Origin: Gammaproteobacteria bacterium
Lineage (GTDB): Bacteria; Pseudomonadota; Gammaproteobacteria; Eutrophobiales; Eutrophobiaceae
DNA: 64,000 nucleotides
NCBI GenBank assembly: GCA_965116495.1
Contig: OZ220696.1
Location: forward strand, 2,048,001 to 2,112,000
Direction of reading: 5' to 3'
The notes under the pieces were generated by a model. The model worked only from the letters and a program-made list of their open reading frames with translations, was not told where the DNA came from and made no database searches. Below, one piece after another: positions 1 through 64,000 of this stretch. The translations under genes and the position numbers were made by a program. How positions within the stretch are numbered: position 1 is the stretch's first letter; each line of letters starts with the position of its first letter.

Positions 1-37
1 ATCTGGCTATGGAGATGGAGTATTATCAGGAGCAGTA

Positions 38-1234
38 TTAGCTGGACTTATTCCGGTTACTATCGCCGAGCCTGACAAAGTATTTTTCCAGCCTGTCCAT
101 CGCTTCATCTATGCGCTCAATGGGCTCCGTGCCGAAACAGACCCGCAGGTGGCCTTCGCCATTGGCGCCGTAAAACGTACCGGCCTCAACGACCACGTGT
201 GCCTGTTCGAGGATTTCATCGGCGATCTGCTGTGACGGCAGTCCCGTGGCAGAGACATCGGGGAAAGCATAGATGGTCGCTTCAGGCGCCTCGCAACTGA
301 CACCGGGCATGGCGTCCATTCTCCTGACAACGAGATCGCCGCGACGCTTGTCTTCAATCACCATCTCCCTTACGCAGTTCTGTGATCCCTTGATGGCGGC
401 ATACCCACCTTCCTGTATGAACGTGTTGAGATGGGCAATATCGTTCATGGTGATTTTCAGGATGGCCGGCATGAATTTTTTGTCTGCCGCAATATACCCC
501 ATGCGCCATCCGTCCATGGCGTAGGCCTTGGTAAAGGCAAACATGGTCAGGGTGCGTTCCTTCATGCCGGGCAGGGAAGCGATACTGATGTGCCTGTTGC
601 CGTCGTAAGTGATCTGTTCATATACCTCATCCGACATCACCAGCAAGTCATGCTTTATGGCAATGTTCGCCAGGGCTTCGAGTTCCCTGTAGGTGAATAC
701 CCTGCCGGTCGGGTTTGCCGGGTTGACCAGGGCTATCATCCTGGTATTGGGCGTGACAGCACTTTCTATGGCTTGTGCATCGATGCGGAAACCGTTTGCC
801 TTATCGAGCGGGACAGGCACTATCCTGCCGCCGGGCAATTCAACTTTATTTATATGTTGAGGATAATAGGGCTCCAGTACGATGACTTCATCTCCGGTGT
901 CTATCGCCGCCATGCAGATTGCAAAGGCCGCATGGGTCAGTCCGCTGCACACAAGAATCTCATCGGCATCGACTGCAATGTGATTTCGCTCCGCGACCTT
1001 CTCTGCCAGGGCCTCCCGGAACTTCTGTACCCCGCGGAAGTCGCTGTAATGCACCTGCCCCTGGTCAAGGGCCTGCTTAGCGGCTTCCTTGATGTGCGCA
1101 GGCGTATCGAAGCTGGGCATGCCGACTTCAAGGTGGATAACATCGATACCCTGTTCCATCAAAGGTATCGCTTTTTCGTACATGCCGAAGGATTTGGTTG
1201 AGGACTCAGTGATTCGTTTTGCGGGCCATCTCAT
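38..1234 (-). CDS. PLP-dependent aminotransferase class I/II (aspartate aminotransferase-like)
   Basis: Motifs NPANPTG, SDEVY and FTKAYAMDGWRMG (PLP lysine). Start moved to ATG 1234, which has GGAGAA upstream. Confidence 0.9.
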   Translation of the reverse strand: MRWPAKRITESSTKSFGMYEKAIPLMEQGIDVIHLEVGMPSFDTPAHIKEAAKQALDQGQVHYSDFRGVQKFREALAEKVAERNHIAVDADEILVCSGLTHAAFAICMAAIDTGDEVIVLEPYYPQHINKVELPGGRIVPVPLDKANGFRIDAQAIESAVTPNTRMIALVNPANPTGRVFTYRELEALANIAIKHDLLVMSDEVYEQITYDGNRHISIASLPGMKERTLTMFAFTKAYAMDGWRMGYIAADKKFMPAILKITMNDIAHLNTFIQEGGYAAIKGSQNCVREMVIEDKRRGDLVVRRMDAMPGVSCEAPEATIYAFPDVSATGLPSQQIADEILEQAHVVVEAGTFYGANGEGHLRVCFGTEPIERIDEAMDRLEKYFVRLGDSNRNKSS

Positions 1235-1265
1235 TAAAATTTCTCCAGAATATTTGAAAAACGGC

Positions 1266-3020
1266 CTATGCAGCCCGTAGTTGAGCGGTTTCATCCTGTG
1301 CAATGCTGTAGCCCAGGGTTGTAGCGTCGTGCCGGATGGCAACCCCGTATTTTTCCCGGGCCGCGGCCATGGAAACCAGCCCGTTGCGTACGTCCCTCAG
1401 CACGGCTTCCGGTGTGCGCTGCCGGGGATCGCCGAAACCGCCGCCGCCGCTGGAAACGATGGTCATGGTATCTCCCTTGTTCAGGGTATACATGCGATTG
1501 CCGTCAATCTCGCCCTGACTGCCGTCGGCGTGCGCCAGTGTCATCCGGTGCGGGTCCGTACCCTGACCGTCCCGGATACCCAGGGGGGCGGTAAAATCCC
1601 GCGCGCCGCTGCCGAAATTGGCGCAGGCGATGTTGTCGCCCTCGATGGTAAAGGTGTAACGCACCCCGAATCCGCCGCGCCATCGGCCGGGGCCGGCGCT
1701 GTCCGGTTCAATCTCATATTCGACCACTTTGTACGGCGTTACCAGTTCATGCAGCTCGGGGTCCGGCGCGCGCAGGCCGCCCAGGGTAACCGGTGTGCCG
1801 ACATGGTCCCAGCCGTCATAACCGTGCACCGCACCGCCGCCGCCCTTGCTCATGAAGTGGATATCCGCAAAGAAGCGGCCGTTGCCGGGGTGTATCCCCA
1901 TGGTGGCCGGCGCGCACCAGCGCCCCCACATTGCCGGTACCTGGTCCGGAATGACCTGGGCCAGGGCCAGCCAGGTAGCCTCTATCATGGCTTCGCCGAC
2001 GCACAGGGTACAGCATGAAGTCGGCGCCGGTTCCCTCGCGTTCACTATAGTCCCCAACGGGGCGATGACGTGCAACGGCCGTACCGCGCCGTCATTGAAA
2101 TCAATGTCGTTGCTGATGGCGCCGGTCGCGAACAGGGCCAGGTGGCTCATGGCATTGGTGTTGGGCAGGGTGCTGTTGATGTATCCGACGGCCTGCGCGT
2201 CGCTGCCGGTGTAGTCGAAGGTGACGTTATCACCCTCGATCTTCAGGTTGAGCCGTACTGTGAAGCTTTTATCAAACTCAATGCCGTCATGATCAATCGC
2301 CCGCTCCGCGTAATATTCACCGTCCGGTATCGCAGCAATATCGGCGCGTACCCGGCGTTCCGTTACGTCCAGTATTTCCGCCGTGGCGGCGGACAGGGCG
2401 GTGGCGCCGTACCGGTCAAGCAATGCCGCCAGCCTTCTCTCCCCCAGGTTGACCGCGCCGATCTGGCACTGTATGTCCCCCTCCACCAGGTCCCGGGCGC
2501 GCACGTTGAGCAGGATGAAATCCAGCACGTCCTCGCGCAGCACGCCTTTATCGGCAAGACGCAGACAGGGAATACGCAGGGCGTCCTCCCAGGCGTCCCG
2601 GGCCTGGGGGTTGTAACCGACCACGCCGCCGCCGCCCATGTCGGCATGGTGGCCCTTGGACAGCAACCAGTAGCGCAACTGCCCGTCGCGGAATACCGGT
2701 TTCATCACGTTCAGGTCCGGCGGGTGGTTGTTGCCGCGATAGGGGTCGTTCAGCACGAACAGGTCGCCGTCGTGGATGTCGCCGGCAAAGCGTTCTGCAA
2801 TCGCCCGCGCGGTGAACGGGGTGGACGCGGCAATGTCGGGGATATAAATGGTTTGCGCCACCAGTTCCGTGTTGTGATCGAAGATGGCGGTAGTAAAATC
2901 CCGCGCTTCGGAAAAAATCGGCGAACGGGACGTGCGCAACATGGTCTCACCCATCTCCTTGCAGATGGAGGACAGGCGTGCGCTGATGATGGCAACGTCA
3001 ACGGGGTCTATCTGACTCAT
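1266..3020 (-). CDS. Hydantoinase B/oxoprolinase family subunit
   Basis: RTSRSPIFSEARDF, NDPYRGNNHPPD, HHADMGG and GGGGFGDP motifs. Start at 3020 or 3041. Confidence 0.92.
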   Translation of the reverse strand: MSQIDPVDVAIISARLSSICKEMGETMLRTSRSPIFSEARDFTTAIFDHNTELVAQTIYIPDIAASTPFTARAIAERFAGDIHDGDLFVLNDPYRGNNHPPDLNVMKPVFRDGQLRYWLLSKGHHADMGGGGVVGYNPQARDAWEDALRIPCLRLADKGVLREDVLDFILLNVRARDLVEGDIQCQIGAVNLGERRLAALLDRYGATALSAATAEILDVTERRVRADIAAIPDGEYYAERAIDHDGIEFDKSFTVRLNLKIEGDNVTFDYTGSDAQAVGYINSTLPNTNAMSHLALFATGAISNDIDFNDGAVRPLHVIAPLGTIVNAREPAPTSCCTLCVGEAMIEATWLALAQVIPDQVPAMWGRWCAPATMGIHPGNGRFFADIHFMSKGGGGAVHGYDGWDHVGTPVTLGGLRAPDPELHELVTPYKVVEYEIEPDSAGPGRWRGGFGVRYTFTIEGDNIACANFGSGARDFTAPLGIRDGQGTDPHRMTLAHADGSQGEIDGNRMYTLNKGDTMTIVSSGGGGFGDPRQRTPEAVLRDVRNGLVSMAAAREKYGVAIRHDATTLGYSIAQDETAQLRAA

Positions 3021-3049
3021 GATTTCATTATACTCCCTCACCTGATTCC

Positions 3050-3180
3050 AATTAAGAATTAAAAATTACGAATTAGGAATGAATGTGCCGCCTGCGGCGG
3101 CTGTGTAATGTGAAAACTCCAATTCCCGATTCCTAATTCGTAATTCCTAATTCGTAATTCGTAATTCGTAATTCGTAATT
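3050..3180. repeat. Inverted heptamer (AATTACG/AATTAGG) tandem-repeat element
   Basis: Left arm aattacg/aattagg units, core gaatgaatgtgccgcc, right arm multiple taattcg/taattcc units. Same layout at 60355-60497. Confidence 0.85.
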
Positions 3181-5220
3181 CCCCCACTGGTCGCAACTGA
3201 GCCCGGTGCCACCTGGTAGTACGATGGTTGTCGTCGGTTGTTCTACGATAGCAGGGCCTGAAAGCCGGTTTCCCGGTTGCAGGGCAAGGCCGTCGTAGAC
3301 GGGCACCGTCATCAACCTGTTATCGAACCAGGCGGGGCGTTCCCCCTTGCGGGCATGGTCGGCCGCAGGTCCGCCGAGTTCGTGTTTCTGTGTTACCGGT
3401 TTTTTTGTGGCGCCCGTCGCGCTCAGGCGCAGGTTGATAAGTTCCACTTCCGCGTGGGGGAGACTGTAGCCGAAGCGATCATCATGGAGCCGGTGAAATT
3501 GAGTCACCAGTTGCTCCCATGCTGCAGTGTCCGCCGTGCCGGTATCGAAGCCGAGTACCTCAACCTCGTTGAACTGGCCCACATAACGCAGGTCAGCCGA
3601 GAAATTCAGAGTCACATCTGCGCCATCGACCTGCTCCTGCCTGAACGTGGCAAGCGCCATATCCCGCATGTTATGTATGGCTTCATTAATGATCCCGAAG
3701 TCCACCAGCGATCCGACCATGGCGCAGGTACGTATGTAAGTATGCTTCAAGTCCGACAGCAACATGCCGGCAGCGCAGAATACCGAGGATTCCCGCGGTA
3801 CCAGCAAGGTGTGGATACCGAGTTCCCGGGCAATGGGCACTGCGTGTATCGGTCCGGCGCCACCGGCGACGATCATGGCAAACTCGCGCGGGTCCAGCCC
3901 GCGCTGCACAGTGACCACCGTGACGGCATTGCTCATGATCGAGTTCGCCACCCGGTAGATCCCGTAAGCGGCGTCCGTGACGGACAGGCCCAGGGGGCCG
4001 GCAACCCTGCTCTCGATGGCGGCGACGGCTGCATCACGGTCCAGTTTCAGGGCGCCGCCGTGGAAGTAATCAGCATCCAGGTAACCCAGCACCAGGTCCG
4101 CGTCCGTCACCGTCGGCTCGGTCCCGCCGCGGCCGTAACAGGCCGGACCGGGATCGGCGCCGGCGCTGGCCGGCCCGACGTGCAACATCCCGCCGTCATC
4201 GACGCCGGCGATGGACCCACCCCCGGCGCCGACGGTGTGAATGTCCAGCATGGGCACCGCCACGTGGAAGCCGGCGACTTCGTTTTCCGATGTAACGGCG
4301 GCGCGTTCATCCTGTACCAGGGCAACATCAAAACTGGTGCCGCCCATGTCTACGCTGATGATATTCCTGTAATCGTGGGTGCGGCCATAGTGAATCCCGG
4401 CGCCGGGACCGCCGGCGGGTCCCGACAGCAGGGTATTGACGGCAAACCGGCTGGTCACTTTCGGCGACATGCAACCGCCGTTGGACTGCATGATGTTCAA
4501 CACGCCGCAAAAACCGTTTTCACCCAGGCGCGCCTCCAGCTTGTCCAGGTAGCGGGCCAGTGGCGGCCCCGTGTAGGAATTCAGCGCAGTCGTGCTGTGC
4601 CGCTCATATACCCGTATCTGCGGCAATACCTCACTGGACAACGAGATGTACACACCGGGCAACGCATCCTGCAGGATTTCCCGGGTACGCAACTCATGCT
4701 TCGGGTTGAGAAACGACCACAGGTAGGAGACCGCAACGGCTTCGACCCCGGCGGAGCGCAATACTTCGGCTGCCGCACGCACGTCTTCTTCCACCAGGGG
4801 AATTATAATTCGACCGTTGGCGTCTGTTCGTTCCGCCACCGTCAGGGTCAACGCCCGTTCGATCAAGACAGGTGGAGGCGCCTGTTCCAGGTCATAGCGC
4901 TCTCCCGTCTTCATCCCGCGCCGCAGGGCCAGCAGGTCACGGAAGCCCCGAGTAGTGATGAAACCGGTATTAGCGCCGGTGCGGGTAAGGACAGCATTGG
5001 TGGTGATCGTGGTGCCGTGGACGATTGTCTCCACCCGGGCAAGGAAATCCCGCAGTTCAACCCGGTTGTCCTGCGCGGCCTGTTCCAGTGCGGCAAATAC
5101 GCCCAGGCTGGGGTCGGCAGGCGTGGTAGGCGACTTGCAGATGCGCGTGCGGCCATTCTCATCACAGACCAGCAGGTCGGTGAAGGTGCCGCCGACGTCA
5201 ATGCCGATTTGGTATCTCAT
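3133..5220 (-). CDS. Hydantoinase A/oxoprolinase family ATP-binding subunit
   Basis: Begins MRYQIGIDVGGTFTD; HGTT, SGPAGG, DMGGTSFDV and GAGGGS motifs. ORF-track start at 5463 is too long. Confidence 0.93.
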   Translation of the reverse strand: MRYQIGIDVGGTFTDLLVCDENGRTRICKSPTTPADPSLGVFAALEQAAQDNRVELRDFLARVETIVHGTTITTNAVLTRTGANTGFITTRGFRDLLALRRGMKTGERYDLEQAPPPVLIERALTLTVAERTDANGRIIIPLVEEDVRAAAEVLRSAGVEAVAVSYLWSFLNPKHELRTREILQDALPGVYISLSSEVLPQIRVYERHSTTALNSYTGPPLARYLDKLEARLGENGFCGVLNIMQSNGGCMSPKVTSRFAVNTLLSGPAGGPGAGIHYGRTHDYRNIISVDMGGTSFDVALVQDERAAVTSENEVAGFHVAVPMLDIHTVGAGGGSIAGVDDGGMLHVGPASAGADPGPACYGRGGTEPTVTDADLVLGYLDADYFHGGALKLDRDAAVAAIESRVAGPLGLSVTDAAYGIYRVANSIMSNAVTVVTVQRGLDPREFAMIVAGGAGPIHAVPIARELGIHTLLVPRESSVFCAAGMLLSDLKHTYIRTCAMVGSLVDFGIINEAIHNMRDMALATFRQEQVDGADVTLNFSADLRYVGQFNEVEVLGFDTGTADTAAWEQLVTQFHRLHDDRFGYSLPHAEVELINLRLSATGATKKPVTQKHELGGPAADHARKGERPAWFDNRLMTVPVYDGLALQPGNRLSGPAIVEQPTTTIVLPGGTGLSCDQWGNYELRITNYELGITN

Positions 5221-5356
5221 GTATTTCGGGCTCTCCGGTAAATCCGCACACAGTATAAAGTAAGCGCATGGCGAATAGGTGATGTAATTAATCCGACCCC
5301 TGATCTCTGGTATAATCGCGGATGGAATTGAGGAGCAGCCTATAAAGAATGTTGAT

Positions 5357-5707
5357 ATGAAGCAACGCTTATTACCGCCCGATTTCGCTGACCTGGAACA
5401 GTATGCCCACTGGTCGCTGGGCAGCGAATCCGAACGTCTGGAAAAACGACTCGCTTCTTCCATGGAAGAGATCCAGGCGTTCTATTCCGCCATGCTGGGC
5501 CGTATCGAAAAGGCGCTTGACCACCTGAACGGCTTTCCCCTGGAGCAGATGCCCGAACCCGAGCAACGCCTGCTGAATATGACCCTGTCGCTGGCCGAGG
5601 TCTGGGTTGCCGTGGAATTGTACAAGCAACCGGATCACCCTTTTGGTCTGGACATGCGCCGCTTCGTTCCGGGTGAATCGACTTCGGTCCCTTCACCGTG
5701 TCAATAA
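5357..5707 (+). CDS. Small hypothetical protein upstream of the Rieske oxygenase
   Basis: 116-aa helical-looking ORF, co-oriented with and 35 bp before the Rieske gene. Confidence 0.75.
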   Translation: MKQRLLPPDFADLEQYAHWSLGSESERLEKRLASSMEEIQAFYSAMLGRIEKALDHLNGFPLEQMPEPEQRLLNMTLSLAEVWVAVELYKQPDHPFGLDMRRFVPGESTSVPSPCQ

Positions 5708-5742
5708 GCATGTATGTCAGTTATTGCACGAGATGACTGCCC

Positions 5743-6957
5743 ATGGAACTGACCCATAAAACACATACGGTAAACTATCCCGAACTGGGAACGGATCCGC
5801 TCCCCATCCGGCCTTGTATCGACCCTGACGTATTCAAGGCGGAGCGGGAGGCGGTTTTCCGCCGTTCCTGGTTGAACGTTGGCCGGGTCGAACTGATCCC
5901 TGAAGCAGGTGACTATTTCGTCAGGGATATCGAGGTCTGCTATACCTCGGTCCTCGTCGTACGCGGGCGCGACAACATCATCCGGGCCTTCCACAACATG
6001 TGTTCGCACCGGGCCAACCAGGTGGTGTGGCAAACGCGCGGCAAGTGCCGGGGCGCCTTTGTCTGCCCATTTCACGGTTGGGCCTTCGATACCCGGGGCA
6101 AGCTGATCAACATGACCGACAAGGAAAACTTCTTCACCGGCCCCGATGCGAACCTGGATATGACGGAAATCCAGACTGACGTCTGGAATGGTTTCATTTT
6201 CATCCGCCTCAAGCCCATGGATGACCAGTCACTGGAAGACTACCTGGAGCCGGTCTCCACGTCCCTCAAGGATTACCCGTTCGCTGAATTGACCCGGCGC
6301 GAATGGTACAGCGTGGATGAAAAAGTCAACTGGAAGGTGTTGCTGGACGCACAACTGGAAGGCTGGCACGTGCCGTTCCTGCACCGGAACAGCCTGGCCC
6401 GCTCCACCTCCGCCGCCGGCATGTTGCTGCGCCACAGTATACTGGAAGCCCTGGGCCCCCACGGACTGGTGGGTACGGAACCGCCGCCGGTATTCAATCC
6501 TACGCCGGTGGGCGCGGCGAGCCTGAAATACGGTATCGGTGCATACGATGCGTTTGCCTTTACCGAGCCGCGCCGGACGAAAGCGGAAAAATACCACCTG
6601 CGCGGCGCCATGAACCTGTACTTCATCTTCCCCAACGTTATCATGGGCCTGATGCGCGACAGCTACTGGATGTATAACGTGTGGCCGATCGACGTTGACC
6701 GCAGCGTCTGGGAGATCGGGGTGAATACGGTCCCGCCGCGCAACGCCGGGGAGTTGTTCTGCCAGGAATACAACAAGGTCGGTTTACGCGACACCCTGAT
6801 GGAAGACACGGCCACCCATGAAAAGGTGCAGCAGGTACTCAAGTCCGGCGCCAAGGAGCACTTCCATTTCCAGGACGAGGAACTGGCATTGAGGAATTTC
6901 CATTACGCAGTCGACGCCTGTCTGGCGGCCATGGAGGACAATAAGGGTGAAACTTAG
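5743..6957 (+). CDS. Rieske non-heme iron oxygenase alpha subunit
   Basis: Rieske motif CSH...CPFH; mononuclear Fe motif NWK...EGWHVPFLH. Confidence 0.93.
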   Translation: MELTHKTHTVNYPELGTDPLPIRPCIDPDVFKAEREAVFRRSWLNVGRVELIPEAGDYFVRDIEVCYTSVLVVRGRDNIIRAFHNMCSHRANQVVWQTRGKCRGAFVCPFHGWAFDTRGKLINMTDKENFFTGPDANLDMTEIQTDVWNGFIFIRLKPMDDQSLEDYLEPVSTSLKDYPFAELTRREWYSVDEKVNWKVLLDAQLEGWHVPFLHRNSLARSTSAAGMLLRHSILEALGPHGLVGTEPPPVFNPTPVGAASLKYGIGAYDAFAFTEPRRTKAEKYHLRGAMNLYFIFPNVIMGLMRDSYWMYNVWPIDVDRSVWEIGVNTVPPRNAGELFCQEYNKVGLRDTLMEDTATHEKVQQVLKSGAKEHFHFQDEELALRNFHYAVDACLAAMEDNKGET

Positions 6958-6976
6958 CCATTACTGCGCAAGCCTC

Positions 6977-7034
6977 GTCATTCCTGCGCAAGCAGGAATC
7001 CATGGCAGGAGATTCCCGCTTGCACCGGAATGAC
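6977..7034. repeat. REP-like palindrome pair (GTCATTCC..GGAATCC / GATTCC..GGAATGAC family)
   Basis: Inverted pair read directly. Relatives at 31508-31573, about 52145-52176 and 56911-57004. Confidence 0.8.
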
Positions 7035-7056
7035 AAGACGCATCTGGAGAACAACC

Positions 7057-7419
7057 ATGTACAGCGTGAGAATTGTTTACCCGAATAAACCCGGTTCGAC
7101 GTTTGACTGGCAGCATTACTACGACGTGCATTTGCCCCTGGGCATCCGCCTCCTGCGTGAGTATCGCGGTATTGCACCGGTGAAGATCGAAGTCGATCAG
7201 CATATCACCTCGGACGGTAAGGACGGCGATGCACCGTACCACTGTATCTGCACCCTCTATTTCAACAGCAGGGAAGAAGTGGACGCCATGACGAGCCTGT
7301 TCGCGGTCGAAGAAGCGCGCAGGCAACTCGCCGAGGATTGGCCGAAATATACCCAGACCGATCCGGAACTCATGGTCAGTGAGATAGTGACTGCTGACCC
7401 GGCCACAGGCCGGAACTGA
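7057..7419 (+). CDS. EthD-family protein
   Basis: YP..PGSTFDWQHYYDVHLPL N-terminus and D.PKYT C-terminus; GGAG RBS before ATG 7057. Confidence 0.8.
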   Translation: MYSVRIVYPNKPGSTFDWQHYYDVHLPLGIRLLREYRGIAPVKIEVDQHITSDGKDGDAPYHCICTLYFNSREEVDAMTSLFAVEEARRQLAEDWPKYTQTDPELMVSEIVTADPATGRN

Positions 7420-7434
7420 ACCTGTCCCCGGGCT

Positions 7435-9390
7435 ATGGCCCAATCCAGTCCCGCCACAACAACGGACCGACCTTCACATATTACGGTAGGCGTACTGGGG
7501 CACGTCGACCACGGCAAGACCAGCCTGGTCAAGGCGCTTACGGGCATGGAAACAGACCATCTCAGGGAGGAAAAGGAAAGAGGGCTGTCGATCGTGCCCG
7601 GGTTCGCCTTCCTTGAGTCCGATGCCGGCATCATCGATTTCATTGACGTCCCCGGTCACGAGGATTTCATTCGCATGATGATATCCGGCGCTACCGGAAT
7701 AGATTACCTGTTGCTCACGGTGGCGGCGAATGAAGGGATCAAGCCGCAGACACTGGAACATTTCAATATTGCGAGTCTCCTCGGCCTTGACAAGGGCTTG
7801 GTGGTGATTACCAAGTCCGACTTGGTCGATGACGCCGGCTGCGACCGGGTCAGGGACGAGATAAGGAGTTTCACGGCAGGCACGTTCATGGAAGCCGCAC
7901 CGGTGATGGCGGCATCCGTGAACGATGCAGGCAGCCTGAACGGTTTACGGGCCGTGCTGGAAAAGCAGTTGCTCAACCCCGCCGCAAGAGCGGATAGCGA
8001 CCAGTGCTACCTGCCGCTGGACCGTGTGTTCACCATGTCCGGCTTCGGTACCGTCGCCACCGGCACCCTGAGGTACGGTACCCTGGCAAACGGCCAGGAG
8101 GTCGAGATCATGCCGCGCGGCAACCGTGCACGTATCCGTCAACTGCAGGTCCATAACAAGGTCGAAGAGATTGCGTACCCCGGGCAGCGGGTCGCGGTCA
8201 ACCTGCGTAACATCGACAGGGAACAGGTTGCAAGAGGCGATGCGCTGGCCTCCCCGGGATACCTGGAACCGACCCGGTTGCTGGACGTGGAGTTGCAGTT
8301 GCTGGAGCGGGGACGCCCGCAACCCAGCTACGGCGAGATGGCCCGGGTGTTGTTCGGAACCTGTGAAGAACCGGCGGCGCTGCGCATCCTGGGAGAGCGG
8401 CAACCGAAGCCGGGTTCGTTATGCGTGGCGCAGCTTGCCTGCCGGCGCGACGTGGCGGTGCCGGTGGGCGAACATTTTATCCTGCGCAGCATGTCGCCGG
8501 TGACAACCATCGGCGGCGGTCGTATCCTGGACAATTCCCCGGCAAAACACCGCCGCTCGGACAACAGCGCCGTGTCCCGCCTGTCCAGCCTGGCCAGCGG
8601 CGACACGGCGGAAGTCGTCGACGAGTTGATACGGGCAACAGGAGTACGGGGGATAGATATGGCTGAGCTGTCCCGTTCCATGAACCTGGCCGCAGACGAT
8701 TTGCTGCAGGGACTGGACAAGACAGAAGTTGTTTTCGCAGGACCGCAGCGCTTGTTGTCCAGGTCGGCATTCGACAGCCTGTGCGAACAGGCGCTGGCCG
8801 GGATCGGCCGGTTTCACGAGGCAAACCCGGGCCGGCAAGGACAACCCCTGACGGAGTTCCGTTCAGGCCTGGAAGCAGGCGTGGACGAACCGGTTTTCAG
8901 GTTCCTGGTTGAACACCTGGTGGATCAAGGCCTGCTCCAAACGGACAAGAGCATTATCCGGCTGCGGGATTTCGATCCCCTGGGCGCGCTCAATCCACAG
9001 GAGAAAAAGATAGCTGAGGATATTGCCTCGGCATTTGCCGCGGGCGGCCTGAAACCGCCCGAACCCGGCGAAGTCCTGCAGGGCAACCCGCAGAGGAAAC
9101 GCCTGTACCGCCTACTGGCCGATACGGGCGAACTTGTGCCGGTACACAGCAGGGACACAAACCGCGTGCTGGTGTTCCACCGCCGCAGCATCGAGGGCAT
9201 GGTGATCATGCTGGAACAGGCCTACCCCGGTTCCACCTCATTCAGCGTGGCGGACGCGCGTAAACTGGTGGATACTTCGAGAAAGTATGCGATACCCTTG
9301 CTGGAATACCTGGACAGCCGGCGCGTGACCATCCGTATCGGCGACAAGCGCAAACTGAACCCAGGGAATAAGAATTTGGGGTCAGAGTAA
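7435..9390 (+). CDS. selB: Selenocysteine-specific elongation factor SelB
   Basis: GHVDHGKT, DVPGHEDF and TKSD GTPase motifs; C-terminal SRKYAIPLLEYLD winged helix; adjacent tRNA-Sec. Confidence 0.96.
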   Translation: MAQSSPATTTDRPSHITVGVLGHVDHGKTSLVKALTGMETDHLREEKERGLSIVPGFAFLESDAGIIDFIDVPGHEDFIRMMISGATGIDYLLLTVAANEGIKPQTLEHFNIASLLGLDKGLVVITKSDLVDDAGCDRVRDEIRSFTAGTFMEAAPVMAASVNDAGSLNGLRAVLEKQLLNPAARADSDQCYLPLDRVFTMSGFGTVATGTLRYGTLANGQEVEIMPRGNRARIRQLQVHNKVEEIAYPGQRVAVNLRNIDREQVARGDALASPGYLEPTRLLDVELQLLERGRPQPSYGEMARVLFGTCEEPAALRILGERQPKPGSLCVAQLACRRDVAVPVGEHFILRSMSPVTTIGGGRILDNSPAKHRRSDNSAVSRLSSLASGDTAEVVDELIRATGVRGIDMAELSRSMNLAADDLLQGLDKTEVVFAGPQRLLSRSAFDSLCEQALAGIGRFHEANPGRQGQPLTEFRSGLEAGVDEPVFRFLVEHLVDQGLLQTDKSIIRLRDFDPLGALNPQEKKIAEDIASAFAAGGLKPPEPGEVLQGNPQRKRLYRLLADTGELVPVHSRDTNRVLVFHRRSIEGMVIMLEQAYPGSTSFSVADARKLVDTSRKYAIPLLEYLDSRRVTIRIGDKRKLNPGNKNLGSE

Positions 9391-9407
9391 AAACTCTGAC
9401 CCCAAAT
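9374..9407. repeat. GGGGTCAGAGT palindromic repeat (hairpin overlapping the selB stop)
   Basis: atttggggtcagagt-aaaa-actctgaccccaaat, 15-bp stem. Same family at 48899-48967; partial copy near 27320. Confidence 0.85.
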
Positions 9408-9434
9408 ATAGCTGACCCCACAGATGGACTGACT

Positions 9435-9524
9435 GGAGGTGAATGAAGTCTGGTGACTTCCCTGGTCTTCAAAACCAGTGACTTGCCCAACGCGAGTGGT
9501 GGGTTCGATTCCCATCCACCTCCG
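9435..9524 (+). tRNA. selC: tRNA-Sec (anticodon UCA)
   Basis: 6-bp D stem GAAGTC/GACTTC, anticodon arm CTGGT-CTTCAAA-ACCAG, long variable arm, T arm GTGGG-TTCGATT-CCCAT. Confidence 0.95.
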
Positions 9525-9679
9525 CCGATGTGTTTATATAACTAATTGAAAAAATTACAAAATTTATATTATTTCACGATATTTGTGTTTCTGTTTGTGA
9601 TATTTTAAAGGCGTTCCGCTCTACGGGGGATAACAGTTGTAACTGACTGAATTCATTAACAAGGAAGAGAGCCGCTGGC

Positions 9680-9910
9680 GGGCCGCATTCAAAAAGACCT
9701 TGCCCGAGGAGCTCCGCCGCGACCCGCAGGCCGTCTCCCGGGCCATGATGCAGGCCCAGTTCGATCACGGCACGGTATCCGGCAAATGGAAGGACGTCTG
9801 GTATGACCACCCCCTGCCTGCCATGAACGAACCGCACAAGGCGGTCTGCTCACTGACACCGCTGGAGGGCGTCCCGGGTGACCGCAAGGCAGACTTGTTT
9901 CTGAGGGCAG
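9680..9910 (+). pseudogene. Gene fragment, possibly from a transposase-like protein
   Basis: GC-rich coding-like patch (WYDHPLPAMNEPHKAVCSLT) without a good start, between AT-rich flanks; partly duplicated at 13589. Confidence 0.35.
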
Positions 9911-10032
9911 GTGTCGCCCATAATCAACTCCTCAACATCACCGACATCGATCTGGTCAGCATGCTTGTTCATTATATGTTAAGCATTGCTTCTGCTCCAT
10001 TCTGGGATTTTGACAATGATAACGGTTGGCAA

Positions 10033-10100
10033 TATCTGGACATCTATCTGGACAGTATCTGGACATCTATCTGGACAGTATCTGGACAATCCCGTATAAT
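10033..10100 (+). promoter_or_regulatory. Five TATCTGGACA direct repeats overlapping a sigma70 promoter of fic
   Basis: Repeats spaced 12/11/12/11 bp; TGGACA (10072-77)-N17-TATAAT (10095-100). Confidence 0.75.
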
Positions 10101-10122
10101 ATGATGCAAGGCACCACAGAAC

Positions 10123-11550
10123 ATGACAGACGCCGTTAACAAAGACGTATCAGAACTCATCGTTGAGATCGTTGACTCTGCTGAGGATGGACTCAGCAGC
10201 GCCGATATCTATGCGCAATTAAAACAGATATATCCTGCCAAGGCCCCCGTTTACAGAACGGTGGGGAGAAAATTGCTGGCACTGGTTAAAGAGGGAGAAA
10301 TCGTTCGTTCAGGGAAGGCCAGAGCAGTAAAATACCGGCGCCCCGCCGAAACACCTGTCCTAAATACCGTTTATGATGCCAAGCAGTCGGTCCCCATCTC
10401 TGATGAGAGCAAAGCGATCCAGGACTATGTACGCCGTCCAATTCAGGAACGGAAGCCTGCCGATTACAAGCGCACCTTCCTGGAAAGCTACATACCGAAC
10501 CACACCTACTACCTGCCGGACAGGATCAGACAGGACCTGTACAGCATCGGCGAAATAAGGCCAACGGCCCTGCCGGCAGGTAGCACGTACCAGCCGGAAA
10601 CAGTCAACCGGTTGCTGGTCGACCTGTCCTGGGCATCCAGCCGTCTGGAAGGCAATACCTACTCGCGAATTGACACCGAGAACCTGGTTGAGAAAGGGAT
10701 TTATGCCGCGGGGAAAGACAGGGTTGAAGCTACGATGATCCTGAATCACAAACGTGCTATTGAGATGTTGCTGAATAATGCAGAGCACATAGACTACAAC
10801 ATGTACACGTTTATGGGTTTGCACGGGCTGCTGTCATCAAACCTGATGGGCGACCCGGCAGACAGCGGGCGACTGCGGAAGAAGATTGTCGAGATAGGCG
10901 GCTCTGTCTACTCCCCGAAGGGTATCCCACAAGTGGTTGAAGAATGCTTCAGGATGTTCCTGGCCAAGGCGAGGGACATAGAAGACCCGTATGAGCAGTC
11001 GTTCTTCACCATGGTGCACCTGCCGTACCTGCAGCCGTTCACCGACGTCAACAAGCGCTCGGCAAGGCTGGGCGCCAATATCCCGCTGGTCAAGAACAGG
11101 CTATGCCCCCTATCATTTATAGACGTGCCCGAAAGGGACTATATTGAAGGAAACCTGGGCGTGTACGAACTGAACGACACCAGCCTGTTACAGGATGTGT
11201 ACGTGTGGGCGTACGAACGGTCCTGCCGACGATATAACGTGTTACAGGAAAAAGATCGTGCCGGCGACCCAGACCCATTCAGGCTCAGGTACGAGATAGC
11301 GCTCGCCGCAGTGGTCGGGCGTATCGTTAAAGAGCAGCTGGAACCCACGGATGCCTGCATTGCGGGGCTGGCGCAGGGACGGGTCCCGGCTAACGACATC
11401 CACCAATTCGCTGATCTGGTCAACACCGAATTGCAGAATCTGCATATGGGACTCCTGCTACGAAACGGCATAAGTCTGGAAGAGTTCAACGCCTGGGAGC
11501 AGCATAAAGCGGCGTCTTCGCCTGCTGACACATCCACCAATTCGCCCTGA
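10123..11550 (+). CDS. Fic family protein with N-terminal winged-HTH
   Basis: SSRLEGN motif and variant Fic motif YLQPFTDVNKRSARL. Confidence 0.9.
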   Translation: MTDAVNKDVSELIVEIVDSAEDGLSSADIYAQLKQIYPAKAPVYRTVGRKLLALVKEGEIVRSGKARAVKYRRPAETPVLNTVYDAKQSVPISDESKAIQDYVRRPIQERKPADYKRTFLESYIPNHTYYLPDRIRQDLYSIGEIRPTALPAGSTYQPETVNRLLVDLSWASSRLEGNTYSRIDTENLVEKGIYAAGKDRVEATMILNHKRAIEMLLNNAEHIDYNMYTFMGLHGLLSSNLMGDPADSGRLRKKIVEIGGSVYSPKGIPQVVEECFRMFLAKARDIEDPYEQSFFTMVHLPYLQPFTDVNKRSARLGANIPLVKNRLCPLSFIDVPERDYIEGNLGVYELNDTSLLQDVYVWAYERSCRRYNVLQEKDRAGDPDPFRLRYEIALAAVVGRIVKEQLEPTDACIAGLAQGRVPANDIHQFADLVNTELQNLHMGLLLRNGISLEEFNAWEQHKAASSPADTSTNSP

Positions 11551-11681
11551 CCGGAAATCTTGAATTTACGAGCGTCTGGTTCCGGGGTGGAGCTCAACCC
11601 CAATAATCCGTAATTCTGGTAACCTATCGAAATACAACATATATGTTTAATGAAGCGCTGACTGGATCAGAGGTTCCTTGG

Positions 11682-12956
11682 TTACAGCAATTTAAAATCT
11701 GCTGAAAGTTTCAACCAGTGGGATCTCAGGACTTCCTTGTGTAGTTCATGCATAGGCAGATCCTGCAACATCCCCGGCCACAGGTCGCGAGCTGCTGTCA
11801 GGGCATCAAGCAAATGTACTTTTACCGCAGGCCACGGAACGCCTATCCTCTCACTCCAGGTCTGAAAGGCTTTCAGGCTGATGGAATACCATTTTTTCTG
11901 TTTGCCAAGGTTTAATGCGATACCGGTTTCGCTCGGAACGTACGGCAGCGTCGACACGATATCGTAGGCAGGCGCCAGTTCCGGGTTGACGGCATCGGGA
12001 TAAATCAGGGTCCAGTTCTTCAAATGAGCATCACCGTTGGCCAGCAGGATATTCGCCAGGAGACGGCGGGCCAACTGCTGGATATCTCCCAACCCGCCCC
12101 CGCCATAACGATATAAAACGACGGCAACCTGTTCATAATTGGTCCTCCCATACTTGTCGTGAGGGAAAAACTCAAATACCTGGGCGAAGTCTTCCGTATG
12201 GATACGCCCCCGGGCGCTGCGGTCGAAACGGTGGATGGCATAAGCATGCGCATCGTCCGGCAATTGGATTGAGGGCAGGTTATCCAGAGTGTCCAGGGAT
12301 ATCAGCGCTACCTCGGGGATATCCACACCTGCGGCTTCAGCCAGTTTCATTGCGCTGAATTCGTTTTCCGGTACGTTCCTGTGAATCGTGGACGGTGTTT
12401 TAATTATCCAGTCGTCGGTTCCCACCTCTGCACTGACGTTGTATCGTCCATCCCTCCGGACAGTAGAAAATTTCATTTGAATACCGGCCAGTGAAAACTT
12501 TTGCTTAACTCCCTTGACGTCAATTTGAACCGCTTCTATACGATCCCGTCCAGACAAGGCCCAGGCAGGAATTTCACCGGCAGGTACAGGCGTTGCAACA
12601 ACAGCCCCAGGCAGATTGTTGCCTACCCATGCCAGTAACGGGAACTCGTTTGCAGGATGAATTTTCAATGTGCTGGATAGCAGTTCACGTAGCGCTCCTT
12701 CCGGCAACAGGTTGGACAAGACAGCCGGGACTCTCTGAGAACTTACCAACACCCTGTCCAGGTAGTTTGGGTTTATTCTTTGAGTCAGCGTCATTGTGGG
12801 CCGATCCTGCTCCCGCAAGGCCCTGTATTCCGGGTCGAAGGTCAAGATATTCTTACCACCGGTGTAATGGGTGAGTATTCCGACTTTCTGCCCGTGCAAG
12901 GTCAGTTGTAACGCTTCAACAGATTCTGCTTGACCGTTGGTTTCTGACATCGTCAT
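11682..12956 (-). CDS. hipA: HipA-family kinase toxin
   Basis: NLLPEG, SLAGIQMK, RFDR, H.EDF, NGDAHLKN and LAPAYD motifs. Confidence 0.92.
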   Translation of the reverse strand: MTMSETNGQAESVEALQLTLHGQKVGILTHYTGGKNILTFDPEYRALREQDRPTMTLTQRINPNYLDRVLVSSQRVPAVLSNLLPEGALRELLSSTLKIHPANEFPLLAWVGNNLPGAVVATPVPAGEIPAWALSGRDRIEAVQIDVKGVKQKFSLAGIQMKFSTVRRDGRYNVSAEVGTDDWIIKTPSTIHRNVPENEFSAMKLAEAAGVDIPEVALISLDTLDNLPSIQLPDDAHAYAIHRFDRSARGRIHTEDFAQVFEFFPHDKYGRTNYEQVAVVLYRYGGGGLGDIQQLARRLLANILLANGDAHLKNWTLIYPDAVNPELAPAYDIVSTLPYVPSETGIALNLGKQKKWYSISLKAFQTWSERIGVPWPAVKVHLLDALTAARDLWPGMLQDLPMHELHKEVLRSHWLKLSADFKLL

Positions 12957-13288
12957 TCGTCCTCGAATTCAGCCAGTAATGGGGACCAGGAGGAATCTTG
13001 GACCTCATCCTGCCAATCAGTATCAGCAGGTAACATGCCGCGCTCATGGCCATACGAACGCGGCAAATTTTCCAGGTGTCGAACCTGCTCGCGGGGAGCT
13101 ATCAGCAGTTCCAGACCCATTCCTTCAAGGACGCGTAGCAGAGTGGAAACCCGTACGTCATGACCGGCTTCAACGCGTTGGTATTGTTGCTGTGACATGC
13201 CGATTTTCATCAGCATATCCGATTGCTTCAACCCCAAATCGCGTCGACGCTTCTCGATCCCGGATGATAGTTCAATCAATGTTCTCAT
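12953..13288 (-). CDS. hipB: HipB-like XRE HTH antitoxin
   Basis: XRE HTH (GMSQQQYQRVEAG); ATGA overlap with hipA. Confidence 0.85.
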   Translation of the reverse strand: MRTLIELSSGIEKRRRDLGLKQSDMLMKIGMSQQQYQRVEAGHDVRVSTLLRVLEGMGLELLIAPREQVRHLENLPRSYGHERGMLPADTDWQDEVQDSSWSPLLAEFEDE

Positions 13289-13313
13289 GATGGCTGACCA
13301 GGCTACTCAACAG

Positions 13314-13452
13314 ATACAATATATTAGTAGTTTACTCATAATTATACAATTGATACATCGTATATTAACAAAAATACATTGAATATATTGTAAATTATCT
13401 GAATACAATGAATAATTTGTATAATAAAGAAAATACATCATATAAGTTGTCA
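13314..13452. promoter_or_regulatory. Five imperfect ATACA-N10-TGTAT operator-like palindromes
   Basis: ATACA at 13314, 13344, 13374, 13403 and 13433 (29-30 bp period), upstream of hipB. Confidence 0.65.
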
Positions 13453-13588
13453 TTGTGTGGTGATATGGCCGCAGCTGGACCATCGGGCCGGAATGGAGGA
13501 GAGTGACTGCTATGTTCCTGTTAACCATCTCCCCGTTCTTGATCCACGAATCGTTTGGGGGGAGAACACCAATCCATCTCTCTCCGCC

Positions 13589-13717
13589 AAAGGCGGTCTG
13601 CTCACTGACACCGCTGGAGGGCGACCCGGCAGACAGCGGGCGACTGCGGAAGAAGATTGTCGAGATAGGCGGCTCTGTCTACTCCCCGAAGGGTATCCCA
13701 CAAGTGGTTGAAGAATG
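13589..13717 (+). repeat. Chimeric duplicate of 9838-9871 joined to 10848-10946
   Basis: Both parts match their source segments base for base as read by eye. Confidence 0.9.
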
Positions 13718-13741
13718 AACCGCCCCGGAAATCCCGGAGAC
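13716..13741 (+). mobile_element. Orphan IS3-family (IS51/IS629-like) terminal inverted repeat
   Basis: TGAACCGCCCCGGAAATCCCGGAGAC resembles IS629/IS3411 ends as recalled; no transposase follows. Confidence 0.7.
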
Positions 13742-13847
13742 CCGTTAGTCATGCCACATTTGAATGGTAATGAAGGTAATATAATGCAGCGCCGGATACT
13801 GTGTGAGTTATTAAACTCGGCTCGTAATCATTTCGGGTGCCATGGAA

Positions 13848-14150
13848 CTAAGCAGCCTCCTGTCTTGGTTTCACCCGTTTGGCAATGTCCTTGCCCGATT
13901 CCAGTTCGGCAACCCGAAGTTCATAGGCTTTTTGCAGGTTCAGCCACACCTGCGGTGTTGTATTGAGATAGCGGGCGAGCCGGAGCGCCGTGTCGGCGGT
14001 AATTCCCCGCCGCCCTCTTAAAATGTCCGAAATCCGGTTTTGAGGCACACCCAGTTCACGGGCAATTGCCTTGGCAGACATGCCCAGCTCCTCCAGTTCT
14101 TCACGCAAAATCTCACCGGGGTGTACCGGCCGCATACTATTCTTGATCAT
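13848..14150 (-). CDS. higA: HigA antitoxin
   Basis: HPGEILREE...ITADTALRLARY...WLNLQ signature. Confidence 0.93.
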   Translation of the reverse strand: MIKNSMRPVHPGEILREELEELGMSAKAIARELGVPQNRISDILRGRRGITADTALRLARYLNTTPQVWLNLQKAYELRVAELESGKDIAKRVKPRQEAA

Positions 14151-14163
14151 GTCTTCATTCTCG

Positions 14164-14442
14164 TCAGTGATAATCAACTATCTCAACGTCATAGGGACCG
14201 TCGTCTTCCCAGCGGAAACAGAGCCGCCATTGTTGATTGATTCTGATACTGTATTGTCCGGCCCGATTGCCGGATAACGATTCCAGTCGATTGCTTCGCA
14301 GCCCCGCTAAATCCTGCAACGATTCTGCGTTGTCCAAAAAGGTTAGCCGACGCGTTGCCTGGTGAGCAAATCCTTGAAAGGTCTTTACTCTTTGGCCGCC
14401 GAAAAACCGTTCCGTTTTTGAATCCTTGAAACTCCGAATCAT
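14164..14442 (-). CDS. higB: HigB (RelE-like) toxin
   Basis: MIRSFK...LESLSGNRAGQYSIRINQQWRLCF...EIVDYH; toxin-first gene order. Confidence 0.93.
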   Translation of the reverse strand: MIRSFKDSKTERFFGGQRVKTFQGFAHQATRRLTFLDNAESLQDLAGLRSNRLESLSGNRAGQYSIRINQQWRLCFRWEDDGPYDVEIVDYH

Positions 14443-14601
14443 GGGTTGGAATCATAACAGGTAATACGGGATATGTATATGCTATATATCATCTGACTTT
14501 GCACCACAAAACCTATCAATGGTGCTGGACTTCTACTCGGTCGCCCCCGAGATCGGTATCGCTGCCGGTGTGGTCCACGCAGACTGAATAACCACGACTC
14601 C

Positions 14602-14893
14602 GTGGACAAGCGGGATATCCTGATTGCAGTCGCGCCCAACGGCGCCCGCCTGGGGCGCAGGGACCATGCCGGAGTGTGTGTCTCTGGGATTACGCGAGTT
14701 TATCGGAGACGCTTCGGCAATTGAGACAGGCGCCAGGTTCCTGGAAGCCTTGTACCGGAACAGGACTCTCATCCAGTATATCCTGTTCGGCCCCGACGAC
14801 ATTCACTGGTACGAACACCTGTGTGAACAGGGAATTATCCCGGGTAAAAACCACATCTTGTTATTTGTTCTCGGTAACAGTGTTGTGCTGTAG
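14602..14893 (+). pseudogene. Internally deleted beta-keto acid cleavage enzyme (BKACE/DUF849) remnant
   Basis: ILIAVAPNGAR N-terminal motif in one frame, then SLGLRE...IQYILF...LLFVLG in another; both truncated. Confidence 0.6.
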
Positions 14894-14972
14894 TTACTCC
14901 TGGTGATACTCTACCCCACTCATGCATAGGATAATCTTTGTCAGTAAATAATTTTATATTCGACGGATCAGG

Positions 14973-15713
14973 ATGAAAGATAACGGTTATCAATACATTA
15001 CTCGACGGAAATTCATCAACACGATTGCCGGGACAACAGTGTATGGCCTGTCCGGTTTATCTTTAACAGCAGGAGTTAGTGCAGTTTACGGCGCCGGTGA
15101 AGTTCCATTCATCGGCTTGACGGAGGACGGTCCGCTGTATCCGCCTGACGAAATTCCCTGGGATGATGATTTAACGATAACCGGCTCAACAGGCGGCGTT
15201 GCCCAGGGTACAATCTTGTATTTATTCGGCAGGATCCTGAGCCGACAGGGACGTCCGCTGAAAGATGCCGTGGTCGAGATCTGGCAAACGGATTTCAACG
15301 GCAATTATCGCCATCCCAGGGCCTGGTCGCAGGATGAACTGGATCCGAACTTCGGCTATTTCGGCAAGGTTAAAACGAATAAAGAAGGCTTCTATCTCTT
15401 CAAGACCATACGGCCCCCCTGGTATTTATTGAAAGGCCTGCCCGGTACTCCGGAAGAAGGACTCCCGCGCGCCGCTCATATTCACATGAAAATGAAGCAT
15501 GCTGAACATGGAATCATGACAACGGAGGCGTATTTCGATAATGCTTCCCATGAAGAGATTGCCCCGGTTGACCAGGTGTTTTTAAGCCGGCCGAAAAGCG
15601 TAAGAGACCAAATCCTGTTAGCAGAGAACTCACCGAATGACTACCGTGACCTTGGTTTTGCATTTGAAGAAGGCGCCATCTGCTGCCGCTATGACCTTGC
15701 TTTCCTGCTCTGA
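14973..15713 (+). CDS. Tat-exported intradiol ring-cleavage dioxygenase-like protein
   Basis: TRRKFI twin-arginine leader; GPLYP, VEIWQ..GNY, TIRP..Y and RAAHIH motifs. Confidence 0.85.
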   Translation: MKDNGYQYITRRKFINTIAGTTVYGLSGLSLTAGVSAVYGAGEVPFIGLTEDGPLYPPDEIPWDDDLTITGSTGGVAQGTILYLFGRILSRQGRPLKDAVVEIWQTDFNGNYRHPRAWSQDELDPNFGYFGKVKTNKEGFYLFKTIRPPWYLLKGLPGTPEEGLPRAAHIHMKMKHAEHGIMTTEAYFDNASHEEIAPVDQVFLSRPKSVRDQILLAENSPNDYRDLGFAFEEGAICCRYDLAFLL

Positions 15714-15756
15714 TAAAAGATAACGGGACTGCAGGCCCCTTCTGGACAGCCTGATC

Positions 15757-16284
15757 TTATTCAGCGGAACTGAATGCGGAAACCAGGGCTGACGTATCGA
15801 TAAACTCTTCAAACGCTATCGCCTGGCCATCAGCCAGCGTATACATGTGGATCCAGTTTGACTGATATTCCTTGCCGGTATCCTTAACCCGCATATGCTC
15901 ATAACCCACCACAAGCACCTTGTCGCCACTGGCCTCAAAGGAAAAGATAGTTTGCTCCAGCACATCTATACGGGCGAAGACGGTTTCAAAAAATTGAACC
16001 ACACCTGCCTTACCCTCAAATTTTCCTGCAAATGGAATTTGTTCAGGATCCCCGGGATGCAACCAGACGATGTCGTCACTCATACTGCCGAGAATGGCTT
16101 CCATATCCCCTGTCGCAAAACCATCATATATTGCTTTCACAGTGTGAAGATTATCCATATTGTCCGTTGTTTCAGTTCCATTATTACTGCATCCGGACTG
16201 GGAAAGCACGAACAACAAAATGACGATGCTGACCGGGATCAACTTGTTGAACGGCAGGACTGCTATTGGGTTATTAATCATCAT
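15757..16284 (-). CDS. SnoaL/NTF2-like putative lipoprotein
   Basis: Y..FA.GD, P.AG.F.GK.GV and EEFIDT motifs; hydrophobic leader ending SGC. Start uncertain. Confidence 0.75.
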   Translation of the reverse strand: MMINNPIAVLPFNKLIPVSIVILLFVLSQSGCSNNGTETTDNMDNLHTVKAIYDGFATGDMEAILGSMSDDIVWLHPGDPEQIPFAGKFEGKAGVVQFFETVFARIDVLEQTIFSFEASGDKVLVVGYEHMRVKDTGKEYQSNWIHMYTLADGQAIAFEEFIDTSALVSAFSSAE

Positions 16285-16385
16285 ATGACAAGTTATACTT
16301 ACAAGACGCATTTTTTGCAAGTTATCGTCGTGTGCAGTAGTCACAATGAAGAACGGTAATTCCGACCCGTGCTACTATTTTGTAT

Positions 16386-17069
16386 ATGACGCCGGCAAAC
16401 ACATCGAAGACCCTATTTATTGCCTGCGCCGCCCTGGGCCGGGAGGTGAAGGCGATTATCAGCAAACACGGCTGGGATGCCGAGTTCGAAGCAATTAACG
16501 CCAAGCTTCACCTTGAACCGGCCAGGATAGGCCCGGCCGTGGAAGATCGGTTGAAGAATGCACAAGGGAAATACGACCGTACCGTGGTGGTTTACGGCCA
16601 CTGCGGCGCTTTTGACCTGGACGGCATTCTCAAAAAATACGGGGCAGTGCGCCCGCTGGGTCCGCACTGCTATGAAATGTTCGGCGGCGAAGAGTTTCCC
16701 CGGGTGATGGAGGAAGAGATCGGCACGTTTATCCTCACCGATTTTCTGGTACACGCCTGGCAGAAATTCGTCGTCCAGGGATTGAAGATGGATAAGCACC
16801 CGGAGTTGCAGCAACTCATGTTCGGCCATTACAAGCGTATGGTTTACTTCACCCAGGAGGAAAATAATGCCGACCTGCTCTCACGCGCCGGGGAAATCGC
16901 CGCTTCCCTCGGCCTGGACCTGGAAATCAGGCACACGGGTTACGGTGACCTGGAGAATAGGCTGGTCGCCATCATGGAAGGCAGGAAGCAACCTGTCACG
17001 AGCATGACTCATGATGAATTCAGCACCACGGCTTACCCGGTGGCGGACTCACATAGGGGACGGATTTGA
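16386..17069 (+). CDS. DUF1638 domain protein
   Basis: IAC..L.RE, LH..P, YGHCG and HCYEMF conserved Cys/His pattern. Confidence 0.8.
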   Translation: MTPANTSKTLFIACAALGREVKAIISKHGWDAEFEAINAKLHLEPARIGPAVEDRLKNAQGKYDRTVVVYGHCGAFDLDGILKKYGAVRPLGPHCYEMFGGEEFPRVMEEEIGTFILTDFLVHAWQKFVVQGLKMDKHPELQQLMFGHYKRMVYFTQEENNADLLSRAGEIAASLGLDLEIRHTGYGDLENRLVAIMEGRKQPVTSMTHDEFSTTAYPVADSHRGRI

Positions 17070-17080
17070 AATCCGTCCCC
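17056..17080. repeat. GGGGACRGATTT-AAATCYGTCCCC palindrome family
   Basis: Copies at 17056, 53945, 57022 and 61755; degenerate copies near 34823 and 39607. Confidence 0.9.
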
Positions 17081-17107
17081 GGACATGATAAACCGCGCAC
17101 AGTAACA

Positions 17108-18964
17108 TCACTGCCTTACGTTTCCCACCGGCTGGGTTAAGGCGTCGGCGACGAGTTCATCCACGTTGCTGCCCGTGAGGGAGTTCAAAAATGCGACTAT
17201 TGATTCGATTTCTGCTTCACTCAGTCCCAGCGGTTGTATCAAGGGGTCAAGCAGTTCATTTTTTATCCCGCCCCGGTTGTAGAATTCCACAACCTGGCGC
17301 AATGTTCGTAGCGTCCCGTTATGCATGTATGGAGCGGACAGACTGACGTTTCTCAGCCCGGGCGTCCTGTATTTCCAGCGGTCGTCCGGATCTTCGGTGA
17401 TTTCGTAATAGCCCAGGTCATTGGGCGGAGGATCACTCGCTACCGTGACCAGGGCCCGTTCGACCATGAGCGTAGTGCCGGGCGCCACGGTAACCTGTAT
17501 CTTGTCGTCCCGGGTTCCCATGGAAACAAGGTAGCCGATGCCGGTATTGTGCAGCTTGTGGTCGGTAAACAGGGCGTAGTCGGAATTTACGGAATGGCAT
17601 GCGATGCAGCGCGCCTTTCCGGTAAATAGTCCAAAGCCTGCTTTTTCCTGTTCATCCAGGGCATTTTCCTCTTCACCGTAATACCAGCGGTCAAACGGGC
17701 TGTCCGCGGAGTTCAGAGTGCGCTGGTAGCTGGCCAGCGCCATGCCGACAGTCTCCATGCCCGGCCCTTTACCCTGGAACGCCTGTTCGAATTTGCCGCG
17801 GTATTCCGGTATGGATTTCAATCTATCGATGACAAAGCCTACGGATGGGTTGGCCATTTCATTGCGCGCCAGTAACGGGGTCCAGGCCTGCTGTTCCAGC
17901 AGGTTCTCGCGGGCGTCGTGGAACAGCAATCTTGCAAACCCGACGTTATACAGTGTCGGTGCGTTACGCCGCAGTGTCCGGCCTTCAATGCCAATGGCAA
18001 CCGCCAGTTCCTGGCTGGTGAAGCCCTGCTCCGGGATATGGCACATCGCGCAGGAGAGGGTATTGTTGTGCGACAGGCGCCGGTCGAAAAACAGTTGCCG
18101 GCCCAGCAGTATCTTTTCCTGTGTCAACGGGTTGTTTTCAGGGACTTCGATCCCGGGCAGGCCCAGCAGGTGCCGTTCTCCCGGCCTGTCCGCATGCGCA
18201 CGCGCGCTGCTGTGCGCCGCCGCGCCTGTGGCGCCCTCCTGGTCTTCCATAGCCAGGGTTTTTATATCATTGATAACCGTGTCCGCATGCAGGAATGAAA
18301 CGCTGTAAATATTGCGGACCCGGCTTGCCTTGTCCAGCAGGAACACCCGCAGGATATGGGAAATGACACCGGTGTACTCCCCGGCCTCGTTATATTCCAT
18401 TTGTACAGGTTGATTGAATCCCCGGAGTACGGGCTGCAACTTCCCGGTGGAAGCCGTGGTGAGGAAGCGCCAGTCATAATTATTCCGGTTGAATTGCCTG
18501 CCGTATTTCGTCATCACCTGCGGCGTGTCGAAGCCCGGGTCGAAGCTGAGGCTGATCATGCGCACCCGGTCCCTGAGCAGCGTGTCCGCGTCCAGCCGTT
18601 GTTGCAATTGTCCGAGAACGAAAGTGGCCAGGGGACAGCCGTTGACGTCATTGCAATTGGTGTAAATGAAGCTGAGCACCACGAACTTGTCGCCGAAAAA
18701 GTCATCCAGGGAACGTTCACGGCCGTTTTCATCGAGGACCAGGCCGGTGCCGGCCTTTCCCAGCGGCGGGAGTTGATAAGTGCCCGGTTCAGGCGCGGTA
18801 TATTCCAGGACGCGATAACCCGGCGCCAGAATTTGCGCCGGTGCATCGTGCTGGTGCTGCCCCTGCGCAGTAAGGGTTGGCGCAGGAATAAAACAAAAAA
18901 CGCCGGCTGCCAGGAAGACGGCCGGCGTCAATAATCTATATTTCACCCCATTTCTGCGGAGCAT
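17108..18964 (-). CDS. SCO1/SenC plus di-heme cytochrome c peroxidase (MauG-like) fusion
   Basis: N-terminal FIYTNC....GCP SCO domain; CAMCH and CIACH heme motifs; PYMHNG. Confidence 0.88.
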   Translation of the reverse strand: MLRRNGVKYRLLTPAVFLAAGVFCFIPAPTLTAQGQHQHDAPAQILAPGYRVLEYTAPEPGTYQLPPLGKAGTGLVLDENGRERSLDDFFGDKFVVLSFIYTNCNDVNGCPLATFVLGQLQQRLDADTLLRDRVRMISLSFDPGFDTPQVMTKYGRQFNRNNYDWRFLTTASTGKLQPVLRGFNQPVQMEYNEAGEYTGVISHILRVFLLDKASRVRNIYSVSFLHADTVINDIKTLAMEDQEGATGAAAHSSARAHADRPGERHLLGLPGIEVPENNPLTQEKILLGRQLFFDRRLSHNNTLSCAMCHIPEQGFTSQELAVAIGIEGRTLRRNAPTLYNVGFARLLFHDARENLLEQQAWTPLLARNEMANPSVGFVIDRLKSIPEYRGKFEQAFQGKGPGMETVGMALASYQRTLNSADSPFDRWYYGEEENALDEQEKAGFGLFTGKARCIACHSVNSDYALFTDHKLHNTGIGYLVSMGTRDDKIQVTVAPGTTLMVERALVTVASDPPPNDLGYYEITEDPDDRWKYRTPGLRNVSLSAPYMHNGTLRTLRQVVEFYNRGGIKNELLDPLIQPLGLSEAEIESIVAFLNSLTGSNVDELVADALTQPVGNVRQ

Positions 18965-19001
18965 GTCCCGGCATGACGGGCAGAGGATATATTCCTGCCC
19001 A

Positions 19002-20366
19002 TCAGTAGTTGGCCGCTACGGATACAGCGCCAGCCTCCCCTGCGGGCCGGTTTTTCGCGTACAGGGCATAGGAGCCGAAACGCATCTGGTGCGGCAAACC
19101 AAGGCCGGCCTTGATGAAATCGATGGAGAACTGGTGGATCAGTTTTTCCCCATCCCAGATATAGGACTTGAAGTACTGCAGGTCACCCTCCTGCCCCTGT
19201 TGCTTGTCCCAGTTGGACAGCAGGGATGAGGTGAAGTAAACGCGTTTTCCGTCCCAACTCTGGGACAACATGTTGATCTGATCGCCAATCTTCTCGGTAA
19301 ATATCTCTTTTGCATCATGCGGGTCGCTGATATCAAACACCCGGGTCATGCCGTCATTCCAGGTATCCACCCACAGCAGTGAATCATCTGCCGCGATGGA
19401 GATGTCCACGGGAAGCGGAATCTGCTCAGCAACACCGATATCGGCAACTGGCTTGGCATGCCAGTCCCCGCCGTCAGCTTCATAGATCAGCCAGATCTTG
19501 GATGTGAGGGCGGTAGTGGTGAAACAATAATTATTCTGCGATCCCCAGGCGCAACGAACTTCCAGCGGCGCGCCCGGTACATCCAGTACCTTTTTGGGTT
19601 GGCGTTTATGCAGGTCCCAGATCACCACGGTATTACCGAAACGGGCCATGGCTTCCGGGTCCGCCATCATTTGACCCAGGTCCATCATGTAGTTATTCCA
19701 GCCGGTGAACGAAGAGGTCACCATCACGTTGCGACGCGGCAGTACGCGCACGTCATAACCGTAACCATCGGCGAAATCTCCCCCCTTGACCGCGCCTTGC
19801 AGGTCAGCATCGGTAGGCATCCAGTAAGTCGCGATGTATTCTCCCTCGTTGGTATACTCCACCATCCCCGTGCGTCCGCCGTGGTCCTTGTCGTTGGACA
19901 GCCCGGTAATGAGCATCCTGCCGGGCATGGCATAACTTGTATGCGGGCCGACCACGCCGCCGCTGCGTGCGACGAAATCGCTGATGGTTTTATGCAACCG
20001 GGGCTTGGCCGGGTCCGTGTGGATATCAAAAATAAAGATTTTGTTGGTGTCCAGACCCGATGCCCACAGGTAGCGCCGGTCATCCGTCAGGCCCGAGTGA
20101 TGGGCTTCGTTGCGCCCGCCCACCGACAGCGAGTTGATAACCTTGCCGTAGTTTCCGGATTGCGGATTGACGTCAACGGTGACCAGCTTGTCCTGTTCGT
20201 CACCAAGACCTTCCATACCCAGCGTCCAGACATAGACAAAATCCTCCTGGCCGACGATTTTTGCCATATAAGGCGACATACAGGTTTCGTCTGCGGTTGC
20301 AACCGGATTAATTGACAGCAGGAAAACAATGACAATAGAATGAACAGGGTTGGTAAGTAGTTTCAT
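19002..20366 (-). CDS. mtoX: Methanethiol oxidase (SELENBP1/selenium-binding family), exported
   Basis: Signal peptide then DETCMSPY; EAHH, GPHT, YGYD and SSLLSNWD motifs; followed by SCO-MauG. Confidence 0.88.
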   Translation of the reverse strand: MKLLTNPVHSIVIVFLLSINPVATADETCMSPYMAKIVGQEDFVYVWTLGMEGLGDEQDKLVTVDVNPQSGNYGKVINSLSVGGRNEAHHSGLTDDRRYLWASGLDTNKIFIFDIHTDPAKPRLHKTISDFVARSGGVVGPHTSYAMPGRMLITGLSNDKDHGGRTGMVEYTNEGEYIATYWMPTDADLQGAVKGGDFADGYGYDVRVLPRRNVMVTSSFTGWNNYMMDLGQMMADPEAMARFGNTVVIWDLHKRQPKKVLDVPGAPLEVRCAWGSQNNYCFTTTALTSKIWLIYEADGGDWHAKPVADIGVAEQIPLPVDISIAADDSLLWVDTWNDGMTRVFDISDPHDAKEIFTEKIGDQINMLSQSWDGKRVYFTSSLLSNWDKQQGQEGDLQYFKSYIWDGEKLIHQFSIDFIKAGLGLPHQMRFGSYALYAKNRPAGEAGAVSVAANY

Positions 20367-20576
20367 AAATTATCTCCAGTCTACAAAAGGATTTCATGGA
20401 GAGTATATTACAAAATGAAAGGGACGGCGCAATTTTACTTTTTTTGCCGGGCCCTGCTGTTCACCGTCGTGCACTGTGCAAAGTGTGACGTACTGACCGT
20501 GCGTGTAACCGAATTGTAAGCTGATAATGATACTAGAGTTGTAACCTGAACCTTTCCACTTGATTTACAGTACGTT

Positions 20577-22241
20577 ATGAAACGCACGCGCGGCAAAAAA
20601 GGCCGTATCCAGGGCCGCATCACACCCCATAAGGCACTGGCCGACGTTCGCAACCTCCTGGGAGATGCGGCGCGTACCCGCGACCTGCTGGTGGAACACC
20701 TGCATAAACTCCAGGACCACTACGGGCACCTGTCGCACCGCCATCTCCTGGCCCTGGCCATCGAAATGGAACTGCCCATGGCAGAAGTCTATGAAACAGC
20801 GACCTTTTATCATCACTTCGACGTACTGAAGGCAAATGAAACGCCGCCGCCTGCGCTCACGGTGCGGGTGTGCGAATCGCTGACCTGCGAGATGTTCGGC
20901 GCCCACAAATTGATCGATGAACTGCGCGCAACGACAGATGACGCCCAGGTCAGGATACAACCCGTACCCTGCGTGGGCCGCTGTCAGGCGGCGCCGGTCG
21001 CAGTGGTGGGGACCAACCCGGTGGAGCATGCGCAGCCGGCAGCGGTGACGGCTGCCCTGGAAAACAATGAAACGGTATGCCCGGAGCCGGACGCAGTACG
21101 CTATGCGCGCTACCGGGAGCAAGGCGGTTACAAGCTGCTGGCGGATTGCATGAACGGCGAATACACGCCGGAACAGATCATTGCCCTGCTGGAACGCGCC
21201 AACCTGCGCGGCCTGGGGGGCGCCGGTTTCCCGGCAGGCAGAAAATGGCGCATCCTGAGCGGTCAACCCAGCCCGCGGTTGATCGCGATCAACGTCGATG
21301 AGGGCGAACCCGGGACATTCAAGGATCGTTACTACCTGGAAACAGACCCGCATCGCTTTATCGAGGGCACATTGATCGCGAACTGGGCCATAGAAGCTGA
21401 GGCCGTCTATATTTACCTGCGCGATGAATACGCTGGCTGCCGTGCCTTGTTGCAGGAAGAACTGGCGGCATTACAGCGCGACCCACCATGCCCGCTGCCA
21501 CCGATCCACTTGCGGCGCGGCGCCGGGGCCTATATCTGCGGCGAAGAATCCGCCATGCTTGAATCCATAGAAGGCAAGCGGGGAATGCCGCGCCTGCGGC
21601 CACCCTACGTCGCCGAAGTGGGCCTGTTCGATAGCCCCACCCTGGAACAGAACATGGAAACCCTGCATTGGGTGCGGGATATTGTTGAAAAAGAACCCGA
21701 TTGGTTCACGTCCCACGGCAGGCACGGCCGCCAGGGACTGCGCTCGTTCTCCGTCAGCGGCCGGGTGCAAAAGCCCGGTGTTCACCTGGCGCCGGCAGGC
21801 ATTACCATCCGGGAACTCATAGAGGAATACTGTGGCGGCATGTTGCCAGGACACGAGTTTTACGGATACTTCCCGGGTGGGGCCTCAGGCGGTATATTGC
21901 CCGCCTCCCTGGATGATATCCCGCTGGATTTCGATACCCTGCAGGCGCACGGCTGCTTCATCGGTTCGGCTGCAGTCATCGTGCTGTCGGACCAGGACAG
22001 CGCCCGCGCCCTGGCGCTGAACGCAATGCGTTTCTTTGAGGATGAATCCTGTGGCCAGTGTACGCCCTGCCGAGCGGGAACAGCCAAGGCTGTCAAGCTT
22101 ATGGAAAAGCCTGAATGGGACCGGCTGCTGCTGGAAGACCTGGCGCAGGTCATGGAGGATGCCTCCATCTGCGGGCTGGGGCAGGCCGCGCCCAATCCGC
22201 TTCGCTGTGCCATGCGGTATTTCCCGGGAGAGTTCTCCTGA
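20577..22241 (+). CDS. NAD-dependent formate dehydrogenase beta subunit (NuoE-NuoF-like fusion)
   Basis: ATFY, [2Fe-2S] cysteines, GLGGAGFPAG, DEGEPGTFKDR, GAYICGEE and ESCGQCTPCR motifs. Confidence 0.9.
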   Translation: MKRTRGKKGRIQGRITPHKALADVRNLLGDAARTRDLLVEHLHKLQDHYGHLSHRHLLALAIEMELPMAEVYETATFYHHFDVLKANETPPPALTVRVCESLTCEMFGAHKLIDELRATTDDAQVRIQPVPCVGRCQAAPVAVVGTNPVEHAQPAAVTAALENNETVCPEPDAVRYARYREQGGYKLLADCMNGEYTPEQIIALLERANLRGLGGAGFPAGRKWRILSGQPSPRLIAINVDEGEPGTFKDRYYLETDPHRFIEGTLIANWAIEAEAVYIYLRDEYAGCRALLQEELAALQRDPPCPLPPIHLRRGAGAYICGEESAMLESIEGKRGMPRLRPPYVAEVGLFDSPTLEQNMETLHWVRDIVEKEPDWFTSHGRHGRQGLRSFSVSGRVQKPGVHLAPAGITIRELIEEYCGGMLPGHEFYGYFPGGASGGILPASLDDIPLDFDTLQAHGCFIGSAAVIVLSDQDSARALALNAMRFFEDESCGQCTPCRAGTAKAVKLMEKPEWDRLLLEDLAQVMEDASICGLGQAAPNPLRCAMRYFPGEFS

Positions 22242-22247
22242 TTCAAT

Positions 22248-22274
22248 CCGCAGATGACGCAGATTTACGCAGAT
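22248..22274. repeat. 9-bp (CRCAGAT-nn) x3 repeat family
   Basis: ccgcagatga-cgcagattta-cgcagat. Same pattern at 52071-52097, and inverted at 52251-52276. Confidence 0.7.
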
Positions 22275-22295
22275 AATTTTAACCAAAATTAATGA

Positions 22296-25037
22296 ATGCA
22301 GAATCAAGATAATACAACAATCCGGTTTTCACTGAACGGGCGGGATATCGAGGCCGGGGCGGAAGAAACCATCCTTGAGGCGGCGCAACGCCACGGGGTG
22401 GAGATCCCCCGGCTGTGCTACAAGGAAGGTTATCGGGCTGAGGGGAACTGCCGCGTCTGCATGGTGGAGGTAGAAGGCGAACGCACCCTGGCGCCGTCCT
22501 GCTGCCGTAAACCGGCTGCAGGCATGAAGGTCGATACCGAATCGGATCGTGTGGTCCACTCGCAGAAAATGGTGGTGGAATTATTGCAGGCCGATATGCC
22601 GCAACAGGGTGCGTCACCCTACCGCCTGGACTCGGAACTTGACCACTGGGCCACGGAATTGAACGTGTTTTCTCCCCGCTTCGAGCCGCGTGAACCGGTC
22701 GCTCCGGACTTGTCGCACCCGGCTATCGCGGTCAACCTTGATGCCTGTATACAGTGCACCCGCTGCGTACGCGCCTGCCGGGAAGAACAGGTTAACGACG
22801 TTATCGGTTACGCCATGCGCGGCAGGCACTCCGAAATCGTATTCGACATGGGCGACCTAATGGGCGAGAGTACCTGTGTGGCCTGCGGCGAATGCGTGCA
22901 GGCCTGTCCTACCGGCGCCCTGATGCCGGCCAGGAACGTAGGGCTGGTAAAACCGGACAACCAGGTCGATTCCGTCTGCCCCTATTGCGGGGTAGGCTGC
23001 CTGTTGACATTCAATGTAAAAAACAACCATATACAATATATTGAAGGACGGGACGGTCCTTCCAACCAGGGCCGCCTTTGCGTAAAGGGACGTTACGGCT
23101 TCGATTACGTGCATCATCCCGCCCGTTTGACGAGGCCGCTGATCCGGAAGCCCGGTACGCCCAAGACCCCGGAGATTATCGATTCCCGGTCGTTGCACCG
23201 GTATTTCCGCGAAGCGAGCTGGGAGGAGGCGTTGGAGTTGGCGGCTTCCGGCCTGCGCGCCATCCGGGAGACGCAGGGCTCCCGGGCCCTGGCCGGGTTC
23301 GGCTGCGCCAAGGGCAGTAACGAGGAAGCCTACCTGTTCCAGAAGCTGGTGCGCACCGGCTTCGGCACCAACAACGTGGACCATTGCACCCGCCTGTGCC
23401 ATGCCTCCTCGGTGGCCGCATTGCTGGAAACCATCGGCTCCGGCGCGGTCTCGAACCAGGTGGCCGACGGCACGCAGGCGGAGGTCATCATCGTGATCGG
23501 CGCCCGGCCCAACGACAACCACCCGGTGGCGGCCACCTTCATGAAGAACGCCACCCTGAACGGCAGCAAACTGATCGTGATTGAGCCGTACAGTTCCGAG
23601 ATGTACCTGCATGCCCATGCGTTCCTGCAACTGCGCCCGGGCACGGACGTGCTGCTGCTGAACGGCATCATGCACACCATCATCGACGAGGGACTGCACG
23701 ACCAGACGTTCATTGATGCGCATACCGACGGTTTTGATGCACTCCGGGAAACGGTGCGGGAATACAGCCCGGAGAAAGTGGCGCCGCTGTGCGGTATCGC
23801 CCCGGAGGCCATCCGGGAAACGGCGCGCCTGTATGCGACGGCAAAGACGGCCATCATCTTCTGGGGCATGGGCATTTCACAACACGTGCACGGGACGGAC
23901 AACGCCCGCTGCCTTATCTCGCTGGCGCTGATGACCGGGCAGATCGGCCGGCCCGGCACCGGCCTGCACCCGTTGCGCGGCCAGAACAACGTGCAAGGCG
24001 CCTCCGACATGGGTCTTGTCCCCATGGTTTACCCGGACTACCAGCCGGTGAAAGACCCCGCGGTGAGAAGCAGGTTCGAGGAGTTCTGGGGCGCGAAACT
24101 GGACCCGGACGCCGGCAAGACCGTGGTCGAGATCATGCACAGCGCCCATGCGGGAGATATCAATGGCATGTACATCATGGGAGAGAACCCGGCCATGTCC
24201 GACCCCAACCTGGAACACGCCCGGGAGGCGCTTACCAGGCTGGAGCACCTCGTGGTGCAGGATATCTTCTTCACGGAAACCTGCGGCTTCGCCGACGTTA
24301 TCCTGCCCGCGTCCGCGTTCCCGGAGAAAACCGGCACCTTTACCAACACCGACCGCCGAGTGCAACTCGGCCGCCAGGCGGTCACTCCGCCCGGCGAGTC
24401 CCGCCAGGACCTGTGGATCATCCAGGAACTGGCCCGCCGTCTCGACCTGGACTGGGACTACACCGGACCCGAAGCCGTATTCGAGGAGATCAGACAAGCG
24501 GTGCCCAGCATGGCCGGCATGACCTGGGCGCGGCTGGAAGATGAAGATTCACTCACCTATCCCCTGGTCAGGGAGGACGATCCGGGTGAGCCGGTGATAT
24601 TCAGGGACGGTATTTTCCCCACCGATGACGGCAGGGGCCGCTTCGTTGCGGCTGAATACATCGAGGCAGCAGAATTGCCCGACAACGACTATCCCTTCAT
24701 CTTCATGACCGGACGCCAACTGGAGCACTGGCACACCGGTACCATGACACGCCATTCCCGGGTCCTGAACACCATCGAACCCTGGCCTTATGTCCTGATC
24801 AACCCGGAAGATTTACAAGCGCTGGAGATGGAATCCGGCGACCTGCTTACCATCGAATCCCGCCGTGGCGCCCTCTCCGTCGCCACCCGCGTGGACGAAG
24901 GCATACAACCAGGCGTCCTGATGATGCCCTTCACCTACCACGAAGCCGCGGCAAACATCCTCACAAACGACGCCCTGGACCCCTTCGGAAAAATCCCTGA
25001 ATTCAAGTTCTGTGCGATACGGGTGAGCAAGCACTAG
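22296..25037 (+). CDS. Mo/W formate dehydrogenase alpha subunit (Cys type)
   Basis: N-terminal Fe-S domains; CPYCGVGC, LCVKG, DHCTRLCH and RGQNNVQG motifs. Confidence 0.94.
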   Translation: MQNQDNTTIRFSLNGRDIEAGAEETILEAAQRHGVEIPRLCYKEGYRAEGNCRVCMVEVEGERTLAPSCCRKPAAGMKVDTESDRVVHSQKMVVELLQADMPQQGASPYRLDSELDHWATELNVFSPRFEPREPVAPDLSHPAIAVNLDACIQCTRCVRACREEQVNDVIGYAMRGRHSEIVFDMGDLMGESTCVACGECVQACPTGALMPARNVGLVKPDNQVDSVCPYCGVGCLLTFNVKNNHIQYIEGRDGPSNQGRLCVKGRYGFDYVHHPARLTRPLIRKPGTPKTPEIIDSRSLHRYFREASWEEALELAASGLRAIRETQGSRALAGFGCAKGSNEEAYLFQKLVRTGFGTNNVDHCTRLCHASSVAALLETIGSGAVSNQVADGTQAEVIIVIGARPNDNHPVAATFMKNATLNGSKLIVIEPYSSEMYLHAHAFLQLRPGTDVLLLNGIMHTIIDEGLHDQTFIDAHTDGFDALRETVREYSPEKVAPLCGIAPEAIRETARLYATAKTAIIFWGMGISQHVHGTDNARCLISLALMTGQIGRPGTGLHPLRGQNNVQGASDMGLVPMVYPDYQPVKDPAVRSRFEEFWGAKLDPDAGKTVVEIMHSAHAGDINGMYIMGENPAMSDPNLEHAREALTRLEHLVVQDIFFTETCGFADVILPASAFPEKTGTFTNTDRRVQLGRQAVTPPGESRQDLWIIQELARRLDLDWDYTGPEAVFEEIRQAVPSMAGMTWARLEDEDSLTYPLVREDDPGEPVIFRDGIFPTDDGRGRFVAAEYIEAAELPDNDYPFIFMTGRQLEHWHTGTMTRHSRVLNTIEPWPYVLINPEDLQALEMESGDLLTIESRRGALSVATRVDEGIQPGVLMMPFTYHEAAANILTNDALDPFGKIPEFKFCAIRVSKH

Positions 25038-25136
25038 CCCGATCTGTTGACGGTTTGAACTGTTGGCGGTTTGAACTTGACTGCTACATACAATGGCATT
25101 AGTCTATGTGTGATTTAATGTGTGAGAAAGAACACA

Positions 25137-25337
25137 ATGGCAACCAACCTGTCTATAGACCCCGAATTACTCGATACAGCGCTGAAGTTGAGCGGCGAGA
25201 AAACAAAGAAAGCGACCGTTAACAAGGCGTTGCAGGAATTTATTTCGCGCAGGGAACAGGAAAGGCTTCTGGATCTTTTTGGAAAATTCGACTGGGACGG
25301 CGATTTCGACTACAAGCGTGAAAGGACCCGTTCATGA
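25137..25337 (+). CDS. vapB: VapB-family antitoxin
   Basis: MATNLSIDPELL...TKKATVNKALQEF; ATGA overlap with a vapC start. Confidence 0.85.
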   Translation: MATNLSIDPELLDTALKLSGEKTKKATVNKALQEFISRREQERLLDLFGKFDWDGDFDYKRERTRS

Positions 25338-25370
25338 CCCTGTTCGTGGATACCAGCGTCTGGTCTACCG
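25334..25370 (+). pseudogene. vapC: Truncated vapC 5' end
   Basis: MTLFVDTSVWS PIN-domain start that breaks off after about 11 codons. Confidence 0.7.
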
Positions 25371-25436
25371 AAACCTATCAATCTTCAGTTCCTGACTCCT
25401 GATTTTGCTCAAGTTTACTGAGGATTATCCATTGTA

Positions 25437-25958
25437 TCAGAGCATGTCACCCTGCCGGTACACGGGTGGTAATAGCTCTGTCGCTTCTGGCTGGCAAACT
25501 CTCAGATTCAGTTCTTGAAGTTTATCGCTTTTGTTGAGGATATTTCCATCCGTAGTGAGGAACTCCGCACAGTTCATCAGAAGCGCTGATGCAATATGGA
25601 TAGCATCAGCCGCTCCTTTGAGATATATCCCATCAACCCAGCGAAGCGCGCGAGCCTTTTCCATAATGGTGAAAGTAGGTTGAACCAGTCTAATCCCACT
25701 TTTACCAGAAGCTAGCAAACCATCATAGAAGCGCTTGATGTCATCAGGAGGATTAGGAACATTACGAATATGAGTACATTCAACAATCGATAATGACGAA
25801 GTCAGAAGATCAATTTTGTCATCCTTACCAGCCTTTATAAGTTGTCTGGTAAACCAGACATTACGTTCTGTCTTGTCCTCAAGCGACATCCCTGCCTTGT
25901 GCTTAGCCATATCGATAAACACGCACGCATCAATATAAACCCTGGGCATATCAGCCAT
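25437..25958 (-). CDS. PIN-domain protein
   Basis: VYIDACVFI, S.L..VE, DAIHIASA and FLTTD acidic PIN residues; start overlaps the upstream stop. Confidence 0.85.
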   Translation of the reverse strand: MADMPRVYIDACVFIDMAKHKAGMSLEDKTERNVWFTRQLIKAGKDDKIDLLTSSLSIVECTHIRNVPNPPDDIKRFYDGLLASGKSGIRLVQPTFTIMEKARALRWVDGIYLKGAADAIHIASALLMNCAEFLTTDGNILNKSDKLQELNLRVCQPEATELLPPVYRQGDML

Positions 25959-26772
25959 CTTGACGCACCTCCCTGATGAATTCTTCTGTTGACAGGTTTC
26001 CGGTATATTCTGGATACCTACCGACGAAAGCATCAATCCAACCTTCATCAAAATCCGGCGCCGGTCTGAAATCCGCAACCTGAATTGAGGCAATTTGTCC
26101 TCTCGCTCGATCTTCTGACACTTCGCCCTCAACAAAAATCACTGCTTCAGGTTCATGCAGTGTCTCGACTGCTGCTTGATACATATCTGGCGTAAAGAAA
26201 CAGTCAACTAGCGTCTTGGTTGAAAGTTCTCTTATAACCAGTTTTGGGGAGGCAGTTTCTTTGTAAAAAGCGTGGACGATACCCTGTATTTCCCCGTAAT
26301 AAGCTACAACCTGTGGCGTATCTTCAATAACTCTGATGGCAAATTCTTTGGTCAATTCGAACCAGTCCTCAGGTTCCTCATCCTGGTTTCCATAGAGACC
26401 AAATAAAACTTTCTCATCCGCATCGATAGGACTGGCAATCTGGGCATATTGCAGGCGAGTCGCAGGGCGAACCAACAAATCGATTTCAGGGTCGGAGTAA
26501 TCATTTGCCATGATGCTGTGAATAACACGGTTGCCACGATCAATGACTGCTGGCTCCAGTTCTCCGTCCCGTAAACAATCAAAATTCACTGAGTTATTCC
26601 CAAAATTAAGTGCAAGCCAACTCTTCGGGTCTTCGCCTATCCCGATGTCCTGATCGACTGCTATCAAGAACTTTAAGGTTTCCTTCACAACACGGCCAAG
26701 TTTGTCGAGCGGGACGCCAACTCGACCTTTGTTCAATTCAACTCTTAGTTTTAATTCATTCATGGTCTGCAT
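25951..26772 (-). CDS. Hypothetical protein coupled to the PIN gene
   Basis: 273-aa ORF with beta-rich C-terminal half; 8-bp overlap with the PIN gene. Confidence 0.75.
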   Translation of the reverse strand: MQTMNELKLRVELNKGRVGVPLDKLGRVVKETLKFLIAVDQDIGIGEDPKSWLALNFGNNSVNFDCLRDGELEPAVIDRGNRVIHSIMANDYSDPEIDLLVRPATRLQYAQIASPIDADEKVLFGLYGNQDEEPEDWFELTKEFAIRVIEDTPQVVAYYGEIQGIVHAFYKETASPKLVIRELSTKTLVDCFFTPDMYQAAVETLHEPEAVIFVEGEVSEDRARGQIASIQVADFRPAPDFDEGWIDAFVGRYPEYTGNLSTEEFIREVRQDG

Positions 26773-26882
26773 CTTGAACTAATGTTTTTAATTCTTCGAG
26801 ATTAGTTGCGTATATATTAGGAGGGGATACGCCATCAAAATCACCAAAGCTAACCTGGTGGAAAAGTCTCCAATCATCCATT

Positions 26883-27170
26883 TTATTGTGTGCCGCGGCA
26901 TACAACATTACACCGAAAGTGGTTGGTTTTGCCAAAAAACTTGCCTTCCTTGATGCACCAGAAAATGCTTAACCAAAGCACTATCATCGTAAAGAACAGT
27001 ATTTGAAGAGTTGACAAACTAGCAACTTGATCATTTCCTGCTGCGATTTGCAAAGGACTTAGCCAACAACGATTTTTCCCTTGACTTCTACAAACATAAC
27101 CTGCAGCTAGATAGGCGAGAATTACAAAAACTGTTGCCCAGAGCACTTCAGGATAAAAGTTGGTTTCCAT
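26883..27170 (-). CDS. Small membrane protein, possibly truncated
   Basis: Two hydrophobic segments (including SLSTLQILFFT); GAGG RBS upstream. Confidence 0.45.
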   Translation of the reverse strand: METNFYPEVLWATVFVILAYLAAGYVCRSQGKNRCWLSPLQIAAGNDQVASLSTLQILFFTMIVLWLSIFWCIKEGKFFGKTNHFRCNVVCRGTQ

Positions 27171-27387
27171 TTTTGTGTACCTCTATCAATTTTCCCGAAA
27201 ATTCCCACTGAGTGTTATGAGTTAGTCAGCATAATACCCATCCTGTAAGGACCAAGACGGAAGTGCTCAAAAATCTCAAAATAAATAACCCTCTGATGTA
27301 GAGCGTTTGTTCATGCTCAAAAACTCTGACCCTGCAGGTTCGTTGATTTTATTTGATTCAACATTGGAACACTAATAAAAACGTCAG

Positions 27388-27942
27388 TTATAATTTCTTG
27401 GCACCACGCTTGTGTATTTTGTTTTTCGGTTTTTTCATCTCCTCTTGGATATAGTTTTCAGTGCTTTTACCAGTGACCATATTCACGTTTATATTTATTG
27501 AAGTTTTGTCAGACTTTTCATCTATCCAAAAAGAAATTATGGCGTAGGTAGAAAGCCTGTAAACCAAATCAAACCAAGCAAACATGCGCTGGATCTCCTC
27601 GTCATTGTCTGGAGTATCAAGTGTCCCATGAAGCATTTGGTACATTCGATGAGTCGAGTGTTCAAATTCAGCAATAAATTCTCTTAATACCGTTTCCAAA
27701 TATTGCTTCTGTGAATGCCTACGTTCTCCTAATTTACCATTGAGAAATTTCCACAAAATGGCGCAATAGTCTTGCCAGCGGGCAAGTTGATTGGAATCTT
27801 CATCAAAGAACTTTTTTCCATCATTTTTTACACGCTGTATAGCTGCAAGCGCTATATAGGTGTGTGTTGAACTCGATGAGGCCTCAAAACGATCTGTGAG
27901 ATCAAATAACTGAAAATACCGATTTTGAAAACGCTCACCCAT
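27388..27942 (-). CDS. Hypothetical AT-rich protein
   Basis: 184-aa ORF just downstream of hsdS on the same strand. Confidence 0.55.
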   Translation of the reverse strand: MGERFQNRYFQLFDLTDRFEASSSSTHTYIALAAIQRVKNDGKKFFDEDSNQLARWQDYCAILWKFLNGKLGERRHSQKQYLETVLREFIAEFEHSTHRMYQMLHGTLDTPDNDEEIQRMFAWFDLVYRLSTYAIISFWIDEKSDKTSININVNMVTGKSTENYIQEEMKKPKNKIHKRGAKKL

Positions 27943-27978
27943 TGCAAAGCATACCGTTTGTGTTTTGTATGGATAATT

Positions 27979-29505
27979 TCATAAACCCGATTCTTCTTTC
28001 AAACTTACATCCCCACTCATCAATTTTGGCAACAATGCGTCACGCAGGTTTTCAAGTATCTGAATTTGGGATTGATTTGAAATCATTTTTTCAAATAATG
28101 GAGTTACTTCAATTTCAAATTCCTGAATAACATTTTCTTGCGGTAACTTTACCGAATGTTCTTTAAAGGTGTCAGTCGTAATTGTATCAAAAACACTACC
28201 ATAGGCAGCTGACTGCAACCCATCAATTGAATGATCAACAAGCAAATAAGTAAAAAAATAAGAAGCTCCGAATTTTGGCTTTATCCCGTAATTTGATTGG
28301 CTGAATGCCATAGGCCCTGACACGATACCGTACTTTCCTACAGTGCCTCTTGCTGAAATGATAGTGGAATGTTTGGGGATTAATTTTGCTGAACTGTTTT
28401 TCAATCCCTCTACACTGATGGATTTTTCAGCAGAGGGGATTATGCCTTTGTGATTCACTGCAACGTCTTTGCCGGACACCCAGCCAACTTCCCCACCCCA
28501 ATACTCTGGAACAGACGTGCTTGGCGTGCCTCCTCCAACTAATTCAATGACATCATAAAGACTGAACACATCCCACTTTTCATTTTTATCTTCCGCAAAC
28601 CACTTTCTGAACAATGCCTGTGCCATGGCTTCCAGGGTTCTGTTCTGGCGGTGGAGCAGGTCTATTTTGTCGTCGAGGCTGGACAGGACTTCGGCGATGG
28701 CTTTTTGTTCGGGGAGTGGTGGCAGGAGAAATTGATATTCTTTAATTGCCGTAGGTGATGTATGTTTTATTGATGTTCCGCTAGCTGCGCCTACTACAAA
28801 CCAATGATAATCAGTGGTTCTTAATAACCAATAAATAAAATCCTGGTTTACAGTGCCTAATTCAAATTGCAATAATCCTATTCGTTGATTATGTAAGTAT
28901 GTTTTTCCAGTTTTGCTTTGGGGTACTTTTGCGGAGTAGCCAAGAGTATCCCCGTTTTTGCTCAGATCAGTCATCGTCACTATGACGTCATCTGCCTTCA
29001 AAATGTAATTTTGCGGAACTTGTCCGGTGAAATATTTTAGTTTCGATGACTTAAAACCACCACCTATTTTGAAATTGCCAGGAGTAACTAAAATTTTGTC
29101 ATTTTCTTGATCAGTAATAAATTGTCCTTTAAACGCATATCCATGTTTGACCTCTATCAAATCCCCCAACCTCACCTCCCTCCATCCCTCCGGCTGCCTC
29201 ATCTCCTCCTGCACCACCACATACTTCTCCCTGATCTTCTCCCTGAAACTCTCCGGTATGGCTTCCCAGTCCATAACGTCCACTGAGATCAGCAAATCAC
29301 TTTCTTCCAGATCTTCCTTGAGGTCATAAATCTCCATTGGAGTACAGTCGAATACGGCCAGGTCCAGGTCGGAGGTTTCTCTGGCTTTCCAGGTGACGCG
29401 GGAGCCGTAGGCCCAGACGGTTTTGTTAGGGATATGTTGTTTGAGAATGGCGTGGAGCAGGTCGAGTTGTTCCTGGTCCAGATCTATGAGTTTCTCTTTA
29501 CTCAT
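27979..29505 (-). CDS. hsdS: Type I R-M specificity subunit with N-terminal minimal nucleotidyltransferase (MNT) domain
   Basis: GS-x10-DLD motif in the first ~100 aa, then two TRDs and the conserved PPLPEQKAIA and LRDALLPKLMSG segments. Confidence 0.9.
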   Translation of the reverse strand: MSKEKLIDLDQEQLDLLHAILKQHIPNKTVWAYGSRVTWKARETSDLDLAVFDCTPMEIYDLKEDLEESDLLISVDVMDWEAIPESFREKIREKYVVVQEEMRQPEGWREVRLGDLIEVKHGYAFKGQFITDQENDKILVTPGNFKIGGGFKSSKLKYFTGQVPQNYILKADDVIVTMTDLSKNGDTLGYSAKVPQSKTGKTYLHNQRIGLLQFELGTVNQDFIYWLLRTTDYHWFVVGAASGTSIKHTSPTAIKEYQFLLPPLPEQKAIAEVLSSLDDKIDLLHRQNRTLEAMAQALFRKWFAEDKNEKWDVFSLYDVIELVGGGTPSTSVPEYWGGEVGWVSGKDVAVNHKGIIPSAEKSISVEGLKNSSAKLIPKHSTIISARGTVGKYGIVSGPMAFSQSNYGIKPKFGASYFFTYLLVDHSIDGLQSAAYGSVFDTITTDTFKEHSVKLPQENVIQEFEIEVTPLFEKMISNQSQIQILENLRDALLPKLMSGDVSLKEESGL

Positions 29506-29924
29506 TCTTCGTTGAGCATGGTTTCATAGATTTCTTCGGTATCCCGGATGAAACCTCCTACTTTGTCCAAGGCGGCTATGGCCTTTTCCATGCTGTAATC
29601 GTGAGCTGCGTCATTCCTGATCTTATTGTACTGAACCAGTCGCTTATGCACGTCTTTTTCGAAAAGCAAGTCTTCAAAAGCAGCACGGAAAATTGGGATT
29701 GGTGAGTTTCTCAGTTCAACCTTGCCATTTTCATCTTGCAGGTATTTCTTTATTTGCTTCCACAAGGCGTCATAGCAAATCTCGAAGCATTTAATGACGG
29801 AATTTTTCACGGCTCTCTGGTTGACTTCAGATAAGCCTTGCTCATCCAAGGTTGAATAACTTCCGTACTGTTCCTTTAGCTCATTGAGCGATTTCTCCAG
29901 TTTTTCGTAATTGATCCCGGTCAT
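29502..29924 (-). CDS. HEPN-domain protein (HI0074/HepT-like)
   Basis: IKCFEICY and RNDAAHDY (R-x4-H-x-Y); ATGA overlaps with both hsdM and hsdS. Confidence 0.87.
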   Translation of the reverse strand: MTGINYEKLEKSLNELKEQYGSYSTLDEQGLSEVNQRAVKNSVIKCFEICYDALWKQIKKYLQDENGKVELRNSPIPIFRAAFEDLLFEKDVHKRLVQYNKIRNDAAHDYSMEKAIAALDKVGGFIRDTEEIYETMLNEE

Positions 29925-31462
29925 GATGTTTCCTCCCATTGCACCTTCTCCAGGTTCTGCAAAATTCTCTTGTTCAACCGTTCTTCTTCAACAAGCTGTG
30001 TCTCGAGCTCCGTCTTCAACTCCTTAAACCTCGCCCCAAAGTCAAAATCATCTTCCTCCTCGGGCAAGCCGACGTAACGGCCGGGGCTCAGCACATAGTC
30101 CAGTTCCCGGATTTTCTCTATGGGTGTTGCGTGGCAGAAACCGGCGACGTCCTGGTAGTTGCCGTCCTTATTGCGCCACTGGTGGTAGGTGTCCGCAATT
30201 TTTCCTGTATCTTCAGCGGAAAATACCCGGGTGCGGCGGTTGATTAAATGCCCCAGGTCGCCGGCGTCTATGAACAGGATTTCACCGGCACGGTTGCGTT
30301 CGCCGTTATAGCCTTGCCGTTTGCCGGAGATGAACCACAGGCAGGCGGGTATCTGCGTATTGAGGAACAGTTTTGCCGGCAGGTTAACGATACAGTCCAC
30401 CAAACCGGCCTCTACGATGTTTTTGCGGATGACGTCCTCGTTGGAGGATTTGGAAGTGAGCGATCCTTTTGACAGCACGAAACCGGCCACGCCGCGGGGC
30501 GCCAGGTGGTGGATGAAGTGCTGCACCCAGGCAAAGTTGGCATTGCCTGGGGGTGGTGTGCCGTATCTCCAGCGACCATCGCCTGTTAGTTGCCGGCCGC
30601 TCCAGTCGCTGTCGTTGAATGGCGGATTGGCGAGGATGAAGTCTGCCTTGAGGTCGGGATGGACATCGTGCAGGAATGAGCCTTCCTTGTTCCACTTGAC
30701 CTGGGAGCCGTCTATATTGCGGATAGCCAAATTCATGCGGCACAGGCGGTAGGTGGTTTCATTGCTTTCCTGGCCGTAGATGGAAATGTCGTCGATTTTT
30801 CCCTGGTGGTTTTCCACGAATTTCTCGCTCATCACGAACATGCCGCCGCTGCCGCAGCAGGGGTCGAACACCCTGCCTGAGTAGGGTTCTATCATTTCCA
30901 CCAGCAGTTTCACGATGGAACTCGGGGTGTAGAACTGGCCGCCTTTCTTGCCTTCAGCCAGGGCGAATTCACCCAGGAAATACTCATACACCCTGCCGAG
31001 CACGTCTTTTGACTGTGCGCTTTGCTCAGCCAGGGCGATGTTGCTGATCAGATCGATCAGTTCCCCCAGGCTGGCTGAGGCCACGTTCATCCTGGCGAAT
31101 ACCCTGGGCAGGATGCCTTTCAGGGTTTGATTGTCCTTTTCTATCAGTTCCATCGCTTTATCCAGGATTTGACCGACGCTGGGTTGTTTCGCCTGTGCGC
31201 AGATGCGATTCCACCTGGCCTCCGGCGGTACCCAGAAAATGTTTTCTCCGACGTACTCGTCCGGGTCTTCCGGGTCGGCGAACTCGATGTTTGACAGTTC
31301 CTCGTAGCGGGTGAGGAATGAGTCCGAGATGTATTTGAGGAAGATCAGGCCGAGGACGATGTGTTTGTACTGGGCCGCGTCGATGTTTTTGCGCAGTTTA
31401 TCCGCGGTTTTGAACAGTTGGGCTTCCAGTCTTTCTGGTCCGGTGGAGTGGTTCTTTGCCAT
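29921..31462 (-). CDS. hsdM: Type I R-M m6A methyltransferase
   Basis: GQFYTP, DPCCGSGG and NPPF motifs. Confidence 0.96.
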   Translation of the reverse strand: MAKNHSTGPERLEAQLFKTADKLRKNIDAAQYKHIVLGLIFLKYISDSFLTRYEELSNIEFADPEDPDEYVGENIFWVPPEARWNRICAQAKQPSVGQILDKAMELIEKDNQTLKGILPRVFARMNVASASLGELIDLISNIALAEQSAQSKDVLGRVYEYFLGEFALAEGKKGGQFYTPSSIVKLLVEMIEPYSGRVFDPCCGSGGMFVMSEKFVENHQGKIDDISIYGQESNETTYRLCRMNLAIRNIDGSQVKWNKEGSFLHDVHPDLKADFILANPPFNDSDWSGRQLTGDGRWRYGTPPPGNANFAWVQHFIHHLAPRGVAGFVLSKGSLTSKSSNEDVIRKNIVEAGLVDCIVNLPAKLFLNTQIPACLWFISGKRQGYNGERNRAGEILFIDAGDLGHLINRRTRVFSAEDTGKIADTYHQWRNKDGNYQDVAGFCHATPIEKIRELDYVLSPGRYVGLPEEEDDFDFGARFKELKTELETQLVEEERLNKRILQNLEKVQWEETS

Positions 31463-31580
31463 GGTGTCAGATTATACTCCTTGTTGGTATAAAGATGGCT
31501 TATCCAGGAGATTCCTGCTTGCGCAGGAATGGTAGTCTCCTTTATGTATTTCTGCTTGGACAGGAATGGTGGTCTACTTA

Positions 31581-34500
31581 TTATGTTGTTCCGGTACTCC
31601 ATTCATCCGCCAGCAGCTCGGTTTGCCGTAGGATGTTCTCTGTAGCCAGCTTTTGCTGGTCGGGCGGATAGCCGTATTCCCGCAACAGGCGTCTCACGGT
31701 TGTCCTGAGTTTCGCCCGTGCGCTTTCTTTGATGGTCCAGTCAATCGATATGTTTTGTTTTACACGTTGCACCAGCACTTGGGCCAGGGAGCGTAAGGTA
31801 TCATCACCCATGACCTCCTTTGCACTCTCGTTGAGTATCAGGCTGTCATAAAACGCGACTTCATCATCCGACAAGCCCATGTCGGCCACTTTATCGTCCG
31901 ACACTTTTATCTCTTTGGCAAGCTGTATCAGTTCCTCAATCACCTGCGCAGTAGTCAGCAGATTGTTCCGGTATTTCCTGATGGCGGCTTCCAGCATCTC
32001 GGAAAACCTTTTGCCTTGGGCAAGATTCTTCCTTCTCCTGGTTCGCAATTCATCGTTCAGGATCTTCTTCAGCAGTTCGAGGGCAAGGTTCTTGCGTTTC
32101 ATGCCCTGGATTTCCTGCAGGAAGTCATCGGAAAGAATAGAGATATCCGGCTTCTTGATGCCGGCGGCCTCAAATATATCGAGCACGCCTTCCACGACGA
32201 CCGCCTTGTCAACAATCTGCCGTATGGCGGTTTCCACCTCGTCCAGGCTTTTGCCGCTGCCTTGCTGTTCAAATTTTTTCAGGCGCGCCTTCACGGCCTG
32301 GAAAAAACCCACCTCGGCCTTGATCGCCATGGCCCTGGGGTCCGGCACGGACAACGCAAACGCTTTTTCCAGCAGGCCGACCTCCCTGGTAAATCGCTCC
32401 TTGCCGTTTTCCAGACCAAGAACGTGCTCCTCAGCTTCCAGGATAAGGCCCAGCTTTACCTGTGTGTCGGCAGAAAAATAGGTCTTGTAGGCAAAACGAT
32501 CAAACATGGCCGCGACGACGGCGTGTTTTTCCAGCATTTTTTCCACTGCCTGCTCCTGCTCAAAAGCCGGCGCGCCCCTGCCATTGCTTTGGGTATAGGA
32601 AACCAGGGCTTGTTTCAAATCTGAGGCAATACCGATATAGTCCACAACCCTGCCACCGGGCTTGTCCTTGTACACCCGGTTGACCCGGGCGATGGCCTGC
32701 ATCAGGCTGTGCCCGCGCATGATTTTGTCAAGGTACATCGTTGTCAGGCAGGGTGCGTCAAACCCGGTCAGCCACATGTCCCGCACGATGACGATCTGCA
32801 ATGGGTCGTCGGGGTCCTGAAAACGTTCCCGTAGCGTCTTGCGCTCCGTTTTGCTGGTACTGTGCCGTTGCCACGTCGCGGGGTCGCTTGAAGATGAGGT
32901 CATGATCACCTTCACCTGTCCCTTGCTTTTATCTTCATCGTGCCAATCGGGACGCAAGCCAACTATTTCATCGTACATGGCCACCGCGATCCGGCGGCTG
33001 GTGGCAACGATCATGGCCTTGCCGGCAAACGCCTCCTGCCTGGCATCAAAATGCTTGAGGATATCCGTTACGACCGATTTCACTCGTTCCTCATGCCCTA
33101 TAATCGCTTCCTGCTTGCTCCATTTTACCTTTGCCTTCTCCGTTGCCGTTGCTTCTTCGCTTTCGGTGATACCCTCAACCTCGGCGTCCAGTTCCGCTTT
33201 TTCCTCTTCCTCCAAATGCACTTGCACCAACCGGGATTCGTAATACACCGGCACAGTCGCGCCATCTTCGACGGCTTGTTCTATGTCGTAAACGTCGACG
33301 TAATTGCCGAAGACCGCCGGGGTCGATGCATCTTCCTTTTCAATGGGCGTGCCGGTAAAACCGATGAAAGTCGCTTCGGGGAGGGCATCCCGCAGATACT
33401 TGGCAAAACCATAATTGGTTTTCGCACCGTCCTTGACAAAGTGGGTCCGGGCGCCGAAACCGTACTGGCTGCGGTGCGCTTCATCTGCGATGACAATGAT
33501 GTTGTGTCGGTTGGACAGCAGTTGGAAGTTTTCACTGCCGTCTTCAGGCAGGAACTTCTGGATGGTTGAGAAGACGATACCCCCTCCCGCGGTCTGCAAG
33601 AGTTGTTTCAACTGCGCACGGCTTTCCGCCTGTTTGGGAACCTGCCTGAGCAGTTCCTTCCCCGCGATAAAAGCATCGAATAACTGATCGTCAAGGTCAT
33701 TACGATCGGTAATGACAACGATAGTCGGATTGTTCATCTCCCGGTGTACGACCAGCAGGCCGGCGTAAAATACCATGGACAAGGATTTGCCACTACCCTG
33801 CGTGTGCCAGACTACCCCCGCCTTGCGGTCTCCCCTGGGTTGGCCTTTGACTCCGGGCAGGTTGTATACCCCGGGATCTTCCTCGACGTTCTCTCCGGAT
33901 GAGGCCCTGATAGTGGATTTAACCGCTTCCTTCACCGCGTGATACTGGTGGTATGCCGCTACTTTCTTGATAGTTTCAATACTTATCTGGCCGCTGGCCG
34001 GGTCTTCCTGTTTCACTTTCTCAAAGACGGAAAAGTGGCGAACCAGCTCCAGTAACACGTCCGGTCGCAGCATACCTTTGATCAGCGTCAACAGTTGCGG
34101 CGTCGTGTTGGGATCTTCCTTTTTCCCATCCACGGTCTTCCACGCCATGAACCGGCTCCAGCCGGCAGTCACGGAACCGGCTTTTGCATCCAGGCCGTCT
34201 GAGGCAACCAGCACACCGTTGTAGCAAAACAGGCTGGAGATTGTCTCTTTGTACGTTTGCAATTGGTCAAACGCTTTCCTCGGAGTCGCATTCTCATCGG
34301 CCGGGTTCTTCAATTCGATGACGACCATGGGCAGGCCGTTCACAAACAGGATAATATCCGGGCGTTTTGTCACGCCTGTTCCATGACCGGAAAGAGGTTT
34401 GTTTTCCGTTACGGTAAACTGGTTGCAGACTACGAAATCATTATTAAGCGGGGTCTCAAAATCAATCAAACGCACTTTGACCCCGATTGTTTCACCGTCT

Positions 34501-34793
34501 TTCTGCCGGTCTTCCGTTACACCTTCCCTCAGCATCTCATGGAACAGTTCGTTGCTTGCAACGGGATTCTGACCGGCGAGGGCGAGCGCCCGCCTGCGTG
34601 CCTGCTCTCTGATCTCATTCGGGATGGCCGGATTCAGTTTGTCAATCGCTGCTTGCAGACGTGTGCCCAGGACAACGTCGGAGAAGTCGTGTCTTTCAAA
34701 CTCCTGTGCTTCCGGGGACAGGTATAACCAACCCTGGCGCTCCAGGAGTTCCACGGCTAACTGTTCAACGTCGGACTCGTAGAGGGAGGTCAT
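31581..34793 (-). CDS. hsdR: Type I restriction subunit R
   Basis: RPD...IELK nuclease motif; HTQGSGKS, DEAH, FTGTP and QAIARVNR helicase motifs. Confidence 0.96.
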   Translation of the reverse strand: MTSLYESDVEQLAVELLERQGWLYLSPEAQEFERHDFSDVVLGTRLQAAIDKLNPAIPNEIREQARRRALALAGQNPVASNELFHEMLREGVTEDRQKDGETIGVKVRLIDFETPLNNDFVVCNQFTVTENKPLSGHGTGVTKRPDIILFVNGLPMVVIELKNPADENATPRKAFDQLQTYKETISSLFCYNGVLVASDGLDAKAGSVTAGWSRFMAWKTVDGKKEDPNTTPQLLTLIKGMLRPDVLLELVRHFSVFEKVKQEDPASGQISIETIKKVAAYHQYHAVKEAVKSTIRASSGENVEEDPGVYNLPGVKGQPRGDRKAGVVWHTQGSGKSLSMVFYAGLLVVHREMNNPTIVVITDRNDLDDQLFDAFIAGKELLRQVPKQAESRAQLKQLLQTAGGGIVFSTIQKFLPEDGSENFQLLSNRHNIIVIADEAHRSQYGFGARTHFVKDGAKTNYGFAKYLRDALPEATFIGFTGTPIEKEDASTPAVFGNYVDVYDIEQAVEDGATVPVYYESRLVQVHLEEEEKAELDAEVEGITESEEATATEKAKVKWSKQEAIIGHEERVKSVVTDILKHFDARQEAFAGKAMIVATSRRIAVAMYDEIVGLRPDWHDEDKSKGQVKVIMTSSSSDPATWQRHSTSKTERKTLRERFQDPDDPLQIVIVRDMWLTGFDAPCLTTMYLDKIMRGHSLMQAIARVNRVYKDKPGGRVVDYIGIASDLKQALVSYTQSNGRGAPAFEQEQAVEKMLEKHAVVAAMFDRFAYKTYFSADTQVKLGLILEAEEHVLGLENGKERFTREVGLLEKAFALSVPDPRAMAIKAEVGFFQAVKARLKKFEQQGSGKSLDEVETAIRQIVDKAVVVEGVLDIFEAAGIKKPDISILSDDFLQEIQGMKRKNLALELLKKILNDELRTRRRKNLAQGKRFSEMLEAAIRKYRNNLLTTAQVIEELIQLAKEIKVSDDKVADMGLSDDEVAFYDSLILNESAKEVMGDDTLRSLAQVLVQRVKQNISIDWTIKESARAKLRTTVRRLLREYGYPPDQQKLATENILRQTELLADEWSTGTT

Positions 34794-34885
34794 AGATCGT
34801 TAACTCTTGCTAATGCAGGTTTTGGGGACAGACACATTCTGTCCCCAGCCTGAGTTACATTTTGTCGGGGTGCGCAGTACCCTGA

Positions 34886-36130
34886 TCACGAGGGTTTGGC
34901 CCAGAGAAATTGCAGCGGCAAAGCGTAGAGCTTGTCCCCGAAAGGCATAACCCTGTCGCCGGTGTACAGTAACACACCACCGGCAAACTTCTCACCCAAT
35001 GCTTCCTCGAGCTTGCGCAGCCCTTTGAAGTCGGAATTGACAACTGTGCCGGAAGCCTTCACTTCAACACCTGCCGCGGCGAGCGCGCTGCGTTGTATTA
35101 CAATATCCACTTCGACGCCATAGCGGTCGCGAAAGTGATGGAAAGTATGGCGCTGCTGATGCGCGCTGGCCTGCCGCTTCAGTTCCTGCAACACGAAGGT
35201 CTCGAGAATATGACCGAATAAAGGCCGATTCGCCGACAGCGATACCGCGTTCAGGTTCAACAACGCACAGATAATCCCCGTATCACAGAGATGTATCTTC
35301 GAGGTCTTTACCAGCCGTTTCAAGTGGTTATTATGCCAGGGTGGAATTCTTTCCAGCAAAAACATTTTTTCCAGGAGCGTGAGGTACTTCCCTATTGTCA
35401 ACCTGTTGAGTTGAAAGGAAGAGGCCAGACCATTCACGTTTAACAGTTGCGCGGTTTGCGCCGCCGCCAGTTGCAGCAACCGCGGCAGGGTTTCAAGAGA
35501 TTGAATTTCCATAATTATTGACGCATCGCGCTCAATCAGGGCTTCGATATAGGTCTGGTACCAGTTGGCTCGTCTGGTCGGGGTACGCTGCAAGGCAGCC
35601 GGGTAGCCTCCCGCCACCACGCGCCTGATCACCTGCTCGTCAAACGGCGGTTCCTCACGTATGAAGGAATCCGAGGCAAACAGGAAATCCAGAAATCGGG
35701 GCGCAGTCCGTTCAAGTTCATTCTGTGAGAAAGGATGCAATCTTACTATGTCCATACGACCGGCCAGCGATTCTTTTGTGCGGGTCATTTGCAACAGGTT
35801 CACCGAACCGGTCAGTATGAAACGGCCCGCGGTGCGGTCGTTATCAATGGCCAGTTTGATAGATGGAAACAGTCCGGGCACCAACTGCGCTTCATCCAGG
35901 ATCGTCCGGTCCGGCAAAGATTTTACAAAACCGAGCGGGTCTTCTGTGGCGTAACTGCGCGTGCCATCATCGTCAAAAGTCGAGTATTGGTAACCCTCGG
36001 ACTCCCCTATTGTCTGAGCAAGCGTCGTCTTGCCGCATTGGCGCGGTCCCTGTATCAGAACAGCAGGAGAATCAGCCAGCGCCTCCATCAGGCGCGGTTC
36101 AATATGACGTTGGTAATGATTGTTGTTCAT
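34886..36130 (-). CDS. AAA+ ATPase (AAA_14) with DUF4143 C-terminal domain
   Basis: GPRQCGKTT, ILDEAQ, LTGS, ESLAGR and GGYP motifs; C-terminal EVD...EVK. Confidence 0.9.
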   Translation of the reverse strand: MNNNHYQRHIEPRLMEALADSPAVLIQGPRQCGKTTLAQTIGESEGYQYSTFDDDGTRSYATEDPLGFVKSLPDRTILDEAQLVPGLFPSIKLAIDNDRTAGRFILTGSVNLLQMTRTKESLAGRMDIVRLHPFSQNELERTAPRFLDFLFASDSFIREEPPFDEQVIRRVVAGGYPAALQRTPTRRANWYQTYIEALIERDASIIMEIQSLETLPRLLQLAAAQTAQLLNVNGLASSFQLNRLTIGKYLTLLEKMFLLERIPPWHNNHLKRLVKTSKIHLCDTGIICALLNLNAVSLSANRPLFGHILETFVLQELKRQASAHQQRHTFHHFRDRYGVEVDIVIQRSALAAAGVEVKASGTVVNSDFKGLRKLEEALGEKFAGGVLLYTGDRVMPFGDKLYALPLQFLWAKPS

Positions 36131-36156
36131 AGGGTAAAGTTATTAATCTGTTATGC

Positions 36157-36327
36157 GGCTGATTATCAGTCAACCCCATGGCTGATTGTTACTCTACCTC
36201 ACGGCTGATTGTTAGTAAACCCTATGGCTGATTGTTACTCTACCTGCGGCTAATTGTTACTGCACCCTACGGTTGATTGTCAGTTATAACTGCGACTGAT
36301 TGAAAACTTTACAGGAAAGCTGATTGT
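36157..36327. repeat. Tandem array of ~23-bp units with GGCTGATTGTTA core
   Basis: Units start at 36157, 36180, 36203, 36226, 36248 and 36271; degenerate units at 36294 and 36318. Confidence 0.9.
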
Positions 36328-36338
36328 GGCGGGTATTG

Positions 36339-36347
36339 TGATATAAT
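36339..36347 (+). promoter_or_regulatory. Extended -10 promoter for yajC
   Basis: TG-a-TATAAT 30 bp upstream of the yajC ATG. Confidence 0.55.
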
Positions 36348-36377
36348 GCCGCCTCTGTTTCAGGAAGCACCGGATCA

Positions 36378-36704
36378 ATGACTGACTTCTTCATTAACGA
36401 CGCGTGGGCCCAGGGCGCTGGGCAGGGGGGCGGTGGCTCTTTCCTGTTCATGATGGTCCTGTTTTTTGTCATATTTTATTTCTTTTTAATCCGGCCGCAG
36501 ATGAAGCAGGCCAAGGAACACAAGGCACTGGTCGGCGGTCTGGCCAAAGGGGATGAAGTCGTGACCAACGGCGGTGTGCTGGGAAAGATCAACCAGGTGG
36601 GGGATAATTTCATAGTACTGGAAATTGCGAAGGAGACGGAGATCAAAGTGCAGAAATCGGCCGTTTCCGCGGTACTGCCCAAGGGAACGCTGAAAACACT
36701 CTGA
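36378..36704 (+). CDS. yajC: Preprotein translocase subunit YajC
   Basis: FYFFLIRPQ and KGDEVVTNGG; upstream of secD. Confidence 0.97.
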   Translation: MTDFFINDAWAQGAGQGGGGSFLFMMVLFFVIFYFFLIRPQMKQAKEHKALVGGLAKGDEVVTNGGVLGKINQVGDNFIVLEIAKETEIKVQKSAVSAVLPKGTLKTL

Positions 36705-36751
36705 CCAGGCGTCTTGTTACAGTATTTCAACCGCCTGTGGACTGCCACTTC

Positions 36752-36786
36752 AAATTCCTAATTCCTAATTCTTAATTCCTAATTCC
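36752..36786. repeat. Heptamer (AATTCCT) tandem repeat
   Basis: About five aattcct/aattctt units. Confidence 0.8.
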
Positions 36787-36798
36787 AGTTCGCTGTCT

Positions 36799-38658
36799 AT
36801 GAACCGTTATTCTCTCTGGAAATACCTGTTTATCAGCGCCATTATTGCGGTCGGTTGCCTGTACGCGTTACCCAATCTTTACGGCAAGGACCCGGCCCTG
36901 CAGGTCTCTGCAGCGCGGGGAGCCGAGATCAGCGAGTTGACCCGGTATTCCGTTGAAGATGCCCTCGACAAGGCGGGCATAAAATACGGCGCGATAAGCC
37001 TGGGTGCAGGGAACCTTGTGGTCAGGTTCCAGGATGAAGGAACCCAGCTCAAGGCCCAGGACATAGTGAAGGAAGCGCTGGGCCGTTCCTATACCGTGGC
37101 CCTGAACCTGGCGCCGGCAACGCCGGGCTGGTTGCAGACGTTCGGCGCCGAACCCATGTTCCTTGGCCTGGACCTGCGCGGCGGCGTACATTTCCTGATG
37201 CAAGTTGACATGGAGGCAGCGGTTGCCAAGGCGGAGGAACGTTACGTCTCGGACATCAGGACGCAACTGCGGGATAACCGGATCCGCTATAAAACCATAA
37301 CCCGGCGCAGGGATGGCGGATTATTGATCAGGTTCCGCGGCGCCGACCAGCTCTCGCAGGGCATCACCGAGATAGAGGATAATTTTCCCGACCTGGAACT
37401 TGAACAAACCCAGGCGGACGGCGACGAATTTCCCCTGACAGCAAGGTTGAGTGAGAGTGCCGTGACAGAGACCCGGCGCCTGGCCCTGCAACAGAACATC
37501 ACCACCTTGCGCAAACGGGTCAACGAACTGGGCGTGGCCGAACCGGTCATCCAGCAACAGGGGCTGGAGCGGGTGGTCGTGCAACTTCCGGGTGTACAGG
37601 ATACCGCCAGGGCAAAAACCATCCTGGGCGCTACCGCAACCCTGGAATTCCGCATGTCCGACGAGGAACATGCCGTACAGGATGCCCTGGACGGCCGGGT
37701 ACCGGCCGGTTCACGGCTCTATTATGAACGCGGCGGCAACCCGGTCCTGTTGAAGAAACAGGTTATGCTGACCGGCGACTATATCATCGACGCCGCGGCC
37801 GGTTTCGATTCCGTCTCCGGCAGCCCCAACGTCTCCATCACCCTGGACGGCAAGGGCGCAAAGCGGTTCAGTGATGCCACCGCCGAGGAAGTCGGCCGGA
37901 ATATGGCCGTTGTGTTTATCGAGAACAAGACGGAGACTGTCGAAAGAGACGGTGAAAGGGTGAAACGCAAGGAAACCATAGAAGAAGTGATCAACGTGGC
38001 TACAATCCGCGAGCAACTGGGTAAGCGCTTTCAAATCACCGGTCTTGATTCCACCGAGGAATCCCGCAACCTGGCCCTGCTGCTCCGGGCCGGCGCCCTG
38101 GCGGCGCCCATCGAGATCATTGAAGAACGTACCGTAGGTCCCAGTCTCGGCCAGGACAATATCGACAAGGGCTTCATGTCGGTCAAGATCGGATTTATCC
38201 TGGTGCTGATTTTCATGGCTTTCTGGTACAAGGCCTTCGGCCTGGCTGCCGACGTGGCCCTGGCGCTGAACCTGGTGTTGATCGTCGCCCTGCTGTCGAT
38301 GCTGCAGGCAACCCTGACCCTGCCGGGTATCGCCGGCATTGTACTGACCGTGGGCATGGCGGTGGACGCCAACGTGCTCATCTTCCAGCGTATCCGCGAG
38401 GAGATCAGGAACGGCAATTCACCCCAGGCCAGTATCCATGCCGGTTATGAAAAGGCGTTTAAGACCATTGCCGATGCCAATATCACAACCTTGTTTGCCG
38501 CCATCGTACTGTTCAGTTTCGGCACCGGGCCGATCAAGGGGTTTGCGGTAACCCTGTCCCTGGGGATAGTCTGCTCCATGTTTACCGCGATCATGGTAAC
38601 CCGGGGCATCGTAAACCTGGTATACGGCGGCAAGAAGCTACGGCGGCTCGTTATCTGA
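36799..38658 (+). CDS. secD: Protein translocase subunit SecD
   Basis: LGLDLRGG, ERTVGPSLG and GMAVDANVLI motifs. Confidence 0.98.
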   Translation: MNRYSLWKYLFISAIIAVGCLYALPNLYGKDPALQVSAARGAEISELTRYSVEDALDKAGIKYGAISLGAGNLVVRFQDEGTQLKAQDIVKEALGRSYTVALNLAPATPGWLQTFGAEPMFLGLDLRGGVHFLMQVDMEAAVAKAEERYVSDIRTQLRDNRIRYKTITRRRDGGLLIRFRGADQLSQGITEIEDNFPDLELEQTQADGDEFPLTARLSESAVTETRRLALQQNITTLRKRVNELGVAEPVIQQQGLERVVVQLPGVQDTARAKTILGATATLEFRMSDEEHAVQDALDGRVPAGSRLYYERGGNPVLLKKQVMLTGDYIIDAAAGFDSVSGSPNVSITLDGKGAKRFSDATAEEVGRNMAVVFIENKTETVERDGERVKRKETIEEVINVATIREQLGKRFQITGLDSTEESRNLALLLRAGALAAPIEIIEERTVGPSLGQDNIDKGFMSVKIGFILVLIFMAFWYKAFGLAADVALALNLVLIVALLSMLQATLTLPGIAGIVLTVGMAVDANVLIFQRIREEIRNGNSPQASIHAGYEKAFKTIADANITTLFAAIVLFSFGTGPIKGFAVTLSLGIVCSMFTAIMVTRGIVNLVYGGKKLRRLVI

Positions 38659-38680
38659 CTGACTGTCCCGGTACTGTCCC

Positions 38681-39595
38681 ATGCAAAACTCGACGCAAAG
38701 ATTCAATTTCGACTTTATGGGTAAACGCAAAACTGCGGTTATCTTCTCGGCCCTGCTCCTGAGTGTTTCCCTTGTCTCCCTGTTCACCCAGAAACTCAAT
38801 TTCGGCATCGATTTTACCGGCGGCACCCTGGTTGAAGCCGGTTACCAGGAAACCGTTGAACTTGACCAGGTCAGGAATGTACTGTCCGCCACCGAGTTCA
38901 GCGATGCGGTCGTCCAGTATTTCGGTTCCGCCAGGGACATACTGATACGGGTTGCCCAGGTACAGGGCAGGAACAGCGCGGATATCAGCAACGAGATTAT
39001 CAAGGTCCTGGAACAGTCCGGCCAATCCGTCGAGATCCGCCGGGTGGAATTCGTCGGTCCCCAGGTAGGTGAAGACCTGCAGGAAGACGGCGGGCTGGCG
39101 ATGATCTATGCGCTGATCATGATATTTATTTATATCGCATTCCGCTTCCAGCGCCTGTTCTCCGTCGGCGCCATCGCCGCGCTGGTGCACGATGTCACCA
39201 TCACCATCGGTTTCTTTTCCGTTCTGCAACTGGATTTTGATTTAACCGTCCTGGCTGCGCTGCTGGCGGTTATCGGCTATTCACTCAACGACACCATCGT
39301 CGTGTTTGACCGGATCCGGGAAAATTTCCGCCGCATGCGCAAGGTATCACCGGTCGAGGTGGTCAATGCGTCATTGAACCAGACCCTGAGCCGTACCCTG
39401 ATGACGTCCCTGACAACCCTGCTGGTATTAACCGCCCTGTTCTTCCTGGGGGGCGAGATCATCCGGCCGTTCTCCGCCGCATTGATTGTCGGGGTCATCA
39501 TAGGGACTTATTCTTCCATCTACGTTGCCAGCCCGGTCACCCTGGCGCTGGGAATCAGCAAACAGGACTTGATGCCGGTCGAGAAAGAAGAGTAA
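38681..39595 (+). CDS. secF: Protein translocase subunit SecF
   Basis: GIDFTGG and GYSLNDTIVVFDRIRE motifs. Confidence 0.98.
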   Translation: MQNSTQRFNFDFMGKRKTAVIFSALLLSVSLVSLFTQKLNFGIDFTGGTLVEAGYQETVELDQVRNVLSATEFSDAVVQYFGSARDILIRVAQVQGRNSADISNEIIKVLEQSGQSVEIRRVEFVGPQVGEDLQEDGGLAMIYALIMIFIYIAFRFQRLFSVGAIAALVHDVTITIGFFSVLQLDFDLTVLAALLAVIGYSLNDTIVVFDRIRENFRRMRKVSPVEVVNASLNQTLSRTLMTSLTTLLVLTALFFLGGEIIRPFSAALIVGVIIGTYSSIYVASPVTLALGISKQDLMPVEKEE

Positions 39596-39644
39596 CAGAA
39601 TGTAACAGGGGACGGAATTAACCTGCCCGCTGTTACAGCTTGCC

Positions 39645-40868
39645 ATGAAGATAGTCGCTGACAAGGCAATCCCTTACGCCAGGCAGTTTTTTTCAACCGT
39701 TGGCGATGTTACTTTGCTTCACTGCAGCGACATCACTCCCGCATCTGTCAGGGATGCGGATTGCCTGGTCGTCAGGTCCGTTACCCGGGTAGACCGCAAC
39801 TTGCTCAGCGATACACGGATTAAATGCGTTGCCAGCGCCTCGAGTGGAATCGACCACGTGGACCTCGACTGCCTGAACGCCCGGGCTATTCCCTTGTTTG
39901 ATGCAAAAGGCTGTAACGCGAACGCAGTTGCCGAATACGTATTGAGCTGCCTGTTCGTGTTGTCGGAACAATACGGCCTGGAACCGGAAGGCAAAACGGT
40001 TGGTATTATCGGTTGCGGTCATGTGGGGGGGCGGCTTCGATACCTGTTGCAGGTCGTCGGAATTGAGACACGGGTTTACGATCCGTTTATCAGGGACGAG
40101 AACGATCGTTTCATATTCCGGGACCTTGATAGCGTATTATCATCGGACATTATTACCCTGCATGTCCCGATGACGATAACGGGCGAGTATCCTACCGCGC
40201 AAATGGTAGACCGGAGTTTTCTGGACAGGTTGAAGCAGGACGTCATATTAATCAACACCGCCAGGGGCGGTATTGTAGATGAGCAGGACCTGATCGATTT
40301 CGCCAGGCGCAATCGGGACAGCCACCTGGTGCTGGACGTATGGAAAAATGAACCTTGCATCAATGATGAGTTATTCGCATTGGCGTCGTTGGCTACTCCC
40401 CATATCGCCGGTTACAGCGCCCAGGCAAGAATGAATGCGACGCGCCTGGTGTATGAGCAGGTTTGCAGATGGTTCGGTGTGAGCGCAACGGCAGATGCCG
40501 TGACAAATCGTCAGGACAGACGATTTGCACGGCCACAGGCCGCCGTAAGGTTGCGCCCAGGGATGGACACAGTGACACTGGCGGATGAAAACGCGGAATT
40601 AAACCTGTCCGGGTTCGACAAGACACTGGATGCCATCGGAGCCGCGGTGCTTGCCTGTTATGACGTGCGCAGTGATTGCGCGGCACTGCAGGGGCTGGCA
40701 GAGATAGAGCCGCATGAACGGGGCGCTTTTTTTGATTCACTGAGAACAGATTATCCGTCCAGGCGGGAATTTCCGGCGTTACGGGTAGCCTTGTCGGATA
40801 ATCAAGGCCTGATCGGTGAGAAACTTTCAGCACTGGAATTCAGCATAAAAACCACGCCAGGGCAATAG
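39645..40868 (+). CDS. pdxB: Erythronate-4-phosphate dehydrogenase, with a probable 24-aa insertion
   Basis: VRSVT, G.DH, GCNANAVAEY, GCGHVG and TPHIAGYS motifs. Confidence 0.92.
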   Translation: MKIVADKAIPYARQFFSTVGDVTLLHCSDITPASVRDADCLVVRSVTRVDRNLLSDTRIKCVASASSGIDHVDLDCLNARAIPLFDAKGCNANAVAEYVLSCLFVLSEQYGLEPEGKTVGIIGCGHVGGRLRYLLQVVGIETRVYDPFIRDENDRFIFRDLDSVLSSDIITLHVPMTITGEYPTAQMVDRSFLDRLKQDVILINTARGGIVDEQDLIDFARRNRDSHLVLDVWKNEPCINDELFALASLATPHIAGYSAQARMNATRLVYEQVCRWFGVSATADAVTNRQDRRFARPQAAVRLRPGMDTVTLADENAELNLSGFDKTLDAIGAAVLACYDVRSDCAALQGLAEIEPHERGAFFDSLRTDYPSRREFPALRVALSDNQGLIGEKLSALEFSIKTTPGQ

Positions 40869-40923
40869 AGACAATGGGACCCATCAGCCGGAATAATTCA
40901 CTTCGAATACGAAGTTCGCATCA

Positions 40924-41514
40924 ATGAACCTCGGATTTCTTGCATCCCATAACGGATCGAACATGCAGGCCGTCATCGATGCCTGCCGCTCCGGCAGACT
41001 GAATGCCGACCCCGCAGTCGTCATCAGCAACAACCGGGATTCCGGCGCCCTGGAACGCGCCCGCAATGAAAATATTCCCTGGTTTCACCTGAGCGGCCGT
41101 ACTCACACGGATGCGCAGGACCTGGACAGGGAAGTCGTCGACGTCCTGCTCAACCATGATGTCAACCTGGTGATACTGGCAGGCTACATGAAGAAAATCG
41201 GCCCGGTCACGCTGGCAACTTTCCCGGGGCGTATCATCAACATCCACCCCGGCCTGCTACCCGAATACGGCGGTCAGGGTATGTACGGCCGATTCGTGCA
41301 TGAGGCAGTGATCGCGTCCGGCGATAAAGAAACCGGCGTAACTATCCATGTCGTAGACCCGGTATACGATCACGGTCCGATCCTGGCACAAACCGGGATC
41401 CCCGTAAAACCGGGAGATACCGCAGACAATCTGGCTGAACGCGTGCTAGCCGTTGAGCACGAATTCTACGTGGATACCATAGACCGGATTATCCGCGGCG
41501 AAATCCTGCTCTAA
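40924..41514 (+). CDS. purN: Phosphoribosylglycinamide formyltransferase
   Basis: SHNGSN, LAGYM, NIHP, G.TIH and D.GPI motifs. Confidence 0.93.
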   Translation: MNLGFLASHNGSNMQAVIDACRSGRLNADPAVVISNNRDSGALERARNENIPWFHLSGRTHTDAQDLDREVVDVLLNHDVNLVILAGYMKKIGPVTLATFPGRIINIHPGLLPEYGGQGMYGRFVHEAVIASGDKETGVTIHVVDPVYDHGPILAQTGIPVKPGDTADNLAERVLAVEHEFYVDTIDRIIRGEILL

Positions 41515-41586
41515 TATAACAGTATAGTTATACTTGATATTTATTACTAAACTGTTATAATATATAAATATAACATATTCGTTATA
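41515..41586 (+). promoter_or_regulatory. Three HipB-type operators TATAAC-N6-GTTATA plus promoter
   Basis: Palindromes at 41515, 41542 (imperfect) and 41569, 27-bp period; TTGATA-N16-TATAAT with extended TG. Confidence 0.75.
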
Positions 41587-41656
41587 TTTTAAGACACCCC
41601 TGATTGACTCTCAGAGATTCCTTGAATACTAATCAATCCACAAGCGCGAGAACACC

Positions 41657-41899
41657 ATGATACCTGTTACTTCACCCGAAAATCTGGGAAAAGTCCTTCG
41701 GCATTACAGAAAAAACCGGGGATTGACACAAGTTGAAGCAGGCGGCAAATTCAACCTGCCCCAGAAAACCGTTTCCACGATAGAGGCAGGAACTGCAGGT
41801 ATACGATTGGACACGGTATTTAAATACATGTCGGCGCTTGGCCTGGAAATGCATCTGGAACCCAGGAACAAACCGTCCGATGATGAGGCGCTCTGGTAA
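41657..41899 (+). CDS. hipB: HipB-like antitoxin
   Basis: XRE HTH, C-terminal Trp, TAATG overlap with hipA. Confidence 0.88.
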   Translation: MIPVTSPENLGKVLRHYRKNRGLTQVEAGGKFNLPQKTVSTIEAGTAGIRLDTVFKYMSALGLEMHLEPRNKPSDDEALW

Positions 41900-43191
41900 T
41901 GGCGTCATCCCTGTTCATTTACATGAACGGCCATGAAGTTGGCGAATATATCCAGCGGAGCGGTGGTGTTCACGAACTTGTTTACAACGATTCATGGCTC
42001 GAACTCAGGGGGGCGCTTCCACTCTCCCTTTCTTTACCGCTTACGGACAAGCGACATAAGGGCGACGTGGTATACAACTATTTCGACAATATGTTGCCCG
42101 ATAGCATGGAAATTCGAAATAGAATCCAGGCCAGGTTCGGCGTCAAAACCAACCAGCCTTTCGATTTGCTCTCATGCATCGGTAAGGACTGCGTCGGCGC
42201 CATCCAACTCACAAACGGACGAACACAGATTGATGTAAAGAGAATTGAAGGCATACCTCTGAACGAAAAAGAGATCGCAGAAGAACTCAGAAACTACAAA
42301 GCGCTGCCGTTAGGCATGTCAAAAGACAGGGAATTCAGGATCTCCATTGCCGGTGTCCAGGAAAAAACCGCATTGCTCATGCACAAAGGACAATGGCAAC
42401 GTCCTGTGGGCGCAACGCCTACTACACACATCCTGAAATTACCGATTGGGAGAATTGACCATGCAGGTATCGACCTGTCGGGCAGTACTGAAAATGAGTG
42501 GATATGCCTCGAGATATTAAGGAGCTTCGGCCTGCCTGTTGCTGCCGCTCGTGTTGAGAAGTTCGAAGACATCAAAACGCTTGTGGTGGAGCGTTTTGAT
42601 CGGAAGGTTGCCGATAACAAATCCTGGATCATCCGCCTTCCGATAGAAGACATGTGCCAGGCAAACGGGATTGCGCCTGCCTTGAAATATGAAAATGAAG
42701 GCGGTCCCGGTATTACAAAAATCATGGAGCTACTCAGGTCTTCACTTTATGCGGAAGAAGACCGGTTCCGGTTCATGCAATCCGTCTTCCTGTACTGGTT
42801 GCTTGGCGCTATTGACGGCCATGCAAAAAACTTCAGTATTTTCCTGTACCAGGGCGGACGCTTTGAGCTGACTCCTTTCTACGACGTCATCTCGGCATAC
42901 CCACTCGCTGAGAAGCGCCAGGTTGAATACAGGGACTTGAAAATGGCGTTGGCCCTGCGCAGCAAAAATGTACATTATGCGTGGCATGAAATCATGCCGC
43001 GGCACTGGTTCAGTCATTCGGCAAAAGTCGATTTCCCCAAGGTACAGATGCAACAAATCATAGAGGATATCGCGGACAGGCTGGATTCAGTAATCGACAC
43101 GGCGGCAGCAAACATTCCCGCGGATTTTCCGGCCGGGGTAGCCGAACCGATTTTTGCCGGCATGAGAAGGTGTATGGAACGAATCACCTGA
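41899..43191 (+). CDS. hipA: HipA kinase toxin (E. coli HipA-like)
   Basis: LSLSLP, RISIAGVQEKTAL, TTHILK, ERFDR and DGHAKN motifs. Confidence 0.95.
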   Translation: MASSLFIYMNGHEVGEYIQRSGGVHELVYNDSWLELRGALPLSLSLPLTDKRHKGDVVYNYFDNMLPDSMEIRNRIQARFGVKTNQPFDLLSCIGKDCVGAIQLTNGRTQIDVKRIEGIPLNEKEIAEELRNYKALPLGMSKDREFRISIAGVQEKTALLMHKGQWQRPVGATPTTHILKLPIGRIDHAGIDLSGSTENEWICLEILRSFGLPVAAARVEKFEDIKTLVVERFDRKVADNKSWIIRLPIEDMCQANGIAPALKYENEGGPGITKIMELLRSSLYAEEDRFRFMQSVFLYWLLGAIDGHAKNFSIFLYQGGRFELTPFYDVISAYPLAEKRQVEYRDLKMALALRSKNVHYAWHEIMPRHWFSHSAKVDFPKVQMQQIIEDIADRLDSVIDTAAANIPADFPAGVAEPIFAGMRRCMERIT

Positions 43192-43218
43192 CGGGAGTCG
43201 TAGCCCTCGGCCCCTTTT

Positions 43219-43632
43219 CTATTCGACGGTTATCGTGATCCTCTCTGACATGACGGGAGGTTCATGGGGGATATGGGCGAAATCACCCAGCAGGAGTTGC
43301 AGGGTGCGGACACCGGGAGGGAGGTCCAGGGTGGCTTCGGTCTGCCCCTTGCCGAAGTGGAGGTGATTCTCATCGTTGATGATCGGCAGGTTCAGGGGTG
43401 GTACATCGATATCCACCAGCAGATGATGATGGCCCGTATCATTGTACTTGATACCCGCGGGCGCGACTCCCATGTTGTTCAGGCCAAAACGGACGGTGAT
43501 CGGGTTTGACAACGTCGCCCCGTCAACAGGCGAGATGAAATAAAGTTCTGCATTTTCCGCCGCCGGCGTTCTCTCCTGGGCATAACCGGGAAGCGTGCAA
43601 AGTGCCAGGATAAGGATAATCAGTCTATACAT
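43219..43632 (-). CDS. DUF4399 exported protein
   Basis: Signal peptide; GVAPAG, TGHHHLL and HFGKGQTE motifs. Confidence 0.85.
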   Translation of the reverse strand: MYRLIILILALCTLPGYAQERTPAAENAELYFISPVDGATLSNPITVRFGLNNMGVAPAGIKYNDTGHHHLLVDIDVPPLNLPIINDENHLHFGKGQTEATLDLPPGVRTLQLLLGDFAHIPHEPPVMSERITITVE

Positions 43633-43805
43633 TTGCGTACCTCTTCAACACTGAGTTCCCGGCAAGTTTATCACAAGGCAGAGATAAATTCGGTAATGCG
43701 AACGCAGATGTATCTTTTGCCATATCAAGATCAATTTATTAACATATTCCAATAATCAGAAATTTTTAGTTTTTAATTCCTGATTATCACTTCATAACTA
43801 AAATA

Positions 43806-46304
43806 ATGTTGGTTAATCAGATAACAGCAATTTACGACCGGTATATCCTGGGGCGGCCCGGGCTGGTGCTGCTGGCGCTCCTCGCCGTATTTGCTTTCTT
43901 TGCCTGGCATTCCAGGGATTTCAAACTGGATGCCTCCACCGATACACTTATACTGGAAAGCGACAAGGACCTGCGCATACTGCGCCAGGTGAACAAACGA
44001 TACGAAACACGGGAGTTCCTGGTCGTGACGTTCACGCCCGACGCGGACCTGTTTTCAGTATCGTCGCTGGAAACGGTTCTTCAATTGCGTGAGGATTTGA
44101 AACAGGTACCGGGCGTCGCATCGGTGTTCTCCCTGGTCGATGCCCCGCTGGTCAAGATCGTCGGCGGAAAACTGGCCGAGGTAGCAACGAATTATCGTAC
44201 CCTTGAGGATCCGGCTGTAGACCGAGCCCGGGCCCGGGAAGAACTGTTGGCCAGCCCGGTATTCCTCGACCTGCTCATCAGCCAGGATGCCAGCACAACG
44301 GCGCTGCAGGTCAACCTGAAAAACAAGGTGATCTTTACCGATGCACAGAAAAGGAAAAATGAACTGCTGATCAAGCAGGACGGCGAGGGACTGACTGAAG
44401 CGGAACAGCAGGAACTGGCAGATACCTTGGAACAGTATGATGAGATCAAGGAAGAGGTCAACCGGATCAATCACGAGACCGTGGCGGCAACCCGTGCGGT
44501 GATGGACCGGTACCGGGACCGGGGGACTCTCTACCTGGGCGGCATTCCCATGATCGCGGATGACATGATCACGTTCATCAAGAACGACCTGCTGGTGTTC
44601 GGCGCCGGCGTGTTTGCCTTCCTGGTGATTATGTTGTCGATCATTTTCCGTCAACCCCGTTTTGTCCTGCTGCCGCTGTGCAGTTGTGTATTCGCAGTGG
44701 TCATCATGATGGGCCTGCTGGGCCTCACCGGCTGGCCGGTCACGGTCATATCGTCCAATTTCATTTCCCTGATGCTCATCCTTACCATGTCGATGAACGT
44801 ACACCTGATCGTGCGTTACCGGCAACTCAGCCGTGACTTTGCCGGGCAAAACCAGATCGAACTGGTTTCCAATACCGTCCGGCGCATGGTCTGGCCCTGC
44901 CTGTATACCGCGCTGACCACCATGATCGGGTTCGGCTCCCTGGTAGTCAGCGATATCAAGCCCGTGATCGATTTCGGCTGGATGATGACCCTGGGACTCA
45001 GCGTTACCTTCATGACATCCTTCCTGTTGTTTCCGACCATACTGATATCCCTTGATAAAAGGATCACCGCCCCGGGGAAGCAGGAAGTACCGTTCACCGC
45101 TTCCCTGGCAAGGATCACCGAAAAATTCGGTAACGCTGTGGTGGTGACCGCGCTGCTGCTGGCCGCGCTCAGCCTTTACGGCGTATCCAGACTCAAGGTC
45201 GAGAACAGCTTCGTCAATTATTTCAGCGACGCTACGGAAATACACCAGGGCCTGAAACTGATCGACAATGAACTTGGCGGTACTGCGCCGATGGACGTCG
45301 TGCTCAAATTCGACCCTGTCAAGGAGTTCGGAGAAGAAGATGAGTTGCTGGAAGGGGATGATGAGTTTGACGACCTGGACAACTTGTTCGGCGGCTTCGA
45401 TGATGAACCCGCAGACCCCGCGGATGGCTGGTTTACCGACTACAAGATCGACCGCATCAAGGCGGTTCACGACTACCTGGACAGCCTGCCGGCAGTAGGC
45501 AAGGTACTGTCGCTGGCTTCGGTCCTGCGCCTGGCCGAAGACCTGAATGAGGGTGAGGAGTTCGACGCCTTCGAACTCGCGGTCATCAACAAAAAATTGC
45601 CCCCGGAAATCAAGGAACAACTGATTGATCCGTATATCTCCATTGCGGACAACGAAGCCCGCATCAATATACGCATCCTTGATTCCCTTCCCGATTTGCG
45701 CCGCAAGCAGTTCCTGGAAAAAATCGACGCGGACCTGCGCACGGAACTGGGCCTGACCGGGGATGAGTTCCAGGTCAGCGGCATGATGGTGTTATACAAC
45801 AACATGCTGCAAAGCCTGTTCACTTCCCAGATCGAAACCCTGGGTGTCGTGATGCTGGGTATTGCCTTGATGCTCCTGGTCCTGTTCCGTTCATTCTCCC
45901 TTGCCCTCATCGGCATCCTGCCGAATATCCTGGCCGCCGGTATCATCCTGGGCCTGATGGGTATCCTGGATATTCCCCTGGATATGATGACGATAACCAT
46001 TGCCGCCATCACTATCGGCATCGCGGTGGACAACAGCATTCATTATATCTACCGCTTTCGCGAGGAATACCCCGGCAAAGCCGACTATGTGGCGACACTC
46101 CATTATTGTCATGCCAACATAGGCCGGGCCGTTTTCTACACGGCGATCACGATCATCATCGGTTTTTCAATCCTGGTGATGTCCAATTTCATACCGACCA
46201 TCTATTTCGGCCTGCTCACCGCCCTGGCCATGTTCATCGCCCTGCTGGCGGCTCTTACCCTGCTGCCGAAACTTATTCTCATATTCCGGCCATTCCGGAA
46301 ATAG
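43806..46304 (+). CDS. MMPL/RND-superfamily transporter
   Basis: Two 1+5 TM repeats with large loops; TTMIGFGSL and GIAVD..IH motifs. Confidence 0.88.
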   Translation: MLVNQITAIYDRYILGRPGLVLLALLAVFAFFAWHSRDFKLDASTDTLILESDKDLRILRQVNKRYETREFLVVTFTPDADLFSVSSLETVLQLREDLKQVPGVASVFSLVDAPLVKIVGGKLAEVATNYRTLEDPAVDRARAREELLASPVFLDLLISQDASTTALQVNLKNKVIFTDAQKRKNELLIKQDGEGLTEAEQQELADTLEQYDEIKEEVNRINHETVAATRAVMDRYRDRGTLYLGGIPMIADDMITFIKNDLLVFGAGVFAFLVIMLSIIFRQPRFVLLPLCSCVFAVVIMMGLLGLTGWPVTVISSNFISLMLILTMSMNVHLIVRYRQLSRDFAGQNQIELVSNTVRRMVWPCLYTALTTMIGFGSLVVSDIKPVIDFGWMMTLGLSVTFMTSFLLFPTILISLDKRITAPGKQEVPFTASLARITEKFGNAVVVTALLLAALSLYGVSRLKVENSFVNYFSDATEIHQGLKLIDNELGGTAPMDVVLKFDPVKEFGEEDELLEGDDEFDDLDNLFGGFDDEPADPADGWFTDYKIDRIKAVHDYLDSLPAVGKVLSLASVLRLAEDLNEGEEFDAFELAVINKKLPPEIKEQLIDPYISIADNEARINIRILDSLPDLRRKQFLEKIDADLRTELGLTGDEFQVSGMMVLYNNMLQSLFTSQIETLGVVMLGIALMLLVLFRSFSLALIGILPNILAAGIILGLMGILDIPLDMMTITIAAITIGIAVDNSIHYIYRFREEYPGKADYVATLHYCHANIGRAVFYTAITIIIGFSILVMSNFIPTIYFGLLTALAMFIALLAALTLLPKLILIFRPFRK

Positions 46305-46374
46305 AGTGGGATATTTGGGAACTTTGCCAAATTAATTCTTTCTCAAATGTCAGGATCAAATTAGAATATGAGGT

Positions 46375-46643
46375 CTAGTACTCTTTCAACTTAATATTGA
46401 CATGTTCAGAGCCACACAGCGACGTCAAGACAAGGCGCAGCCCGCAGAGAATGGCGCGCCCTTCTCAAAGGCTGCAACGCCGTATTGGCGTCGCTGTGTG
46501 GCTCCCTGCGGGCGGGCCGGGAAGCGGTCGCCCGCGGCGTTACACCGCTTGGCAAGGGCGCGCCATTACCTGCGCGGCGTGCCTTGCGCTCAACCGCTTC
46601 CCGACCCGCTGAACATGTCAATATTAAGTTGAAAGAGTACTAG
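46375..46643. mobile_element. MITE with 35-bp perfect terminal inverted repeats
   Basis: ctagtactctttcaacttaatattgacatgttcag (46375-46409) is the reverse complement of 46609-46643; no transposase inside. Confidence 0.88.
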
Positions 46644-46676
46644 TCCCATACTTATTCAATCAGGAGAAATCAAACC

Positions 46677-47309
46677 ATGAAACGGAAAGTTGGCATTTTA
46701 ATGATTTTGCTGTTGCCGGCGTTAGCGATAACTGCGTCCGCGGCTGATGATATAGGCGAGCCGAAAGAGATCATTCTCGCCACGGTCGATGGCGTGATTG
46801 CACGTATCACTGAAGAAAGGGAAAAACTTGATGCGCAACCGGATATAGTCTATGACCTGATAAATGACCTGATCATCCCCGTCTTCGATTTCAACAATAT
46901 GTCGAGATGGATACTGGGCAAGTACTGGAGCCAGGCTACCGAAGAACAACGCACTGTATTCACCGCTGAATTCAAAGCCCTGCTGGTGCGTACCTATGCC
47001 AAGGCGGTGCTGGGATTTACCAACGAGAGAGTCAATTACCTGGAGACCCTGACGGGTTCCAAACCCAATATCGTTATGGTGAAAACCGAGATCGTCTCGG
47101 ACAGCGGTATCACGCCGGTCAATTACACCATGCATATCAGTGACGGCAGCTGGAAGGTGGTAAATGTCGCCTTTGAAGGGATTAGCCTGGTAGAGACATA
47201 CCGGAAATCGTTTGCCTCCGAGATTCGCAACAACGGTCTTGAATCATTGATTCAAAAACTGGTAGACAAAAACGAGAAGCTGGAACAATCGTTGACCGAT
47301 AGTGCATAA
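46677..47309 (+). CDS. mlaC: MlaC/Ttg2D phospholipid-binding protein
   Basis: Signal peptide; FDF..MSR..LG.YW and WKV....EGISLV motifs. Confidence 0.88.
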   Translation: MKRKVGILMILLLPALAITASAADDIGEPKEIILATVDGVIARITEEREKLDAQPDIVYDLINDLIIPVFDFNNMSRWILGKYWSQATEEQRTVFTAEFKALLVRTYAKAVLGFTNERVNYLETLTGSKPNIVMVKTEIVSDSGITPVNYTMHISDGSWKVVNVAFEGISLVETYRKSFASEIRNNGLESLIQKLVDKNEKLEQSLTDSA

Positions 47310-47338
47310 GGTTTATCCGCGCCGAACCGGGGAATTCC

Positions 47339-47599
47339 ATGCAGGTTGAAGATATTACAAGATTGATCGAGGCCGGTGTGCCGGGCAGTGAGGTCGAGGT
47401 GGAGGGCGATGGTACGCACTTCACGGCAATCATCGTAAGCGATATATTTGCCGGTAAAAACATGGTCCAGCAGCATCAGGTAGTCTACAAGGCACTGGGT
47501 GACAAAATGGGAACAGACATCCATGCGCTCTCCATACAGACCTACACACCGGAACAATGGAAGAAAAAGAGCTCACTTCGGGTCATATCTGCTACCTGA
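47339..47599 (+). CDS. BolA/IbaG family protein
   Basis: GDGTHF and IHALSI.T.TP motifs; upstream of murA. Confidence 0.92.
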   Translation: MQVEDITRLIEAGVPGSEVEVEGDGTHFTAIIVSDIFAGKNMVQQHQVVYKALGDKMGTDIHALSIQTYTPEQWKKKSSLRVISAT

Positions 47600-48874
<1,275 letters not shown>

Positions 48875-48898
48875 ACCAACATTTCTGGGGTAATATAT

Positions 48899-48967
48899 GG
48901 GGTCAGAGTAAAATTCGTCGAGATTCAGGATTTAACCACTGTATCGAAATAATTTTACTCTGACCCC
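48899..48967. repeat. GGGGTCAGAGTAAAATT inverted pair
   Basis: 17-bp perfect inverted repeat between murA and hisG. Confidence 0.85.
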
Positions 48968-48991
48968 GGAAATTTCTGATCCCAAACTTTC

Positions 48992-49624
48992 ATGAATGAC
49001 GGAATCACCATCGCAATCTCCAAGGGGCGGATTCTTGCAGAATCCCTGCCCTTGCTTGCGCGCGCCGATATCCGGCCCCTGGATGATCCCGGCACTACCC
49101 GCAAACTCATTTTTGAGACCAACCATTCCGGGGTACGGCTGATTGTCATCCGCGCGGCTGACGTGCCCACCTACGTGTTGAACGGCGGCGCCGATCTCGG
49201 TATCGCCGGGAAGGACGTGTTGATGGAAAGTGACAGCGATAACCTGTACGAGCCGTTGGATCTGGATATCGCTCGCTGCAGCCTGATGCTGGCCGGACCG
49301 CAAGACGTATCGGAGATGACGGGCCGCTTGCGCATTGCTACGAAATACGTTACGACAACCCGGAACTTTTTTGCCGAAAGAGGCCAGCAGGTGGAAATCA
49401 TCAAGTTATACGGCTCTATGGAGCTGGCGCCCGTACTGGGATTGTCCGACCTGATAGTCGACCTGGTAAACAGCGGCAATACTCTGAAACAGAACGGTCT
49501 GGTTCCACTGGAGAAGATAGCGGATATCAGTTCCCGCCTCATCGTCAACAAGGCAGCCATGAAAATGAAACAGGAGATGATTAAACCTCTTGTTACGCGC
49601 CTGGCCGGGGTCATCTCCCAGTGA
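48992..49624 (+). CDS. hisG: ATP phosphoribosyltransferase, short form
   Basis: KGR, DVPTYV, ATKY and GSMELAP motifs; 210 aa (HisZ-dependent type). Confidence 0.95.
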
Positions 49625-50922
49625 TACGTATCACCAGACTGACCGGTTCCGATGCGCAGTTTGAACACCATTTTGCGCAACTGCTCGGCGGCAACGAAAC
49701 CCTGGACCCGGAATTGACCGCGACCGTCTCGAGCATACTGAAAGACGTCAGGGACAACGGTGTTACTGCCCTGGTGGAATACACCAACCGGTTTGACCAT
49801 CGTTCCATTGGCAACGATGACCTGGAAGTGGCAAAAACGGCTTTGCAACAGGCCCTGCCGGCCATACCGGCAGACCTGTGCCAGGCGCTGGAGCACGCCG
49901 CCGCGCGTATACGTGAGTATCACCAGCATCAAAAAGGCCGGTCATGGAGTTACCGGGACCAGGACGGTTCGACCCTGGGACAGCGCATTACCCCCCTGGA
50001 CAGGGTAGGCATTTACGTTCCGGGCGGCAAGGCGGCTTATCCGTCATCGGTATTGATGAATGCCATACCGGCGCGAGTGGCAGGCGTCAGGGAAATCGTC
50101 ATGGTTGTACCTGCCGTAAACGACGAAATCAGCCCCGTCGTCCTGGCTGCCGCACAAGTGGCAGGGGTCGACCGGGTGTTTTCCATTGGCGGGGCGCAGG
50201 CTATCGCAGCCCTGGCCTATGGCGCAGGACCTGTCCCCGCGGTTGACAAGATCGTCGGGCCGGGGAACCGCTACGTCGCGGCCGCCAAACGGCTTGTTTT
50301 CGGCATTGTGGGGATAGATATGATCGCAGGCCCGTCCGAGGTGGTGATCGTTGCGGACGAGAGCGCCGACCCCGACTGGATCACCATGGATATGTTCGCC
50401 CAGGCAGAGCACGACGAGGATGCCAGGGCTATCCTGGTAACTGCCGACGCAAGTCTGCCGGACCGGGTCGAAGCCTCAATTAACCGGCAGATTACACAGA
50501 TGGAACGCGCCGGTATTATCCGCACTGCAATGGAAAACAACGGTGCGCTGATCCTGGCCGGGGATGTGGAACAGGCATGTGCTATCGTCAACCGGCTTGC
50601 GCCTGAGCACCTGGAACTCGCCGTACAGGATCCGGACAGGTACCTGGCAGGTATCAGGCATGCCGGCGCAATCTTCCTGGGACATTTTGCCGCAGAAGCC
50701 CTGGGAGATTACTGCGCAGGCCCGAATCACGTCCTGCCCACCAGCAGAACCGCCAGGTTCTCATCCCCGCTCGGGGTCTATGATTTCCAGAAACGTTCAT
50801 CGCTGATTGAATGCAGCGCGGCATCCGCCTCCCGGCTTGCAGAAACCGCAACGGTCCTGGCCCGCGCCGAAGGGCTGTCGGCCCACGCCCGCTCCGCAGG
50901 ACTGCGCATGAAAGAGAATTGA
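49621..50922 (+). CDS. hisD: Histidinol dehydrogenase
   Basis: [28 protein letters not shown] and GPNHVLPT motifs. Confidence 0.98.
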
Positions 50923-50923
50923 A

Positions 50924-50957
50924 AAAGAGTCGCCTTTCAGGCGACACAGTATTGACT
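50924..50957. terminator. Hairpin repeat between convergent hisD and degS
   Basis: gtcgcct-ttc-aggcgac stem; near-identical inverted copy at 56937-56971. Confidence 0.6.
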
Positions 50958-50961
50958 CAAA

Positions 50962-52083
50962 TCACTGCATGAGGGCAGGCCGTTTCCCTACCCGCACGTT
51001 CAGCGTCTCTTTTTCCCAGCCGCGCAGGAGTTCCACTTCTATCATTGCGCCCGGTTTTACCTGGGAGATCAGGTTGATCGTGTATTGCGGGTTATGCAAC
51101 GGTTTGCCGTCGACCCTGGTCATGATATCGCCGGGCATGATGCCGGCCTGGTCGGCGGGGCCGCCGTTGAAAACGGCCGCGACCAGTATGCCGCTTTCAT
51201 CCAGGCCTGTCGCGTCGATGATATCCTGAGGAACAATCTGCGCCTCGATGCCGACCCAGCCGCGGATAACGTGACCGTATTCAATGATTTGCCGCATTAC
51301 ATCCAAGGCCAGGTTGGTCGGAATAGCCAGACCGATGCCCTGGGAACCGCCGCTGCTGGAAATAATGGCGGTGTTGATCCCGATCAATTCTCCCCGCGCG
51401 GAAACCAGCGCCCCGCCCGAGTTGCCCGGGTTGATATCGGCATCGGTCTGGATATAATTTTCGAATGTCGTAATGCCCACCCGGTTGCGCCCGGTGGCGC
51501 TGACGATACCCTGGGTGACCGTCTGGCCGAAATCATAAGGATTGCCTATAGCCAAGACGACGTCTCCGACCTTTACCCGGCCTGAATCGCTGGAAGGCGC
51601 GACGTGCAGGTCATCCAGTTCTGTTTTCAATACGGCCAGGTCGGTCTCCGCGTCGATACCCACGACCTGCGCGGGCGCCTGGCGGCCGTCGTGCAGGGTG
51701 ACGAGAATCTCATCGGCCTTGTTGATGACGTGGGCATTGGTAAGCAGGTAACCCTGCCGGTCCATAATCACCCCGGAACCCAGATTGCTGTTGCGCCGCT
51801 CAGCCGGAACCGGAGAGCCGAAAAAACGGCGGAACAAGGGGTCGTGGAACAGGGGATGAACCGTTCTCCGTTCGATCTGTGTGGCATAGACGTTCACCAC
51901 TGCCGGCGCCACCGCGGCCACCGCCTCACTGTAGGAAACAACACCCTCCCGGCCGCGCAGGATGCCATTGCCGTCCTGGGCCGAATACAGGCCGGGGAAC
52001 AAATACAGCAGGATGAACGCGGCGGCCAGGCCGGCAACAGCGGACCGGACAAAAAATTTCAAATGATTACCCACAGATGACAC
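50962..52083 (-). CDS. degS: HtrA-family serine protease with single PDZ domain (DegS/AlgW-like)
   Basis: N-terminal anchor; TNAH, DLAVL and NPGNSGG motifs; one PDZ domain. Confidence 0.85.
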   Translation of the reverse strand: MSSVGNHLKFFVRSAVAGLAAAFILLYLFPGLYSAQDGNGILRGREGVVSYSEAVAAVAPAVVNVYATQIERRTVHPLFHDPLFRRFFGSPVPAERRNSNLGSGVIMDRQGYLLTNAHVINKADEILVTLHDGRQAPAQVVGIDAETDLAVLKTELDDLHVAPSSDSGRVKVGDVVLAIGNPYDFGQTVTQGIVSATGRNRVGITTFENYIQTDADINPGNSGGALVSARGELIGINTAIISSSGGSQGIGLAIPTNLALDVMRQIIEYGHVIRGWVGIEAQIVPQDIIDATGLDESGILVAAVFNGGPADQAGIMPGDIMTRVDGKPLHNPQYTINLISQVKPGAMIEVELLRGWEKETLNVRVGKRPALMQ

Positions 52084-52285
52084 AGATTAACACAGATTAT
52101 TAAGTAAGATTCAGGGTGGAAACTCATCTACCATTCTTGCACACATCTACCATTCCTACGCAAGCAAGAATCCAGTAAAAATAACACTTCATTATTTTTA
52201 GGATAATCTCTTGTTATCTACTGGCCTCCCATCCCCATTTATAATACTCACCTGTGCTAACCTGTGTCATCTGTGGATTATCTGG

Positions 52286-52436
52286 GGAAGCTCTGATCAA
52301 GTCCGTCCAGGACTTGTCAGAGCAAGGGAAACAAAAATGCGATTTTTGTTTCCCTTGCAAAATCAATGACATACTATCATTGATTTTGACGGTACATCCA
52401 TGTACCGTAGGAACCTCTGTTTTTGTCAGAGGTTCC
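52286..52436. mobile_element. MITE-like element of five consecutive hairpins
   Basis: Ends GGAAGCTCTGA / TCAGAGGTTCC; five abutting stems read directly. Confidence 0.7.
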
Positions 52437-52446
52437 TTAGTTTGAA

Positions 52447-53400
52447 ATGCGACAGGAGAACTTTACGCTTATCGTGCCGGAACAGCATGCCGGTAAACGC
52501 CTCGACCAGGTGTTGGCCTTGTTATGCCCGCAGCATTCCCGCGCCCGTTTACAGGCATGGATAAGAGACGGTTTTGTCAGCGTGGACGGCGCTTCTCTGA
52601 GACAGAAGGATACCGTCGACACCGGCCAGTCGATCAAGGTCAGGGCACAGCTTGACAACCAAAATGAAAAATGGACTGGGCAGGAAATCCCCATAGATGT
52701 CATCTACGAGGATGAGGCCATTCTTGTCATCAACAAAGCGCCCGGCATCGTCGTTCACCCGGGCGCAGGCAACCCGGATGGCACCCTGGTCAATGCCTTG
52801 CTGCACTACTGCCCCGAACTGGCGCAGGTCCCGAGAGCGGGGATAGTTCAACGCCTGGATAAGGAAACCTCAGGGATCATGGTGGTCGCGAAAACACTGG
52901 AAGCCCATACGAGGCTGGTTATGGATTTGCAGGACAGGAATATCACAAGGGAATACCGGGCCGTCGTGCACGGGCATTTAATCAGCGGCGGCACCATAAA
53001 CGCCGCCATAGGCAGACACCCCACACTGCGAACCCGGATGGCCGTCACCGACAGGGGTAAAAGCGCAACGACTCATTATCGGATCGTCAGGAAATATCCC
53101 ATCTGCACGGACCTTAAATTAAGGCTTGAGACAGGGCGCACCCACCAGATTCGGGTGCACCTGGCGCACTTGGGCCATCCTGTTATCGGCGACCCTGTTT
53201 ATGGCGGAAGGAAGCGCTTTCCCAAAAACGTATCGGTAACACTCAGGGAGAAGGTTGCCTCATTCCCCAGACAGGCACTGCATGCGGTCCGGCTGGAGTT
53301 GCTTCATCCGTCGAATAATGAACAGTGCGCGTGGTCGGCGCCGCTGGCCGCAGATATTGAAGAATTGCTGGCCGCCATCAGGCATGAGGCAGATGAATAA
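52447..53400 (+). CDS. rluD: 23S rRNA pseudouridine synthase RluD
   Basis: S4 domain; RAGIVQRLDKETSG and LETGRTHQIRVH motifs. Confidence 0.96.
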   Translation: MRQENFTLIVPEQHAGKRLDQVLALLCPQHSRARLQAWIRDGFVSVDGASLRQKDTVDTGQSIKVRAQLDNQNEKWTGQEIPIDVIYEDEAILVINKAPGIVVHPGAGNPDGTLVNALLHYCPELAQVPRAGIVQRLDKETSGIMVVAKTLEAHTRLVMDLQDRNITREYRAVVHGHLISGGTINAAIGRHPTLRTRMAVTDRGKSATTHYRIVRKYPICTDLKLRLETGRTHQIRVHLAHLGHPVIGDPVYGGRKRFPKNVSVTLREKVASFPRQALHAVRLELLHPSNNEQCAWSAPLAADIEELLAAIRHEADE

Positions 53401-54211
53401 GGTCTGGATGCCTGCAGACTGGCCGGCGCCCGTACACATTCACGCTGGAACGACCACACGTCTGCCTGGCGTCAGCCGCCCGCCGTTCGACAGCTTTAAT
53501 CTTGCCGGCCATGTAGGTGATGACCCGCAGGCCGTTGCGAAAAATCGCTTGCTTTTACAAAGTCAACTAAACCTGCCGGCTGCGCCAGGCTGGCTGCGGC
53601 AACGTCACAGCGGCAGGGTTGTCGAACTGAATCCAGGTGAGCCCGCAGAGGCGGACGGCGCATATACCCGTGAGACCGGCAGGGTTTGCGCGGTGCTGAC
53701 GGCCGATTGTATCCCCTTGTTGCTGTGTAATAGAACCGGCACTGAAATTGCCGCGCTGCATATAGGCTGGCGTGGTCTGAGCAAGGGGATCATAAAAAAC
53801 GCCCTCGCGATGTTTAACGCCAATCCTCGTGAACTGTTGGCCTGGCTGGGGCCCTGTATCAGCCAGAGGAACTACGAAGTTGGCGCAGACGTTATCAGCG
53901 CCTGCCTGGGAGAAAAGGGGACAGATTTATTTTTGGGAGGTAACGGGGACAGATTTGAAATCTGTCCCCAGTTGGAGCCGGGAGAAAGTAAATCTCTCCC
54001 TTTTTCTCAGGCGATCTCTCAGAGCCGTACAAATCACTGGTTCCTGGACCTTGGACAACTGGTAAAAACTGAGTTGCTGCAACTGGGTGTTGAAGACGTT
54101 TATGGATGCAACCTGTGTACCTGTGCCAGGAGAGAACTGTTTTATTCCTATCGCAGGGACGGCGTTACCGGGCGCACGGCAAGCATGATCTGGATGGATA
54201 GTGAAAAATAA
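53393..54211 (+). CDS. pgeF: PgeF/YfiH, with in-frame repeat insertion
   Basis: Q.HS, TADC.P, H.GWRG and YSYRR motifs; rluD-pgeF-clpB order. Confidence 0.93.
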   Translation: MNKVWMPADWPAPVHIHAGTTTRLPGVSRPPFDSFNLAGHVGDDPQAVAKNRLLLQSQLNLPAAPGWLRQRHSGRVVELNPGEPAEADGAYTRETGRVCAVLTADCIPLLLCNRTGTEIAALHIGWRGLSKGIIKNALAMFNANPRELLAWLGPCISQRNYEVGADVISACLGEKGTDLFLGGNGDRFEICPQLEPGESKSLPFSQAISQSRTNHWFLDLGQLVKTELLQLGVEDVYGCNLCTCARRELFYSYRRDGVTGRTASMIWMDSEK

Positions 54212-54307
54212 TATCTTTTAATCCCCTTTCCTGTCTGTACGACCTTGAATCAAGTCGGGATGCCCATATTTAAGTGTTATTACTGATTATATTTAAGGAT
54301 TCAACTG

Positions 54308-56905
54308 ATGCGTACCGATCGATTAACCAGCAAGTTTCAGCAGGCCCTGGGAGATGCCCAGAGCCTGGCGCTCGGGCGCGATAACCAGTTCATTGAACCG
54401 GCGCACGTGATGAGCGCGCTGCTGGATCAGGAAGGCGGTTCGACCACCCACCTGCTCGCCCTCGCAGGGGTCAATGTTGAACGCCTGCATAAGGGGATAA
54501 CTCTGGCCATGGAGAACCTGCCCCGCGTCCAGGGTCATAACGGTGAAATATACGTGTCCAAAGACCTGGACAGGCTGTTCAACCTGACTGACAAATTTGC
54601 ACAGGACCGCAAGGATCAATACATCTCCAGCGAATTGTTCTCCCTGGCTGCTGCGGATGACAAATCAGCGCTGGGGAAACTCATGAGAGAGTGCGGCGCC
54701 GAGAAACGCAAGATAGAGATGGCAATAGACAAGATCCGCGGCGGAGAAAACGTGAATGACCCGAACAGTGAAGACAACCGTGGCGCGCTGGATAAATTTA
54801 CCATTGATTTAACCGGGCAGGCCAACCAGGGGAAACTGGATCCGGTCATCGGCCGGGATGAGGAGATTCGCCGCACTATCCAGGTCCTGCAGCGGCGGAC
54901 GAAAAACAACCCCGTGTTGATCGGGGAACCGGGTGTGGGCAAAACGGCCATCGTCGAGGGCCTGGCGCAACGGATTGTCAACGGCGAAGTCCCGGACTCC
55001 CTGAAAGGCAAGAAATTGCTGTCCCTGGACATGGGTTCACTTATCGCCGGAGCGAAGTTTCGCGGCGAATTCGAAGAACGGCTCAAGGCGGTATTGAACG
55101 ACCTCAACAAGCGGCAAGGCCGTATCATCCTGTTCATTGATGAGGTGCATACCATGGTCGGCGCCGGTAAGGCGGAAGGGTCGATGGATGCCGGCAATAT
55201 GTTGAAACCCGCCCTGGCAAGGGGCGAGTTGCACTGTATCGGCGCCACGACTCTGGACGAATACCGGGAAAATATCGAAAAGGACGCGGCGCTGGAACGG
55301 CGCTTTCAGAAAGTATACATAGACGAACCGGATGTGGACGACACCATTGCCATCCTGCGCGGCCTGAAAGAACGCTATGAAGTACATCACAACGTACAGA
55401 TCACCGATCCGGCAATCATATCCGCCGCCACGCTGGGGCAACGTTATATCACTGACAGGCAACTGCCCGACAAGGCCATCGACCTGATCGATGAGGCAGC
55501 CAGCCGTATCAGCATCGAGATCGACTCCAAGCCGGAGGCAATGGACCGCCTCGAGAGGCGTCTCATCCAGATGAAGATCGAGCGCGAAGCCTTGAAGAAG
55601 GAAACGGACGAGGCATCAAAACAACGTCTGGCGGATCTTGAAAACGAGATAAAACAGGTTGAACTGGAATTTGCCGATCTTGAAGAGATCTGGAAATCCG
55701 AAAAAGCGGCGTTACAGGGCTCGCACGATTTAAAGGAACGGCTGGAACAGGCGCGCCTGGAATTTGAAGCAGCACAAAGGGCCGCTGATCTTAACCGCAT
55801 GTCGGAATTGCAATACGGCATCATTCCCGATCTTGAAAGGCAACTCGAAGATGCCGACCGAACCGAAACCAAGCCGATGCAGTTGTTGCGCAACAAGGTA
55901 ACTGAAAACGAGATCGCTGAAGTGGTATCCATGTGGACGGGGATTCCGGTCACCAGGATGCTGCAGGGGGAGAAAGACAAGCTGTTGCAGATGGAAGAGG
56001 CATTACGGCGCCGGGTCGTCGGCCAGGATGAGGCAATCGTTACTGTCGCGGATGCCATCCGCCGCGCCCGCGCCGGTCTGTCCGACCCTGACAGGCCCAA
56101 CGGCTCCTTTCTTTTCCTCGGCCCTACCGGTGTGGGCAAAACTGAGTTGTGCAAGTCCCTGGCTGATTTCCTGTTCGACAGCGAAAACGCCATCGTCCGC
56201 ATCGATATGTCGGAATACATGGAAAAACACGCGGTGTCCCGCTTAATCGGCGCACCGCCAGGTTACATCGGATACGACGAGGGCGGCCAACTGACCGAAC
56301 AGGTCCGGCGCAGACCCTATAGCCTGGTCTTGTTGGACGAGGTGGAAAAAGCCCATCCTGACGTTTTCAACGTGCTGTTGCAGGTACTGGATGACGGCCG
56401 CCTCACGGACGGCCAGGGCAGGACTGTTGACTTTCGCAATACTGTTATTATTATGACATCGAACCTGGGTTCGGACCGGATTCGTGAAATGTCCGATGAC
56501 GCGGACTATGAAACCATGAAATCGACCGTACTGGAGATCGTATCCGCTTATTTCCGGCCTGAATTCCTCAACCGTATTGATGACCTGGTGGTGTTTCACG
56601 CGTTGAAGCGCGCACAACTCAACGCCATCGCCGGGATCCAGGTCGGCAGGCTGAAACAGCGTCTGGCCGAACAGGGCATTACCATCTCCATCTCGGACAA
56701 GGCAAAAGAGACTTTGGCCAATATCGGGTTTGATCCGGTCTACGGTGCACGCCCCCTGAAACGGGCTGTACAGACGCACCTGGAAACTCCCCTGGCTAAA
56801 CAACTGCTGGCGGGGAAATTTCACAGCACGGACAACATTTACGTGGATGCCGAAGCCTGCCCCCGCGAAGGCGGGGGACAAGTCCTGACTTTCTCCGGTA
56901 AGTAA
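54308..56905 (+). CDS. clpB: Chaperone ClpB
   Basis: Two AAA modules ([16 protein letters not shown]) and coiled-coil M domain. Confidence 0.98.
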
Positions 56906-56910
56906 TGCCA

Positions 56911-57045
56911 TACCACTCCCACGAAAGTGGGAGTCCAGTCAAATACTGTGTCGCCTGAAAGGCGACTCTTTGTCTACTGGATTCCCGTTTTCACGGGAAT
57001 GGCGCCGGAAGCGGTATTGACGGGGACAGATTTAAATCTGTCCCC
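56911..57045. repeat. Nested cluster of three repeat families after clpB
   Basis: REP-like pair 56911-57004 enclosing the gtcgcctgaaaggcgac hairpin, then a GGGGACAG palindrome at 57022-57045. Confidence 0.8.
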
Positions 57046-57086
57046 GTTTACGCGATACTGATGCTGTCCCCGATTTAGCGACATAG

Positions 57087-57962
57087 ATGAATACACTCCA
57101 GCAAATCCCCCTCCCCCTTTTTTATACCGTCAGCGCCTTGCTGGGCCTGCTTGTCGGGAGTTTCCTGAACGTGGTGATCCGGCGCCTGCCACGCATGATA
57201 GAAGCGGCCTGGCGGATGGAATGCCGCGAATTTGCCGGTATATCATCTGCTGAGGAACCGGGTCCGGAGCCGTATAACCTACTCAGACCCGGCTCCAAGT
57301 GCCCGCGATGCGGCCACAGGATCAGCGCATTGGAGAATATTCCACTACTGGGCTACCTCCTGCTCGGAGGGAGATGCGCCGGCTGCAATGGCACGATTTC
57401 GTTACGGTATCCTCTTGTCGAAACCCTGACTGCGGGCATGACGCTGTTTGTGGCAGTGAAATTCGGCGCCAGTGCCCAGACACTGTTTGCCTGTTTATTC
57501 ACCTGGGCGCTTATCTCGTTGACTTTCATCGATATTGACCGTCAACTGCTGCCCGACACAATCACCCTTCCTTTTCTATGGCTTGGTCTGCTCTGCAACT
57601 ATTTCGGTTTATTCACGGACTTGTACTCCAGCGTGATGGGCGCCGCGGCAGGTTACGGCATTTTCTGGCTTACCTACCAGATTTTCAAACTTGTTACCGG
57701 GAAGGAAGGCCTGGGGTTGGGAGATCTGAAGCTGCTTGCCATGCTGGGGGCATGGGCGGGATGGCAGGCATTGGCCTCGATAATTTTTCTCTCCTCCCTG
57801 CTCGGTTCCCTGGTCGGACTCTACCTGGTTTTATTTCGCCGCCGGCAAAGATCCGCGCCGATCCCTTTCGGGCCTTACCTGGCTGTGGCAGGATGGCTGA
57901 ACCTGGTGTGGGGATTGAACCTGTTTGATTATCTGTACCGGCAGGGAGAGCATGTGTTGTGA
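57087..57962 (+). CDS. pilD: Prepilin peptidase/N-methyltransferase
   Basis: GSFLNVVI.R, two CxxC, ID...LLPD, G.GD.KL and IPFGPYL motifs. Confidence 0.95.
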   Translation: MNTLQQIPLPLFYTVSALLGLLVGSFLNVVIRRLPRMIEAAWRMECREFAGISSAEEPGPEPYNLLRPGSKCPRCGHRISALENIPLLGYLLLGGRCAGCNGTISLRYPLVETLTAGMTLFVAVKFGASAQTLFACLFTWALISLTFIDIDRQLLPDTITLPFLWLGLLCNYFGLFTDLYSSVMGAAAGYGIFWLTYQIFKLVTGKEGLGLGDLKLLAMLGAWAGWQALASIIFLSSLLGSLVGLYLVLFRRRQRSAPIPFGPYLAVAGWLNLVWGLNLFDYLYRQGEHVL

Positions 57963-58576
57963 ACCACCCGATACGAGTCGGATTGACGGGGGGAATAGGC
58001 AGCGGCAAATCTTCGGTCAGGAGGTGTTTTGACGAGCTTGGAGTCCCCACAATCGATGCAGATGAGATTTCCCACAGGATTACCACACCCGGCCAGACGG
58101 CTTTCAATGAGGTGGTTGCCCTGTTCGGGAAAGAGAGTCTTGATAAAGCGGGCAACCTGAATAGGCAACGACTGCGCGAACTGATCTTTACCGAACCGGC
58201 GTTGAAGAAAAAACTGGAAGCCATCATCCACCCACGCGTGCGCGCAGAAATCCGTACATTCACGGATCGGGTGGATTATCCTTATTGCATTATCTGCATA
58301 CCCCTGTTGCTGGAAACGGGGGAACAGTCGGCAATGGACAGGGTACTGGTGGTCGACGCGCCTGAAGACTTGCAGGTAGAACGGGTCGCGCGCCGGGATA
58401 ATGCGAAAGACGACCAGACAAGGAGTATAATCATGGCTCAAATCAGCCGATCGGAAAGACTGCGATACGCGCATGATATTATTGTCAACGATGGTAGTAT
58501 TAACGAGTTGAAAATTCAGGTAGGGAAATTGCATAACAAATACGTCGAATTATCGGGTCGGAATAACACTCATTAA
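57959..58576 (+). CDS. coaE: Dephospho-CoA kinase
   Basis: GLTGGIGSGKS, IDAD and IPLL.E motifs. Confidence 0.96.
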   Translation: MNHPIRVGLTGGIGSGKSSVRRCFDELGVPTIDADEISHRITTPGQTAFNEVVALFGKESLDKAGNLNRQRLRELIFTEPALKKKLEAIIHPRVRAEIRTFTDRVDYPYCIICIPLLLETGEQSAMDRVLVVDAPEDLQVERVARRDNAKDDQTRSIIMAQISRSERLRYAHDIIVNDGSINELKIQVGKLHNKYVELSGRNNTH

Positions 58577-58598
58577 CTATAAACCTGACATAACTGCT

Positions 58599-59369
58599 AT
58601 GGAAAATCACCTGGTATATGAACAACCCGTGAATGAACGCATCAGGACCTTATTGAGGATTGAGAATTTATTCAACCGGTTAAATCATTATTCAGGGTCA
58701 CCGGACCTATGGGATATACGCCTGACCATCTCCCTGTTAATCGACTTGAATGATGTAGTGAAGTCGTCCGATATCAAAACCGAGTTGAGCAAGGAACTAG
58801 AGCGCTGCGGGTCGGTTTTACGCGCGCTGGAGGGCAAATCCGGGGTCGATACGTACAAGCTCAAGCAGGTCCTCGACGACATTAATGAATGTCTTGCGGC
58901 CACTCAGGATAATGACTACCGGCCTGGAGCGACACTGGATGCGGATGAGTTAATCAGCTCTATCAAACAAAGAAGCTCCCTGGCGGGAGGCGCTTGCAAT
59001 TTTGACCTGCCCGCTTATCACCACTGGTTGAACAAGTCTGCGCGCGCCCGGCAGCAGCGCCTGCGCGAGTGGTTGGAAGACATGTTAATTATCCAGAAGA
59101 GCGCTGACCTCGTGCTGAGTTTGATCAGGAGTAACGCCAACCCGACAAAAGAAATTGCCAAGGCGGGATTTTTTCAGCAATCCATCGAGACAGGCATCAC
59201 CTACCAGTTGATCAGGATCATCGTTCCCCGGAACCTGAAAAGTTTCCCTGAAATCAGTGGCGGCAAACATCGTGTCACAGTCCGGTTCATGGAGCAGGAC
59301 GAGACTGTAAACCGGCCGGCACAAATTGAGGATGACGTGGAATTCGAACTGCATTACTGTGTTTCATAA
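58599..59369 (+). CDS. zapD: Cell division protein ZapD
   Basis: YEQPVNERIRTLLRIE, C.FDLP and PEISG motifs; follows coaE. Confidence 0.93.
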   Translation: MENHLVYEQPVNERIRTLLRIENLFNRLNHYSGSPDLWDIRLTISLLIDLNDVVKSSDIKTELSKELERCGSVLRALEGKSGVDTYKLKQVLDDINECLAATQDNDYRPGATLDADELISSIKQRSSLAGGACNFDLPAYHHWLNKSARARQQRLREWLEDMLIIQKSADLVLSLIRSNANPTKEIAKAGFFQQSIETGITYQLIRIIVPRNLKSFPEISGGKHRVTVRFMEQDETVNRPAQIEDDVEFELHYCVS

Positions 59370-60350
59370 ATCTGCAGCGGATAATGTCCGGGTCAGATGC
59401 ACAGCGGAGTCCTGCCTGCCCCACACGTCGCTTATCAAGGCAATACCCTGGGCGCCGTGTTGCCTGGCAATGGCCAGGTCAGAAAGTTTCATCCCGCCCA
59501 GGGCGTAAACGGGAATGGGTATATTCCTGATCATGTCGGAAAACCTGTCCCACCCCATTGGATAACCGCTCTTCCCGGCGGATTTGCCCACCTGGGATAA
59601 AACACAAAAATCAAGATCTGTCTCTACGGCATGATTTAATTCCTGCAGGTTATGACAGGAAGCGCCAACCCAGGATCCGGCAGGTAACGGGCGTCCGGCC
59701 AATTCCAACAGGCGTTTGCCGGTCAGGTGGACACCGGAAGCGCCGGCTTCCATGGCAAATTCAGGGGTGGAATTAACGAGCAGGTCCGCACCCTGGCTTC
59801 GACAGGCGTCAGCCACCCTGGTGGCGGCCGGTTTGCAGTTAATTGATTTCTTGCTCCTGAACTGTACCAGTTTCACGCCTGCCTCCAGGTACTCCTGTAG
59901 TTCACTTACAAAGGCCGGGGAATAATCATCCAGATCCGGGGTGATAAGATACACCGCCGGCAGTTTGCAGGCAGCGATAATACCCTTGTTTGCAGCGGGA
60001 AAATCCGCTGCTGCCAGGGAGGAGATATCGGCCCATTGCGTTTCCTGCCCTTCCCTTCCCGTCAAACTGCCGGCCCAGTCATGTACTTTCCATACGCTGA
60101 ACCGCAACGCCTTGCCGGGATAATCATAATCGAATGAGATAAGCGGTGAGCAATTCCCGGTATCTATATTGATCTCCTCGGATAATTCCCGCTTCAAGGC
60201 CTGCAAAGTGTTTTCGCCGGTCCTGACCTTGCCGCCGGGAAATTCCCACAACCCGCCCAGGTGGGAGTGGCGCGGACGCCTGGCCACCAGCACCTTGTCC
60301 CCGGCGGCGTTGTAGACTACGCCCAGGGCGATATGATCTCTGGCAGGCAT
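59364..60350 (-). CDS. mutT: MutT Nudix hydrolase fused to thiamine-phosphate-synthase-like domain
   Basis: WEFPGGK..RELSEE Nudix box, then YLITP, GVHL, ASCH and PVYALGG. Confidence 0.9.
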   Translation of the reverse strand: MPARDHIALGVVYNAAGDKVLVARRPRHSHLGGLWEFPGGKVRTGENTLQALKRELSEEINIDTGNCSPLISFDYDYPGKALRFSVWKVHDWAGSLTGREGQETQWADISSLAAADFPAANKGIIAACKLPAVYLITPDLDDYSPAFVSELQEYLEAGVKLVQFRSKKSINCKPAATRVADACRSQGADLLVNSTPEFAMEAGASGVHLTGKRLLELAGRPLPAGSWVGASCHNLQELNHAVETDLDFCVLSQVGKSAGKSGYPMGWDRFSDMIRNIPIPVYALGGMKLSDLAIARQHGAQGIALISDVWGRQDSAVHLTRTLSAADL

Positions 60351-60354
60351 GGGA

Positions 60355-60497
60355 TTAATAATTACGAATTAGGAATTACGAATTAGGAATTAGGAATGAA
60401 TGTGCTGCGTGGGGCGGCAGTTTTTCGCACGCAAAAATAAACCGTACATCGACATAACGCCCCCCAATTCGTAATTCTTAATTCCTAATTCTTAATT
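60355..60497. repeat. Inverted heptamer tandem-repeat element (second copy)
   Basis: aattacg/aattagg units, core gaatgaatgtgctgcg, then aattcgt/aattctt/aattcct units. Confidence 0.85.
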
Positions 60498-60513
60498 GAT
60501 TCCAGATTGTCCG

Positions 60514-61734
60514 TCAGGACCTGTACTCCGCGTTGATCGTGACATAGTCATGGGACAGGTCACAGGTCCAGTAGCAACCGCTCGCTTCACCCCGGTCCAG
60601 GTCGATGCGTACCAGAATCTCTTCAGCCTGCATGGCGGCAATTCCTTTTGCTTCGGTATAGTCTTTTGCCCTGGCGCCGTTTTCGACAATACATACTTCA
60701 TTCAGATATACCGAAATCCTGCCGATTTCCAGGTTGCCGATCCTGCTTCGTCCGATAGCTGCCAGTATCCTGCCCCAGTTGGGATCAGCCGCGTATACCG
60801 CGGTTTTGACCAGGGGAGACGTTGAAACGGCATCTGCCACGGCATCACACTCTGCTCCACTCCCGGCTTTATCAACCCGGATTGTTACAAATTTTGTCGC
60901 GCCTTCGCCATCCCTGGCAATCGACTGGGCCAACCGGATACATACCTCCGTGACTTGTCCTTCCAGCATGTGGTAGGCCGGACTGTGTTCGTTGATAACC
61001 CGTCCGGCGCGGCTTTTTCCGGTTGCAACCAGTACACATGCATCATTGGTGGAGGTATCGCCGTCAACACAGATCCTGTTAAACGACTGATTTACGGCCG
61101 CCGCCAACAAGCGCTCCAGTGCTTGTGGTTCCAGCGCGGCATCCGTGGCGATGAAAGCGAGCATGGTTGCCATATCCGGTTTTATCATGCCTGCACCCTT
61201 TGCTATACCGGTCACGGTAATCAATCCGGCATCAGCGGCAAACTGTACGGACAAGCCCTTTGGCTGCGTATCCGTCGTCATGATCGCCCGGGCACAATCA
61301 AGCCAGGCGTCATCTGTAAGTTTGTCGTGTAATTCAGGCAGCGCACGAGCAATCTTATCGACCGGCAGGTATTCTCCAATTACCCCGGTGGAAAACGGCA
61401 GCACCGCTTCGACCGCGCAACCGCCAAGGTTCGCCATGGCTTCGCAGACACGTGTCACATCGTCAATACCCCTGGCGCCGGTACCCGCGTTGGCATTGCC
61501 AGCATTGACCAGCAGGTGCTTTACGAAGCCATGCTGCAGATGTTTTCTGGCGACGGCAACCGGCGCTGCGTAAAAGCTGTTTTGTGTAAACACCGCACTG
61601 ACATTGGCGCCCGCACAGATGTCAAACAGGGCCAGGTCGTCCCTGGCGGCGCTATATATACCTGCTGAACAGGCTGCAACGCGGACACCGTCAACCGGCA
61701 AGAGGTGTGTGGGATGTGTTAACCCGACTGCCAT
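60514..61734 (-). CDS. argJ: Ornithine acetyltransferase ArgJ
   Basis: NAGNANA, STGVIG, IMTTDT, KGAGMI.PDMATML and DGEGATK motifs. Confidence 0.97.
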   Translation of the reverse strand: MAVGLTHPTHLLPVDGVRVAACSAGIYSAARDDLALFDICAGANVSAVFTQNSFYAAPVAVARKHLQHGFVKHLLVNAGNANAGTGARGIDDVTRVCEAMANLGGCAVEAVLPFSTGVIGEYLPVDKIARALPELHDKLTDDAWLDCARAIMTTDTQPKGLSVQFAADAGLITVTGIAKGAGMIKPDMATMLAFIATDAALEPQALERLLAAAVNQSFNRICVDGDTSTNDACVLVATGKSRAGRVINEHSPAYHMLEGQVTEVCIRLAQSIARDGEGATKFVTIRVDKAGSGAECDAVADAVSTSPLVKTAVYAADPNWGRILAAIGRSRIGNLEIGRISVYLNEVCIVENGARAKDYTEAKGIAAMQAEEILVRIDLDRGEASGCYWTCDLSHDYVTINAEYRS

Positions 61735-61828
61735 AATTCACGCAGAGATTTCAAGGGGACGGATTTGAAATCCGTCCCCGGATCCCCATTCCAAGGTTCT
61801 CTGTGTCTGCTGTGGCAAAAGAATCATC

Positions 61829-64000
61829 CTAACTCAGTTTGCCATGACAGAACTTAAATTTTTTCCCGGAGCCACAGGGGCAGGGTTCATTACGGCCGAT
61901 TTTTCTTTGATTACGGATATAGGGTTTTTGCTGCGGGCTTTCGTCCTGCTTGCCCATGGCGCTGGGCGCGTCGGGATGATTAAACTGCATCTGCGCAGGC
62001 TGGGGCCGGTCCTGTAATACCTGTATATCCTGTTCTTCCCTGACGTGTATTTTTGTCAGCACGGTGATGACGTCATACTTGATATTTTCCAGCATGTCGC
62101 CGAACATTGCGAATGCTTCCTTCTTGTATTCCTGCTTGGGGTTCCTTGCCGCATAGCCGCGCAGCCCGATGCCCTGCCTCAGGTGGTCCATCGCAACCAG
62201 GTGTTCTTTCCAATGCCGGTCCAGGGTATCCAGCATCAGGCCCTTTTCGACCCTGCGAACCAAGTCCTCAGGTAAATCGGTATGTCTTTTATCCACTTCT
62301 CTTGTAACATTTTCAGTGACCTTCGCAAGCAATGCCTCTTCATCCAGGGAAGTATTCTCGTCCAGCCACTGTTGTACCGGCAGGTGCGCGTTCAATTCAT
62401 TGGCCAGCGCTTCCGTTAAAGCGGCGGTATCCCACATATCGTCCAGGCTGCCGGGAGGGATATGGGTTGCAAAAATACCTTTTACGACGTCTTCCCGCAT
62501 CGTCTGAATATCAGAGGAGATGTCGTCCCCACCCAACAGATCGTTACGCCATTCATAAATCACCTTGCGCTGGTCGTTTGCAACGTCATCGTATTCCAGT
62601 AAATGTTTGCGAATATCGAAATTATGGGCCTCGACTTTCCTCTGTGCGTTCTCAATCGCCTTGGTTACCAGGTTCGATTCGATAGCCTCGCCCTCTTCCA
62701 TTCCCAGTCTCTGCATGATGGAAGCAACCCGTTCGGAAGCGAAGATGCGCATCAAATCATCTTCCAGTGAAATATAGAACCGGCTTGACCCCGGGTCACC
62801 CTGGCGTCCCGAGCGCCCTCTCAACTGGTTGTCGACGCGTCTGGACTCATGCCTCTCAGTTCCGATTATGCGTAACCCGCCCCTGTCGATCACATGCTCA
62901 TGACGTTCCTGCCAGGCACTGCGAACTTTAGTCACCGTCGCGGTATCGGCATTGTTGAGCGCCTTGATTTCCGCATCCAGGTTTCCTCCAAGCACAATAT
63001 CAGTACCCCGCCCAGCCATATTCGTTGCGATGGTTACCGTCCCGGGCCGTCCGGCCTGGGCAATGATCTCGGCTTCCCTTTCATGATACTTGGCATTCAG
63101 AACCTGGTGTTTGATTTTCTGCTTCTTCAGTTGACCGGACAGGTATTCCGACACCTCAATGGAAACAGTACCCACAAGAACGGGTTGGCCGTTTTCCTGG
63201 CAGGACTTTATATCATCGATTATTGCCGCAAACTTCTCCCCTGCGGTCAGGTATATCATGTCCGGCTGGTCATCCCTGATCATCGTCAGGTGAGTCGGGA
63301 CTACAACCACCTCCAGGCCGTATATCTGCTGAAATTCATACGCTTCGGTATCCGCCGTACCCGTCATACCGGCCAGCTTTGTATAAAGGCGGAAGTAATT
63401 CTGGTAGGTTATGGTCGCCAGGGTCTGGTTTTCATTCTGGATCGGCACATTTTCCTTTGCCTCAATGGCCTGGTGCAACCCGTCCGACCAGCGCCTGCCC
63501 GGCATGGTCCTGCCGGTGAATTCATCCACGATGACCACTTCATTGTTCTGGACGATATACTCGACGTTATTATGGAACAGGGCATGTGCCCGCAGCGCGG
63601 CATTCAAGTGGTGCAGGATGGGAATATTGACCGGATCATACAGACTCATGCCCCGCTGCATGATCTTGCTTTCCAACAGCAGTTTTTCCACCCGTTCATG
63701 ACCCGTTTCCGTCAGGTAAGCCTGCCTGCTCTTTTCATCAAGTACATAATCACCCCCGTCCTCTTCCTCTTTTTGCAGCTTCAAACGGGGCACTAACTTG
63801 TTCATGCTAAGGTACAGGTCGGACCTGTCATCCACACTGCCCGAAATGATCAACGGGGTACGCGCCTCATCGATGAGTATCGAATCCACTTCATCCACTA
63901 TCGCGTACATCAAACTGCGTTGAACCTGGTCCTGCCCGTGGAACTTCATATTGTCACGCAAATAGTCAAAACCGAATTCATTATTGGTTCCATAGGTGAT
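61829..64000 (-). CDS. secA: Preprotein translocase ATPase SecA (5' end beyond the window)
   Basis: [30 protein letters not shown] and [11 protein letters not shown] motifs; C-terminal SEC-C motif. Confidence 0.98.

Follow-up and report, generated by a model that had tools for sequence, protein, structure and literature searches.

Few toxin-antitoxin modules are as common as HEPN/MNT pairs. In those of class I (HepT/MntA, type VII), as defined in PMC7641770, the MNT AMPylates the tyrosine of the HEPN motif; what triggers such pairs is given there as an open question. The same chemistry is described for a Legionella HEPN-MNT system, the closest characterised relative of the pair reported here, in which modification of the HEPN is reported to be incomplete, the RX4H motif is dispensable and a Q-x-x-E Mg site is catalytic (PMC11586414). 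The main text of Anantharaman et al. 2013 (PMC3710099) gives PrrC an ABC ATPase beside its HEPN, shows clusters of HEPN-T with restriction-modification (R-M) operons in its Table 1, and describes HEPN-M (PF08780/DUF86) fused to MNT, to an REase and to methylase domains; neither HsdS nor 'specificity subunit' occurs in it.

The locus described here lies in the window, a 64,000-nucleotide stretch of gammaproteobacterial DNA (contig OZ220696.1). ORF finding gives the gene order hsdR-hsdM-HEPN-MNT::hsdS on the minus strand, with ATGA overlaps between hsdM and HEPN (29924-29921) and between HEPN and MNT::hsdS (29505-29502), just as a sequence-only reading of this DNA had proposed (Table 1). The HEPN length is counted from the ATG overlapping the hsdM stop, the start given by the ORF finder being 15 nt earlier. 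The operon holds a complete type I R-M system, in that hsdR, hsdM and hsdS are all intact and HsdS has two TRDs and two conserved helices, placed at residues 264-305 and 457-497 of the structure model (Foldseek to 1yf2, E 4.8e-27). Scans for promoters and terminators did not depart from chance (16 vs 11.6 +/- 3.1 and 15 vs 13.1 +/- 3.3, respectively), a search for a flanking repeat around the HEPN-MNT insert found none, the downstream orf184 matched no family in profile searches, and no RNA runs are listed among the public runs that contain the locus.

Table 1. Features of the type I operon and its HEPN/MNT pair (window coordinates).
Feature	Position	Strand	Remarks
hsdR, type I restriction subunit	31581-34793	minus	1070 aa, intact frame; TIGR00348 598.6 bits (cut-off 284.55); PADLOC REase_I
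hsdM, type I methyltransferase subunit	29921-31462	minus	513 aa; stop overlaps HEPN start (ATGA)
HEPN, HI0074/NTase_sub_bind family, predicted RNase toxin	29502-29924	minus	140 aa; PF08780
R103-x4-H108-x-Y110 motif of HEPN	29595-29618	minus	Y110 is the predicted AMP acceptor, by analogy to PMC7641770
MNT::HsdS fusion gene	27979-29505	minus	508 aa, one uninterrupted frame; ATGA shared with the HEPN stop
MNT domain (residues 1-101), HI0073 family, predicted adenylyltransferase antitoxin	29203-29505	minus	profile and model match 1no5
G34-S35-x10-D46-x-D48 motif of MNT	29362-29406	minus	D76 (29278-29280) is the third Asp
HsdS part: TRD1, central conserved helix, TRD2, distal conserved helix	27979-29202	minus	Pfam and structure model

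The HEPN is a member of NTase_sub_bind (PF08780, 62 bits; Pfam cut-off 31.8) with profile matches to 1jog (E 3e-19) and 8xdj (E 4.5e-13). The N-terminus of the fusion protein matches Polbeta (PF18765, residues 19-98, 42.3 bits; cut-off 26.9) and PF01909 (22.7 bits, above the cut-off), and Methylase_S begins at residue 105 in Pfam. This MNT domain matches 1no5 (HI0073) both by profile (E 1.3e-32) and by predicted structure (TM 0.87-0.88). The motifs picked out in the sequence-only reading are intact, R-x4-H-x-Y as R103/H108/Y110 in the HEPN and GS-x10-DxD as G34, S35, D46 and D48 in the HsdS N-terminus, to which D76 can be added. Class I HEPN/MNT systems have a toxin in PF01934 or PF08780 with RX4HXY and a neighbouring PF01909-clan MNT with GSX10DXD; both are found here, and this is a class I pair of the HI0074/HI0073 kind, although its scores lie below the NCBIfam equivalog cut-offs for HepT (19.4/60 bits, NF047751), MntA (41.5/60 bits, NF047752) and HI0074 (50.2/55.8 bits), and its MNT is not the stand-alone small antitoxin of a two-gene module but part of the HsdS frame. 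Median dN/dS values of 0.09 for HEPN (7 pairs) and 0.14 for MNT (17 pairs), alongside 0.08 for hsdM (21 pairs), place both HEPN and MNT under purifying selection, and with the catalytic and acceptor residues conserved the original HEPN/MNT assignment stands. The RX4HXY motif does not by itself show toxicity, since RX4H is dispensable in the Legionella relative and the window's HEPN has K45-x-x-E48 where that relative has Q-x-x-E. Lysine at the Gln position is a common natural variant, seen in 13/49 fused and 16/69 free partner HEPNs.

Contigs of public runs bridge the MNT/HsdS junction without a changed letter or a gap; the X5 record covers 28423-30011 and the X1 and X2 records cover 29119-29412, X5 coming from a different study from X1 and X2, which may be the source sample. 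The frame is thus open, with no stop between MNT and HsdS, and an assembly artefact is ruled out because the contigs bridge the junction unchanged and the fusion recurs elsewhere. A free HsdS from an ATG at 29202 had been suggested on the strength of a purine-rich stretch before it. That stretch exists, although at 2-3 nt it is too close, and the start is not a conserved one: 4/59 fusion junctions have an ATG that comes with a Shine-Dalgarno match of at least four bases, and a Met is present in the linker of 8/120 and 17/150 fusion proteins. A free HsdS is therefore ruled out as a feature of the family.

The fusion is recurrent, which removes the doubt that it might be a sporadic one-off. All 120 matches listed have the MNT::HsdS architecture, with 118 keeping GSX10DXD, as do all of the best 150 clusters at 50% identity, with 148 keeping the motif. 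A census from the hsdM side, covering operons of the window's HsdM family in a gammaproteobacterial sample and making no use of MNT for selection, found HEPN-MNT::hsdS in 8/40 classifiable operons, the others being two unfused, one with a dead HEPN only, and 29 plain. None of five other inserts in the hsdM-hsdS gap is fused (0/5), one of them being a DUF4258-MqsA pair (two hsdM pieces and one locus of the window's own genome were left out of the five); the difference from the HEPN-MNT inserts gives a Fisher p of 0.007, with kin that are not independent. A complete copy of the fused system is present on pZMOB01, a plasmid of the cultured Zymomonas mobilis ATCC 10988. Searches of E. coli genomes by blastn and of phages by tblastn gave no match, which is no proof of absence. 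In the plasmid system of strain ZM4, hsdS has been deleted and a gene, x027, lies between hsdM and hsdS (PMC8432527); that system is not among the blastn matches of the pZMOB01 fusion, and the text of PMC8432527 does not contain 'nucleotidyl'.

That fusion is in strong excess here, compared with the other inserts, might just as well stem from selection for a guard role. In such a role, which we regard as possible but doubtful, MNT activity would depend on HsdS being part of a methylase or restriction complex that is whole and unchallenged; proteolytic loss of HsdS, or an anti-restriction protein from a phage, would, in a trigger that seems to us just as doubtful, turn the MNT off, so that unmodified HEPN halts growth in the manner of PrrC/EcoprrI. 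The position of the pair between hsdM and hsdS, the preference for fusion (8 to 2, against none of the five other inserts) and its retention despite TRD exchange all speak for this. Guard systems are moreover established (PMC12707154, PMC3874165), and defence functions are enriched among the genes that type I operons carry embedded within them (bioRxiv 2024.01.29.577857).

The pattern of co-variation is less favourable to a guard. Across 34 loci, MNT identity follows that of HEPN and not that of HsdM (rank correlation 0.62 vs 0.21; partial 0.60 vs 0.06), and the partial correlation of MNT with the HsdS conserved region is 0.00. HsdMs that are 80-84% alike carry MNTs only 33-41% alike, and unrelated HEPN/MNT pairs are fused onto near-identical methylase backbones. 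Linkers between MNT and HsdS range from 0 to 38 residues, and in one locus (L087) the MNT is also fused to HsdM; together with the partial correlation of 0.06, these leave no co-evolved interface between MNT and methylase visible. Further against a guard, relatives at 75-91% identity live as free pairs, mostly beside unrelated housekeeping genes (64/98 neighbours scanned), one locus (L219) has no hsdR within the 19 kb covered, and a covalent off-mark would be slow to reverse. TRD1 has been swapped under a kept MNT (88% MNT and 32% TRD1 identity for L002), and this exchange, with dN/dS of 0.11 for hsdR and the low value for hsdM, is an indirect sign that R-M may be active with the MNT attached. 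In three pairs the toxin is swapped under a near-constant MNT (MNT/HEPN identities of 86/46%, 84/42% and 79/29%), as phage pressure on a guard would predict. Were the guard account correct, roughly a fifth of the operons in this HsdM family would be guards, in which an exchangeable HEPN RNase is released whenever the methylase complex is lost, sequestered or inhibited, a conclusion that we consider unlikely; the antitoxin, not the toxin, would then be the sensor, and the system would be a PrrC-like back-up reached by a modular, convergent route, which we put forward only tentatively.

Fused and free MNTs interleave on the MNT tree (a quick search with 98 columns for 143 rows), forcing at least 10 changes of state, and fused and plain HsdMs interleave on the HsdM tree (FastTree, with its stars less reliable), forcing at least 13; on both trees gains of the fusion are not distinguishable from losses. 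A single ancient fusion inherited with the methylase is not supported by these interleaved states.

Loss of the two partners follows a consistent pattern. The sequence-only reading had asked whether fusions co-occur with an upstream HEPN, and one lies directly upstream of the fusion gene in 53/59 loci, 48 of them with RX4HXY, a number that overstates the intact toxins because six of the 53 frames reach only 47-120 aa (two run into contig edges and the others are broken). Among eight HEPNs with no MNT within 80 nt downstream, all four that bear the motif have an MNT nearby, and in the loci examined no motif-bearing HEPN was seen without one. The sole HEPN directly before a plain hsdS (L200) has lost RX4HXY. 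Decaying loci include one with HEPN cut by a deletion and a stop in the MNT (L004), three with a motif-dead HEPN and intact MNT (L213, L214 and L216), their sister L217 with only a trace of HEPN and DxD changed to DxN, and L009, which lacks HEPN and has lost the third Asp of its MNT. Decay begins with the toxin, and this pattern of loss fits toxin-antitoxin dependence. The earlier reading had offered a sensor of R-M integrity or an addiction device; addiction suits the losses, and the sensor found no support in our tests.

The same loci bear on whether the pair does anything at all. It could be a neutral passenger in a known cargo slot, with an MNT that tolerates a C-terminal fusion, a weak or silent toxin, R-M unharmed and no further effect. 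Free pairs are common (78/146 related MNT domains are free), unfused versions exist in Acetobacter, switches between fused and unfused are frequent on both trees, K45 replaces the catalytic Gln, and five fusions with a motif-dead HEPN and six without an adjacent HEPN persist. We nevertheless think it improbable that the pair is inert, given purifying selection on both HEPN and MNT, the lack of any intact toxin seen without MNT, the unfused state of other inserts in the slot and the presence of the fusion in one of five operons of the HsdM family. It is more improbable by far that the tethered MNT has been co-opted to regulate restriction by nucleotidylating a subunit of the R-M system, a protein of the phage or DNA close to where the complex binds, with HEPN secondary. 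The MNT motif is indeed intact in 9/59 fusions with a dead or absent HEPN, and some fusion proteins have a doubled MNT; however, catalytic residues have decayed in 2/6 fusions without an adjacent HEPN vs 1/48 with a motif-bearing one, and MNT tracks HEPN rather than HsdM.

The explanation we prefer, and hold with middling confidence, is that of an ordinary toxin-antitoxin pair that works by AMPylation, with the antitoxin passively tethered to HsdS. The MNT would ride on HsdS in the M2S1 methylase and use ATP to AMPylate Y110 in the HEPN dimer, which would thereby be kept off. With the toxin presumably translated just upstream by coupling, antitoxin dose would follow hsdS synthesis and HsdS stability. 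The fusion may act as a ratchet: clean excision of the pair would need a rebuilt hsdS start, and losing just the MNT would be toxic, which would leave exchange for a plain hsdS cassette and toxin-first decay as the only ways out. A cassette of hsdM-end, HEPN and MNT::TRD1 would move between methylase backbones by ordinary hsdS shuffling. The operon would be retained, and a generic back-up toxin would act upon collapse of operon expression; a particular anti-restriction protein would not be what such a pair recognises. The fusion is thus likely to entrench the pair and to couple antitoxin dose to hsdS expression. K45 in the HEPN and the 9/59 fusions whose MNT stays intact beside a dead or absent HEPN weigh against this explanation. 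AMPylation being a lasting mark, killing after gene loss would require incomplete modification or removal of AMP. Protection of hsdS would be only partial, because the MNT is N-terminal and stops in the TRDs spare it, as in the truncated fusions L087 and L092; and because most operons are plain and lie interspersed with the fused ones, the pair must often be lost or absent.

An antitoxin that is a domain of a restriction subunit offers a direct handle on the trigger of HEPN/MNT pairs, fused and split forms being comparable within a single operon; the pZMOB01 copy provides the complete system in a cultured, harmless strain. The layout would tie the supply of antidote to the restriction machinery, and it recurs in many related operons; if the guard account is true, it would be a second, modular back-up for type I restriction. 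There are practical consequences too. The fusion is annotated as 'restriction endonuclease subunit S', so toxin-antitoxin finders will label the HEPN an orphan, and whole-gene deletion of such an hsdS in strain engineering would take away the predicted antitoxin while the toxin gene stays in place.

No description of the MNT::HsdS fusion was found in the literature searched; the supplementary tables of bioRxiv 2024.01.29.577857, PMC3710099 and PMC7641770 may list it. The available parts of a Xylella preprint and of PMC10123105, PMC6158711, PMC13645617, PMC13000451, PMC12839542 and PMC2701414 contain nothing on it. The window's MNT matches PADLOC PDC-S09 (E 1e-8) and positions 2-99 of the Specificity_I model PDLC03138, so the PADLOC HsdS model already contains the fusion; PMC8565338 does not give the source of the PADLOC R-M models.

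The closest known systems are the class I HEPN/MNT pairs (PMC7641770; HI0074/HI0073, PDB 1jog/1no5; Legionella, PDB 8xdj/8xeo, PMC11586414), from which this one differs in that the MNT is the N-terminal domain of HsdS and the pair is chained by translational overlaps inside a type I operon; it differs from the Legionella system also in that Lys replaces the Gln of the Legionella Mg site. PrrC in EcoprrI (PMC3874165, PMC12707154) is likewise an HEPN nuclease whose gene is embedded in a type I R-M operon and which is linked to the complex. However, it is the R-M complex itself that keeps PrrC silent, whereas the HEPN described here has its own predicted enzymatic antitoxin, and it is this antitoxin that is attached to the complex, via HsdS. 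PrrC has an ABC ATPase whereas the 140-aa protein has HEPN clan matches only, and PrrC is almost exclusively embedded in type I operons (bioRxiv 2024.01.29.577857) whereas this type of pair is often free. The 'guilt-by-embedding' genes (bioRxiv 10.1101/2024.01.29.577857, in whose main text MNT, nucleotidyltransferase and hsdS are not mentioned) share the cargo slot and orientation, but are described as separate genes, and here the cargo is a domain of a core subunit.

The genes of the operon and the features around them are listed in the table. The gene order and both ATGA overlaps (hsdM/HEPN and HEPN/hsdS) proposed in the sequence-only reading were located in the window sequence. Residues 1-101 of the MNT::hsdS frame constitute a Pol-beta-type minimal nucleotidyltransferase (MNT), and the rest is an HsdS with two target recognition domains (TRDs). 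The RX4HXY motif of the HEPN is R103/H108/Y110, and the GSX10DXD motif of the MNT is G34/S35/D46/D48, with D76 as third Asp. Neither a stop nor a frameshift interrupts the MNT/HsdS junction, as contigs from three of four public sequencing runs span it with zero changed letters; run X5 belongs to a different study from X1 and X2, which may represent the source sample. The AlphaFold model of the fusion (mean pLDDT 85.9, pTM 0.74) matches both HsdS structures (1yf2, E 4.8e-27) and HI0073 (TM 0.87-0.88).

Features of the operon and its surroundings in the window
Feature	Position	Strand	Basis
hsdR	31581-34793	minus	ORF, family search
hsdM	29921-31462	minus	ORF, family search
HEPN gene, 140 aa	29502-29924	minus	ORF, family search
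MNT::hsdS, one frame, 508 aa	27979-29505	minus	ORF, family search
Two 32-bp direct copies between hsdR and hsdM	31511-31579		
AAA_14-DUF4143 gene (PADLOC PDC-S01)	34886-36130	minus	
Tandem repeats of 22-23 bp, about five, imperfect	36134-36327		
Low-GC island tail	25122-27942		
Island flank, presumed formate-dehydrogenase-like gene	22296-25037		
Island flank, presumed yajC-secD-secF-like genes	36378-39595		

The fusion is recurrent and not a sporadic one-off. With the MNT part as query against proteins of 279-889 aa, all 120 of the matches listed (131 in all) are MNT::HsdS, 118 of them with GSX10DXD, and a profile from 40 fusions gave 150 fused proteins among the best 150 representatives of 50%-identity clusters, with the motif in 148. 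The MNT domains of these representatives form 40 groups at 60% identity, cluster counts of fusions being inflated by variable TRDs. In five samples of genomes, an MNT profile found matches in 62 of 401, 21 of 126, 13 of 151, 55 of 400 and 14 of 151. The compared loci hold 146 distinct MNT domains (60 fused to HsdS in 59 genes, one to HsdM, seven free just before hsdS and 78 free elsewhere), a set enriched for fusions because long frames were deliberately chosen for it. An unbiased frequency was obtained by starting from hsdM, which was matched 52 times in 300 gammaproteobacterial genomes, the window's own genome aside; 12 of these matches were unclassifiable (hsdS not seen in ten, too short in two). 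The 40 classifiable operons comprise eight with HEPN-MNT::hsdS, two with HEPN-MNT and a separate hsdS (in one, L201, an MNT C-terminal remnant opens the hsdS frame), one with a dead HEPN alone, and 29 with none. Five of these 29 hold other inserts (DUF1016_N, Bro-N, DUF4258-MqsA, and YhcG twice), none fused to HsdS (p 0.007 versus HEPN-MNT, overstated because kin are not independent). Zymomonas mobilis ATCC 10988 plasmid pZMOB01 carries a complete hsdM-HI0074-MNT::hsdS-hsdR, Acetobacter ascendens plasmids the unfused version, and other Zymomonas plasmids free pairs. Further examples are loci titled Leptospiria and Longimicrobiales, and fusions are 10 of 17 MNT matches in a phylum sample around the latter.

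Across 34 loci, MNT identity correlates with that of HEPN (0.62; 0.60 given HsdM) and little with HsdM (0.21; 0.06 given HEPN), whereas HsdM varies together with the conserved region of HsdS (0.73). MNTs only 33-41% alike are each fused on HsdMs 80-84% alike, TRD1 is swapped while the MNT is kept, and for 12 fused MNTs there is a free relative that is 75-91% identical. On a quick-search tree of few columns, fused MNTs are intermingled with free ones (27 changes, at least ten forced by starred branches), as are fused with plain HsdMs with FastTree (16 changes, at least 13 forced); neither tree separates gain from loss. Linkers vary from 0 to 38 residues, and the neighbours of free pairs are for the most part unrelated housekeeping genes (64 of the 98 that were scanned). 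Together these patterns point to a mobile toxin-antitoxin pair that would enter the hsdM/hsdS slot, fuse at the natural C-terminus of the MNT and then move with hsdS cassette exchange. Neither the identity correlations at the 34 loci nor the linkers show any sign of a fitted interface of MNT to methylase. The start suggested for a free HsdS at ATG 29202 is not conserved: an ATG with a fair SD occurs at four of 59 fusion junctions.

The toxin is swapped under a near-constant MNT in three comparisons (L003 versus window, L089/L090, L210/L212), with HEPNs at 29-46% identity and MNTs 79-86% alike; from sequence, one MNT may thus serve divergent toxins. Such swapping, and the excess of fusion, favour the earlier proposal that the tether could make the RNase a PrrC-like sensor of R-M integrity, but co-variation gives it no support, and we consider it rather unlikely.

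The expected association with upstream HEPN genes was borne out: a HEPN lies directly 5' of 53 of 59 fusion genes (RX4HXY in 48, short frames in six). Beside 120 motif-bearing HEPNs the partner MNT has G,S,D,D,D in 104, a third Glu in 11, a third Gln in four and a changed first Asp in one. Eight HEPNs lack an MNT within 80 nt downstream, and all four motif-bearing ones have one nearby; at L200 the HEPN directly before a plain hsdS has lost the motif. At the broken loci L004 and L009, and from L213/L214/L216 to L217, the toxin decays first or jointly with the MNT. Median dN/dS among close relatives is 0.09 for HEPN (seven pairs with estimable dS), 0.14 for MNT (17), 0.08 for hsdM (21) and 0.11 for hsdR (10). 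Two observations count against a working pair: an intact MNT accompanies a dead or missing toxin in nine of 59 fusions, and the window HEPN has K45/E48 where the nearest characterised HEPN requires Q44/E47, not R/H, for activity (PMC11586414 section 7). The K45-type variant occurs in 13 of the 49 HEPNs partnered with a fused MNT and in 16 of the 69 partnered with a free one. That the pair is a neutral passenger seems unlikely to us, and that the MNT acts on another substrate, very improbable.

The best reading, which we regard as evenly balanced, is that the HsdS-borne MNT probably AMPylates Y110, holding the HEPN off. Such silencing has been demonstrated for unfused relatives (PMC7641770, PMC11586414). 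The fusion would couple antitoxin dose to hsdS and make the pair hard to shed, so that the operon would be retained and the toxin serve as a generic back-up. Three things weaken this reading: modification by AMP is long-lived, the MNT survives when a stop falls in the TRDs (L087, L092), and most operons are plain.

Several relatives have unusual architectures. L087:3193-6882 carries HEPN-MNT::hsdM, with the MNT joined to the methyltransferase subunit, then HEPN-MNT::hsdS (truncated gene). Four MNT::HsdS proteins of 714-807 aa (P0041, P0132, P0156, P0174) have a DUF559 nuclease-like domain between both TRDs. Tandem double MNTs precede HsdS in L203, P0038, P0041, P0055 and P0083 (six of 120 listed and three of 150 best-cluster proteins), the second in L203 without one catalytic Asp. 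Stacked HEPN-MNT-HEPN-MNT(::)hsdS lies between hsdM and hsdS in L122, L125, L197 and L198, with HsdS, where fused, joined to the last MNT only. At L219:12007-18710, TIR, SIR2-like and HerA genes come after a copy of the operon that has no hsdR.

The genome of the gammaproteobacterial host is a single 4.34-Mb contig; hsdM-like and hsdR-like matches each occur six more times in it, and tblastn of the whole genome found no second HEPN or MNT of the window pair's family. Names on some relatives (Ca. Spongiihabitans) suggest a sponge habitat. The two direct copies between hsdR and hsdM are 84% alike, each partly palindromic. The AAA_14-DUF4143 gene directly upstream of hsdR is kept there in L001, L003 and L004 and has 20 more paralogues in the genome; the tandem repeats upstream of it lie at the island edge. 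The low-GC tail holds orf184 (no family), orf95, a plus-strand VapB-like gene and a 273-aa gene that overlaps a PIN gene and has an 85% copy 3' of the operon in L006. L005 and L007 share the window's secD-side neighbours.

The component parts were already known, and the weld of MNT to HsdS appears undescribed. We found no description in open PMC/bioRxiv full text, nor in passages of related works including PMC3710099, PMC7641770, PMC2701414, PMC6158711, PMC12707154, PMC3874165, PMC13000451, PMC13645617, PMC12839542, PMC10123105, PMC8565338, PMC11586414, PMC8432527, bioRxiv 2024.01.29.577857 and bioRxiv 2022.09.01.506293; how new the fusion is may also depend on the supplements of PMC3710099, PMC7641770 and the embedding preprint (bioRxiv 2024.01.29.577857). 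PADLOC Specificity_I model PDLC03138 includes an MNT at positions 2-99, and the fusion is thus present in databases without a name. Both small genes match best the HI0074/HI0073 pair, then Thermus and Legionella HEPNs, whereas Shewanella HepT is a weak profile match. The fusion is real and recurrent, a variant of two known kinds.

Follow-up and report, generated by a model that had tools for sequence, protein, structure and literature searches.

What are the tandem repeats of about 23 bp for that stand directly in front of a predicted NTPase-nuclease gene at the edge of a genomic island in this gammaproteobacterium? The gene was found in the window, by which we mean the whole analysed stretch of 64,000 nucleotides, and its product matches the Pfam families AAA_14 and DUF4143 and the PADLOC model PDLC04790 (E 9e-159), that is, PDC-S01. 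In the consulted parts of the respective sources, PDC-S01 is a candidate defence that comes fourth in frequency across prokaryotes, with about 39,000 copies, validation being pending for most such candidates (PMC12988326), is defined by guilt-by-embedding (10.1101/2024.01.29.577857) and has its family function given as 'Unknown' (PMC3424549), and one PDC-S01 gene, whose coding sequence was cloned without upstream DNA, was not among the systems protecting against T4, T5 and T7 (10.1101/2024.09.26.614923). The PADLOC definition is a single gene and arrays are not part of it. In the consulted portions of the openly accessible literature on DUF4143, COG1373, PDC-S01 and AAA_14 with repeats, we met no description of an array in front of the gene, of an operator code or of sites carried by phages. 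From the sequence comparisons given below, the repeats are probably the encoded protein's own binding sites on its own predicted promoter, forming an autoregulatory operator.

Features of the locus, in positions of the window
Feature	Position	Strand	Remark
Type I R-M operon	27979..34793	-	co-oriented, downstream of the ATPase gene
Nucleotidyltransferase-HsdS in-frame fusion	27979-29505	-	NTase at HsdS N-terminus
HEPN-like (NTase_sub_bind) gene	29502-29939	-	inside R-M operon
hsdM	29921-31462	-	
hsdR	31581-34793	-	starts 92 bp downstream of ATPase gene
PDC-S01 / COG1373-type gene, 414 aa	34886..36130	-	STAND-like NTPase, winged helix and PD-(D/E)xK nuclease (predicted)
Nuclease motif E340-x-D342 ... 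E356-x-K358	35057..35113	-	conservation and Can2/Card1-type nuclease fold
Predicted winged helix, about residues 214-281	35288..35491	-	structure model
Putative recognition helix, residues 243-255	35366-35404	-	R243 and L244 change together with bases of the array
Conserved R125	35756-35758	-	95% conserved
Walker B D79-E80	35891-35896	-	motif conservation
Walker A (G28-T35)	36026..36049	-	motif conservation
Poor -10-like CAGATT	36145..36150	-	17 bp from TTGACT, 14 nt before ATG; L001 has TATATT at equal distance
-35-like hexamer TTGACT (unit 1)	36168..36173	-	proximal promoter candidate
-10-like hexamer TAGAGT (variable half, unit 2)	36191..36196	-	17 bp from TTTACT; weak, 8/12 consensus matches
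-35-like hexamer TTTACT (variable half, unit 3)	36214..36219	-	distal promoter candidate; close relatives have TTGACT in same role
Tandem array, 8 units, period 22-24	36157..36329	-	putative operator
Extended -10-like motif TGTGATATAAT of divergent yajC-secDF operon	36337..36347	+	island edge just left

A structure model of the protein (pLDDT 83) has the layout of STAND NTPases (NTPase core, helical domain and winged helix), and its residues 1-292 were best matched by 2QEN (Z 12.0, rmsd 5.2, 253 aligned) and 2FNA (Z 11.4, rmsd 4.5, 252 aligned), followed by NLR resistosomes (Z 10.3-10.9), with the Orc1/Cdc6-DNA complex 2QBY as a weak match (Z 5.6, rmsd 8.5). Residues 265-411 matched Can2/Card1-type nucleases (Z 5.6-6.7), and within this modelled fold the catalytic D and E-x-K of a PD-(D/E)xK enzyme are present, so that the protein is a predicted nuclease. 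Searching the PDB by sequence gave matches at the level of the P-loop only, and no Rep initiator family was found among the top 25 Pfam families matching 60 members (E<=0.05). A separate single-sequence model of the winged helix (pLDDT 55) was left out as poor. Given that the Walker A and B motifs, E340-V-D342 and E356-V-K358 are each conserved at 99-100% and R125 at 95% (215-218 aligned homologs), the NTPase and nuclease functions appear to be under selection. The preliminary description had called the protein an AAA+ ATPase, which agrees with the AAA_14 match, although the best structural matches would place it closer to STAND-type NTPases than to classical AAA+ proteins; the model has a predicted winged helix, in keeping with the likely HTH region that it had pointed out, and its PD-(D/E)xK-like EVD..EVK tail coincides with the conserved nuclease residues.

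On the gene's strand the core of the array reads TAACAAT(C/T)AGCC, and the units start at 36157, 36180, 36203, 36226, 36248, 36271, 36294 and about 36318, with lags of 23, 23, 23, 22, 23, 23 and 24, in keeping with the six good and two degenerate units of about 23 bp described earlier. The lag-22/23 score was 36/46, whereas none of 2000 dinucleotide shuffles scored above 25, and the DNA contigs from four sequencing runs (of one study) that span the array showed 0 differences. The array is separated from the start codon (ATG at 36130) by 26 bases in which, as had been noted before, no Shine-Dalgarno-like run is seen by eye. Tandem Repeats Finder (TRF) reported a period of 23 (76% matches, score 106) and, as the better one, a period of 46 (85%, score 164), which confirms the higher-order period of about 46 bp in which units 1/3/5 and units 2/4 had been seen to resemble each other. 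This period arises because -35-like and -10-like hexamers 17 bp apart alternate between units. The variable halves, of 9-11 nt, recur as promoter-like hexamers within arrays and across relatives. Elsewhere in the window an exact repeat of the same period 23 was observed (10033-10088; 2.4 copies with 11-12 bp subunits), its sequence being unrelated to the array, and intergenic heptamer runs at 36753-36786, 3050-3181 and 60360-60497 had very high depth in the sequencing runs.

Promoter matches were scored using a matrix drawn up by hand, not taken from a tool. In the window's array a strict scan gave no candidate above threshold, and TTTACT-17-TAGAGT and TTGACT-17-CAGATT are both weak; in the window's subclade, the hexamers lie in the variable halves, with TTGACT alternating with TA-n-A-n-T 17 bp further on. 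A different arrangement was found in 33 loci with Pro at residue 244, in which the array ends at the start codon. There, base -1 of the core is A in the last unit (27/33), G in the next (22/33) and mostly T further out (37/63), which spells TAC(A/G)AT and TTGCAA, 17-18 bp apart and 6-9 nt before the start codon, so that leaderless transcripts are predicted for these loci. Over 118 loci, the best promoter match by the hand-made matrix ended 5-9 nt before the start codon in 67, and a Shine-Dalgarno match was found in 17. The phased direct repeats thus overlap the predicted promoter of their cognate gene, as iterons do.

If the repeats belonged to the protein, one would expect them also upstream of its homologs. 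From 304 loci, 277 had a match, and after removal of 6 without usable Walker A, 9 duplicates and 6 with less than 150 usable upstream bases, 256 were scored, an array being called at lag 22/23 with p<=0.01. Arrays preceded 141 of the 168 homologs of at least 40% identity (6/6 at >=70%, 75/89 at 50-70% and 60/73 at 40-50%), as the check proposed in the preliminary description had anticipated, and were rarer below 40% (30/52 at 33-40% and 8/36 lower still). In the control regions of the homologs of at least 40% identity an array was called downstream in 1/152 and in coding stretches in 0/168. The lags in the 118 registered loci were 23 (243 times), 22 (106 times) and 24 (3 times), and the largest arrays among the relatives have 11 units. 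The 4.3-Mb genome itself holds 26 divergent DUF4143 family matches (tblastn 22-42%); four of these paralogs carry arrays of their own (one of them at p = 0.03) whose cores differ. In many paralogs without arrays the start codon is closely preceded by palindromes and -10 boxes. At L806 (G311:C82, upstream of 2963) a pair of the 23-bp type was observed some 50 bp in front of a PDC-S01 gene that belongs to another subfamily, so that operators stack in bacteria too.

Scans of whole genomes also tie the tandem core to this gene family. Strong tandem copies of the window's core are found at one place in the 4.3-Mb genome and in 7 of 126 genomes of the order, of which 5 have them directly before a homolog of at least 73% identity; in the other two (G341 and G352) they immediately precede hsdR, again at the yajC site, and the ATPase gene is missing. 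These orphan arrays are at G341:C132:8908-8964 and G352:C1:224937-224970, and in G352 one variable half now matches TATAAT perfectly, next to what seems to be a short remnant of the ATPase gene. Among 301 genomes of the class all 10 matches to the general pair sit at 4 PDC-S01-type genes, and no second, regulon-like site was found in these or in the own genome. Copies of the core 3' of the gene were found in 2/102 loci. A simple role in site-specific restriction was considered and rejected, given that the host genome shows no avoidance of the site (65 observed versus 72 expected).

Whether the core changes together with the protein was examined in the 118 loci that remained after 58 of 176 arrays, not registrable on the anchor motif, had been excluded. 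When mutual information was computed for 414 x 23 pairs of residue and base in an initial set of 88 loci, the highest value belonged to residue 244 and DNA position -1, and the top ten also included 243 with 0, 244 with -2 and 242 with -2. In a co-change test on the 118 loci, the tree was computed from an alignment that excluded the winged helix. Of the scored columns, residue 244 came first for both -2 (11/12 changes shared, z = 4.7) and -1 (z = 3.7); at position 0 the first rank went to residue 243 (z = 4.1), and at +2 to residue 233 (z = 5.3). All three residues lie within the predicted HTH, while for -3 and +7 the top columns fell outside the winged helix. At -2, T tended to accompany P, V or H at residue 244, G tended to accompany N or E, C to accompany K, and A to accompany L (7/10). 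In a held-out prediction on 32 later loci the same residues were not distinctive (residue 244 at rank 22 for -2 and 238 for -1, residue 243 at rank 121 for 0), and none of the independent-pairs sign tests reached 0.05 (median p >=0.125, the pairs being too few). The covariation of core and HTH that had been anticipated for this family is therefore seen as tree-level co-change at residues 243 and 244 and is not significant in the held-out and independent-pair tests, and a residue-to-base code of the winged helix is suggestive.

The gene had been described as lying upstream of an R-M operon, and in the window hsdR, hsdM and hsdS do follow on the same strand, but this linkage is not general: an hsd homolog was present in the locus for 6/6 homologs at >=70% identity, 9/72 at 50-70% and 0/69 at 40-50%. 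In the window's subclade the promoter of the array probably also reads into hsdR. An arrangement similar to the NTase-HsdS fusion with a HEPN-like gene was observed at loci L161 and L244. The array and its gene lie at the right edge of the island, which is bounded by the yajC promoter and, on the other side, by a gene that we take to be formate-dehydrogenase-like; among the matches listed, these two are directly adjacent in 8/16 loci of the genus. Within 36318-36347, unit 8 of the array occupies the -35 region of the candidate yajC-secDF promoter, through which the encoded protein could also touch the expression of secretion genes. In L001 and L002 a decayed piece resembling the 5' part of hsdR was seen by eye beyond the array, some 100-190 nt ahead of the start of the ATPase gene, with an intact hsdR after the gene, hinting that the cassette of array and gene entered or was duplicated at the start of hsdR. 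Contigs from the sequencing runs show at 34793-36050 a second variant of the gene, about 90% identical and with a shorter hsdR junction like that of L160, from a co-occurring relative. Other genes in the window include a HipBA-type pair (41657-43191, +) and, at the left end of the island, a PIN-domain gene with an uncharacterised upstream partner (25437-26772, -).

The pair CAATYRGMCG at period 22-23 was also found in 56 viral loci (41 clusters), of which 1 had a PDC-S01-type gene in its flank, and when the whole records were searched for 44 of the 56 loci, DUF4143 was found in 1/43 records and in 0/8 of those at least 90% complete. Among the matches listed in a spacing scan of viral contigs, 19/90 clusters fell at 22-23 out of 28 spacings (p = 1.7e-5), and among those listed with non-identical halves 12/47 did so, compared with 4/62 for a permuted-motif control. 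Bases that the pattern leaves free agree with the consensus of the family (TT at -3/-2 in 23/82 versus 4/102 half-sites; matrix p = 7e-8), and the pairs were outside long open frames in 25/40 on-phase cases and in 4/55 off-phase cases of the heterotypic scan. Judged from the off-phase rate, background makes up roughly a quarter of the on-phase matches. Replication was weak for the heterotypic pair (12/75, p = 0.007; flank score p = 0.2), the Lys244-type scan gave 2/20 loci at period 22 (few loci), and the motif of a second clade was not enriched in the viral scan (2/47 clusters). The viral contigs L676, L683, L694 and L695 carry half-sites of the Lys244 type at period 33, among which degenerate copies are interspersed, and their flanks show no ATPase homolog.

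In one phage family (L337, L340, L359 and L703) a 33-bp palindrome lies 11-13 bp from the pair and scores 20.7-26.6 bits on a matrix made from bacterial PDC-S01 upstream regions only, best fitting the box of another PDC-S01 subfamily; this matrix test, on one phage family, was devised after the match had been seen by eye. As controls, the matrix found 1-2 sites in the own 4.3-Mb genome and matched 0/55 off-phase loci at p<=0.01. L337 comes from a tailed phage whose record includes genes for a polymerase, a helicase, a DarB-like protein and a tail fibre. When viral flanks were compared more broadly, by shared 14-mers, with the upstream regions of other subfamilies, the 13/39 loci covered gave no clear excess, and for 5 loci tried the search for cultured relatives that span the phage sites found none. 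It is possible that the viral pairs stem from decayed cassettes. What is new here is that gene-less, mostly intergenic viral pairs at a spacing of 22-23 are enriched among the matches listed, a result that was partly replicated.

Several other readings of the repeats have to be weighed against an operator. That the array is a neutral minisatellite grown by slippage of a promoter unit, or a set of sites for an unrelated host regulator, is very unlikely: the unit number does differ in 8 of 36 pairs of at least 90% identity, but period and core are the same across phyla at 40% protein identity, positions outside the registering motif are conserved (-3 at 1.1 bits and 0 at 0.84 bits), and an unrelated regulator would be hard to reconcile with the missing second site in the genome scans. 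The minisatellite, which the preliminary description had held out as the alternative, is thereby largely refuted by the homolog arrays and these scans. Repeat-spacer arrays for guide RNAs (CRISPR- or TIGR-like) have unique variable spacers and a structured or processed RNA, and the conserved core with a variable half in each unit resembles them. A repeat-structured leader, which had also been suggested earlier, or a guide RNA for the protein is nevertheless extremely unlikely, since the array has a folding z of -0.4 and no Rfam match at E<=1, the variable halves recur as conserved -35/-10-like hexamers and are not unique spacers, and the predicted start lies behind the array in most relatives, so that the array would not be transcribed.

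The position of the array next to hsdR in the closest homologs, and its retention before hsdR in the two genus relatives that have lost the ATPase, would fit a C-protein-like control of the R-M operon, with the array promoter mainly timing hsdR expression. A C protein is consistently positioned upstream of a restriction gene, whereas here this holds in the closest homologs and is lost further out, where most homologs still have arrays, and the nuclease motif is kept at 99-100% in the aligned homologs; we regard this reading as highly improbable, and control of hsdR by the array can be a local side effect of a self-operator. Somewhat less remote, but still improbable, is that the array is a platform or target at which a STAND protein assembles and is switched on, for instance to nick, to load, to mobilise the cassette or to act at an origin-like element. 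STAND proteins are, in the consulted parts of two papers, activated by ligand-driven multimerisation (PMC4381067, PMC6468293), complexes of Orc1/Cdc6 with DNA are weak structural matches, and the longest arrays exceed what repression needs. Against this stand the intact sites that the host retains for its own nuclease, the enrichment and not depletion of the pair in phage contigs among the matches listed, the scarcity of core copies after the gene and the divergence of the family matches in the genome, which gives no hint of recent self-copying.

The autoregulatory operator, in which the phased sites for the encoded protein proposed in the preliminary description are retained, is thus the reading that the comparative data (homolog arrays, core co-change and promoter overlap) support. 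Copies of the protein would dock head-to-tail through the winged helix on sites two helical turns apart, cover the -35 and -10 elements and repress their own gene, possibly by assembling cooperatively with ATP in the way of other STAND proteins. The docked row would be a non-cutting state in which the nuclease is held off; the docked state must spare DNA because the host keeps its own sites intact.

Plasmid iterons with Rep autoregulation (P1 RepA, R6K pi) are direct repeats about two helical turns apart that are read by winged helices and overlap their own promoter. The array resembles them in being a set of phased direct repeats on the predicted promoter of the cognate gene, whereas the window's protein is an NTPase-nuclease without a Rep match, is chromosomal and has many paralogs, each with its own core. 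Orc1/Cdc6 proteins have origin recognition boxes repeated beside their own gene; they share with the window's protein an ATPase with a winged helix and repeated sites beside the gene, but the structural match is weak, and a C-terminal nuclease and tandem 23-bp phasing on a promoter set the present case apart. In the model the NTPase and winged-helix core is best matched by STAND proteins, a group represented by MalT, Avs, NLRs and the archaeal 2QEN and 2FNA, and MalT is described in the consulted text as a transcription factor of this group whose activation proceeds by multimerisation (PMC4381067). The window's protein differs in that its 414 residues include no separate sensor domain, its own winged helix appears to read DNA, its effector is a predicted nuclease and the promoter overlap suggests repression. 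For Thermus TT_P0211 a 6.6-fold rise with plasmid and Argonaute is given in the consulted part of the source (PMC4406477); no array was linked to this gene and the rise was not counted as evidence.

Given that phages are enriched for the pair and not depleted of it, docking plausibly neutralises an anti-phage nuclease. That the protein acts against phages and that the gene-less phage pairs are decoys keeping it docked is a tentative proposal which we would put somewhat below even; a titrated autorepressor could also raise its own level, with no obvious benefit to the phage, which counts against decoys. A further and more doubtful proposal is that the genomic DNA itself serves as an antitoxin: the array would store a sensor-less STAND nuclease docked and inactive, phage damage to the host DNA or a DNA mimic would free the nuclease, and phages would counter with gene-less intergenic copies of the operator, one family placing mimics for two PDC-S01 subfamilies next to each other. 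The logic would be analogous to the DNA-gated guard Hailong, in which, according to the consulted part of the source, a DNA molecule keeps the effector off until a phage disturbs it, the molecule being an enzyme-made single-stranded oligo-dA and the effector an ion channel (PMC13434031). Here, in a proposal drawn from sequence, the inhibitor would instead be genomic double-stranded repeats.

The putative cognate operator and the partial recognition code offer the first direct assays for PDC-S01, namely of binding, repression and nuclease activity with and without the array. The gene-less pairs in the intergenic DNA of phages point, independently though indirectly, to an importance of the protein for phages, and they single out candidate phages and a possible anti-defence strategy made of DNA only. 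If the decoy proposal is true, it would be a cis-DNA anti-defence against one of the commonest candidate defence genes, and the residue-to-base code would predict which decoy blocks which protein.
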